A stretch of 35,080 nt of DNA from Chitinophagales bacterium. GTDB taxonomy: Bacteria > Bacteroidota > Bacteroidia > Chitinophagales > UBA2359. A program made the translations under genes and the position numbers. Where the stretch lies: positions 1 to 35,080 of the forward strand of contig JBGCDY010000154.1 of assembly GCA_045105835.1 (NCBI GenBank), written 5' to 3'. Below the pieces are notes generated by a model. It saw only the letters and a program-made list of their open reading frames with translations, was not told the origin of the DNA and did not search any database. Positions 1 to 35,080 of the stretch are shown here, piece by piece (the first letter of the stretch is position 1; every line of letters starts with the position of its first letter).

Positions 1-764
1 GTAATGGCTTTTCGCCCTCTTTCCCCCAAATCTACGCTGTATTTATTGACATATAGTTCAATGTGTTGCATCATCACATCAGGATTCATTTCCTGCGCAT
101 ATTGACCGACATAAGAAAGTGTATCACTTGGATTATTCAAGGCTCTTTCGACACTTTGTTTCACCAAGCTATTGATTTTTTTCTTAACATCAGTAGGCAA
201 TCCTCGCCTAATCACAATTCCCCCCAAAGGTATGGGCAGTTTCGTTTGAATTTCCCAATACTCACCCAAATCTATTATTTTCTTCAAACCTTTCTCCTGA
301 TAGGTAAATCGGTTTTCGTGAATAATCAAACCTGCATCTGCCCTACCCTTCAATACTGCCTCCTCAATCTCGGAGAACAACATTTCCTCTTTGTTTTGTG
401 CATTCGGAAAAGCTAAACTTAGCAAAAAATTGGCGGTAGTAAACTTACCAGGAATGGCGATTTTTAGATTACTCACTTTTTCTAAATCTATCTCATCTTT
501 TGCAATCAACAAAGGACCACAATTGTTTCCCAAAGCACTACCTGCATGCAGGAGTTCATACTTATCCAAAACATAGCCCAAAGCATGGTAACTCAATTTG
601 GTAATATCAAGACTTCCTTCAAAAGCCATTTTGTTTAATTCTGCTACATCTGCAATATGGAAATTGAAGTCAATCCCGTCCATATCTATTTTTTGATTCA
701 CCAATGCATCAAAAATAAAGGTATCATTCGGACAGGGAGAAAAACCTAAGGATAGGGTATTCAT
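1..764 (-). CDS. mqnD: 1,4-dihydroxy-6-naphthoate synthase (MqnD, futalosine menaquinone pathway); 3' end cut by window edge
   Basis: Absent from the ORF track because it runs off the window. A reverse-strand ATG at 762-764 opens a stop-free frame to position 1: MNTLSLGFSPCPNDTFIFDALVNQKIDMDG...IIHENRFTYQEKGL...YAQEMNPDVMMQHIELYVN. The LGFSPCPNDTFIF N-terminus is typical of MqnD (VitK2_biosynth family). It lies directly downstream of mqnB. Confidence 0.8.
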   Translation of the reverse strand, partial: MNTLSLGFSPCPNDTFIFDALVNQKIDMDGIDFNFHIADVAELNKMAFEGSLDITKLSYHALGYVLDKYELLHAGSALGNNCGPLLIAKDEIDLEKVSNLKIAIPGKFTTANFLLSLAFPNAQNKEEMLFSEIEEAVLKGRADAGLIIHENRFTYQEKGLKKIIDLGEYWEIQTKLPIPLGGIVIRRGLPTDVKKKINSLVKQSVERALNNPSDTLSYVGQYAQEMNPDVMMQHIELYVNKYSVDLGERGRKAI

Positions 765-821
765 ATTTTTTACTATTTTGTATGATTATGTATTGGTGAA
801 CATTCTTGATTTAAGATAGTT

Positions 822-1535
822 CTATGCCCCATTCTCTGAGGATTCAAGCATTTCAATTAATAGTTGATTCAGATTTTTGACCGCCAGCGGAATATTCCAA
901 TTTGCCTTATTCCGCACTTCCACATAGTTAGAAATCGCTCGCAATTCTACAAAATCTTGTTTCGACATCAGACAAGTATAAAAAAACGCTCCTCCTTCCA
1001 TACTCTCAATATCGGGATTAAATATTTTTTTTGCTTCGTCAATGGAACTTTTTTTACCCAATACTCTGTTAACCGTTATTGAAGAAACACCAGTCATTTT
1101 TTTCAATATTGGAAATAACACAATACTTTTCCTGATTGCTTTTTCTTCTCCACTAAACAACTTTCCATCTTGATAAGGAAACTGGTTTTCATCAAAAAAA
1201 ACCATCTCTGCAATAGGAATAAAGGAATCTTTGTCTTCAGCTCCCAAGTCTCCAAAAACTTGAGAACGTACACGAACAATTTCTCCTATATTCAGTTTTT
1301 TATTAAAGCTACCTGCAATCCCTACATTGATTGCCAAATCGTAGTTTTTTTGAAATAATACACGGCTAAGGTGAAAAGTAGTATGAACCATTCCTGCACC
1401 TGTTATCAATACTTCAATATCAAAATGACGGTATTGAAATTGAGAGTGACCTTGTGTCGGCTCCTCCGCTAAGCCTAAGTATTGCAGCAAGGGAGCAATT
1501 TCGCCATAAGTAGCAGCAACCAATAATATTTTCAT
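822..1535 (-). CDS. mqnB: futalosine hydrolase (MqnB; PNP/UDP-phosphorylase fold)
   Basis: 237-aa ORF with MKILLVAATYGEI, ITGAGMVHTT, ESMEGGAFFY and LRAISNYVEVRNKANW blocks, as in futalosine nucleosidases. It is adjacent to mqnD. Confidence 0.8.
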   Translation of the reverse strand: MKILLVAATYGEIAPLLQYLGLAEEPTQGHSQFQYRHFDIEVLITGAGMVHTTFHLSRVLFQKNYDLAINVGIAGSFNKKLNIGEIVRVRSQVFGDLGAEDKDSFIPIAEMVFFDENQFPYQDGKLFSGEEKAIRKSIVLFPILKKMTGVSSITVNRVLGKKSSIDEAKKIFNPDIESMEGGAFFYTCLMSKQDFVELRAISNYVEVRNKANWNIPLAVKNLNQLLIEMLESSENGA

Positions 1536-1649
1536 TCTTTAATACATTTTACAAACTCCTAATTTAGAACCTCCACCTATTTTAATGCTTTTTAAAATAG
1601 TGTGTGTGATTATTACGCAACATAGCAATTATTTCGGACTGAATATTAC

Positions 1650-1657
1650 TATCTTTG
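1650..1657 (+). promoter_or_regulatory. candidate Bacteroidota -7 promoter box (TATCTTTG = TAnnTTTG)
   Basis: Exact match to TAnnTTTG 18 nt upstream of the ATG at 1675. No convincing TTTG -33 element at the expected spacing. Confidence 0.35.
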
Positions 1658-1674
1658 CACAAAGAATCAATAGT

Positions 1675-2091
1675 ATGGTTTATTTGACGAGAAGGGAACG
1701 GTTCAATTCCGCACATAAACTGTATAATCCCAATTGGGATCAAACAAAAAATGAGGAAGTTTTTGGCAAATGTTCCAATGAAAATTGGCACGGTCATAAC
1801 TATCATTTATATGTTACAGTAAAAGGAAGACCGGACCCTCAGACAGGCTTTATTATCAACGTGAAGACACTAAGTGTCATTATACGTGAACGAGTTATCG
1901 AAAAAGTGGATCACCGAAACCTCAACTTAGATGTAGATTTCTTGCAAGGTGTGATTCCCTCTACCGAAAACTTCGCCAAAGCAATATGGCACGAATTGGC
2001 TTTTCTTATTGAAGAGCATGGCTGTCAATTGCATTGTGTAAAACTGACTGAAACGGAAAACATCTATGTAGAATATTTTGGAGAACAATAA
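1675..2091 (+). CDS. 6-pyruvoyl-tetrahydropterin synthase family protein (PTPS/QueD fold)
   Basis: The ORF-track frame 1585-2091 includes an implausible hydrophobic leader. The internal ATG at 1675 gives MVYLTRRERFNSAHKLYNP..., the usual family N-terminus. It carries the GKCSNENWHGHNY (C-x5-HGH) catalytic and zinc motif, and a -7 box sits just upstream of 1675. Confidence 0.85.
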   Translation: MVYLTRRERFNSAHKLYNPNWDQTKNEEVFGKCSNENWHGHNYHLYVTVKGRPDPQTGFIINVKTLSVIIRERVIEKVDHRNLNLDVDFLQGVIPSTENFAKAIWHELAFLIEEHGCQLHCVKLTETENIYVEYFGEQ

Positions 2092-2129
2092 GATTACAAT
2101 TCTGGAAAACCTTAAATTATCACATTACA

Positions 2130-3002
2130 ATGAAGGCGTTTATCTTTTCAGGGCAAGGCTCGCAGGTCGTAGGTATGGGCAAAACTCTTTGCGATTTGTC
2201 TGGTACTTCTATGGAATATTTAGAAATAGCCGATGACATACTCGGTTATAAGCTGAGTGACCTTATGTTTGAAGGAACAAAGGCAGAGCTGAAACAAACA
2301 AGAATTACTCAACCCGCTGTATTCGTTTACTCGGTCATCAAAGCTCGTATTACTCGTGACTTCAAACCCGATATGGTAGCAGGTCATTCTCTTGGAGAAT
2401 TTTCTGCTCTTTCGGCTATTAGAGCCATCAAATACGCAGATGCACTTCGATTGGTCGCCAAACGTGCTGAATTGATGCAGGCTGCATGTGATGCAACTCC
2501 TTCTACAATGGCAGCTGTATTGGGTTTAGACGATGCTATCGTTGAGAGCATTTGTGCAAGTATCGAAGAAATAGTGGTTCCAGCTAACTACAACTACCCT
2601 GGTCAGTTAGTTATTTCTGGTACATTGAAGGGCATCGAAATCGCTGCTGAAAAGCTCAAAGAGGCGGGTGCACGTAATGTTCTCAAATTGAAAGTAGGTG
2701 GGGCATTCCATTCTCCTGTGATGGAATCTGCAAAAATGGAACTCGCGAGAGCCATTGAAGAAACTCCTTTTAAAGAACCTCCTTGTCCTATTTACCAAAA
2801 TGTAACAGGTAAACCAACACAAGATCCTGAAGAAATCAAACAGAACTTGATTGCTCATTTGACTTCTCCTGTAAGGTGGACACAAACCATCGAAAATATG
2901 GTGGAAGACGAGGCTCGTACTTTTATTGAAGTAGGTCCAAGACCTGTTTTGAAAAACATGGTAAAAAAGATTAACGATCGTATTTCGGCAGAAGTCCTGT
3001 AA
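2130..3002 (+). CDS. fabD: malonyl-CoA:ACP transacylase
   Basis: 290 aa with FSGQGSQ, active-site GHSLGEFSAL, GAFHSP and TSPVRW motifs. Confidence 0.95.
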   Translation: MKAFIFSGQGSQVVGMGKTLCDLSGTSMEYLEIADDILGYKLSDLMFEGTKAELKQTRITQPAVFVYSVIKARITRDFKPDMVAGHSLGEFSALSAIRAIKYADALRLVAKRAELMQAACDATPSTMAAVLGLDDAIVESICASIEEIVVPANYNYPGQLVISGTLKGIEIAAEKLKEAGARNVLKLKVGGAFHSPVMESAKMELARAIEETPFKEPPCPIYQNVTGKPTQDPEEIKQNLIAHLTSPVRWTQTIENMVEDEARTFIEVGPRPVLKNMVKKINDRISAEVL

Positions 3003-3044
3003 TATTGCAGACAAGTGATTTTTGAGGTAATCCTCTAACACAAC

Positions 3045-3084
3045 AAAAAACGCCAATCATTATTTCTAATGATTGGCGTTTTTC
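3045..3084. terminator. bidirectional rho-independent terminator between convergent fabD and the IYD-like gene
   Basis: Perfect 12-bp stem cgccaatcatta (3051-3062) / taatgattggcg (3067-3078) with a 4-nt loop. It is flanked by A6 (3045-3050) and T5 (3079-3083). Confidence 0.75.
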
Positions 3085-3115
3085 TTTGTCCAAATACTTC
3101 AAACATTCTTCTTTT

Positions 3116-3784
3116 TTATTCAAAAAACACACTCACCTCCTCCAGTTCCTTGCGCTGCAAATCAGGCACGACTGTTTCCTCCGCAGGATATCCCACAGGA
3201 ATCAACAAAAAAGGTTTCTCGTTTTTGGGTCGCTTCAATATGTTCGCCAAAAAATTCATCGGACTCGGTGTATGTGTCAATGCCACAAGCCCAGCTTGAT
3301 GTATTGCAGTGAGCAAAAAACCTGTAGCAATCCCCACAGATTCCGACACATAGTAATTGGTTTTTCGGCTTCCATCCTCGCCAAAATCATATATTTTCCT
3401 AAAAACCACAATCACCCAGGGAGCTATGTCAATAAAAGGTTTGTTCCAATCTGTATCAAATGCCTGCAAATCTTCCAACCATTCTTCCGACATACGCCCA
3501 TGATAATTGGTATGTTCCTCTTCTTCCGCAGCTTTTCTGATAACGCTTTTGAGTTCAGGATTACTGATTACACAAAACGTCCAGGGCTGTTTGTGCGCAC
3601 CCGAAGGAGCAGAAGACGCACTCATAATGATGTTTTCCATCACTTCCTTAGGCACTGATTTGTCCGAAAAAGTTCTGACCGTCCGACGATTGTCAAGCCA
3701 ATTTCTAAACTCTTGACTTCTTTGAGTCATTTCTTCCGCTTCGTAAGTATCACGTTTGTAGGGTATAAATTCGTTGGTGTTCAT
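3116..3784 (-). CDS. iodotyrosine deiodinase-like (halotyrosine dehalogenase) FMN nitroreductase-superfamily protein
   Basis: The 222-aa ORF aligns end to end with remembered animal IYD catalytic domains: RSQEF..L..RR(T/S)VR, APSGAH.(Q/E)PWTF, EEEE..NY, (D/N)W.K, YY..ES(V/I), AGLV..T.TP, LL.PVGYP....VPDL.RK. The IYD-specific Glu/Tyr/Lys lid triad appears conserved (EEEEHTNY, DWNKPF). Confidence 0.85.
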   Translation of the reverse strand: MNTNEFIPYKRDTYEAEEMTQRSQEFRNWLDNRRTVRTFSDKSVPKEVMENIIMSASSAPSGAHKQPWTFCVISNPELKSVIRKAAEEEEHTNYHGRMSEEWLEDLQAFDTDWNKPFIDIAPWVIVVFRKIYDFGEDGSRKTNYYVSESVGIATGFLLTAIHQAGLVALTHTPSPMNFLANILKRPKNEKPFLLIPVGYPAEETVVPDLQRKELEEVSVFFE

Positions 3785-3795
3785 TTTGTTTGTTT

Positions 3796-5904
3796 TTAAT
3801 CCATCAAATCCACTGCTTTGCTCACCTCTTCAACAGGAAATTTGCACACCTTGTTTTGGCAGACATAAATACGGGTTTGCCCTTCCACCAATTTACTTTT
3901 GAGCAATTCCAAAGTACCTTCTTCCTTTCCTCCCAATAGAAAAGCATGGGGTAAGAAATGTTCGTCCATCTCTACCCGTTTCGCTGCAAAATTATCTCCC
4001 ACAATCGCTACTTCATAAGGTGTTTTTACAAAATGCGTCATCAAAGTCCCCCAATTGGAATAAAAAGGAGCCTGCATTTTTACATCCTCTTTCACGTTGG
4101 TCAACATCTGTTCTGACATTTTTAAGTAATCCTCCTGATTGAAGTAAGTACCCAAATAGAACAAAGCTTTTGCCATGGAAGAATTGGAACTTGGAATCAC
4201 ATTGTCAGTGATTTCCATTTTTCGAGCAATCAAAGCTGCATCCTGATCTGATGTGTAAAAGAACATTTTGGAATTGTCATCGTGAAAATGAGCAATGGCA
4301 TATTCTGCCAAGTCTTTGGATTTGTAGAGCCATTGTTCGTCAAAAGTGGCTTGGTATAAACCGACGAAAGCTTCAATGAGCAAAGAATAATCATCCAAAA
4401 AAGCATTGATGGAAGATTTGCCGTCCTTGTAATTTCGATTCAACCTATTGTCACTTTGCAGCGCATTTTTGACCAGAAAATTGGCGTTCTTCAAAGCAAT
4501 GTCTAAAAACTCCTGCTCTCCAAATACTCGGTAAGCATCCACATAGCCCTTCAACATCAGCGCATTCCATCCCGTCAAAACCTTATCATCCAAAGGAGGG
4601 CGCACTCTTTTGTCACGAGCCGCCATCAATTTCACTTTTGAATCTGCCAACACTTGATTCAGTTGCTGCAATGGGATAGCTAATTTTGAAGTAACCGTCT
4701 TTTTATCTTTCAATACCCGCAATACATTTTTGTGTTCCTCCCAATTTCCCTTTGGAGTCACATTGTAGTAAGCTCCAAAAATCGTCGCATCTTGCTTACC
4801 CAAAATCGAGTCAATCTCCGCTTTTGTCCACACATAAAATTTTCCTTCCTCCCCTTCGCTATCCGCATCCAAAGAAGAATAAAAACCACCTTCGGGAGAG
4901 GTCAATTCTCGTTTCACAAACTCCAATGTTTCGTAAACTTTCTGTTTGTAAAGTGGATTCGCTTCATATTGATAGGCTTCGGAGTACAAACTCACCAACT
5001 GCCCATTGTCATACAGCATTTTTTCAAAGTGTGGAACATGCCAGTCAGGGTCAGTAGAATAACGAGCAAAACCGCCTCCCAAATGATCGTAAATCCCACC
5101 ATTTGCCATAGATTCGAGCGTGACATTCACCGCCTTCAAAGCATCTTCATTTCCAAAAAGGCTGTGATAACGAAGCAGGTACGCCCAATTAGAAGGCATC
5201 GGAAATTTATTCGACTTAGTAGTTTTTCCTCCCTTTTTATAATCCAATAGGGATTTCCAAGTTTTGAAAATTTCGTCCAAATCCTCTTCCACAAAAGTTG
5301 CCGCTTCGGGTTGAAAAGGTACCATTTCGATTTGTTGGATTCCTTCGGTGATTTTTTCAGCTTGAGTCTCCAGTTCCGCCAAATCGTTCTCGTACTTATC
5401 TGCAAAATAATCGAGGATTTTCGTCCAATTGTCTTTCGGAAAGTAGGTTCCTGCAAAAATAGGGCGGCCATCAGGTAAAGCTATCGCATTCAGGGGCCAG
5501 CCTCCACTTCCATTGATCATATAAGCAGCATTCATGTAGATTTGATCCACATCAGGACGCTCTTCTCGATCTACTTTGATGCACACAAAGTTTTCATTCA
5601 TCTTCCGAGCCACTAAAGTATCCTCAAATGACTCATGCTCCATTACATGACACCAATGACAGGCAGCATATCCCACACTGATAATCAGCATTTTGTTTTC
5701 TGCTTTTGCCTTCGCCAAAGCTTCCTCTCCCCATGGAAACCAGTCCACGGGATTGTGGGCATGTTGCAGCAAATAGGGGCTGCTTTCATTGATAAGGTGA
5801 TTGGTGTATTGGTGATCGGTATGACTGTGTTCTCCTTGCTTTTGTGCTTTGCACGAAAAAAGCAATAAGGAAGCCACAAAAAAAGTAAATATTTTTTGGT
5901 ACAT
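3796..5904 (-). CDS. thioredoxin-domain protein, DUF255/YyaL (SPATA20-like) family, probable lipoprotein
   Basis: 702 aa. The N-terminal signal with LLFSC looks like a lipobox. It has [21 protein letters not shown] and [18 protein letters not shown] (thioredoxin-like CxxC) followed by an alpha/alpha-toroid-like region ([17 protein letters not shown]). Confidence 0.85.
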
Positions 5905-5994
5905 TAGTTTAACTTTTGTTAAGGAACGCTAAGTTAAAATTTTCTGTTGTAGCTATTGACAAACATCTTTTTTATCTAATAAAAAATCAACAAA

Positions 5995-6249
5995 ATGAAT
6001 AGTATTGTATTTCTTATCGTAGGTGCTGTCGCTGGATGGCTTGCAAATCTTTGGATGAAAGGTGCAAGCATGGGCTTGGGCTGGAACTTACTTTTGGGTA
6101 TTGGTGGTGCCTTTGTTGGCAGCTTCGTATTGGGTATTGTAGGCTTCAATGCCTCTCACCTTATAGGCGAAATTGTCACGGCTACCTTTGGTGCAGTATT
6201 GCTGTTGTATGCGATACCTAAAATCAAGGCAGCAAATAAAAATAAATAG
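5995..6249 (+). CDS. GlsB/YeaQ/YmgE (transglycosylase-associated) family small membrane protein
   Basis: 84 aa with three Gly-rich transmembrane segments: IVGAVAGWLAN...LLGIGGAFVGSFVLG... Confidence 0.8.
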   Translation: MNSIVFLIVGAVAGWLANLWMKGASMGLGWNLLLGIGGAFVGSFVLGIVGFNASHLIGEIVTATFGAVLLLYAIPKIKAANKNK

Positions 6250-6288
6250 CCTTTCGGTTTCTATTAATTATCAAGCTTCCGCATTGAT

Positions 6289-6390
6289 TTACTCTTGCTT
6301 GTTTCCAAGCGTTTCACTGATTGCAGTCTCGGTACTCCGAAGTTTCTGCTGACAAAACTGTATCAATTCGGAAGCTCTTTTTACTTTTTC
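6289..6390 (-). pseudogene. orphan duplicate of the 3' end of xseB (34 codons including stop)
   Basis: In the xseB frame it reads EKVKRASELIQFCQQKLRSTETAISETLGNKQE*. Positions 6301-6390 are identical to xseB 7136-7225. No start codon or 5' part is present, and its upstream end is overlapped by the DUF429 stop codon. Confidence 0.65.
6301..6390. repeat. 90-bp perfect direct repeat, copy 1 (partner 7136-7225)
   Basis: Base-by-base comparison: gtttccaagcgtttcactgattgcagtctcggtactccgaagtttctgctgacaaaactgtatcaattcggaagctctttttactttttc is identical in both copies. Similarity decays within about 18 nt on the low-coordinate side and stops abruptly on the high-coordinate side. Confidence 0.97.
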
Positions 6391-7100
6391 ATTTTGAAAT
6401 AGCCAATTCTCATTTTGATTCCCATTTCATCTTCAATTAATGAGTCTTCAATAAAACTCATTTTTTTTTCTCCACTTAGTCTATTAACAACACACAAACA
6501 GATTGAGTCCACAATATCATCTCTTTTGACAAATTTTCTTTTGGTATTATTTACTACTTCCTCATACAAATTGATTGCATTTGGATAATAACCTTGCAGG
6601 ATTTTTAATCTTTCTTCAATTCCAAGTTGAGATGATTTCTTACTCAAAAGAATCTCTCCATTTAGATACTTAAAACAGATTTCAGGATGACTTTCAATAA
6701 ATTTATTTTTTAAAGAAGAATTATTTTTTAGAAAACCATCTATTTCGGCGATTTTCTTTGAAATGAAGAAGGTTTGTATAGATATTTTCTTCCCTTCAAT
6801 CCTTTCGTTTATCTGCTTCGCTTCATCGTAGTCTTTTGCTCTTAGTGCTTCTCTACACAGCGCATTGAAAACTGTTGAATGCCTCACACCAAGCTCTTTT
6901 TTCATCGCAGACTCAACGGTTCTTTTCATTTTTTTGGAACTTAAACCCATGGGCATATCAATCAAAATTCGGTCTAAATCCCGATGCTCTGCCATCAAAT
7001 TATCTATGGATTTGAACAATCCTCCAAACTGAATCTCTTCCCCATTGGATTTCATCAAAATCCACCCATATTTACATCCGTCAATTCCTCCGTATATCAT
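6381..7100 (-). CDS. DUF429-family protein (predicted RNase H-fold nuclease)
   Basis: 239 aa with MIYGGIDGCKYGW, ILIDMPMGL, ESHPEICFKYLNG...SKKSSQLGIEERLKIL and DDIVDSICLCVV, matching the remembered DUF429 block pattern. The gene is visibly AT-richer than its neighbours. Confidence 0.8.
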   Translation of the reverse strand: MIYGGIDGCKYGWILMKSNGEEIQFGGLFKSIDNLMAEHRDLDRILIDMPMGLSSKKMKRTVESAMKKELGVRHSTVFNALCREALRAKDYDEAKQINERIEGKKISIQTFFISKKIAEIDGFLKNNSSLKNKFIESHPEICFKYLNGEILLSKKSSQLGIEERLKILQGYYPNAINLYEEVVNNTKRKFVKRDDIVDSICLCVVNRLSGEKKMSFIEDSLIEDEMGIKMRIGYFKMKK

Positions 7101-7120
7101 CTTATTTTTTACTTAACGCT

Positions 7121-7339
7121 CTATACTTCTTGACTGTTTCCAAGCGTTTCACTGATTGCAGTCTCGGTACTCCGAAGTTTCTGCTGACAAAACTGTATCA
7201 ATTCGGAAGCTCTTTTTACTTTTTCGGATAGTTCATCTACACCGATACTTTCGTTTTCGAGATCGACTACGATTTGTTGAAGTTCGGTAAGGGATTTATT
7301 GTAGGTGGTCATATTGATTTTATTTAGTGTAGGGTTCAC
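7121..7339 (-). CDS. xseB: exodeoxyribonuclease VII small subunit
   Basis: 72 aa. The pattern LTELQQIVVDLENESIGVDELSEKVKRASELIQFCQQKL fits XseB. An alternative ATG at 7310-7312 (63 aa) would remove the 20-nt overlap with the upstream ORF. No xseA lies in the window. Confidence 0.8.
   Translation of the reverse strand: MNPTLNKINMTTYNKSLTELQQIVVDLENESIGVDELSEKVKRASELIQFCQQKLRSTETAISETLGNSQEV
7136..7225. repeat. 90-bp perfect direct repeat, copy 2 (inside the xseB coding sequence)
   Basis: Identical to 6301-6390. It encodes residues EKVKRASELIQFCQQKLRSTETAISETLGN of XseB. Confidence 0.97.
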
Positions 7340-7577
7340 AAATTACCCAAGCTTTTTCTATTGAAGTTTTACAGTTTTTCAAATTACCAGAACAGTCTTC
7401 GAGTTGTTTTGCCAATTTAATCCTCCCCCTGCCTTTATCTTTCTCTCCATCTCTTTCAATTTTTGCAGCAAGCAAGTCTAAAAATCCTGCTAAAGCATTG
7501 TATTTCAAATTGCCAATTTCTTCAACTAAGGCTTCCATTGAACCATTGTAACCTTCAACCTGTGATTTGTGTACCAT
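7320..7577 (-). CDS. hypothetical helical protein (85 aa)
   Basis: ATG-initiated ORF tightly spaced between the thioesterase and xseB. It has a helical heptad-like composition (EALVEEIGNLKYNALAGFLDLLAAKIERDG...IEKAWVICEP). No family was recognised with confidence. Confidence 0.5.
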   Translation of the reverse strand: MVHKSQVEGYNGSMEALVEEIGNLKYNALAGFLDLLAAKIERDGEKDKGRGRIKLAKQLEDCSGNLKNCKTSIEKAWVICEPYTK

Positions 7578-7589
7578 ATTTGTATCAAG

Positions 7590-8006
7590 TCAATATAAAA
7601 TCAGTTGTGTACAAGAAAAGACGGCAATCTTCTTTTTGGTTTCTTTCCGCCTCACTTCTACCCTCCAAACGTGTGTCGTCCTTCCCAAATGCTCTACAAA
7701 ACTTTCTCCCTCCAAAACACCCTCCCTTGCAGCTCCTAAAAGATTGCTTTTGAGTTCGATCGTCGTAAAGGATTTTGCTTTTTCGGGCAAATGCAAAACC
7801 GTTGAATAACCTGCAATGGTATCTGCAAAAGTGATGATGCTCCCTGCATGTAAAAAACCATTTGGTGCAAAAAGTTCTTTTTTGACTGGCATTTCTGCAA
7901 GCATTTTGCCTTCTTCAATTTGGGTGATGGTGATTCCTAAAGAAGCGGGAAAAGTTCCTTTACTCATTTGGTTGAAGTGAGTGGGGTTTAGTTTTTTGTG
8001 GAACAT
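7590..8006 (-). CDS. PaaI/YdiI-type hotdog-fold thioesterase
   Basis: 138 aa with NGFLHAGSIITFADTIAGY and GRTTHVWRVEV blocks typical of PaaI-family acyl-CoA thioesterases. It ends in TGA. Confidence 0.85.
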   Translation of the reverse strand: MFHKKLNPTHFNQMSKGTFPASLGITITQIEEGKMLAEMPVKKELFAPNGFLHAGSIITFADTIAGYSTVLHLPEKAKSFTTIELKSNLLGAAREGVLEGESFVEHLGRTTHVWRVEVRRKETKKKIAVFSCTQLILY

Positions 8007-8040
8007 GGAGTACTACATTATTGATTTTAGGGATTTTATG

Positions 8041-8754
8041 TTATCGCCAATAATTAAGAAAGGAATACTTTATTTTAGAAAACTGTTTTTCAATAAATTC
8101 CCATAAAGAAATATTTCGGGGATATCCTTTTACCGAAGCATGTAATTCATTTAAAACTTCCTCTTTAGGTTTTTCCCATTGCGTTGAAAGTTCGTCAATG
8201 AGTTCATCACTAAATGTAGCCTGAACAGGTTCGCTTCCTCCAAATATGGCTTCATTTTCTTTGAAGGAACCTAATGCTTCCTCATAACTCACCTTTCCTT
8301 CTATTTTGACAATACAATCCGTTATACCTAAAAAATTTGCAGCAAAGTGTTTCGTTCCTGTTTCAATTGTAGAAAGATCAATGCGCTCATCAGGGTGCCA
8401 AATATCTATAAAACAAGGTTTTATTCCTTTATCATTTTTAGGGGCATTGTAAGGAACTTCATAAAACTCTTCAGAATCCATAGGTTCTGAAGTATAATAA
8501 AACCAGTAATGGCATTTATCGTCAGCTAAGTATTTTTCAATCGCCAGTACGAACTCTTTCTCTTTTGGGTTATTTTTCAAGTCTTCTAATGATGGTCTCA
8601 TGTGAGACTTTGTATTCAGACATCCACTACCAATACGTTCACCATCCTCATAAAAGAATTCTATATCCTCCCAAAGTGACTTATAAGATATACCATAAAT
8701 CCCCCACCATAAATCATATGAGATAGTTTTGACTATAATTGTCACCTTTTCCAT
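8041..8754 (-). CDS. hypothetical protein (237 aa, acidic, Trp/Tyr-rich)
   Basis: Long ATG-initiated ORF 18 nt downstream of the sbcD stop and 34 nt upstream of the thioesterase start. No signal peptide, transmembrane segment or recognisable motif. It is markedly AT-rich. Confidence 0.6.
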   Translation of the reverse strand: MEKVTIIVKTISYDLWWGIYGISYKSLWEDIEFFYEDGERIGSGCLNTKSHMRPSLEDLKNNPKEKEFVLAIEKYLADDKCHYWFYYTSEPMDSEEFYEVPYNAPKNDKGIKPCFIDIWHPDERIDLSTIETGTKHFAANFLGITDCIVKIEGKVSYEEALGSFKENEAIFGGSEPVQATFSDELIDELSTQWEKPKEEVLNELHASVKGYPRNISLWEFIEKQFSKIKYSFLNYWR

Positions 8755-8772
8755 TCTATAAAGTTTTTCATA

Positions 8773-9990
8773 TCAATCCTTCTCTTCCTCCATCCACTCC
8801 AACAACTCATTAAAGGTATTCACCAATTCTTTTTGCTGCTTCCCTCCTACATTGCGGCTGTCGCAACGCTTCAAAAACACCTCCATCGGCTTCAAATCAT
8901 CCAAACTCACATTCCCCATTTCTTCGTCCAAACCTTTGATACGGTGTTTGTATTCAGTGCGGGTAATCAACACCTCTGCATTTTTGTCCGCCACAAATTG
9001 TCGAACCTGATGCTCTAAATCTGCCTCAAAAGTTTCCAATTCGATTTGAACCTCCAACCAAGTCGTTGGTTTGCCTTCAAAACTATCTAAAGCCAACAAT
9101 TTTTCAGTCACTTTTTCCATGTTCCCTTTTACTCGCAGTAGTTTTCGGTAATTGGGAATGGGCAAAACACGAATACCTGATAGTTTTCCTTCATTGAAGT
9201 CTATCAAAAGAGCCTGTTTGTCGTCTTTGTATTCTGTAAAACTCAATGGGATGGGTGAACCGCAATAACGAATGTGTTCTAATTTATTGACCAGTTGCGG
9301 CTTGTGAATATGCCCCAATGCCACGTAATCAAACATTTCTGAAAACGTTTCGGCAGTTACTTTGCCTTGATTCCCTATGTGAATGTCTTTTTCGCTGTCG
9401 GAGGTCATACTGCCTGCTGCAAATAAATGCCCTGTAGCAATGATGGGCAATTTTGAAGTGTCGTATTTTGCAGCGATGTATTCGGCTATGGTATGGTAGT
9501 GGTTGAAAATACCTTTTTGGGTTCGCTCTACTCTTTCCTTATAACTTTCTCCTGCAACAGCCTTACGGATGTCTCTTTCCTGCAAAAAAGGAACAGCTGC
9601 TACTACGCCAATTACATTGTCATTCTTGTCTTTTACTTCAATCACTTCCTCTTTCAAATCCTCAGGACAACCACCAACTACATGTACTTGAAGGTACTCC
9701 AAGAGTTCTTTGGGAGCATCCAAATTGCGTGGGGAATCGTGATTGCCGCCTGTAATGATGATGTTGTTGCAGTAGCTGATTGCTTTTCGTAAGAAATTGT
9801 AATACTGTTTTCGGGCGTAGTTTGGCGGATTGTGGACATCAAATACATCTCCTGCCACCACCAAAGCATCTACTTTTTCTTCCTTCAAGGTATCCAACAA
9901 CCATTGTAGAAAATGGTCATGCTCTTCTTGTCGGTCAAAATCACACAATCGCTGCCCTAAATGCCAATCGGCGGTATGGAGAATTTTCAT
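8773..9990 (-). CDS. sbcD: exonuclease SbcCD, nuclease subunit D (Mre11-like)
   Basis: 405 aa with the calcineurin-like phosphoesterase motifs HTADWHLG, VVAGDVFD, GGNHDS, GHLF and LGHIHKPQ plus a C-terminal SbcD_C-like region. It ends in TGA. Confidence 0.9.
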   Translation of the reverse strand: MKILHTADWHLGQRLCDFDRQEEHDHFLQWLLDTLKEEKVDALVVAGDVFDVHNPPNYARKQYYNFLRKAISYCNNIIITGGNHDSPRNLDAPKELLEYLQVHVVGGCPEDLKEEVIEVKDKNDNVIGVVAAVPFLQERDIRKAVAGESYKERVERTQKGIFNHYHTIAEYIAAKYDTSKLPIIATGHLFAAGSMTSDSEKDIHIGNQGKVTAETFSEMFDYVALGHIHKPQLVNKLEHIRYCGSPIPLSFTEYKDDKQALLIDFNEGKLSGIRVLPIPNYRKLLRVKGNMEKVTEKLLALDSFEGKPTTWLEVQIELETFEADLEHQVRQFVADKNAEVLITRTEYKHRIKGLDEEMGNVSLDDLKPMEVFLKRCDSRNVGGKQQKELVNTFNELLEWMEEEKD

Positions 9991-9994
9991 GTTT

Positions 9995-10033
9995 ATTGTT
10001 AAATGGTTTTATGGTTCTATTGCTAAATTGTTG
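9995..10033. repeat. left arm of imperfect inverted repeat flanking the four-helix-bundle gene
   Basis: attgttaaatggttttatggttctattgctaaattgttg matches the reverse complement of 10462-10500 at 33 of 39 positions by hand alignment. The outer 12-mer ATTGTTAAATGG is exact. Related 12-mers occur at 10019-10030 and 10027-10038. Confidence 0.75.
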
Positions 10034-10052
10034 AATGGCTGTACTTTTGGTT

Positions 10053-10436
10053 CTATATTTTCAATTTATCATTCGTATATTTGATCAGGATGTTTATGGA
10101 TTTGGGAAGTTTTTGGAGTTCTGTTGTGATGTACTCCTTCTCTTCCTTCGTAATCAATTTTCTAATGATTGCCTTTCTTGTCCAATCCAAACTTTCTTGA
10201 AGTGAGCCTGTGCTGTAGCGATAAAATTTAATTTTATCTTTTTTATGGTAACGACCAAATCCTTCTGCAATATTTGCAGAGATAGAATCGATTGCAGTTA
10301 CATACTGCTTACCAACCGTCCATTGAGCAAATTTATCCCACCTCATCACTATTTCCCACACATAGTTGCTAAGTTTGAAAGATATCATATATGCTTCAAT
10401 CCTATCTAAACCCAAATATCGTTTGTCATTAGACAT
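10053..10436 (-). CDS. four-helix-bundle protein (23S rRNA intervening-sequence protein / Avd-like family)
   Basis: 127 aa with AYMISFKLSNYVWEIV, SISANIAEGFGRYHKKDKIKFYRYSTGSLQESLDW, the characteristic blocks of this family. Confidence 0.85.
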   Translation of the reverse strand: MSNDKRYLGLDRIEAYMISFKLSNYVWEIVMRWDKFAQWTVGKQYVTAIDSISANIAEGFGRYHKKDKIKFYRYSTGSLQESLDWTRKAIIRKLITKEEKEYITTELQKLPKSINILIKYTNDKLKI

Positions 10437-10461
10437 AAATCCAGTTAATTAACTGCCACAA

Positions 10462-10500
10462 CAACCATTTGACAATAAAACCATATAGCCATTTAACAAT
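10462..10500. repeat. right arm of imperfect inverted repeat flanking the four-helix-bundle gene
   Basis: The reverse complement attgttaaatggctatatggttttattgtcaaatggttg pairs with 9995-10033. It contains ccatttaacaat (10489-10500) and ccatttgacaat (10465-10476). Confidence 0.75.
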
Positions 10501-10506
10501 TAGAAT

Positions 10507-11895
10507 TTATTCTTCTACCTCTTCCTCCATCATTTCCTCATCAATGATTTCTTCCTCTTCTTCTTGGAGTAATTCTGTTGGAGGAGCTTGTTTGGAAATG
10601 CTGTGCTTGGCAACGATTTCACTCCAATTTGGAAGTGCATTGTAGTGCCATTTGTCCACTACGATTCCATCTTTGATTAAGACGACACCAGGATTTGCAC
10701 GAATCATCGTTTTGATAGGTACGGCATCCAAGTTATAGAACTTATAGAGATTGTCAGTGAATTTTTGGGCGTGGTCTAATATTGAAGCAGTCAAACCTAT
10801 AACGGGAACATTGTCTCCAAGGGCTTCTTTCATTACCTGATTTACCTTCACAAATCCTTTTTCCACATTTGCTTTGTCAATATTGTAGGCTCCTACAAAT
10901 ATGGTGAATCCTGGGCGGGCTAAAATAGCTTCTGCTACTTCATTGTCTCCATCATCATAAATCACAAAATCTTTGATAGTTGCGGATTTACCTTCTTCGA
11001 GCGTTACCTGTTCGGTTTTTTCATTGTCCAAAACCCATGTTTTGTCTTTCCAAATACCACTGTCAATATATTCCTGGCTCTCAACTTTTTTCACTTCGCC
11101 ACTCCCCTCTTTGACAAGTGTGTACATGGTCTGTACTTTGGGAGGAATTCCATCATTTCGTCCATCAATCAAATTGGCTCCTACTTTGTAAGCTCTGAAG
11201 TCAACGATTGGCAAGTTGTTCACATTTCGCATACTGAATAAAAGTGATGCGACACCCAGTACGCCTAAAATAATCCATGACATTTTTTTGTTGAAAACCA
11301 ATTTGATATGCCCCGATAAGAAGTACATCAAAAATATCAAGGCTGTCAAGACTACATCTTTCAAGAAGGATTCATAGGGTTTGAGCTTTACGAAATCACC
11401 AAAACAACCGCAATCGGTTACTCGCATATTAGAATCTTTGAAGCTTTCCCACTGTGCAAACTGAAAGAAGGTCGCATCTTTTGGTACATACCCTGTTAGG
11501 TAAGTGAAGCCTGTCAGTACTGTAAAAAACAGGGTGAGTCCTATATATAGCCACAAAGTGGTTTTTCGGAATGTTCCCAAAATGAGGGAAATACCCAGTA
11601 CAATCTCCAAAATTATCATGAAAATAGATAGAGGTAATGCGATTCCTATTAGGAGTTCCCACAAACCTGTGAACAAAGAAAAATGTTCTGTAAATACATT
11701 GAAGTAATCTTCTATTTTGATGGCTGTTCCTGTTGGGTCTATCGCTTTGATGATACCCGAAAAAACAAAGAATGTTCCCAAAAAACTGCGTAGATAGTGT
11801 ATCAACCAATTTTCAGGCTTGCTGAGAAGTCCTGTGATGATGGTAACACCTACTGCCAAAAGGGCAATCAATCCGATAAGTGAAAATATAGTCAT
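10507..11895 (-). CDS. MauE/DoxX-family integral membrane protein fused to a thioredoxin-like C-terminal domain with a poly-acidic tail
   Basis: 462 aa with about 5-6 transmembrane helices, a TDCGCFGDF motif (MauE/DoxX-type) and a soluble alpha/beta C-terminal half. It ends QEEEEEIIDEEMMEEEVEE. Confidence 0.65.
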   Translation of the reverse strand: MTIFSLIGLIALLAVGVTIITGLLSKPENWLIHYLRSFLGTFFVFSGIIKAIDPTGTAIKIEDYFNVFTEHFSLFTGLWELLIGIALPLSIFMIILEIVLGISLILGTFRKTTLWLYIGLTLFFTVLTGFTYLTGYVPKDATFFQFAQWESFKDSNMRVTDCGCFGDFVKLKPYESFLKDVVLTALIFLMYFLSGHIKLVFNKKMSWIILGVLGVASLLFSMRNVNNLPIVDFRAYKVGANLIDGRNDGIPPKVQTMYTLVKEGSGEVKKVESQEYIDSGIWKDKTWVLDNEKTEQVTLEEGKSATIKDFVIYDDGDNEVAEAILARPGFTIFVGAYNIDKANVEKGFVKVNQVMKEALGDNVPVIGLTASILDHAQKFTDNLYKFYNLDAVPIKTMIRANPGVVLIKDGIVVDKWHYNALPNWSEIVAKHSISKQAPPTELLQEEEEEIIDEEMMEEEVEE

Positions 11896-11923
11896 GGTAA
11901 TACGTGTTTTGATTTCTGCTACA

Positions 11924-11931
11924 CAAATATA
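11924..11931 (-). promoter_or_regulatory. candidate -7 box (TATATTTG) for the MauE/DoxX gene
   Basis: Reverse complement of caaatata. It matches TAnnTTTG about 28 nt upstream of the ATG at 11895. Confidence 0.3.
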
Positions 11932-12050
11932 GTATTAAGTCAAGAATGAAAATTAAAATGCAAGTGAAAATTGAAAAATATAAGGATTCTTGGTGACTTA
12001 TGCCCTGAAAACTCACAAACTATTTTTAACTTTCGGTTTTGCAGCATTCT

Positions 12051-12058
12051 TACTTTTG
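12051..12058 (+). promoter_or_regulatory. candidate -7 box (TACTTTTG) for folP-cdaA-recO
   Basis: Matches TAnnTTTG 53 nt upstream of the folP ATG. The nearest TTTG (12038-12041) is too close to be a canonical -33 element. Confidence 0.3.
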
Positions 12059-12110
12059 CAAATATACACTAAATAAATAAATCAACTAAATTTTTAGTTG
12101 AAGATTAAAG

Positions 12111-12974
12111 ATGAATTCAAAAAATACTTTTTTCAATACGAGCTGGCAAATCAACTGCCGAGGTAAGCTATTAGATTTGAGTACGCCAAAGGTAATGGGG
12201 GTCTTAAATGTAACACCTGATTCTTTTTATGATGGAGGAAAATATACTCAAGATATCGTCATATTGAAGCAGGCTGAAAAGATGCTACAAGATGGGGCTG
12301 CAATTATTGATGTTGGTGGCATGTCTTCAAAACCTGGGGCTTCTATTATTGAAGTGGATGTCGAATTGCTGCGGGTTGTTCCTGTTATTAAAGCCATTGT
12401 AAAAAGGTTTCCTGATGCGATTGTTTCTATTGATACCATTCGTGCAAAAGTAGCAAAGGAGGCTGTTGAAGCTGGAGCAAGTATCGTAAATGATATTTCG
12501 GCAGGTGGTTTGGATACTGATTTACTGGAGACTGTGGGTGCATTGAACGTTCCTTACATACTGATGCACATGCAGGGCAAGCCTAAAGATATGCAATTGG
12601 ATCCTTCGTATGAAAATGTGGTTCAGGATATGATTGATTTTTTCACGGATAAGCTCGAAAGCGTGAAACAGGCTGGTATTAAGGATATTGTAATCGACCC
12701 TGGATTTGGTTTTGGAAAAACGCTTTCGCAAAACTATCAAATATTACAGCAATTTGACGCTTTTCGATTATTTGACTTACCTTTATTGGCAGGAATGTCT
12801 CGCAAGTCCATGATTTGTAAACTTTTGGATGTTTCACCTTCAAGGGCACTGAATGGAACAACAGCGGCAAATATGGTTGCGCTACAAAAAGGGGCGAACA
12901 TTTTGCGGGTGCATGATGTAAAGGAGGCAATGGAGGCTGTGAAGATGGCAGAATATTTGAAAAACCCAATTTAA
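12111..12974 (+). CDS. folP: dihydropteroate synthase
   Basis: 287 aa with GVLNVTPDSFYDGG, IIDVGG.SSKPG, SIDT, NDISAG, PGFGFGKT and LRVHDV motifs. Confidence 0.95.
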   Translation: MNSKNTFFNTSWQINCRGKLLDLSTPKVMGVLNVTPDSFYDGGKYTQDIVILKQAEKMLQDGAAIIDVGGMSSKPGASIIEVDVELLRVVPVIKAIVKRFPDAIVSIDTIRAKVAKEAVEAGASIVNDISAGGLDTDLLETVGALNVPYILMHMQGKPKDMQLDPSYENVVQDMIDFFTDKLESVKQAGIKDIVIDPGFGFGKTLSQNYQILQQFDAFRLFDLPLLAGMSRKSMICKLLDVSPSRALNGTTAANMVALQKGANILRVHDVKEAMEAVKMAEYLKNPI

Positions 12975-12986
12975 TAAAAGTAGATT

Positions 12987-13790
12987 TTGACACTTTTCTT
13001 ATTCAAGATAGGATTTCTCGAAATTGGCTTTGCTGATGTATTGGATATATTGGTATTGACGATTTTGTTCTTTTTTGTATATCGTTTGCTAAAAGGAAGC
13101 CTCGCCTTCAATATTTTTGTCGGTTTGTTGGTTCTATCCTTGATTTACTTCATCGTTCAAGCATTGGAGATGAAGATGATGGAGCAAATTTTGGGTCAGT
13201 TTTTGGGTGCTGGGCTGGTTTTGCTTGTAATCATTTTCCAGCCAGAAATCCGTAGATTTTTGTTTTTTTTGGGGCGCAATACAGGGATTGGAGACCAAAA
13301 ATTTTGGAATCGCTTGATTAAAAGAAGTCGTGAAAAAAAGTCTGATAATGAATACTTGGTAAATGCCATTGCAAGGGCTTTGCAAAATATGGCTCGCACA
13401 AAAACGGGTGCATTAATGGTATTTACCGATGTTGGTGAGGAGAAATTTTTTGCAAATACGGGTGTGCCCATTCATGGTGATATTTCGAGTAAGTTGATTG
13501 AATCAATCTTTGATAAGAGTGCTCCTCTTCACGACGGAGCTATGGTGATTGCGGATGGTAAAATATTGGCTGCTGGCTGTGTTTTGCCTGTTTCGGAAAA
13601 TCCAGAACTTCCAAATCGTGTGGGAATGCGCCATCGGGCAGCGGTAGGAATTACGGAAAACATTGAAGCCCATGTTTTTATTGTATCTGAAGAAAGAGGC
13701 AAGATATCTTATGCTTATCGCAGCAATATCAAAATGAATATTTCAGGTGCAACCTTGAAGGAACTCCTCCGAAAAGCATTGGAATTGTAA
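12987..13790 (+). CDS. cdaA: diadenylate cyclase (c-di-AMP synthase), membrane-anchored CdaA type
   Basis: 267 aa with three N-terminal transmembrane helices, then a DisA_N domain (TGALMVF, APLHDGAMVI, GMRHRAAVGITE, VSEERGKIS). It has a TTG start (an in-frame TAG lies 6 nt upstream and there is no ATG alternative). It follows folP as in other Bacteroidota. Confidence 0.9.
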   Translation: MTLFLFKIGFLEIGFADVLDILVLTILFFFVYRLLKGSLAFNIFVGLLVLSLIYFIVQALEMKMMEQILGQFLGAGLVLLVIIFQPEIRRFLFFLGRNTGIGDQKFWNRLIKRSREKKSDNEYLVNAIARALQNMARTKTGALMVFTDVGEEKFFANTGVPIHGDISSKLIESIFDKSAPLHDGAMVIADGKILAAGCVLPVSENPELPNRVGMRHRAAVGITENIEAHVFIVSEERGKISYAYRSNIKMNISGATLKELLRKALEL

Positions 13791-13814
13791 GTAATTGATA
13801 AATAATGAGTTGAT

Positions 13815-14549
13815 ATGCTTCACTCTATTAAGGGGATTGTCTTAAAAACTTTTAAATATTCCGAATCCAGTGTAGTTGCTAAAATTTATACAGATCAATT
13901 TGGGATTCAATCCTATATGATTAACGGCGTTCGGACAAGTAGTAAGAGTAAACATAAGGCAGGTTTGCTTCAACCTCTTACCTTGTTGGATATGGTGGTT
14001 TATTATCGAAAGAATCGCAGTATGCAGCGCATTAAGGAGATGAAACCAACAAGAACATTTACTTCAATTCCTTTTGACATTGGTAAAAGTTCGCTTGCTT
14101 TGTTTGTGACAGAATTACTTTATTCAACTTTGAAAGAGGAAGAGGAAAACAAACGTCAGTTTGACTTTATTTCTGAGTTTGTACAAAATCTAGATGATAC
14201 TACTGAATCTATTGCCAATTTGCACCTCTATTTTTTACTACAACTCAGTGGTTTTCTTGGATTTTATCCTTTCAGCAACTACGATAAAGAGAGGCGAAAT
14301 ATTTTTGATTTACAAAACGGTTCTTTTTCTTCAAATCGTCCAATGCACCCTTATTACCTTCAAGATCCCTTGTCAAAACATCTTACCTCCTTATTAAACT
14401 CTCCGCTGGAAGAGCTTCATTTAATAAAAATCAACAAGGTATATCGCAAAGAATTATTGACTGCTTTATTACAGTTTTACACCTTGCATATTGAAGGTTT
14501 TAGACCATTGAAGTCTGTTAAGATTTTGCAAGAAGTATTTGGTTTTTGA
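13815..14549 (+). CDS. recO: DNA repair protein RecO
   Basis: 244 aa. The N-terminal OB-fold pattern is GIVLKTFKYSESSVVAKIYTDQFGIQSYMINGVR. It ends in TGA. Confidence 0.9.
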   Translation: MLHSIKGIVLKTFKYSESSVVAKIYTDQFGIQSYMINGVRTSSKSKHKAGLLQPLTLLDMVVYYRKNRSMQRIKEMKPTRTFTSIPFDIGKSSLALFVTELLYSTLKEEEENKRQFDFISEFVQNLDDTTESIANLHLYFLLQLSGFLGFYPFSNYDKERRNIFDLQNGSFSSNRPMHPYYLQDPLSKHLTSLLNSPLEELHLIKINKVYRKELLTALLQFYTLHIEGFRPLKSVKILQEVFGF

Positions 14550-14602
14550 GGCAAATTATTTCTCAGCACTCAAGAGGGAACTGATAACCAATTATTTAAA
14601 GC

Positions 14603-14641
14603 AAAAAACCCAAGTTCAAACTTATTGAACTTGGGTTTTTG
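14603..14641. terminator. bidirectional rho-independent terminator between convergent recO and infB
   Basis: 11-bp stem cccaagttcaa (14609-14619) / ttgaacttggg (14625-14635), flanked by A6 and T5. Confidence 0.8.
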
Positions 14642-14676
14642 TTTAGCTTATAAAGCTGAAATATGAATCGTTTCTG

Positions 14677-17106
14677 TTAAAGAGTTCGTTTAATTTCAAT
14701 CTCTTCAAAACCTTCAATCACATCTCCAGCCTTAATATCGTTGTAGTTTTTGATTCGAATACCACACTCTTGACCAGGTAACGCTTCTTTGACATCGTCT
14801 TTAAAACGTTTCAGAGTTTCGATTTCTCCTGTAAATACTATAATTCCATCTCTAAGCAAGTGAATTCTAGTAGCCTTAGTCACTTTACCAACTGCTACAT
14901 AACACCCTGCAACGGTACCCACTTTGGAGATTTTGAATGCTTCTCGAACTTCGATGTTGCATACAAAACGTTCTTCCACTTTTGGTTCCAACATTCCCTC
15001 CATTGCAGATTTAATTTCTTCAATGGCATCATAAATGATGGAGTAAGTTCTGATTTCGATGCTTTCTTGTTCTGCATTTCGGCGTGCATTGATTGTCGGG
15101 CGCACTTGGAATCCAACAATAATCGCATCAGATGCTGAAGCCAACAATACATCGGATTCGGTAATTGCACCTACCCCTCTATGTATCACATTGACCCTAA
15201 TCTCTTCGGTAGAAAGTTTCAACAATGAATCTGTTAATGCTTCTACAGAACCATCCATATCCCCTTTCACAATAAGGTTCAACTCTTTGAAAGTACCAAT
15301 CTTCAGACGACGGCCAATTTCCTCAAGAGTAATATGTTTAGAAGCTCTAAACCCTTGCTCTCTAATAATCTGAGCTCGCTTAGTAGCAATTGATTTGGCC
15401 TCTTGCTCGCTCTTCATGACTTTTACCCTGTCACCTGCTTGAGGTGCACCATTCAAACCAAGAATTGTTACGGGAGTAGCGGGACCAACTTTTGTTTTCA
15501 CCCTATTGCCTCTCTCGTTGAACATTGCTTTGACTTTACCAACATGCTGTCCAGCCAGTACCATATCTCCTACTTTCAGAGAACCGTTTTGAACCAAGAT
15601 ATTGGAAACATATCCTCTACCTTTATCCAATGATGCCTCCAATACAGTTCCAATTGCTTCACGATTTGGATTCGCTTTCAACTCCAAAAGCTCCGCTTCC
15701 AACAATATTTTCTCCAATAATTCATCCACATTTGTACCAAACTTAGCTGATATTTCTTGTGATTGATATTGTCCTCCCCAATCTTCTACCAATAAATTCA
15801 TGGCAGCAAGTTGTTCCTTAATTTTTTCAGGTAATGCTGTTGATTTGTCCACTTTGTTGATGGCAAAAATCATCGGTACATTTGCTGCTTGTGCGTGACT
15901 AATCGCCTCTTTTGTTTGAGGCATAATGTCATCATCTGCTGCAATAACAATCACTGCAATGTCCGTAACTTTCGCTCCCCTCGCACGCATCGCTGTAAAT
16001 GCTTCGTGACCAGGTGTATCCAAAAAGGTGATTTCTTTACCACTTTCTGTTGTCACCTCATAAGCTCCAATGTGCTGAGTAATTCCTCCCATCTCACCAG
16101 CGATTACATTTGCATTTCTAATGTAATCCAGCAAAGAAGTTTTACCATGATCAACGTGTCCCATCACCGTAACGACTGGTGCACGTGGCTCTAAGTCTTC
16201 TTCAGCATCATTGAAATAGTCTTCTTCTTCATCCTGCTCAGTAACGTTGATAAATTCAGTTTCAAATCCAAATTCATCTGCAACTAATTCGATAACCTCT
16301 GCATCCAATCGCTGGTTTATAGATACAATGATACCCAAATTGAAACAAGTCGTAATGACCTTATTAACTGCTACATCCATTAATTTGGCAAATTCATTTA
16401 CTGAAATGAACTCGGTAACACTCAATACATTGGTTTCTGTATCCTCTACCAAGTCTCGTTTGATAGCAGCTTGCTCTCTTTTTTGTTTTCTTAACTTAGC
16501 TCGGTTACTCTTCCCTTTGGAAGTACCACTAAGTTTAGCCATTGTGGCCTTGATTTTATCTTGAATCTCTTTTGCAGAAACTTCTGTTGCTTCAATGTTT
16601 CTATTTCCGCTTGTATGTGGTTTCTTTTTCCTTCTCTTTTTAACTCTGAGCGTCTTTTCGTTCGGAGTTCTTGTTTTAGTTCCTCCAGGTTGATCCGACT
16701 TCTTAATAGCTACTTTCTTATCTGTAGACTTAATAATCCTCTTTCTTCTCCTTCTCTTAGGTCTAAGCCCTCCTTCAGTACTTTCCTCTCCTTCTTTTTT
16801 ATCTTGCTTTGCAGATAAGTCAATTTTACCTATTACTGTAGGGCCCTTGAGCTGAACCTTGGGTCTCTCTTTTATTTGTCTTTCATCCCCATCTTGTTTC
16901 ACTCCATCTTGTTGGCTTCCTACATTTTTTTCTCCTTCTGTTCCTGGCTTAACCCTTCGTTTTCTCTCTTTTCGTTTTCTTTTCTTATCTGGTCGGGTCT
17001 TCCAGTTTGTGCCACTAAGGTCAATTTTACCAATAACCTTAGGTCCAGCAAGTTCAATTTCTGGAGGACTCACCACATTTGTTTGTTTAGCCTCTTTTAC
17101 AACCAC
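14677..17106 (-). CDS. infB: translation initiation factor IF-2, linker plus second IF2_N domain, GTPase and C-terminal domains (portion downstream of the in-frame TGA)
   Basis: Contains [15 protein letters not shown] (G1), DTPGHEAF (G3), NKVD (G4) and the conserved domains II, C1 and C2. The GTG at 17104-17106 is only the first permitted start after the stop; the true initiation point is unknown. Confidence 0.9.
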
Positions 17107-17190
17107 CTTTTCTTCTTTATTTATAGTCTTCTCAGTATTGACTTTACCTTCAACTGTGTTACTTTCTTCAACAGTATTGGTTTTATCAAT

Positions 17191-17193
17191 TCA
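17191..17193 (-). other. infB: in-frame TGA codon interrupting infB
   Basis: The ORFs 18093-17191 and 17106-14677 are in the same frame (987 nt apart, which is 329 codons). The 28 codons between the TGA and the GTG are stop-free and read [28 protein letters not shown]. Confidence 0.9.
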
Positions 17194-18093
17194 TTTAGGT
17201 GAAGAATCCCCATCTGCATTACTTTTCAGAGTAGGAGTTTTAAGTTCTTTCTCCAACACTGGTTTTACAACCTGCTTTTGTTCCGCTTTTTGAACAGGAA
17301 TATCTTTCTTTTCTCCTTCAACTGACGAAGGTACTTCACTCTCTTGTTTTTCTTCAGTTTTCTTGGCTACAAGGTCAGAAGGTGGAGTAGTTTCAACCTC
17401 TTTTTGAGGTTCAATATCTTTAGTCTCAACGACTGGTTTAATTTTCTTTTCCTCTACTGTTGGCTCTTTGACCTTTGAGTCATCTTTTGGTAGAATCTTG
17501 CTCTCTGTAGTCTTTTTTGTCTCCGTTGATACAGAAATTGGCAAAGCTTCTTTTTCAGAGCTCGGCTGTTTTTCTTTATTTTCTTCGACAACCTTCGTTT
17601 CTTCTATGACAGGCACAGCTGGAACGATTTTATCCTGCGGGACACTTTCATCATGTTCCACAACAGGAGGAGTGACAACTTTATTAATAGCTTCTGGCTT
17701 AATTTCGGCAGAGGGCAATTCAGTAGCTATTGGCGTTACTGGGACTATAGGTGTCTTTTCTACATCAGGTTCTTTTTGAGGCGTTGTATCTTTCTTCCTA
17801 GTTTTTTTGCTAGTTGGAGAAGATGTATCTGATGTTACGGCTCTTTCATTCACTCTTTTCGTCTCTCTTTCACGCTTATTCCGCAAACTAATTAGGTTTG
17901 CTTTCTCTTTGAGTGCAATAGAAGATTTAAAATCAGTGATGAGAATATCATACATCTCCGGTGTTAACTTTGTAGTAGGTTTACTTTCTACCTCAAAGCC
18001 TTTTTTCAAGAGATGTGCCGTTATGGTATCAATACCCACGTTAATTTCTCTCGCTACCTTAGCCAGTCTTACTGCCTTTTTGGTTTCTGCCAT
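17191..18093 (-). CDS. infB: IF-2 N-terminal segment (IF2_N domain plus Pro/Glu/Lys/Thr-rich low-complexity linker), terminated by an in-frame TGA
   Basis: MAETKKAVRLAKVAREINVGIDTITAHLLKKGFEV is the IF2_N helix bundle found at the start of long bacterial IF-2 proteins. The remainder is a low-complexity linker. Confidence 0.85.
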   Translation of the reverse strand: MAETKKAVRLAKVAREINVGIDTITAHLLKKGFEVESKPTTKLTPEMYDILITDFKSSIALKEKANLISLRNKRERETKRVNERAVTSDTSSPTSKKTRKKDTTPQKEPDVEKTPIVPVTPIATELPSAEIKPEAINKVVTPPVVEHDESVPQDKIVPAVPVIEETKVVEENKEKQPSSEKEALPISVSTETKKTTESKILPKDDSKVKEPTVEEKKIKPVVETKDIEPQKEVETTPPSDLVAKKTEEKQESEVPSSVEGEKKDIPVQKAEQKQVVKPVLEKELKTPTLKSNADGDSSPK

Positions 18094-18128
18094 GTAAGCT
18101 ATTAATGTATTATTTATTAAAAGTAATT

Positions 18129-19412
18129 CTAAATTTCTTCTTCATCAAACTCCGCCTTCAAAATATTTCTTATTTCAAGAACTGTTTCTTCCTCTAAATC
18201 TGTTCTTCTAAGTAATTCTTCAATACTTAAGTCCAAGACATTTTTTGCTGTGTCACAACCAATATCCTGCAATATTTTGATAATCCACTCATCAATCTCG
18301 TCTGCAAATTCTTGAATATCTATATCATATTCATCGTTGCTTTCATCAATATCCCTAAATACATCTATCTCGTATTTAGTAAGTTTACTTGCCAGTCGAA
18401 TATTAACACCACCCTTCCCAATTGCCAAAGAAACCTGATCAGGCTTCAAATAAACAGCAGCACGAGTAGCTTCTTCATCCACATCCATGTGAACAACTTT
18501 TGCTGGTGTTAAGGCTCTTTGAATGAGTAGCTTTGTATTAGCGGTATAATTTATTATATCGATATTCTCATTTCGTAATTCTCTAACTATTCCATGAATA
18601 CGAGAGCCTTTCATCCCTACACAAGCTCCAACAGGATCTACTCTATCATCAAAGGATTCTACTGCTACTTTTGCTCTATCTCCAGGTTCTCTAGCAATCC
18701 TACGAACAGCTATTAAACCATCAAAAATTTCAGGAACTTCTAATTCTAACAACTTCGCCAAAAACATATTATCTGTTCTTGACAATATAATTCGAGGTTT
18801 ATTATTTCTCATTTCTACTTTCTTGACAACTGATCGAACAGTATCACCTTTCTTGTAGAAATCACTACCAATTTGCTCATTTTTAGGTAGAATTAATTCA
18901 TTCCCGTCATCATCTAATACCAGCATTTCACGCTTCCAAATCTGATATACCTCACCAGTGACAATCTCTCCGACCCTATCACCATATTTCTTATATAACT
19001 CATCATTTTCGAGCTCCAATATTCGTGAGATTAGTGTTTGCCGAGCAGCAAGGATAGCCCTTCTACCGAAATGCAACAAAGTAATCTCCTCATAAAGTTC
19101 CTCTCCAATCTCGTAATCCTCTTCTATTTTAATTGCTTCCAAAAAAGCAACTTCTTTATTTGGGTCTATTACTTCCCCATCATTGACAATTTCTCGTCTT
19201 CTCCAAATCTCAAGGTCACCTTTTTCCGTATTTACGATAATATCGAAGTTTTCATCACTTCCATATTTCTTTCGCAATAATGTTCTAAATACATCATCCA
19301 ACACACGCATCATTGTTGGACGATCGATATTTTTAAATTCCTTAAAATCTGCAAAGGATTCAACCAAATCAATATTTTTAGCTTTTCTCCTTGTCTTCGC
19401 CATCTTAAACAA
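18129..19412 (-). CDS. nusA: transcription termination/antitermination factor NusA
   Basis: 427 aa with the NusA N-terminal domain, S1 (GEIVTGEVYQ), two KH domains (GACVGMKGSRI, AIGKGGVNIRLA) and an acidic C-terminus. The alternative ATG at 19403 is equally plausible. Confidence 0.95.
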   Translation of the reverse strand: MFKMAKTRRKAKNIDLVESFADFKEFKNIDRPTMMRVLDDVFRTLLRKKYGSDENFDIIVNTEKGDLEIWRRREIVNDGEVIDPNKEVAFLEAIKIEEDYEIGEELYEEITLLHFGRRAILAARQTLISRILELENDELYKKYGDRVGEIVTGEVYQIWKREMLVLDDDGNELILPKNEQIGSDFYKKGDTVRSVVKKVEMRNNKPRIILSRTDNMFLAKLLELEVPEIFDGLIAVRRIAREPGDRAKVAVESFDDRVDPVGACVGMKGSRIHGIVRELRNENIDIINYTANTKLLIQRALTPAKVVHMDVDEEATRAAVYLKPDQVSLAIGKGGVNIRLASKLTKYEIDVFRDIDESNDEYDIDIQEFADEIDEWIIKILQDIGCDTAKNVLDLSIEELLRRTDLEEETVLEIRNILKAEFDEEEI

Positions 19413-19424
19413 TTTTGAATGAAT

Positions 19425-19889
19425 CTAAAATGTTACCTTTTTTTTCACATGCTTAATAGCATCAAAAGGTATCGTTGTTTCTTGAATGATTAACTTCTTC
19501 TTCTTTTGCTTGATATGTTCTTCTATCACAATTTCCTCATCTGAAGTTTCTTTGAGAATTCCCTCCTTCAAATTGCCATCTATTAGTTGAACAATCACAT
19601 GTCTTCCCTGATTTTTTTTGTATTGTCGCATCACCTTAAAAGGTTTCGACATTCCAGGAGATGATACTTCTAAATAGAGATTTTCATGCCATAGTTCCTC
19701 TTCTTCTAAACTATTTCTCAAATACTTAAATATCTTCACACAATCACCACTTGTGACATTATTATCTCTATCAACAAATATCTGGATCTTGTTTCCTGGA
19801 ACTGGTTTCAATTCTACTATAAAAAAAGAAGAATCTTCTTCAAACCTAAGTTCTAGTAATTGTTTAATTCTTTTAAGAATAGTCGCCAT
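19425..19889 (-). CDS. rimP: ribosome maturation factor RimP
   Basis: 154 aa with LEVSSPGMSKPFK and an Sm-like C-terminal domain. It occupies the canonical position upstream of nusA-infB. Confidence 0.9.
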   Translation of the reverse strand: MATILKRIKQLLELRFEEDSSFFIVELKPVPGNKIQIFVDRDNNVTSGDCVKIFKYLRNSLEEEELWHENLYLEVSSPGMSKPFKVMRQYKKNQGRHVIVQLIDGNLKEGILKETSDEEIVIEEHIKQKKKKLIIQETTIPFDAIKHVKKKVTF

Positions 19890-19902
19890 ATATCAATTTA
19901 AT

Positions 19903-19930
19903 AAAAAAGAGGGCACATATAAGCCCCCTC
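19903..19930 (-). promoter_or_regulatory. leader hairpin followed by U6, immediately upstream of the rimP start
   Basis: The minus-strand RNA is GAGGG-GGCUUAUAUGUG-CCCUC-UUUUUU: a 5 GC-rich bp stem (plus 2 inner pairs) followed by a U tract ending 13 nt before the ATG. Confidence 0.35.
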
Positions 19931-19944
19931 AACATTTTCTGCTA

Positions 19945-19952
19945 CAAAAATA
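19945..19952 (-). promoter_or_regulatory. candidate -7 box (TATTTTTG) for rimP-nusA-infB
   Basis: The reverse complement of caaaaata matches TAnnTTTG about 55 nt upstream of the rimP ATG. A second match (TAAATTTG, 20027-20034) lies further upstream. Confidence 0.35.
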
Positions 19953-20033
19953 CGTTTATTTTTTTGTCTCTAAGAAATATGTTGATGCAAACTAGAACAT
20001 TTTTCACTAATTTGTTAAATGATACAACAAATT

Positions 20034-20081
20034 TACACAAAAAAAGGGTAATTGTCTCTAATAGACCCTTACCCTTTTTAT
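20034..20081 (-). terminator. rho-independent terminator ending the ribosomal alpha operon (after rplQ)
   Basis: The minus-strand RNA is AAAAAGGGUAA-(17-nt loop with inner GUCU/AGAC pairing)-UUACCCUUUUUUU. It lies about 35 nt downstream of the rplQ stop. Confidence 0.6.
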
Positions 20082-20112
20082 AATTATACTAAAATGTCTT
20101 ATTACATCTTAC

Positions 20113-20592
20113 TTACTCTTCAGAAGAATTATCATCATTAGTAGTGTTTTCAACATCACTACTTGTAGATTTCTTACGTCCTCTACGGGTTCTTCTACGT
20201 TTTCCTGATTTAGAATCTGATTTGAGTAGGTTTTCATTATAATCTACCAACTCAATCATTGCCATTTCAGCACCATCTCCAAACCGAAAACCAAGTTTGA
20301 TTACTCTAGTGTAGCCACCGGGTCTAGTTGCTATTTTTTCACTAACCTCATCAAATAATTCTCTTACCGCTTCTTTATCTTGAAGATAAGAAAACACAAC
20401 TCTTCTATTATGCGTTGTATTTGACTTTCCTTTCGTTAATAAAGGCTCTATATATTTTCGTAAAGCCTTAGCCTTAGCTAAAGTTGTTTGAATACGTTTG
20501 TGCTTAATCAAAGAACAAGCCATATTCGCAAGTAAGGCTTTTCTATGTCCAACTTTTCTTCCGAGATGATTAAACTTTTTTCCGTGTCTCAT
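20113..20592 (-). CDS. rplQ: 50S ribosomal protein L17 (bL17)
   Basis: [25 protein letters not shown]... with a basic/acidic C-terminal tail. It is the last gene of the alpha operon. Confidence 0.97.
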
Positions 20593-20661
20593 GACTACAT
20601 CTATATTTCGATATTAGATACTACGATTACCTCCTTAAGGAAAACATTATTCCCCTTCAAT

Positions 20662-21660
20662 CTATTCTTCGTCGAGTTTATATTTACTCAAGTCCATTCC
20701 AAAAGAAAGTCCTTTTTCTTGAATTAGATGTTCTATTTCCATCAAGGACTTCTTTCCAAAATTTCTAAACTTTATCAATGAGCTAGTATCGTAAGTAACT
20801 AATTCTTGTAAAGTATTAATTTTAGCTGCTTTCAAACAGTTATAAGCTCTTACAGAAAGATCTAAGTCTTCTAATGGAGTTTTTAATAGCTTACGCATAT
20901 GTAATATATGTTCATCTACTATATCATCCTCTTCACCTGGTTTCTCATCAAAAGTAATCTTCTCATCAGTAATCAACATCAAATGCTGGATAAGGATTCG
21001 TGCAGATTCTTTTATTGCATCTTCAGGATGAATTGTTCCATCTGTCTTAATCTCTATAATAAGCTTCTCATAATCCGTTCTTTGCTCAACACGAGTACTT
21101 TCTACATTGTATCGAACATTTTTAATTGGAGTGAAAATAGCATCAATTGGAATCAAACCATGAACCATATCCTTCGGCTTATTATCCTCTGCAGGAACAT
21201 AACCCCTTCCTTTTTGTACAGTTAATTCAATATCCAAATTAACAAAAGACTCCATGTGACATATCACTAAATTAGGATTTGTTATCTTAAAGGTAGCAGT
21301 ATGTTTTTCAATATCTCCAGCCTCAAATTTATCCTCACCGCTTATAGACACAAATATTTTTTCTGATGTCAGATCATCATCTTTTATTATTTTCTTAAAT
21401 CTAACTTGTTTAAGATTTAAAATGATTTCTGTGACATCTTCAATAACTCCTGTTATTGTAGAAAATTCATGGTCTACACCGCTTATTTTAATTGCAGTAA
21501 TAGCATATCCTTCTAAGGAAGACAAAAGAACCCTTCTAATAGAATTACCAACAGTGACACCAAATCCTGGCTCTAATGGTTTGAATTCAAAAAGCCCTTC
21601 ATTATCTGTAATTTTATGCGCTACAATTTTATCTGGCTGATGAAATGTTAAAAGTCCCAT
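20662..21660 (-). CDS. rpoA: DNA-directed RNA polymerase subunit alpha
   Basis: 332 aa with GNSIRRVLLSSLEG, the insert and dimerisation domains, and a C-terminal domain containing LDLSVRAYNCLK. Confidence 0.97.
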   Translation of the reverse strand: MGLLTFHQPDKIVAHKITDNEGLFEFKPLEPGFGVTVGNSIRRVLLSSLEGYAITAIKISGVDHEFSTITGVIEDVTEIILNLKQVRFKKIIKDDDLTSEKIFVSISGEDKFEAGDIEKHTATFKITNPNLVICHMESFVNLDIELTVQKGRGYVPAEDNKPKDMVHGLIPIDAIFTPIKNVRYNVESTRVEQRTDYEKLIIEIKTDGTIHPEDAIKESARILIQHLMLITDEKITFDEKPGEEDDIVDEHILHMRKLLKTPLEDLDLSVRAYNCLKAAKINTLQELVTYDTSSLIKFRNFGKKSLMEIEHLIQEKGLSFGMDLSKYKLDEE

Positions 21661-21685
21661 AAATGATTTTAAATATTACTAAGAA

Positions 21686-22291
21686 TTATTTGGAGTACAA
21701 CTCCACAATCAACTGATCTTCAATATTCTCTGGTATTTGATCTCTTTCGGGTATTCCAATGAATTTTCCTTCCATTTTTGACTCATCCCAATCAAGCCAA
21801 GGAAATTTCTTTCCTTTTTTAGCTATTGAACCAGTAATCACCTCTAATTCTCTTGATTTGCTTCGTATACCTACAACATCACCAATCTTTAATCTACGAG
21901 ATGGAATATTACATTTCGATCCATTTACTAGTAAGTGGCAGTGAGTAACAAGCTGTCTAGCTGCAGGACGACTAGGAGCTAGTCCCATTCTATATACAAC
22001 ATTATCTAACCGAGATTCTAATAATTGCAGTAAGATTGTCCCAGTAATACCTTGTTTTCTACTTGCCTCTTTAAATAAATTTCGGAATTGTCTTTCCAAA
22101 ACACCATAGGTATATTTCGCTTTCTGCTTTGCCTTTAATTGAATACTATATTCAGATAACTGCTTGCGTCTTTTGGAAGTTCCATGCTGTCCAGGTGGAT
22201 GTCCTTTTTTCTCAAAGGATTTATCGTATCCGAATATCGCCTCACCAAATTTACGTGCAATTTTGGTTTTTGGTCCTATATAACGTGCCAT
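21686..22291 (-). CDS. rpsD: 30S ribosomal protein S4 (uS4)
   Basis: [17 protein letters not shown]... with the S4 RNA-binding domain [13 protein letters not shown]. Confidence 0.97.
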
Positions 22292-22343
22292 ACTCTTGTT
22301 TCTATTTCTTTTTCTACGATGAACCTAATATTGAAAATTTGAG

Positions 22344-22739
22344 TTATACTCTGCGTCGCTTAGGCGGGCGACAACCATTATGAGGCAAAGGTGTTACATC
22401 ACGAATGATTGTAACCTCAATACCCATATTATGTACTTCTCTAATAGCAGCTTCTCTTCCTGATCCAGGACCTTTTACTAAGACCTCTACTCGTTTCAAC
22501 CCAGCATCCATTGCTTTCTTAGCAGCATCTCTTGCTGCTACTTGAGCCGCATAAGGAGTGTTTTTCTTAGACCCCTTAAAGCCCGCTTTACCAGCTGAGG
22601 CCCATGAAATAACTTGACCAGCAGCATTAGTAAATGAAATAATAATGTTGTTGAAGCTTGCTTTTATGTAAACTTTACCTTCAGATTCTACTCTGACGAT
22701 ACGTTTCTTAACCTTCGAAACTCGTCTTTTCTTTGCCAT
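22344..22739 (-). CDS. rpsK: 30S ribosomal protein S11 (uS11)
   Basis: ...[26 protein letters not shown]...[11 protein letters not shown]...[13 protein letters not shown]. Confidence 0.97.
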
Positions 22740-22772
22740 ATTACTTACAGATAGTTAGCAATTTGATAAATA

Positions 22773-23150
22773 CTATTTCCTTGGAGCTTTTTTCTTGCCC
22801 GCAACTGTCTTCTTTTTACCTTTCCTTGTCCGAGCATTGGTGCTCGTACGTTGTCCTCGCAAAGGCAATCCCTTACGGTGACGAATTCCACGATAACATC
22901 CAATATCCATCAAGCGTTTGATATTCAGCTGCACTTCTGAACGAAGCTCACCTTCTACAGTATATTCACTTACCATAGTACGCAAACGAGTTATTTCATC
23001 GTCTGTTAATTCTTGAATTTTTTTAGTCGGCTCGATATCCGCGCTATCAAGTATTGCCAAAGCACGGGTACGCCCTATCCCATAAATATAGGTGAGCGAT
23101 ATCGAACATTTTTTATATTTGGGTAAATCAACCCCAGCTATACGTGCCAT
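22773..23150 (-). CDS. rpsM: 30S ribosomal protein S13 (uS13)
   Basis: [26 protein letters not shown]...[17 protein letters not shown]. Confidence 0.97.
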
Positions 23151-23152
23151 AT

Positions 23153-23269
23153 TTATCCTTGTCTTTGTTTAAACTTTGGATTCTTTTTATTAATTACGTA
23201 GAGTTTTCCTTTCCTGCGAACTATTTTGCAATCACTGCTACGTTTCTTAATTGATGCTCTAACTTTCAC
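23153..23269 (-). CDS. rpmJ: 50S ribosomal protein L36 (bL36), zinc-free type
   Basis: Missed by the ORF track because it is under 60 aa. The hand translation from GTG (23267-23269) is (M)[37 protein letters not shown], 38 aa. Its TAA ends 2 nt before the rpsM start. Confidence 0.93.
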
Positions 23270-23303
23270 GAGAGTATATTATTTTGTGCGTTTATTAAAA
23301 AAA

Positions 23304-23522
23304 CTATTTGTATCTATAAATAATTCTTCCTCTGCTCAAATCATAGGGAGACATTTCCAAAGCAACTTTATCCCCTGGCAAAATACGAATATAGTTCATT
23401 CTCATTTTGCCTGATATCGTAGAAACCACTATATGTCCATTTTCTAATTGAATTCTGAACATTGCATTGGATAATGCTTCTGTCACTATTCCATCTTGTT
23501 TTATAAGCTCTTGCTTTGCCAT
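23304..23522 (-). CDS. infA: translation initiation factor IF-1
   Basis: 72 aa: [30 protein letters not shown]...[30 protein letters not shown]. Confidence 0.97.
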
Positions 23523-23621
23523 GTTTTTTTAATAATACTCTTGAAAAAAAACAGGAGTTAGTGGACTTAAAAGTCACCCCCCTAATTCGGAGTGCAAATA
23601 TCGGTTTTTTATTGCTAATTT

Positions 23622-24440
23622 CTAAGCAATTTCACTTAATTCTGCATTATTTTTAATCGCAGCTTCAATATAGTCAAAAGTAGAAAGAATATCAGGGGTA
23701 TTTTTGTTTACTGCCACCGTATGTTCAAAGTGAGCAGAAGCTTGTCCATCTGCAGTAGAGATAGTCCATCCATCAGTACTCCTAATTACATCTTTTTTAC
23801 CCATATTTATCATAGGCTCAATTGCAATAACAAGTCCATCTAATAGTTTTGGTCCTCTGCCTCTTTTCCCAAAGTTAGGAACCTCAGGTGCTTCATGAAG
23901 TTGTCTCCCCACACCGTGACCAACTAACTCCCTAACAACACCGTATCCATATTTTTTCTCTGTATGCTGTTGAATAGCAAAGCTAATATCTCCAACTCTT
24001 TTCCCAACTACTGTTTGCTCTATTCCCTTATAAAGAGATTCTTTAGTAACCTCCAACATTTTTTTCACATTATGGTCTACCTCCCCTACACAGTAAGTAT
24101 AGGCAGAATCTCCATAATAACCATTAGCAATTACTCCACAATCTATAGACACGATATCTCCACCTTTCAATTCATACTTTCCAGGCATTCCATGTACGAC
24201 TTGATCATTCACGGAAATACATAGAGTAAAAGGGAAGTCGTTATAGCCCTTAAAACCTGGAATTGCCTTTTGATCTAAAATAAATTCTTCTGCGATCTCA
24301 TCTAATTTAATAGTTTGCACACCAGGTCGAATAAACTCAGCAACGACACCATGTGTTTTACCTACTAGTAAACAGCTATAGCGAATTAATTCTATTTCTT
24401 CTTTTGTTTTATAAAAGATTTTTTTTGACTTTTTCCGCAA
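23622..24440 (-). CDS. map: type I methionine aminopeptidase
   Basis: 272 aa with metal ligands in the DIVSIDCG, GYYGDSAYT, VGHGVG, IEPMI and AHFEHT contexts. The N-terminus has no ATG, so the start is inferred as TTG at 24438-24440 (an in-frame TAA lies 8 codons upstream). Confidence 0.92.
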   Translation of the reverse strand: MRKKSKKIFYKTKEEIELIRYSCLLVGKTHGVVAEFIRPGVQTIKLDEIAEEFILDQKAIPGFKGYNDFPFTLCISVNDQVVHGMPGKYELKGGDIVSIDCGVIANGYYGDSAYTYCVGEVDHNVKKMLEVTKESLYKGIEQTVVGKRVGDISFAIQQHTEKKYGYGVVRELVGHGVGRQLHEAPEVPNFGKRGRGPKLLDGLVIAIEPMINMGKKDVIRSTDGWTISTADGQASAHFEHTVAVNKNTPDILSTFDYIEAAIKNNAELSEIA

Positions 24441-24519
24441 TTGACCAACATTTTTAATTACTTAAACGAACTATATCAACACCAGAATAAGAGTTTCTAC
24501 TCTTTGTGTACCTATTTCA

Positions 24520-24556
24520 GAAAAAAAGTTTCCCAACATTATTTTGCAGGGAAACT
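24520..24556 (-). terminator. rho-independent terminator-like hairpin between secY and map
   Basis: The minus-strand RNA is AGUUUCCC-(14-nt loop)-GGGAAACU-UUUUUU. It has a perfect 8-bp stem (24527-24534 / 24549-24556) followed by a U tract, about 60 nt after the secY stop. Confidence 0.55.
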
Positions 24557-24615
24557 TCTGTATTTTTAATTAAAATATTTTGTTAATCGAGTTTGATGAA
24601 GCATAATGTTCAACA

Positions 24616-25965
24616 TTATACGCTCGCTCCAACTGCCTGTCTGCTTCTAACTCGAGCATTTCCTTTCATGAGTCCATCATAATGACGCATCAATAGATGG
24701 CTCTCAATTTGTTGTAGTGTATCCAACATTACCGCAACTAAAATCAGCAACGATGTTCCACCATAAAAATCAGCAAATTGACTATTAATTCCTATCATAT
24801 TTGCGAATGCAGGCATAATAGCTACCAAACCTAAGAACATTGACCCTGGTAATGTAATCCGAGACATGATATTATCAATAAACTCTGAGGTTTTCTTCCC
24901 TGGTTTCACTCCTGGAATATACCCTCCATTCCTCTTCATATCATCAGCCATTTGAGTAGGGTTGATAATAAGTGCTGTATAGAAATACGTGAATAAAACA
25001 ACCATTAAGAAGAAGAAAAAATTATACCAAAATGACAAGTAAAAAGTACCTTGTTGAATACTCTGCATTAATCCAGAATCTGGAAAAAACTGTGCAGCAA
25101 AAGAAGGAATAAACATCAATGCTTGAGCAAAGATAATAGGCATTACACCCGCAGCATTCACTCGTAATGGAATGTATTGACGTGCTCCACCATATTGTTT
25201 ATTACCTACGATTCGTCTTGCATATTGAACAGGAATTCGACGAGTTCCTTGGACTAACAAGATTGTAACGATTATGATTGCAATCCAGAACGCTATTTCA
25301 ACTACGAAGAACACTAAGCCCCCTCCAGTACTTGAAGCCAATTTTGATTGTAATTCTGCTGCAAGACCAAAAGGTAACCTTGCAATAATACCAATCATAA
25401 TCAACAAAGAAATCCCATTTCCAATCCCTTTATCTGTAATTTTCTCTCCTAACCACATACAGAAGACTGTCCCTGCAGTTAAACAAAATACAGTAGAAAT
25501 AACAAACAAACCTCTTGAAATAACAATAGCGTCTTGTCCTGCGATAGAATAAAGGAATGTAACATACCCTACAGCTTGTACACCAGTTACTACTACAGTC
25601 AAATACCTTGTAATCCTTGAGATTTTACTTCTCCCAGCTTCCCCATCTTTCTGCATTTTTTGAAAGTAAGGTACTGCCAACGTAAGCAATTGCATTGCAA
25701 TAGATGCGGAAATATAAGGCATAATCCCAAGTGCAAAAATGGACGCTCTGGTAAAAGAACCTCCAACAAACATATCTAATAATGCAATTAATCCACCTCT
25801 AGACCCTTGGCTTGCAAGTTGATCTAAAGCACCTACGTCTACCCCAGGTATTACAATAAAAGAACCTATCCTGTAAACAAGAATAAGTCCTAAAGTAAAA
25901 AGAATCTTATTCCTAAGTTCTTCTATTTTATAAATATTTTTTATAGTATCAATCAGCTTGTTCAT
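24616..25965 (-). CDS. secY: preprotein translocase subunit SecY
   Basis: 449 aa with 10 transmembrane segments, including ALGIMPYISASI and GGYIPGVKPGK..T..I. Confidence 0.97.
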   Translation of the reverse strand: MNKLIDTIKNIYKIEELRNKILFTLGLILVYRIGSFIVIPGVDVGALDQLASQGSRGGLIALLDMFVGGSFTRASIFALGIMPYISASIAMQLLTLAVPYFQKMQKDGEAGRSKISRITRYLTVVVTGVQAVGYVTFLYSIAGQDAIVISRGLFVISTVFCLTAGTVFCMWLGEKITDKGIGNGISLLIMIGIIARLPFGLAAELQSKLASSTGGGLVFFVVEIAFWIAIIIVTILLVQGTRRIPVQYARRIVGNKQYGGARQYIPLRVNAAGVMPIIFAQALMFIPSFAAQFFPDSGLMQSIQQGTFYLSFWYNFFFFLMVVLFTYFYTALIINPTQMADDMKRNGGYIPGVKPGKKTSEFIDNIMSRITLPGSMFLGLVAIMPAFANMIGINSQFADFYGGTSLLILVAVMLDTLQQIESHLLMRHYDGLMKGNARVRSRQAVGASV

Positions 25966-26049
25966 GAGAATGAGTATTATCGCAGGTAGCTTAATGCTTA
26001 TATCAGCAACCCTCTATAATGTTATTATTAAATTACCAATATCTGCTAA

Positions 26050-26499
26050 TTAGATAATTGAGGCAGTACCACCATTAGCTTCTATAACAGCTTTTGCAGA
26101 TGCACTATAAGCATGAAGTTTCACCTGAAGTACCTTATTAAGAGTTCCATTACCTAAGACCTTAACTTTTTCTGTTTTCTTAACCATTCCTAACTTTCGC
26201 AATGCTTCGAAATCAATAACGGTAAGATCATTCTGGGTTGAGATATACTCTAAGTCAGATAGATTGAGTGGTTTATATACTACCTTATTGATATTATTAA
26301 AACCCCTCTTCGGTACACGCATTTGAAGTGGAGTTTGTCCACCTTCATGATGTCTTTTCCTAGAATAACCAGATCGTGATGCTTGACCTTTGTGCCCTCT
26401 AGTTGAAGTCCCTCCACGGCCTGACCCCTGACCTCTTGCTATTCTTTTTTCTCGATGAATAGCTCCTTTTGCAGGTTTTAAGTTGCTTAAATTGCTCAT
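26050..26499 (-). CDS. rplO: 50S ribosomal protein L15 (uL15)
   Basis: MSNLSNLKPAKGAIHREKRIARGQGSGRGGTSTRGHKGQ... Confidence 0.97.
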   Translation of the reverse strand: MSNLSNLKPAKGAIHREKRIARGQGSGRGGTSTRGHKGQASRSGYSRKRHHEGGQTPLQMRVPKRGFNNINKVVYKPLNLSDLEYISTQNDLTVIDFEALRKLGMVKKTEKVKVLGNGTLNKVLQVKLHAYSASAKAVIEANGGTASII

Positions 26500-26500
26500 T

Positions 26501-26680
26501 TTATAGATGTTCTACTTTTACCAAATGCTTTACCTTTTCAATCATCCCCATTATCTGAGGAGTAGCGTTATGCTCTACTGTTTTGTGCATTTTACGCAAC
26601 CCCAATGCAATCATGGTTGATTTTTGTCTTTGGGGGCAACCTATTACACTTCGCCTCTGTGTTATTTTAACTCTTGCCAT
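26501..26680 (-). CDS. rpmD: 50S ribosomal protein L30 (uL30)
   Basis: Missed by the ORF track (59 aa). The hand translation is MARVKITQRRSVIGCPQRQKSTMIALGLRKMHKTVEHNATPQIMGMIEKVKHLVKVEHL*. Its TAA ends 1 nt before the rplO start. Confidence 0.93.
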   Translation of the reverse strand: MARVKITQRRSVIGCPQRQKSTMIALGLRKMHKTVEHNATPQIMGMIEKVKHLVKVEHL

Positions 26681-26709
26681 TATTCTTGTTTATATAAATG
26701 AATTAAGAC

Positions 26710-27231
26710 CTATCCATTAAAAACTTTATCAAGAGTAATACCTCTTTGCTTCGCAACATCCATAGGACTTCTTAGATTAGATAGTGCATTAATAGTTGCT
26801 TTCACTACATTATGTGGATTCGCAGACCCTATTGATTTTGCAATAACATTCTTGACACCAGCACTCTCTAACACAGCACGCATGGTACCTCCTGCAATTA
26901 TTCCTGTTCCCTTAGCGGCTGGTCTTATCACTACTCTTGCTGCACCATATTTTCCTTTCTGCTCGTGAGGTATCGTACCTTTATGAAGTGGCACTCTGAT
27001 TAAATTCTTATTTGCATCATCGCGACCTTTATCAATTGAGGCTGCTACTTCTCGGGCTTTGCCCAAGCCATTCCCGACAATACCATTTCCATCTCCAACT
27101 ACAACAATAACAGAGAAACTAAAGGTTCGACCACCTTTGGTTACTTTTGCTACCCTATTAATTTCAACTACTTTATGATTTAACTCTATATTTGCAGCTG
27201 TGATTTGCTTGAAGTTTACCTTTGACATCAA
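26710..27231 (-). CDS. rpsE: 30S ribosomal protein S5 (uS5)
   Basis: ...[39 protein letters not shown]... Confidence 0.97.
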
Positions 27232-27239
27232 TAAAAATT

Positions 27240-27587
27240 TTAAAAATTAAGACCTCCTTCTCTAGCACCTTCGGCTAAAGACTTCACTCTACCGTGGTAT
27301 AAATATCCACTTCTATCAAATACAATTGAGCTTACTCCTAAAGCTAAAGCTCTTTCGGCAACTAATTTACCTACTTTTTTTGCGCTATCGGTCTTGTTTG
27401 AAGACTCTGATAATTCTTTAGAAGATGCAGAAACTAATGTATGTCCGCTAGCATCGTCTATCAATTGAGCGTAAATAGATTTATTACTTCTAAAAACAGA
27501 CAATCTAGGTTGTTCTTTTACACCAGAGATTTTCTTTCTAATTTTATATCTAATTCGCTGCCTTCTTGCTACTTTATTAAATGCCAT
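27240..27587 (-). CDS. rplR: 50S ribosomal protein L18 (uL18)
   Basis: ...[19 protein letters not shown]...[26 protein letters not shown]. Confidence 0.97.
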
Positions 27588-27643
27588 TGCTCGTTTAGCT
27601 TAAAATTATTTTAATAAAATGTACCTGAAAAAAAATAGCATGA

Positions 27644-28198
27644 TTATTTACCCGCTGCTTTACCAGCTTTACGTCTAATTTCTTCCCCTACAAATCTAAC
27701 CCCTTTCCCTTTATAAGGCTCAGGCTTTCTAAATGCTCGTATTTTAGCACATACCTGCCCTAAGAGTTGTTTATCATTACTTTCAAGTGTAATAATAGGA
27801 TTCTTCCCTTTTACTGTCTCTGTCACAATTTTTACTTCAAAAGGAACAAAAAAGTAGATAGGGTGAGAATATCCAAGAGCTAATTCTAATAATTGACCTC
27901 TATTAGACGCACGATAACCGACACCAACAAGTTCTAATTGTTTTTTATATCCCTCAAAAACACCAACAACCATATTGTTGAGAAGAGATCTATATAAACC
28001 ATGCATGGCTTTATGCCGTTTTTGGTCAGTAGGTCGTTTAACTTCAACAGTGCCTTCTTCCAACACTATTTCTAAATCTTTATCAATTTTTTGATTTAGC
28101 TCTCCCCTTGGACCTTTTACAGTCACTAAGTTGGCATCATCAACACTAATTTGAACCCCTGCTGGTAACGCTATGGGTAACTTTCCTATTCGAGACAT
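27644..28198 (-). CDS. rplF: 50S ribosomal protein L6 (uL6)
   Basis: MSRIGKLPIALPAGVQISVDD...VKGPRGEL...GVGYRA...PEPYKGKGVRF. Confidence 0.97.
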   Translation of the reverse strand: MSRIGKLPIALPAGVQISVDDANLVTVKGPRGELNQKIDKDLEIVLEEGTVEVKRPTDQKRHKAMHGLYRSLLNNMVVGVFEGYKKQLELVGVGYRASNRGQLLELALGYSHPIYFFVPFEVKIVTETVKGKNPIITLESNDKQLLGQVCAKIRAFRKPEPYKGKGVRFVGEEIRRKAGKAAGK

Positions 28199-28217
28199 GG
28201 CTATTCACCTTTTAATA

Positions 28218-28625
28218 TTAGTAAACCAAACAAAGAATTTCTCCTCCTATGTTCTCTCTTCGAGCTCTCTTATCTGTCATCAAGCCCTTAGAGGTAGAAA
28301 TAATTGCAATACCCAATCCGTTTTTAACTCTTAACATATCAGTAGCACCTGAATACTTTCGTAATCCTGGCTTACTATATCTTATAAGTTTACTGATTGC
28401 AGGTTGTTTTGAAATTGGATCATACTTTAGAGCTATTTTAATAACTCCCTGACCATCAGCGGTATCATCAAATTTATATCTAAAAATATAACCTTGATCA
28501 TAAAGAATCTCAGTAATTCCTTTCTTCAAATTAGAAGCAGGTATCTCTACCACTCGATGACGTGCCATCATAGCATTTCTAATTCGCGTCAAATAATCTC
28601 CAATTGTATCAGTAATTGCTGACAT
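28218..28625 (-). CDS. rpsH: 30S ribosomal protein S8 (uS8)
   Basis: ...DTIGDYLTRIRNA.MARH..VEIPAS.LK..I..IL..QGYI......GLGIAIISTSKGLMTD..AR..N.GGE.LC.V. Confidence 0.97.
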   Translation of the reverse strand: MSAITDTIGDYLTRIRNAMMARHRVVEIPASNLKKGITEILYDQGYIFRYKFDDTADGQGVIKIALKYDPISKQPAISKLIRYSKPGLRKYSGATDMLRVKNGLGIAIISTSKGLMTDKRARRENIGGEILCLVY

Positions 28626-28715
28626 ATACCCAGTTCTTCTATTATAAATAAATACAAAATATACTCTAATCCATTTTCAAAAATTGCTCCGCAAAGGTAA
28701 TAATAATATGCGAGA

Positions 28716-28745
28716 TAAAAAAGAGACGTAGTAATCTACGTCCCT
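28716..28745 (-). terminator. intrinsic-terminator-like hairpin inside the spc operon (rpsN-rpsH spacer)
   Basis: The minus-strand RNA is AGGGACGUAG-AUUA-CUACGUCUCU-UUUUU, a 10-bp stem. One G-U pair is a wobble only on the minus strand and an A-C mismatch on the plus strand. The loop is 4 nt and a U5 tract follows. It sits in an unusually long 170-nt spacer. Confidence 0.5.
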
Positions 28746-28795
28746 AATATGTTTATTTATAACTTTGCTAAAAAGTTAAGCAATTTTTCTAATAG

Positions 28796-29065
28796 CTACC
28801 AACTTGCTTTGGTAACACCAGGAATCTTACCATTAGAAGCTAAATCCCGAAACTTCAATCTTGAAACACCAAAAAGTCTTATGTAAGCTCTTGGTCTTCC
28901 TGTTAATCTACATCTGTTTCTTAGTCTAACAGGTGAAGCATTTTTAGGTAATTTATCTAAACCTTCATAATCCCCTTCTGCCTTCAATTTAGCCCTCTTT
29001 TCAGCGTACTTGTTGACTAACCTCTCTCTTTTTGCTTGACGAGCAACAATTGATTTCTTTGACAT
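28796..29065 (-). CDS. rpsN: 30S ribosomal protein S14 (uS14), long zinc-free form
   Basis: 89 aa: [20 protein letters not shown]...RNRC.LTGRPR.Y.R.FG.SR..FR.LA..G.IPGV.KASW. Confidence 0.97.
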
Positions 29066-29066
29066 A

Positions 29067-29636
29067 TTATTGTTCCATTTTAACTTGATTTTTAAAAGGC
29101 ATTCCGAATTCTTTCAATAATGCAAAAGCCTCTTTATCCGTATTGGCAGATGTCACAAAAGTAATATCCATTCCATTCATACGTGATACTTTATCCAAAT
29201 CAATTTCAGGGAAAATAATTTGTTCAGTAGTCCCCATGGTATAGTTACCTCTACCGTCGAAACTTTTACTATTCACTCCTCTAAAATCTCGCACACGAGG
29301 CAAAGCTACAGATAGTAACCTATCTAAGAATTCCCACATTATTTCACCACGAAGGGTTACTCTCACACCAATAGGCATTTCTTCTCGTAACTTAAAGTTA
29401 GAGATTGCTTTTTTAGCTCGAGTAATTACTGCTTTTTGTCCCGAAATCAGAGTCATTTCTTTGACTGCGGTATCCAACATTTTCTTGTCAGCGGTTGCAG
29501 ATCCCACTCCTTGATTCAAACATATTTTGAGTAATCGAGGTAATTGCATAGGAGATTTATAATTAAATTGCTCCTGCAATTTAGGCACAACTACATCCTT
29601 ATACTTAACTTGCATTCTTGGAATATACTTACTCAT
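29067..29636 (-). CDS. rplE: 50S ribosomal protein L5 (uL5)
   Basis: 189 aa with ...NQGVG...[35 protein letters not shown]...ALPR.RDFRG.... Its ATG overlaps the rplX TAA by 1 nt (TAATG). Confidence 0.97.
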
Positions 29637-29992
29637 TAGCTTATTACCTCCCCTGATTTTTTAGAGTAACGAACTATTTTCCCATCCTCTGTTCGGCGGC
29701 CAACTCGTGTAGGGCTACCTGTTTTTGGATCAACTAACATAACGTTAGATATTTGGATAGGAGCTTCTCTTTCAATTAATCCGCCTTCTGGATATTGATT
29801 ATTAGGCTTTGTGTGTCTGGTGATTATATTAACCCCTTCAACAACCGCTCTGCCTGTTTCTGTATCTATTGTTAAAACACGTCCTTCAGTACCTTTATCC
29901 TCTCCTGTTATTACCACTACCGTATCGCCTTTTTTGATTCGGTATTTAGGTTTGAAACGTTTACTTTGTTCCTTTTTATTAGCCATTTTCAA
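29636..29992 (-). CDS. rplX: 50S ribosomal protein L24 (uL24)
   Basis: KOW motif [22 protein letters not shown]. The ORF carries a basic N-terminal extension of about 15 aa ([18 protein letters not shown]), so the exact start is less certain. Confidence 0.93.
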
Positions 29993-30037
29993 CTCACTTA
30001 AATAATGGTTATGAAACTTTTTTAAATTAGAGAGGTA

Positions 30038-30406
30038 CTATAATACCTCAGGAGCTAGAGAAACAATACGTGTATAGCCTCTATCTCTTAATTCACGAGC
30101 AACAGGTCCAAAGATCCTAGTTCCTCTCGGTTCGCCTGAACCATCAATCAAAACAACAGCATTATCATCAAAAGATATATAAGTACCATCTTTTCGTCTT
30201 ATATGCTTTTTTGTTCTGACTATAACAGCTTTAGATACTGTTCCCTTCTTTACACCTCCTGAAGGCATTGCATCCTTTACGGTAATAACGATGTTATCCC
30301 CGACAGAAGCATAACGTCTTCCTGTACCGCCTAACACACGGATACATAGGACCTCTTTAGCTCCACTATTATCTGCTACTCTAAGTCTACTTTCTTGTTG
30401 AATCAT
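30038..30406 (-). CDS. rplN: 50S ribosomal protein L14 (uL14)
   Basis: [27 protein letters not shown]... 122 aa. Confidence 0.98.
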
Positions 30407-30416
30407 GACAATTTAA

Positions 30417-30677
30417 TTATTTTGCCCGCTCAATAATTTCTACTAAGCGCCATCTTTTACGCTTACTGAGTGGTCTCGTTTCCATTATCCGTACTACATC
30501 GCCGATGTTACAATCATTTTGTTCATCATGAGCAGTGTATTTCGTACTCTTCTTAATAAATTTACCATAGATAGGATGCTGAACTTTTCGTTCTACACTT
30601 ATAGTGATTGTTTTTTGCATTTTATCACTAAGTACAACACCAACACGTTGCTTTCTAAGATTTCTTTCTTGCGACAT
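30417..30677 (-). CDS. rpsQ: 30S ribosomal protein S17 (uS17)
   Basis: ...[61 protein letters not shown]. Confidence 0.97.
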
Positions 30678-30723
30678 TACTTGTAAATAAATTTGATTAA
30701 AAGCTTTGAAATTTACAGCTCTA

Positions 30724-30939
30724 TTACTTACTCGCTCTTGAATCTTCGAGTTCTCTACGTCTCAACTCTGTATTGTATCGAGCGACATCACGGCGAAGAT
30801 TACGTAATACATTAGGATTATCTAATGCTGCAACCGTATGATTGAAACGTAACTTACGCAACTGAGCTTTATCTTCTTCAATCCTATCCCAAAGCTCTTC
30901 AGTTGATAACTCTCTTAAATCTAATTTTTTCTTTGCCAT
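30724..30939 (-). CDS. rpmC: 50S ribosomal protein L29 (uL29)
   Basis: 71 aa with LRELSTEEL...L..LRF......L.NP..LR..RRDVAR, in the canonical position between rplP and rpsQ. Confidence 0.95.
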
Positions 30940-31041
30940 GGTATATTCAAGGAAACTAAGTTCAGATAACTAAGGATAATCGTAAGATTATTTTGCTACT
31001 AAACTTAAAATATTTATTGATTTTACTTTAAAGATTATGTT

Positions 31042-31461
31042 CTAATCAACATAATCTCTTCTAGTTACAAATTTAGTCCTAATAGGAAGTTTTTGAGCCC
31101 CTAAGCGCATAGCCTCTAAAGCTATGTCTAAAGAGACACCTTCAATTTCAAACATTATGCGACCAGGTTTTACTACAGCAACCCAATGATCTGGAGCACC
31201 TTTACCTTTACCCATTCGCACTTCTAATGGTTTTTTAGTTATAGGCTTATCTGGAAAAATACGTATCCAAACTTTACCTTCCCTTTTCATAAACCTAGTG
31301 ATGGCTACACGGGCAGATTCTATTTGACGATTAGTAATCCAAGTAGCCTCCATAGCTTTTAAGCCAAATGTACCAAATGAAAGCGTACTTCCTCTATGAG
31401 CATTACCCTTTACACGCCCTTTGTGCATCTTTCTAAACTTCGTCCGTTTGGGTTGTAACAT
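31042..31461 (-). CDS. rplP: 50S ribosomal protein L16 (uL16)
   Basis: [31 protein letters not shown]...IT.RQIE.ARVA.TR. Confidence 0.98.
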
Positions 31462-31506
31462 GATATTATCTACTTATTAATTATTTATCAAAGACTGGAT
31501 TAGGGT

Positions 31507-32214
31507 TTATCGTTTCCTTTTTGGTCCAGACCCACCACCTCTACGCTTCTTGTCTTTCGGTACAACTGGAGATAAGTCTCTCTTGCCTAAAACCTCACCT
31601 TTGCAAATCCAAACCTTCACACCAATGATGCCATATACAGTTTTAGCCTCCTTCAATGCGTAATCAATATCTGCTCTAAAGGTATGCAAAGGAGTTCTTC
31701 CTTGTTTATTTTCTTCTGTACGAGCCATTTCAGAACCACCAAGTCTTCCAGATACTCTTACCTTTATTCCTTGTGCTTCAGGCTGACGCATAGTAGATGC
31801 GATTGCCATTCTAACTGCTCTTCTATAGTTAATCCTTGCTTCCAACTGCTTTGCAATTGTCTCAGCAACTATATTTGCATCTATTTCGGGTCTTCTAATC
31901 TCAACGATGTTGATTTGAACCTCTTTCTTAGTCAGTTTCTTCAACTCTTCTCTAATTCGATCTACCTCACTTCCACCTTTACCTATTATAATACCAGGTC
32001 GAGAGGTATGTATAGTGATGGTTATACGTTTTAGAGTTCGCTCAATTATGATTCGTGAAATTCCACCTTTCACAATTCTTGCATTAAGGTATTTGCGAAT
32101 CTTCTCATCTTCGATGAGTTTATCTGCAAAATCTGTTGATGTAGCAAACCAATTTGAATCCCAACCTCTGATGAAGCCCAATCTGTTAGCTATTGGATTA
32201 ACTTTTTGACCCAT
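31507..32214 (-). CDS. rpsC: 30S ribosomal protein S3 (uS3)
   Basis: [22 protein letters not shown]..., a KH domain, and a basic C-terminal tail. Confidence 0.98.
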
Positions 32215-32305
32215 AACTTTTATTTGAAAGAAATATTAAAGGTATTTCTATTTAATAATTTTTATTTACCTAAAGAACTTTAAATGAATTGGTGAAAAAT
32301 GATTG

Positions 32306-32677
32306 CTATTCGCTATCATTGGTTTCCCCTACTCCAATGCGACTATCTACAACGATTGTCACATGATTTGTTCTTTTTCTAATTCGATGCGCTCTGCCAT
32401 AAGGTGCAGGTCTGAATCTCTTCAAAACTCTTCCACCATCTACAAAAACTTCCTTAATATACAATTGGCTCGCTGCTGCATCATGAGAAGCATTCTTTTG
32501 CGTCCAATTTGAAATTGCAGATACTAATAACTTTTCTACAGGTCGGGCAGCATGCTTTTTAGTGTATTTCAACACATTTAATGCTTCTTCTGCATCCAAT
32601 CCTCTTATTAAATCTACCACCAACCGTGCTTTTCTGGCAGAACCAGAATGATTTCTAAGCCTTGCTACCGCTTCCAT
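32306..32677 (-). CDS. rplV: 50S ribosomal protein L22 (uL22)
   Basis: MEAVARLRNHSGSARKARLVVDLIRG....AL..L.......A..V.KLL.SA..N... Confidence 0.96.
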   Translation of the reverse strand: MEAVARLRNHSGSARKARLVVDLIRGLDAEEALNVLKYTKKHAARPVEKLLVSAISNWTQKNASHDAAASQLYIKEVFVDGGRVLKRFRPAPYGRAHRIRKRTNHVTIVVDSRIGVGETNDSE

Positions 32678-32747
32678 TTGCTATACAATTTTACTTTTAC
32701 TGTATTATACGTTTATAGCCAACAGCCAATTAAAAATTCCTCAGTTA

Positions 32748-33011
32748 CTATTTCTTAGAAGAATGTCCTCTAAAATTACGAGTAGGAGCAAACTCTCCAA
32801 GCTTATGACCCACCATATTTTCCGTCACATATACAGGAATAAATTTATTCCCATTATGAACCGCAAAGGTATGTCCCACAAATTCAGGAGTAATCATAGA
32901 AGCTCTTGACCAAGTCTTTACAACTGTTTTCCTACTTTTTTGGTTAAGCGCATCCACTTTACTTTGCAGCTTATGATGTACGTAAGGTCCTTTTTTTAGT
33001 GATCTTGCCAT
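32748..33011 (-). CDS. rpsS: 30S ribosomal protein S19 (uS19)
   Basis: [16 protein letters not shown]......[49 protein letters not shown]. Confidence 0.98.
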
Positions 33012-33020
33012 AATTACAGA

Positions 33021-33851
33021 CTATTTTCTATTCTTCCTTTTGCTAATGATTAATTTAGAAGAAGGTTTGTTTCTATTTCTTGTTTTTTGACCTTTAGCAT
33101 ACACACCTGTTCTTGAACGTGGGTGTCCACCTGAAGATCTACCTTCTCCACCACCCATTGGGTGATCAACTGGGTTCATTGCTACACCTCTTGTGCGTGG
33201 TCGTCTCCCCATCCATCTCTTTCTACCTGCCTTAGCAATTACCTGTAGATTGTGATCTGAATTGGAAACTGTTCCAATAGTAGCAATACATGTCAGCAAT
33301 ACCATTCTGGTTTCGCCTGAGGGTAATCTAAGAATAGCGTATTTACCATCTTTTGCTGTAAGCTGTGCATAAGTTCCTGCACCTCGAGCCATTTTCCCTC
33401 CTGCACCAGGTGCAAGCTCTATATTGTGAACCAAAGTACCTAATGGAATGTCTCTTAAGAACAAAGCATTTCCTACTTCTGGCTCTATATTCTCTCCTGA
33501 TATAATCTTATCCCCAACACCTACTCCTTGAGGAGCAACGATGTATCTTTTTTCTCCGTCCTCGTATTGAATCAAGGCGATAAAAGCACTTCTGTTAGGA
33601 TCGTATTCTATTGTCTGAACGGTTCCAGATACGTTATACTTATCACGTTTGAAGTCAATAATTCGATATCTTCTCTTATGACCTCCACCTCTATAACGAA
33701 CTGTCATTTTCCCTTGGTTGTTACGTCCTCCAGAACGCTTCCAAGGTGCTAATAGAGATTTCTCTGGCTTGCTTGTGGTTATTTCTTCAAAAGCATTTGA
33801 AATCCTAAATCGCGTACCAGGTGTTATAGGTTTATGTTTTTTAAGTGCCAT
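33021..33851 (-). CDS. rplB: 50S ribosomal protein L2 (uL2)
   Basis: 276 aa with GRNN.G..T.R.RGGGHKR.YR.IDFKR and [18 protein letters not shown]. Confidence 0.98.
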
Positions 33852-33899
33852 TTTACTATAATATTAGATTTCAGTTATTCCAATTACGCAACTAAATCA

Positions 33900-34196
33900 T
33901 TATACGGCTTCAAAGAAATCAATAGTATCTTCTGCACCTACCGTTACGATAGCTTTTTTATATGAATTAGTCCTTCCTTCCATGATACCTTTTCGAGTAT
34001 ATCGCGTCTTTTGTTTTGCAGGGACAACAATTGTATTCACTGCTAAAACTGTTACACCATACATTTCCTCTACGGCATTTTTAATTTGAATCTTATTAGC
34101 CCCTTTACCTACAAGAAAGCCATACTTATGCAGCTTTTCACTTAGAAGCGACATTTTTTCAGTAACAAGCGGCTGTATTAGTATTTCCCGTGCCAT
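33900..34196 (-). CDS. rplW: 50S ribosomal protein L23 (uL23)
   Basis: 98 aa with I.PLVTEK.......KY.F.V...ANK..IK.AVE..Y.V.V..VNT. Confidence 0.96.
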   Translation of the reverse strand: MAREILIQPLVTEKMSLLSEKLHKYGFLVGKGANKIQIKNAVEEMYGVTVLAVNTIVVPAKQKTRYTRKGIMEGRTNSYKKAIVTVGAEDTIDFFEAV

Positions 34197-34256
34197 TATA
34201 TCCTCAGAAATTAATGATTACAAAATTAACAACATTTATCAATAAAACTTAAACAC

Positions 34257-34868
34257 TTAGAAATTTTTAGCTGCACTTTCACTTATAATAAGTGTCTGAG
34301 CATTCATAATTTTATAAGTATTCAAACCTTCCACAGTCAAAACAGTGGCTTTAGGAATATTTCTTGAAGATAGATAAACGTTTTTATTAGGTTCACTTAG
34401 AACTAGCAAGCTTTTTTGCTCACTACTACTAAGATCTTGAAGCATTTTCAAATACGCTTTTGTTTTTGGCGTATCGAAATTAATATCTTCAATTACCAAT
34501 ATTTTATTTTCTTTGGCCTTATAAGACAAAGCAGATTTTCTTGCCAGAGCTTTTACCTTCTTATTTATTTTTTGATTGTACTCTCTTGGTCTAGGACCAA
34601 AGATTCTACCACCACCTTTAAACAAGGGATTTTTTATGCTACCCGCTCGAGCTGTCCCTGTGCCTTTCTGTCTCTTAATTTTTCGTGTTGACCCAGTGAT
34701 CTCTCCACGTTCTTTAGCCTTATGAGTACCTTGACGTTGTTTTGCCAAGTACTGCTTTACAGCTAAGTAAAGAACATGATCATTTGGTTCAATACCAAAT
34801 ACTTCCTCAGATAATTCTACCTCTCTACCTGTTGGTTGTCCGGCAATATTTAAAACTTCTACTTTCAT
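34257..34868 (-). CDS. rplD: 50S ribosomal protein L4 (uL4)
   Basis: 203 aa with [27 protein letters not shown]...P.F.GGG..FGPRPR.Y. Confidence 0.97.
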
Positions 34869-34880
34869 GCTTACTTAAAA

Positions 34881-35080
34881 TTAAGCGTTCTCAACAATAA
34901 CATAAGAACCTTTAGCTCCAGGTACAGCACCCTTCACTAACATCAAATTTTTATCTTGTAAAATCTTGATGACTTCTAAATTAAGGGATGTGATACGTTT
35001 TCCACCAGTCCTACCAGCCATACGCATTCCTTTGAATACTCTAGCTGGATAAGATGCAGCACCAATAGAACCTGGAGCTC
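34881..35080 (-). CDS. rplC: 50S ribosomal protein L3 (uL3), C-terminal 66 codons only (5' end beyond window)
   Basis: Absent from the ORF track. The hand translation is ...[65 protein letters not shown] with TAA at 34881-34883. It lies directly upstream of rplD. Confidence 0.93.

Follow-up and report, generated by a model that had tools for sequence, protein, structure and literature searches.

A DUF429 gene between two copies of the xseB 3′ end appears to be part of an ordinary recombination scar and not a new kind of self-moving gene

Homology-facilitated illegitimate recombination is a documented process and the proposed source of strings of displaced 'orphan' 3′ ends (PMC3240628, PMC5361080). 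The locus described here shares several features with the Rhs, CDI and T6SS effector loci treated in those papers, including a proposed homology anchor on one side of the new DNA, a proposed microhomology joint on the other, and an old 3′ end that has been pushed downstream, lacks a start codon, and retains a block of homology with the new end. In those loci, however, the 3′ ends differ from each other and encode different toxins, whereas at our locus the old and new ends are almost alike, and the added gene, which encodes a DUF429 protein, is unrelated to the DNA-repair gene xseB that it follows. A different class, the cis-mobilizable elements, consists of integrative elements that have decayed, retaining attL and attR but no integrase (PMC5704250). 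Our locus resembles these elements in its direct repeats, which take in the target gene's 3′ end, in its lack of an internal recombinase, and the presence of empty sites in relatives. In contrast to them, it has no known cognate integrase-bearing element at xseB, one of its junctions lies inside the cargo ORF, the repeats enclose a single gene, and the unit has persisted through a long period of divergence.

The poorly studied DUF429 family (PF04250) is placed with RuvC and YqgF in clade D of the RNase H-like superfamily and was judged 'unlikely to be mobile' (Majorek et al, 2014, PMC3985635). RNase HII activity has been reported for the DUF429 domain of Mycobacterium smegmatis MSMEG_5849 (MS_RHII-RSD), according to the statement that cites this work in PMC4429107. 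The protein studied here has no RelA/SpoT or NUDIX fusion partner, and its gene is adjacent to xseB, an arrangement unique to this small clade. The DNA that we analyzed, called the window, is a contig of 35,080 nucleotides from a Chitinophagales bacterium.

The DUF429 gene and the two xseB 3′ ends

A repeat search of the window identified a family of 98 nt with two copies that are 98% identical (2 mismatches) and have a spacing of 835 nt (Table 1). The flanking direct match scores 177 bits, compared with a 95th percentile of 23.8 bits among controls, for which the best flanking direct match was taken at each of 136 pseudo-gene placements in other loci. The original prediction held that the inner 90 nt of the copies (6301–6390 and 7136–7225) are identical, that copy 2 forms the coding 3′ end of an intact xseB, that copy 1 is a start-less remnant, and that exactly one DUF429 gene, encoding 239 residues, lies between them. 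Each of these statements stands: the repeat search recovered the 90-nt identity, the intact gene matches PF02609 (E 3.8e-13) and TIGR01280 (49.2 bits against a cut-off of 35), the stub has no in-frame ATG, GTG or TTG back to the upstream stop codon, and the sole intervening gene matches PF04250. The intact xseB is 90% identical to xseB of relatives. The stub translates as EKVKRASELIQFCQQKLRSTETAISETLGNKQE followed by a stop, and its tail, GNKQE, does not occur in any of 701 XseB homologs.

Table 1. Features at the xseB–DUF429 locus, in window coordinates.
Feature	Position	Strand	Description
Transgly_assoc gene (TgA2 ortholog)	5995..6249	+	PF04226
Spacer, stub stop to stop of convergent Transgly_assoc gene	6250..6288	.	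First ~13 nt part of the ancestral duplicated unit, as L001 shows
Stub, start-less copy of xseB 3′ end	6289..6390	-	33 codons and stop, ending GNKQE
Repeat copy 1, in stub	6293..6390	-	Perfect over 6301–6390
DUF429 gene	6381..7100	-	239 aa; predicted RuvC/RNase H-like nuclease; PF04250, E 5.9e-45
Leader, xseB stop to DUF429 start	7101..7120	-	20 nt
Intact xseB (exonuclease VII small subunit)	7121..7312	-	63 aa, start and stop present, ending GNSQEV
Repeat copy 2, within xseB codons 30–62	7128..7225	-	Inner 7136–7225 equal to copy 1

The repeat has no notable inverted-repeat structure, and the intact copy folds no better than shuffled sequences (z −0.7). The stub region folds modestly better than shuffles (z −2.6), by way of a stem that involves its unique downstream tail. 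An attC-like or terminator-like structure in the repeat is therefore weak and not common to both copies, and an integron gene cassette was rejected because the same folding values reveal no attC-type palindrome in either the stub or the intact copy and there is no integron integrase nearby.

A leader of 20 nt separates the xseB stop from the start of the DUF429 gene, whose own stop codon (6381–6383) falls within copy 1; the last two codons and stop of the gene (KK and stop) are derived from the repeat. Its product is a single-domain protein of typical length, which matches PF04250 with 154.1 bits (cut-off 23) over profile positions 1–199 of 214. The RNase H fold that had been proposed for it is borne out by an AF2 model with a mean pLDDT of 97.4 and by the top Foldseek matches in the PDB, which are RuvC, YqgF/RuvX and a poxvirus resolvase, although these matches are weak (best E 0.012, probability 0.9). 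Residues D7, D48, E136, H138, E140, D194, D195 and D198 are invariant across 49 DUF429 sequences. In the model, D7 is at the end of strand 3–8, D48 lies just past strand 44–47, and D195 and D198 are in helix 193–209, so that conserved acidic residues occupy the canonical RNase H-fold positions in strand 1, strand 4 and the C-terminal helix.

The best Foldseek matches, 6s16_B and 7xhj_A (probability 0.9), point to the RuvC Holliday-junction resolvase, and the C-terminal helix of the DUF429 protein contains a D-x-x-D-A-like motif (DDIVDS). However, the match to RuvC is weak (E about 0.01, TM 0.32–0.49, 8–12% identity), and the DUF429 protein, which contains an inserted helical region, exceeds RuvC in length by about 80 residues. 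A sequence search found no solved structure of a DUF429 protein, and the protein under study lacks a further domain that could target DNA or transfer strands. It probably acts on RNA/DNA hybrids or branched DNA. The protein has no match in PADLOC or PHROGs and only a far sub-threshold one in NCBIfam (18 bits against a cut-off of 198), while two orphan ORFs of 85 and 237 aa match nothing in these three collections. Membership of the three proteins in a defence system or phage family was consequently rejected.

A single ancient insertion with gene conversion between the copies

A related MAG, L001 (GCA_964353105.1), has the same xseB–DUF429–stub layout. Its DUF429 gene is 82% identical to that of the window at the nucleotide level, its repeat has differences of its own, and its repeat copies are 93% identical over 107 nt, with the stub at 4895–5001. 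Mis-joined reads might be suspected in a metagenome-type contig such as the window, but the L001 assembly is independent, comes from another project, and shows the same duplicated architecture in diverged sequence, and therefore an assembly artefact can be dismissed with near certainty.

Empty sites, which the original prediction had suggested looking for, were located via xseB homologs. Four related lineages (L084–L088, L089–L091, L173 and L182) lack the DUF429 gene and have just one 3′ end of xseB; in each, one repeat copy is present and xseB is followed by the paralogous Transgly_assoc genes TgA1 and TgA2 or by other genes. The identity of SbcD to that of the window falls from 92% in L001 to 88% in L084, 87% in L090 and 77% in L173. 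A scan of the genome collection with the neighboring 702-aa DUF255 protein found a best relative with 62% identity and no locus with conserved synteny. The unit is an insertion, and the empty sites in relatives, together with the layout shared with L001, date the arrival of the DUF429 gene to the ancestor from which the window organism and L001 both descend. The occupied site is known from two genomes, both belonging to an uncultured Chitinophagales-like lineage, and this history rests on that small sample.

Between the window and L001, the DUF429 gene has a dS of 0.99, compared with 0.44–1.05 for its neighbors, and a dN/dS of 0.10. The insertion was a single ancient event that has been inherited vertically under purifying selection. 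During this time the copies have evolved in concert, with the stub kept xseB-like by gene conversion. Both copies in the window have the derived sequence ATCAGTGAA, whereas the L001 stub and the outgroup L089 have ATTGGCGAA and the intact copy of L001 has ATAGGCGAA. The tails that follow GGAAAC are copy-specific in both genomes, and one tail difference is common to the two, with T in the intact copies and G in the stubs. Both copies are 93–96% identical between the genomes, against a mean of 86%, and are among the most conserved 2.5% of 90-nt segments between the window and L001. The 90-nt identity of the window copies is due to gene conversion from the intact copy.

Comparison with L001 also clarifies the edges of the unit. 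The L001 leader is 48 nt long, with the xseB stop at 4134 and the DUF429 start at 4183, and a 25-nt deletion in the window leader (alignment columns 927–951) removed the original xseB stop and gave rise to the SQEV tail. The first ~13 nt of the spacer after the stub (ATCAATGCGG...) are part of the ancestral duplicated unit. Beyond these ~13 nt, the leader upstream of DUF429 has no homology with the sequence after the stub (local alignment score 9, compared with 7.7 ± 1.5 in shuffles, p 0.27). At the other end of the DUF429 gene, the nearest homologs finish in ...TTCAAAAAATGA or TAA (F, K, K, stop), while the window reads TTCAAAAT up to the junction and GAAAAAGTAA after it. The junction is thus at the native DUF429 stop, and the stop codon now in use comes from out-of-frame xseB sequence. 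Judging from this sequence, the borrowed stop and a right junction within the last codons of the ORF look like a joining accident and not the designed end of an element.

Further downstream, the Transgly_assoc gene of the window is 86% identical to an 83-aa gene of L084, compared with 58% for a 79-aa gene, and the paralog TgA1, which directly follows xseB in the empty-site relatives, is missing. The spacer between the stub and TgA2 has no recognisable homology with the TgA1–TgA2 spacers of those relatives, and consequently the end-points of the TgA1 deletion cannot be placed. A Pfam search of every ORF between 800 and 17100 revealed no integrase or transposase in the 17 kb around the site, where all genes are core genes syntenic with L084, and no terminal inverted repeats bracket the unit.

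DUF429 genes outside the clade

The original prediction suggested that the DUF429 protein may serve as the nuclease or recombinase of a very small selfish cassette, and it held that a lack of repeat-flanked DUF429 genes elsewhere would refute this idea. None of 55 other DUF429 loci has flanking repeats, nor do the nearest homologs outside the clade that could be examined with full flanks (L172, L174 and L175). L002 also has none, with 182 nt of downstream sequence readable, and L176, which has no upstream sequence, was left out of this comparison. The nearest homologs outside the clade are 59–69% identical, with the closest at 69%, and occur in unrelated contexts. Among closer pairs, flanking genes are shared by 15 of 15 with at least 90% identity and by 13 of 18 with 70–90% identity, and no near-identical DUF429 copies were seen in different contexts. 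DUF429 is present in one of 50,697 phage records, at 5 loci in viral contigs, and on 16 plasmids, all of them non-mobilizable. The family thus shows no sign of mobility in the 55 loci and nearest relatives, in agreement with its 2014 classification.

In 10 related loci, the 3′ end of xseB carries no other cargo or element. Among about 90 further DUF429 loci, xseB is never close by, and no xseB–DUF429 arrangement without the stub was found. A fragment of the xseB 3′ end on viral contigs, which could serve as attP, was considered and rejected because the motif has no matches in IMG/VR. Across these 10 xseB loci, about 90 DUF429 loci and IMG/VR, reuse of the putative att core by integrase-bearing elements or other cargo was not seen.

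A DDE or RuvC-type transposon or insertion sequence was rejected because of the lack of inverted repeats and of multiple copies, the length of the duplication (about 107 nt), and the 69% identity of the closest homolog outside the syntenic clade. A homing endonuclease gene was rejected because PF04250 is the only domain detected and the insertion carries a 107-nt duplication.

Origin of the duplicated unit

The explanation that we favor, with a probability of about 0.55, is a one-off, homology-assisted illegitimate recombination after which the stub was preserved by gene conversion. A chromosomal DUF429 gene entered the lineage once, before the window organism and L001 diverged, and came to lie directly downstream of xseB, where relatives carry TgA1. 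The new DNA would comprise a leader of about 37 nt and the ORF, roughly 750 nt. In this process, incoming xseB–leader–DUF429 DNA from a relative would pair homologously in or upstream of the resident xseB. The other end of this DNA, no more than about 2 nt from the native stop codon of DUF429, would join illegitimately at the A-rich microhomology GAAAAAG, about 100 nt short of the stop codon of the resident gene, whose 3′ end, together with about 13 nt downstream, would thereby be displaced to become the stub. Joining of this kind would not be site-specific, and a homology-facilitated illegitimate event or an equivalent single crossover would be the favored route. Since then, the gene has been inherited vertically under purifying selection, with the stub as a dead remnant and DUF429 as passive cargo instead of the agent of its own insertion. 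It is very likely that a one-off insertion carried DUF429 as passive cargo, while the more specific proposal of homology-facilitated illegitimate recombination, a joining mechanism that we infer, is tentative and somewhat short of an even bet. DUF429 is probably co-transcribed from the xseB promoter. Several observations sit uneasily with the favored explanation: among about 90 other DUF429 loci there is no donor-like xseB–DUF429 arrangement that lacks the stub; the loss of TgA1 needs a separate deletion or a recipient already without it; the insert hugs the ORF on both sides more tightly than random capture would give; and the copies rank in the most conserved 2.5%, although slower divergence between the species is not an outcome that conversion by itself would predict.

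An origin in situ is an unlikely competitor, for which it counts that bacteria commonly undergo tandem duplication and then lose part of the duplicated DNA by degenerative deletion. Here DUF429 would first have lain simply downstream of xseB, and a local rearrangement would then have placed a copy of the final ~110 nt of the xseB region at the DUF429 3′ end, either by tandem duplication between A-rich microhomologies with loss of the second DUF429 copy or by template switching during repair, with no need for an xseB donor. The ~13 non-coding nt after the xseB stop in the duplicated unit are clade-specific and differ from those of the empty-site relatives, which implies that both copies came from the same or a very close genome, and the microhomology at the junction also suits this route. 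Against it, at least two or three separate events are required, no intermediate with two DUF429 copies or with DUF429 and no stub was found, and the shared T/G tail difference fits two different sources equally well. Less probable still is that the copies are the attL and attR of a remnant or satellite of an element that targeted the xseB 3′ end and brought a replacement end, with its integrase lost or acting in trans and the unit still excisable or mobilisable by a related recombinase. The geometry is that of attL and attR, with direct repeats that include the target 3′ end, a restored host gene, and empty sites with one copy, and a variable hot spot, at which L001 has a restriction-modification pair and the window a 237-aa orphan gene, might be read in the same way. 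But the lack of an integrase within 17 kb, of other cargo in the 10 related xseB loci, of viral contigs with the xseB 3′ motif, and of notable inverted repeats (intact copy z −0.7) speaks against this origin, as do the right junction inside the DUF429 ORF with its borrowed stop codon and the presence of the same single gene between the repeats in both genomes despite a dS of about 1.

It appears very improbable that DUF429 brought about its own insertion, whether as the nuclease or recombinase of a minimal selfish cassette of 835 bp or as a free-standing gene of the homing type. Its RuvC-like fold with a conserved acidic site, an insert of almost exactly one ORF, and nearest outside homologs in unrelated contexts would agree with such a role. 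However, the proposal is contradicted by the absence of repeats at the surveyed loci and nearest homologs, the contexts kept by close pairs with no near-identical copies elsewhere, the view of Majorek et al (PMC3985635), the rarity of DUF429 in phages, viral contigs and plasmids, the lack of a second domain for targeting or strand transfer, and the single old insertion followed by vertical descent with a dN/dS of 0.10. Just as improbable, in our view, is that the two 90-nt copies serve as functional recombination sites and that DUF429, or a recombinase in trans, excises and re-inserts the 835-bp unit as a minimal mobilizable cassette. On that reading, the conservation of the copies between genomes would reflect selection on the sites and not conversion alone, and excision or site-specific cleavage by DUF429, if true, would make this the smallest known integrative unit and give the family its first recombinase role.

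The locus offers a clean and datable example of a single promoterless gene added to the end of a bacterial operon with the old gene end left as a stub, and it illustrates the upkeep of such a stub by gene conversion. It also cautions that a gene bracketed by repeats need not be a mobile element.

A programmed −1 frameshift from DUF429 into the XseB frame of the stub was rejected because the motif is not conserved, with G AAA AAG in the window and A GAA AAG in L001. In a weaker variant of the reading with functional sites, the stub would be translated in the window after a −1 shift at G AAA AAG that fuses DUF429 to the C-terminal helix of XseB.

The DUF429 gene has a G+C content of 32.4%, with a minimum of 27% over 300 nt, compared with 36.9% for the window as a whole and 40–43% for the flanking genes. 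The gene is at the low end, as had been claimed, although the claimed contrast of ~28% with 40–55% was overstated. Low G+C as a sign of foreign origin was rejected, since the values for the window's core genes span 32.4%, and other core genes are as low, for example 31.9% at 20662–21660. At the place of the window's 237-aa orphan gene, L001 carries a restriction-modification pair.

Direct repeat around the DUF429 gene

The window contains a 98-nt direct repeat with 98% identity, the two copies of which lie 835 nt apart and are identical over their inner 90 nt. The repeat scores 177 bits, compared with 23.8 bits at the 95th percentile of the best flanking direct match in 136 control placements, and therefore it did not arise by chance. 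Repeat comparison and Pfam matches agree with the original prediction that the 90-nt identical repeat surrounds one DUF429 gene. As had also been proposed, copy 2 is the 3′ end of an intact xseB gene that matches both PF02609 and TIGR01280, and copy 1 (the stub, a displaced xseB 3′ end beyond DUF429) is a start-less remnant, which in the xseB frame reads EKVKRASELIQFCQQKLRSTETAISETLGNKQE* and is not preceded by an in-frame start codon. The DUF429 gene starts 20 nt 3′ of xseB and its stop codon is located within copy 1. The strong G+C contrast first ascribed to this gene was overstated: its G+C content is 32.4%, with a window mean of 36.9% and 40-43% in the flanking genes, and several core genes are equally low.

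Positions of features in the window and in related loci (L001, occupied site in GCA_964353105.1; L084, empty-site relative)
Feature	Locus	Position	Strand	Details
xseB	window	7121-7312	minus	PF02609 E 3.8e-13; TIGR01280 49 bits (cut-off 35); holds copy 2; tail GNSQEV*
DUF429 gene	window	6381-7100	minus	239 aa; PF04250 E 5.9e-45
DUF429 3′ end	window	6381-6392	minus	ATG AAA AAG TAA (L001: ATA GAA AAG TAA)
Direct repeat, copy 1 / copy 2	window	6293-6390 / 7128-7225
Identical inner 90 nt, copy 1 / copy 2	window	6301-6390 / 7136-7225
Counterparts of inner 90 nt, stub / intact	L001	4893-4982 / 4033-4122
Duplication	L001	4035-4141 / 4895-5001		107 nt, 93%
Region of 25-nt deletion	window	7101-7128		compared with L001 4120-4182
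85-aa ORF	window	7320-7577	minus
SbcD-thioesterase slot	window	8041-8754	minus	237-aa orphan ORF
SbcD-thioesterase slot	L001	1332-3334
SEC-C-domain gene	L001	7566-8917
PF05635 gene	window	10053-10436		127 aa
PF05635 gene	L084	6078-6254		58 aa

Insertion site in related genomes

The closest DUF429 homolog, P0002 (80% identical), is encoded on NCBI contig CAYGVB010000004.1 (locus L001), where the order is SbcD, a restriction-modification pair, thioesterase, xseB, DUF429, stub, Transgly_assoc, and DUF255. The 3′ end of xseB is duplicated in this independent assembly too, with its own sequence differences, and therefore the repeat is not an assembly artefact. DUF429 is missing, and the xseB 3′ end is single, in four related lineages: L084-L088 (among them a 2.4-Mb contig from a Chitinophagales MAG), L089-L091, L173, and L182. 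These empty sites, which the original prediction had suggested looking for, support the insertion that it inferred. In three of the four lineages, xseB is followed after 2-12 nt by the convergent small Transgly_assoc gene TgA1 (79 aa), its paralog TgA2, and DUF255. Because the 84-aa gene of the window is the TgA2 ortholog (86% identical, vs 58% to TgA1), DUF429 and the stub stand in the position of TgA1 in the window/L001 clade. The identity of SbcD to the window protein falls from L001 (92%) through L084 (88%) and L090 (87%) to L173 (77%), a ranking consistent with a single insertion in an ancestor shared by the window organism and L001. For DUF429, the comparison of these two genomes gives a dS of 0.99, where the neighbouring genes span 0.44-1.05, and a dN/dS of 0.10; inheritance has therefore been vertical and under purifying selection since before they split.

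In L001, homology between the copies extends from GAAAAGTAAAAAG (xseB codon 30) to ~13 nt beyond the xseB stop (TAAAYCAATTYGG), past which further homology is undetectable (p 0.27). The deletion in the window, just past the repeat, took the original xseB stop and added one residue to the protein, which ends in GNSQEV* instead of GDNQE*. The nearest DUF429 homologs end natively in ...GGNTAYTTCAAAAAATGA or TAA (F K K *), and the window gene ends in ...GGCTATTTCAAAAT followed by GAAAAAGTAA. Comparison of these ends places the right-hand junction at most ~2 nt from the native DUF429 stop, within an A-rich microhomology, and the present last two codons and stop of DUF429 are out-of-frame xseB sequence. 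The non-duplicated insert consists of a ~37 nt leader (in L001) and the ORF. A repeat search of the window revealed no terminal inverted repeats around the insert, and there is no integrase or transposase within 17 kb, where all neighbours are core genes syntenic with L084. A candidate -1 frameshift at G AAA AAG into the XseB C-terminal frame of the stub (+34 residues) was rejected, as the slippery motif is not conserved in L001.

Three neighbouring variable sites read ATCAGTGAA in both window copies, ATTGGCGAA in the L001 stub and the outgroup L089, and ATAGGCGAA in the L001 intact copy. The tails after GGAAAC are copy-specific in both genomes (..TCAAGAA in intact copies, AAGCAA.. in stubs). 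This is the pattern expected from a gene-conversion tract that spanned the 90 nt in the lineage of the window. Synonymous divergence between the genomes is 0.5-1 substitutions per site, and the start-less stub is 93-96% identical between them. Both copies have this identity, which places them among the 2.5% of 90-nt windows that are most similar between the genomes (mean 86%); in the same xseB gene, the 5′ half is 84% identical. Conversion from the selected intact copy accounts for the non-decay of the stub and for the resemblance of the two copies, but not fully for the slow between-species divergence of both, which leaves a small residue.

Mobility and predicted function of DUF429

The original prediction proposed that DUF429 may itself be the nuclease or recombinase of a self-mobile 835-bp cassette. 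Scanning metagenomes with an alignment of 49 DUF429 sequences yielded 80 loci, of which 55 had flanks that could be used; there, the best direct match between upstream and downstream sequence did not exceed 16 nt and 25.7 bits, as in the controls. The proposal fails because no repeat-flanked DUF429 gene was found at the other loci surveyed, an outcome that the original prediction had itself listed as counting against it. The nearest homologs outside the window/L001 clade (L172, 69% identical; L174, 65%; L176, 64%; L175, 61%; L002/L003, 59%) are preceded by unrelated genes, for an unknown 348-aa protein, an esterase, an unknown 263-aa protein, and ABC1. No flanking repeats occur at L172, L174, L175, or L002/L003; the test is partial at L002, with only 182 nt downstream, and at L176, which has no upstream sequence. 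A profile search of all six-frame ORFs found no xseB near any other DUF429 locus.

Flanking ORFs are shared by 15 of 15 DUF429 pairs with at least 90% identity, several of the closest being probably one organism sampled twice, and by 13 of 18 pairs at 70-90%; below 55% sharing is at background. Near-identical genes in differing contexts are the signature of an active element, and no case was seen among the compared pairs. The context conservation is in line with the description of DUF429 as 'unlikely to be mobile' (Majorek et al., PMC3985635). Phage records contain 1 weak DUF429 match in 50,697, viral contigs 5 loci in 2.9 million (each 30% identical to the query), and plasmids 16 matches in 72,556, all 16 on non-mobilizable replicons that are mostly haloarchaeal. 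The xseB 3′ motif was absent from viral contigs, and DUF429 had no PADLOC or PHROGs matches.

An AlphaFold2 model from the 49-sequence alignment has a mean pLDDT of 97.4. Its best PDB matches are the RuvC resolvases 6s16_B (E 0.012, probability 0.90) and 7xhj_A (probability 0.92), followed by YqgF/RuvX and poxvirus resolvase, with all matches weak (TM 0.3-0.5); PDB searches by sequence and structure found no solved DUF429 structure. Residues D7, D48, E136, H138, E140, D194, D195, and D198 are invariant in the alignment and map in the model to strand 1, just after strand 4, after strand 5, and the C-terminal helix. The invariant acidic residues and their predicted placement make an acidic active site very likely. 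RNase HII activity is stated in PMC4429107 for the DUF429 domain of M. smegmatis MSMEG_5849. Fusions to NUDIX, isochorismatase, or RelA/SpoT domains occur in part of the family; P0118, P0120, P0092-P0093, and P0105 (360-420 aa) carry isochorismatase (PF00857) or NUDIX (PF00293) fusions. The JGI label '8-oxo-dGTP diphosphatase' on many single-domain members probably comes from the fusion partners. The most economical prediction is a nuclease with a housekeeping or stress-related role that acts on RNA/DNA hybrids or branched DNA, and the gene adds a member to a known, biochemically little-studied nuclease family.

Origin of the insertion and neighbouring loci

We favour a single homology-assisted illegitimate event. 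Incoming DNA from a relative carrying xseB, leader, and DUF429 would pair in or upstream of the resident xseB, and its far end would join at a GAAAAAG microhomology within that gene, giving the observed order of new xseB end, leader, DUF429, old xseB end, and old downstream sequence. Homology-facilitated illegitimate recombination is documented (PMC3240628), and has been proposed as the source of displaced 'orphan' 3′ ends at Rhs and T6SS effector loci (PMC5361080). The weaknesses of this route are that the donor arrangement (xseB-DUF429 without a stub) was not found among the loci examined, that TgA1 loss needs a separate step, and that the insert extends surprisingly little beyond the ORF. 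Nearly as good is an in-situ route, in which tandem duplication between microhomologies was followed by loss of the second gene copy. A decayed integrative element, of the cis-mobilizable type (PMC5704250), is possible and fits the geometry, but nothing else supports it. DUF429 would be passive cargo under all three routes. The locus is best read as an old, well-preserved recombination scar around a DUF429 gene, with a repeat that has evolved in concert.

The 85-aa ORF directly upstream of xseB is without a match in Pfam, NCBIfam, PADLOC, or PHROGs. It is kept beside xseB in three further lineages, L089 and L091 (71% identical) and L173 (65%), and is missing in L001 and L084. No xseA adjoins xseB at the window, L001, L084, L089, L091, or L173 loci. 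In the window, the slot between SbcD and thioesterase holds an orphan ORF (33.9% G+C) that matches no family; in L001 it holds an Eco47II-like restriction enzyme with a cytosine methylase, and in L084 it is empty. The slot lies a few hundred bases from DUF429 and resembles an insertion hot spot for genes of the defence type. Between its DUF255 and nitroreductase genes, L001 has an additional SEC-C-domain gene, and the L001 nitroreductase matches the window protein in two overlapping pieces at differing positions and frames, which suggests a frameshift or assembly error. The 23S rRNA intervening-sequence protein gene (PF05635) has the same length in L090 as in the window, and is probably truncated in the L084 lineage.

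Follow-up and report, generated by a model that had tools for sequence, protein, structure and literature searches.

The infB gene of Escherichia coli produces three isoforms of translation initiation factor IF-2 from in-frame start codons (PMC12297416; bioRxiv 10.1101/2021.11.18.469101). These isoforms, IF2-alpha, -beta and -gamma (IF2-1, -2 and -3), illustrate that one infB mRNA can yield a shorter IF-2 with all essential domains, and the part that is lost comprises the N1 subdomain and the disordered linker. When the disordered N-terminal region is deleted, cells show no phenotype at 37 C and are cold-sensitive (bioRxiv 10.1101/2025.02.02.631968), and IF2-gamma alone supports growth, albeit at a slower rate (PMC12297416). 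The contact with NusA, which is made by Domain I, is lost in engineered deletions (bioRxiv 10.1101/2025.02.02.631968; PMC12297416).

Here we analyzed a stretch of 35,080 nucleotides (the window) from a Chitinophagales bacterium, in which infB carries one in-frame TGA and is located behind nusA in one operon, as it is in E. coli (PMC12297416; bioRxiv 10.1101/2021.11.18.469101). In E. coli the full-length form is made alongside the shorter ones, whereas the stop in the window would abolish it, and the internal starts of E. coli are conserved and dedicated, whereas those of the window appear from the sequence to be candidate GTG codons lacking a Shine-Dalgarno sequence, in a phylum that ignores it. 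By analogy, the phenotype is predicted to resemble that of E. coli engineered to lack the disordered region or Domain I (viable at 37 C, cold-sensitive or slower growing), but these are laboratory constructs, and here the N-terminal piece would persist as a separate 300-aa polypeptide.

The locus also resembles the ordinary nonsense polymorphisms and "internal stop" pseudogene calls of draft genomes and MAGs, given that a single-base stop is found in one assembly and a sense codon in close relatives, but it differs from them in that the stop strikes an essential gene, albeit in a part of it that cells can lose and survive. As it stands, the stop is an ordinary finding of little consequence, being confined to one assembly and to the only part of infB in which a stop is tolerable. 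In three Bacteroidota metagenome contigs (L082, L083 and L084) infB is likewise broken in its low-complexity linker behind rimP-nusA. However, the exactly one in-frame stop of L082 is a TAG located further downstream, past both GPxVIGKIDL motifs, and L083 and L084 carry frameshifts in homopolymer-rich stretches that are probably assembly errors; these breaks are unrelated to the event in the window.

Organization of infB and domains of its two reading frames

A first, sequence-only reading of the window had described infB as split by a single in-frame TGA that is followed by 28 open codons, within a frame of 1138 aa if read through, and the frames were confirmed in our analysis (Table 1). On the minus strand, the ORF 18093-17191 (300 aa; ATG start, TGA end at 17193-17191) and the ORF 17106-14677 (809 aa; GTG start) have a common frame, the sole stop between them is the TGA at codon 301 of infB, and the 28 codons (17190-17107) extend from this TGA to the first in-frame start codon; read through, and with the TGA position included, the gene encodes an IF-2 of 1138 aa. 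Over the whole 3.4-kb gene this frame contains the one TGA and the terminal TAA, compared with 64 and 122 stops in the other two frames, and the open frame is therefore not a product of chance. A frame uninterrupted from the N-terminal domain to the C-terminus, as expected of an IF-2, is thus missing in the window on account of one TGA.

Table 1. Coordinates of infB features and of the adjoining genes in the window.
Feature	Position	Strand	Remarks
In-frame TGA, infB codon 301	17191..17193	-	Private to the contig; ancestral codon TCA (Ser); + strand base 17192 is C here, G elsewhere
Upstream ORF, 300 aa	17194..18093	-	Folded N-terminal domain, then disordered linker rich in Pro, Glu, Lys, Thr and Val
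Folded N-terminal domain, residues 1-88	17830..18093	-	Alignment, AF2, weak Foldseek matches
28 open codons, still linker sequence	17107..17190	-	Frame reading and comparison with L081
In-frame GTG, codon 330	17104..17106	-	Best candidate internal or re-initiation start (start-context PWM, local folding)
In-frame GTG, codon 341	17071..17073	-	Start implied by the 798-aa recorded product P0002
First in-frame ATG past the TGA, Met518	16540..16542	-	Would give a 621-aa product
Downstream ORF, 809 aa	14677..17106	-	Pfam domains; identity to L081; within-species differences
Two private substitutions linked to the TGA	17220..17228	-	17220 = N292 (D elsewhere), 17228 = L289 (P elsewhere)
Two private synonymous alleles in infB	15475 and 16453	-	Third-position changes
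nusA	18129-19412	-	Pfam; directly upstream of infB
rimP	19425-19889	-	Pfam; upstream of nusA and infB

The gene lies in a canonical rimP-nusA-infB operon, with the same gene order in the close relative L081, and this position identifies it as the orthologous primary copy. A plain pseudogene, with an intact second copy elsewhere in the genome doing the work, could be proposed given that only a single 35-kb contig is available to judge from. We assign very little probability to this explanation, since the copy occupies the canonical operon in synteny with the close relative, is intact apart from one stop, and differs among strains in its core by synonymous changes only; to our knowledge, infB is single-copy in nearly all bacteria. 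The NusA encoded next to it has 427 aa, and no acidic-repeat domains were found in it with Pfam. About 40 genes of the contig are free of frameshifts.

The downstream ORF carries everything essential in IF-2, namely two 11-letter motifs and a basic region followed by the IF2_N, GTPase, EF-G_D2, IF-2 and GTP_EFTU_D2 domains. In read-through numbering, the Pfam matches are PF04760 at residues 560-611, PF00009 at 640-797, PF22042 at 813-892, PF11987 at 915-1028 and PF03144 at 1059-1126. Even Met518 (ATG 16542) precedes IF2_N (560-611) and GTP_EFTU (640-797).

The upstream ORF had been described as carrying the IF2_N domain, but Pfam lends this no support: its sole IF2_N match is the one at residues 560-611, within the second ORF, and the 300-aa ORF matched no Pfam family (IF2_N not even at E = 10) and no sequence in the PDB. 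Its first 88 residues are nevertheless predicted by AF2 to be folded (pLDDT above 90) as strand-helix-helix-strand-helix plus a long helix, with pLDDT below 50 for residues 94-300. An alignment of 24 IF-2 N-termini showed conservation of this N-terminal domain (about 88 residues) in Bacteroidota IF-2; relative to L081, identity is 100% over residues 1-60. Foldseek gave weak matches of the domain to residues 1-363 of Thermus thermophilus IF2 (probability 0.82-0.90, E 0.6-1) and to the N2 sub-domain of Pseudomonas aeruginosa IF2 (rmsd 1.5 A over 48 columns, E 4). It probably corresponds to the N1 subdomain of E. coli IF-2.

Decoding of the TGA codon

TGA is a genuine stop in this genome, as had been proposed from the sequence, and the accompanying view that a reassignment of the code 4 or 25 type is unlikely was likewise upheld. 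TGA terminates recO (13815-14549), sbcD (8773-9990) and a 4HBT thioesterase (7590-8006), and for recO and sbcD the close relative L081 also ends with TGA at the same residue, with similarity collapsing right after it. Altogether 4 of the 38 ORFs in the window end in TGA, and neither the conserved genes of the window nor any ORF other than infB contain an internal TGA.

The idea that the TGA is read as an amino acid, either through genetic code 4 or 25 or as selenocysteine, has nothing in its favor beyond the open frame, and we regard its probability as practically nil. Termination of recO and sbcD as in the close relative contradicts reassignment under both codes, and so do the four TGA-terminated ORFs and the conserved genes devoid of internal TGA. 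As for selenocysteine, no stable SECIS-like hairpin was found 3' of the TGA, and the residue aligned with it in relatives is a Ser in a disordered linker rather than an active-site Cys or Sec. A conserved programmed readthrough was also rejected, as no other strain and no relative has the stop. Given an unshared stop, true TGA stops in neighboring genes and the missing SECIS-like hairpin, reassignment, selenocysteine and conserved programmed readthrough are excluded.

Leaky readthrough is a separate matter. Near-cognate decoding by tRNA-Trp in the UGA-A context might supply enough full-length IF-2, with the stop acting as an attenuator that sets the ratio of N-terminal fragment to full-length protein. 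In bacteria, UGA is the leakiest of the three stop codons; the frame stays open through the TGA, and the 28 codons past it are ordinary linker that is open in L081, too. However, basal readthrough amounts to about 0.1-1%, which would be too little for an abundant factor, the stop is conserved in no relative and no other strain, and the 101 nt around and downstream of the TGA fold no better than shuffled sequences (z = -0.43), so that a stimulatory RNA structure is lacking; we consider this explanation very unlikely. A search of the window against Rfam gave no match. Of the options originally listed, a sequence error and a tolerated split survive, while readthrough as a programmed, designed feature is removed because the stop is not shared; the leaky kind is the very unlikely one just described. 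The TGA is not to be taken as evidence for recoding, for programmed readthrough or for a lineage-specific split of IF-2.

Origin of the stop at codon 301

In contigs from seven other samples of the species (runs X1, X3, X5, X7, X8, X11 and X18), which are about 99.7% identical, position 17192 of the + strand is G, corresponding to TCA (Ser) on the gene strand. On the syntenic contig of L081, which encodes an IF-2 of 1156 aa without interruption, the aligned codon is likewise TCA (Ser). The infB gene is uninterrupted in 76 of 76 GTDB relatives with enough upstream sequence, as well as in L081; the GTDB representatives, with an IF-2 54-71% identical, are too distant for a codon-level alignment of the linker and were used for gene continuity only. 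The check proposed in the sequence-only reading, whether relatives have the stop in common, thus came out negative. The TGA is a derived, private one-base change, a C-to-G transversion that converted TCA (Ser301) to TGA, and the normal product of the species is an uninterrupted IF-2 of 1138 aa.

Neither reads nor contigs of independent origin show the TGA allele. Two 31-mers that were sampled and should span it occur in none of the indexed runs, and the same applies to the private 16453 allele; the private alleles of the contig are in general absent from the run index, though many runs contain the species. The two nearest strains (X2 and X4) have no contig spanning the TGA site, and the bacterium is absent from the raw reads obtained in 2026 from the host organism (X24-X26, X33 and X34). 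No contig besides this one encodes the identical 300-aa product, and searches of the JGI metagenome contigs with a 27-mer surrounding the site gave no match for either allele. The sequence-only reading had stated that a sense codon in the reads would reduce the split to a sequence error. TCA was indeed found in other samples and strains, but reads of the source assembly are in no indexed run, and as the TCA evidence comes from other samples and not from the assembly's own reads, both an error and a recent, tolerated nonsense mutation survive.

A sequencing or assembly artefact, with TCA as the true codon and a low-quality or chimeric stretch as the source of the changes at 17192, 17220 and 17228, is a serious possibility, though short of probable. 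These three private, non-synonymous changes (17192 being the TGA) lie within 37 bp, compared with none in the adjoining 7.5 kb: no private differences from X2 and X4 were found in 18100-25600. All seven other samples and L081 carry TCA and, at codon 292, GAT. The gene that is struck is essential and is uninterrupted in L081 and in the 76 GTDB relatives that have enough upstream sequence, the bacterium is present at a depth of only about 3-6 in the runs in which it occurs, so that coverage of the assembly may have been thin, and the linker frameshifts of L083 and L084 resemble assembly errors. On the other hand, the contig is otherwise clean, without frameshifts and with synonymous changes as its other private alleles, and three substitution errors within 37 bp, midway along a 35-kb contig, require a special local failure. 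No donor for a templated mis-join was found in the window, and a systematic miscall at a methylated CAATTG is unlikely, given that the window has 22 other, intact copies of this motif and shows no avoidance of it.

We favor the alternative that the TGA is real in the DNA of the contig's strain or sub-population, that it is recent and non-programmed, and that the IF-2 core is made from a downstream start; this may well be the case. The contig is otherwise accurate, with genuine private variation. The private alleles 15475 and 16453 are both synonymous and in third position, a pattern typical of true variants but not of errors; they indicate that some of the variation in the contig is real and stems from a strain that the other samples do not contain. 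The linker tolerates change, as judged from its 54% identity to the close relative, its non-synonymous differences and its predicted disorder, and another Bacteroidota contig, L082, has one in-frame stop in the infB linker. Against this alternative, the N-terminal domain and the core are continuous in L081 and in each of the 76 GTDB relatives with enough upstream sequence, and the domain is 100% conserved with L081, so that losing the link between them should cost fitness. Since the upstream ORF shows no further decay, the mutation, if real, would be very young.

The private non-synonymous cluster of three within 37 bp resembles one bad low-coverage patch, an observation that counts against a real mutation. 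A templated or gene-conversion origin of the clustered changes was rejected, as no donor longer than expected by chance exists in the window. CAATTG is part of the ancestral sequence ATCAATTGAT, a 10-bp palindrome; this hexamer was found 22 times in the window versus 16.5 expected, so that neither restriction-site avoidance nor a systematic methylated-motif miscall at ATCAATTGAT gained support, the motif being not avoided and its other sites intact.

The two parts of the gene differ in their variation. The linker is 54% identical to the close relative versus 99% in the core, and strong conservation begins at GTG 17106, with an identity of 94-99% along the downstream ORF. Within the species, 13 of 14 differences in the downstream ORF are synonymous, which shows that it is under purifying selection. 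All six differences in the linker are non-synonymous; it is disordered, evolves nearly neutrally and tolerates change.

Possible downstream initiation of IF-2 synthesis

If the mutation is real, translation from ATG 18093 would end at codon 301 and release an orphan fragment composed of the N1-like domain and linker (300 aa), while the essential part of IF-2 would be made by initiation or re-initiation at GTG 17106, which has the best context, at GTG 17073 or at ATG 16542. The resulting IF-2 would lack its N-terminal part, in analogy to IF2-beta/gamma of E. coli or to delta-N constructs. Both the reality of the base and the supply of IF-2 by internal initiation are inferred. Such a stop, if it proved real, would constitute a small natural experiment on the purpose of the conserved N-domain and linker of IF-2 (NusA binding and cold fitness in E. 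coli) and on the choice of internal starts by Bacteroidia ribosomes without Shine-Dalgarno guidance. It is rather doubtful that the TGA is fixed in a natural, eukaryote-associated Chitinophagales strain living without full-length IF-2, with a free 300-aa N1-like protein and a core initiated at a GTG lacking a Shine-Dalgarno sequence. If true, the N-domain, which binds NusA in E. coli, would be naturally uncoupled from the initiation factor proper, and internal or re-initiation would occur naturally in a phylum whose ribosomes ignore the Shine-Dalgarno sequence.

Genes without Shine-Dalgarno sequences and with A-rich leaders have been described in Bacteroidia (PMC6847099), and the genes in the window share both properties. 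GTG starts lacking a Shine-Dalgarno sequence are weak in Bacteroidia, which also speaks against a real mutation. A scan for sigma-70 type promoters inside infB returned sites no more numerous than in shuffled sequences. Synonymous sites around GTG 17106 show no excess conservation, and there is thus no sign of a pre-existing internal start.

A downstream start is plausible in view of these leaders and of GTG 17106, which outscores the other early in-frame starts past the TGA in context and lies in the least structured surroundings; this GTG is conserved in L081. With a PWM score of 0.62 it ranks at the 93rd percentile among all NTG codons of infB, whereas true starts average 3.0 (sd 2.5). Its upstream region is A-rich and unstructured, and its surroundings fold with -1.8 kcal/mol over 50 nt; GTG 17073 scores 0.45. 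The product recorded for the contig (P0002) has 798 aa and is 11 residues shorter than the 809-aa ORF; the practical value of the finding lies in annotation, where this gene is best marked as an infB interrupted by an internal stop (ancestral Ser301).

A private stop codon in the infB frame

The TGA that interrupts infB is a single-base change private to this contig and lies in the only dispensable part of the gene. It represents either a nonsense mutation that is recent and tolerated or a base-call error, and both explanations are ordinary. Recoding, programmed readthrough and an IF-2 split specific to the lineage are either excluded or very unlikely. Translation of the minus strand across the gene gives 1138 sense codons with this one internal stop. 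The ORF 18093-17191 begins with ATG, encodes 300 aa and ends in TGA at 17193-17191, the ORF 17106-14677 (GTG start, 809 aa) lies in the same frame, and the 28 open codons following the TGA have the low-complexity character of the preceding linker. Besides the terminal TAA no further stop occurs in the infB frame, against 64 and 122 in the other two frames, and the split described in the sequence-only reading is correct in coordinates and description.

Coordinates of infB and neighboring genes
Gene	Positions	Strand	Arrangement	Basis
infB	14677-18093	-	downstream of rimP and nusA; convergent with recO	
rimP	19425-19889		upstream of infB	Pfam
nusA	18129-19412		upstream of infB	Pfam
recO	13815-14549		convergent with infB	Pfam

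The window comprises the entire NCBI contig (35,080 bp), and its remainder, including the alpha, spc and S10 ribosomal-protein operons and housekeeping genes, is intact. A hairpin with a 16-bp stem and A-/T-run flanks (14604-14640) between recO and infB is likely a bidirectional terminator. The GTDB collection holds no close species-level representative of the source organism; the nearest representatives are Chitinophagales with IF-2 identities of 54-71%.

Contigs of public runs with the species were compared with the window. At plus-strand position 17192 the window has C, whereas seven samples (X1, X3, X5, X7, X8, X11 and X18; five taken from a eukaryotic host organism, the other two being biofilm metagenomes) have G, which on the gene strand is TCA (serine). 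All seven combine this G with the linked bases C at 17220 (Asp292, Asn in the window) and G at 17228 (Pro289, Leu in the window). The strains of the host-organism samples also carry an 8-bp insertion, ACAATTCA, after 10471, between the ORFs 10053-10436 and 10507-11895. The nearest runs, the plant metagenomes X4 and X2, show one and five differences in 18100-25600, respectively, and both happen to lack a contig over 17157-17228, the stretch that includes the site.

Clustering at 90% identity groups the downstream product with an uninterrupted IF-2 of 1156 aa, encoded on a 29.7-kb JGI contig (L081) with the gene order of the window. The two proteins are identical over residues 1-60, share 54% identity in the linker (61-300) and 94-99% from codon 330 (GTG 17106) onward. 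L081 reads TCA (Ser) opposite the TGA and GAT (Asp) at codon 292, both matching the other strains; the TGA and AAT of the window are therefore derived and private, and the question of the sequence-only reading as to whether relatives have the stop in common is answered in the negative. A single open frame from the N-terminal domain to the core was found in L081 and in each of the 76 GTDB relatives whose sequence reaches far enough upstream, and judged by these sequences a split infB is not a habit of the lineage.

TGA as a genuine terminator

TGA ends 4 of the 38 ORFs in the window. In recO and sbcD it falls at the same residue in the window and L081, and similarity collapses directly after it, which bears out the earlier proposal that TGA is a true stop here and reassignment unlikely. 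Folding against shuffles detected no hairpin 3' of the infB TGA (z = -0.43), and an Rfam search of the window returned no match. Genetic codes 4 and 25 as well as selenocysteine were therefore rejected. Programmed readthrough, listed earlier as an option, is excluded or very unlikely given the absence of the stop from other samples and relatives; if the stop is real, a low level of UGA readthrough would be expected to supply full-length protein in trace amounts.

The interrupted region and possible downstream starts

Of the 14 differences between strains in the infB core, 13 are synonymous, whereas all six in the linker change an amino acid. Linker divergence from L081 roughly equals the synonymous rate with the frame still open, and in the AlphaFold model residues 1-88 are confidently folded while 94-300 are disordered. 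The stop therefore sits in a disordered spacer with a barely constrained sequence but constrained openness. Further along, an 11-residue motif occurs twice before the basic region (17025-17046 and 16812-16842; residues 350-360 and 418-428), and is conserved in the alignment consensus of Bacteroidota IF-2 N-terminal regions.

The N-terminal domain of the upstream ORF, previously named IF2_N, did not match Pfam IF2_N even at E = 10, nor did a PDB sequence search with this ORF return a match. Many IF-2 proteins of Bacteroidota carry it as a conserved N-terminal domain, and the best Foldseek matches of its model (all E >0.1) include T. thermophilus IF2 (1-363), the P. aeruginosa IF2 N2 sub-domain and small MerR, RacA and BldC-like DNA-binding domains. 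The domain is likely IF2 N1-like.

If the stop is real, termination at codon 301 would free the N1-like domain and linker as a 300-aa protein, and the essential part of IF-2 would have to be initiated further along. In-frame start codons after the TGA are, in order, GTG 17106, 17076, 17073 and 16902 and then the first ATG, 16542, this last lying upstream of the Pfam IF2_N domain and GTPase. With a start-site matrix built from 32 window genes (true starts 3.0, sd 2.5), GTG 17106 has the best context among them (0.62, 93rd percentile of all gene NTG triplets); local structure is weakest there as well (-1.8 kcal/mol over 50 nt), and this codon coincides with the point where conservation with L081 resumes. 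The recorded product of the contig (798 aa) implies a start at GTG 17073. Gene starts in the window have A/T-rich leaders without a Shine-Dalgarno sequence, as expected in Bacteroidia (PMC6847099, PMC7797042). Excess synonymous-site conservation relative to L081 was not seen around 17106. There is thus no sign of a pre-existing internal start, and internal initiation would be analogous to that producing IF2-beta and IF2-gamma in E. coli. There, cells from which the disordered N-terminal region is deleted are cold-sensitive although they show no phenotype at 37 C (bioRxiv 10.1101/2025.02.02.631968), growth on IF2-gamma alone is slower, and Domain I contacts NusA (PMC12297416).

Allele or error, and other interrupted infB genes

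We consider the chance that the TGA is a real allele to be even or slightly better, and that of an artefact somewhat short of even. An error would fit an allele unique to this contig in an essential gene, the clustering of three private non-synonymous changes in 37 bp while the adjoining 7.5 kb (18100-25600) has none, and the depth of the bacterium, only about 3-6 in every run with it. Yet the remainder of the contig is clean, it would take a special failure to place three substitution errors mid-way along 35 kb, and no donor sequence of a mis-join was found within the window. The other two private infB alleles (15475 and 16453) are synonymous and at third codon positions, as is characteristic of real variation in an unsampled strain. 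A methylated-motif miscall is unlikely, as 22 other CAATTG sites are intact. Among three 31-mers sampled near the site, each run with any has exactly one; the shared one cannot span 17192 because the G-allele runs contain one, and we infer that the two TGA-allele words occur in no indexed run, where the private allele at 16453 is also missing. The source sample lies outside the run index, and the missing words are therefore uninformative on error.

Private differences relative to X2 and X4 are seen only in infB (five in 1.75 kb, against none in 18100-25600), a cluster that could stem from recombination with an unsampled strain or from an assembly path that became chimeric in a conserved gene. 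The ancestral 17186-17195 is a perfect 10-bp palindrome, ATCAATTGAT, with CAATTG, destroyed by the C-to-G change. With 22 occurrences in the window against 16.5 expected, the motif is not avoided, which leaves restriction avoidance unsupported.

Three further interrupted infB genes were found among the N-terminal fragment matches of the protein search, all on metagenome contigs, and some or all may be assembly errors. A Bacteroidota contig (L082; ENA ERZ1756109 k141_2993137, also in NCBI), listed for three samples, has rimP-nusA-infB with one in-frame TAG at codon 275 (5823-5825), within the basic portion of the linker and further down than the window TGA; this stop may represent a second split that is tolerated, or one more error. 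In the other two, L083 (5001-7579) and L084 (5001-7887), infB is frameshifted in the low-complexity linker, at a poly-A/K-rich stretch and a G-run/Gly-rich stretch, respectively; misassembly of homopolymers is the probable cause. Interruptions in the infB linker may be a recurrent annotation problem.
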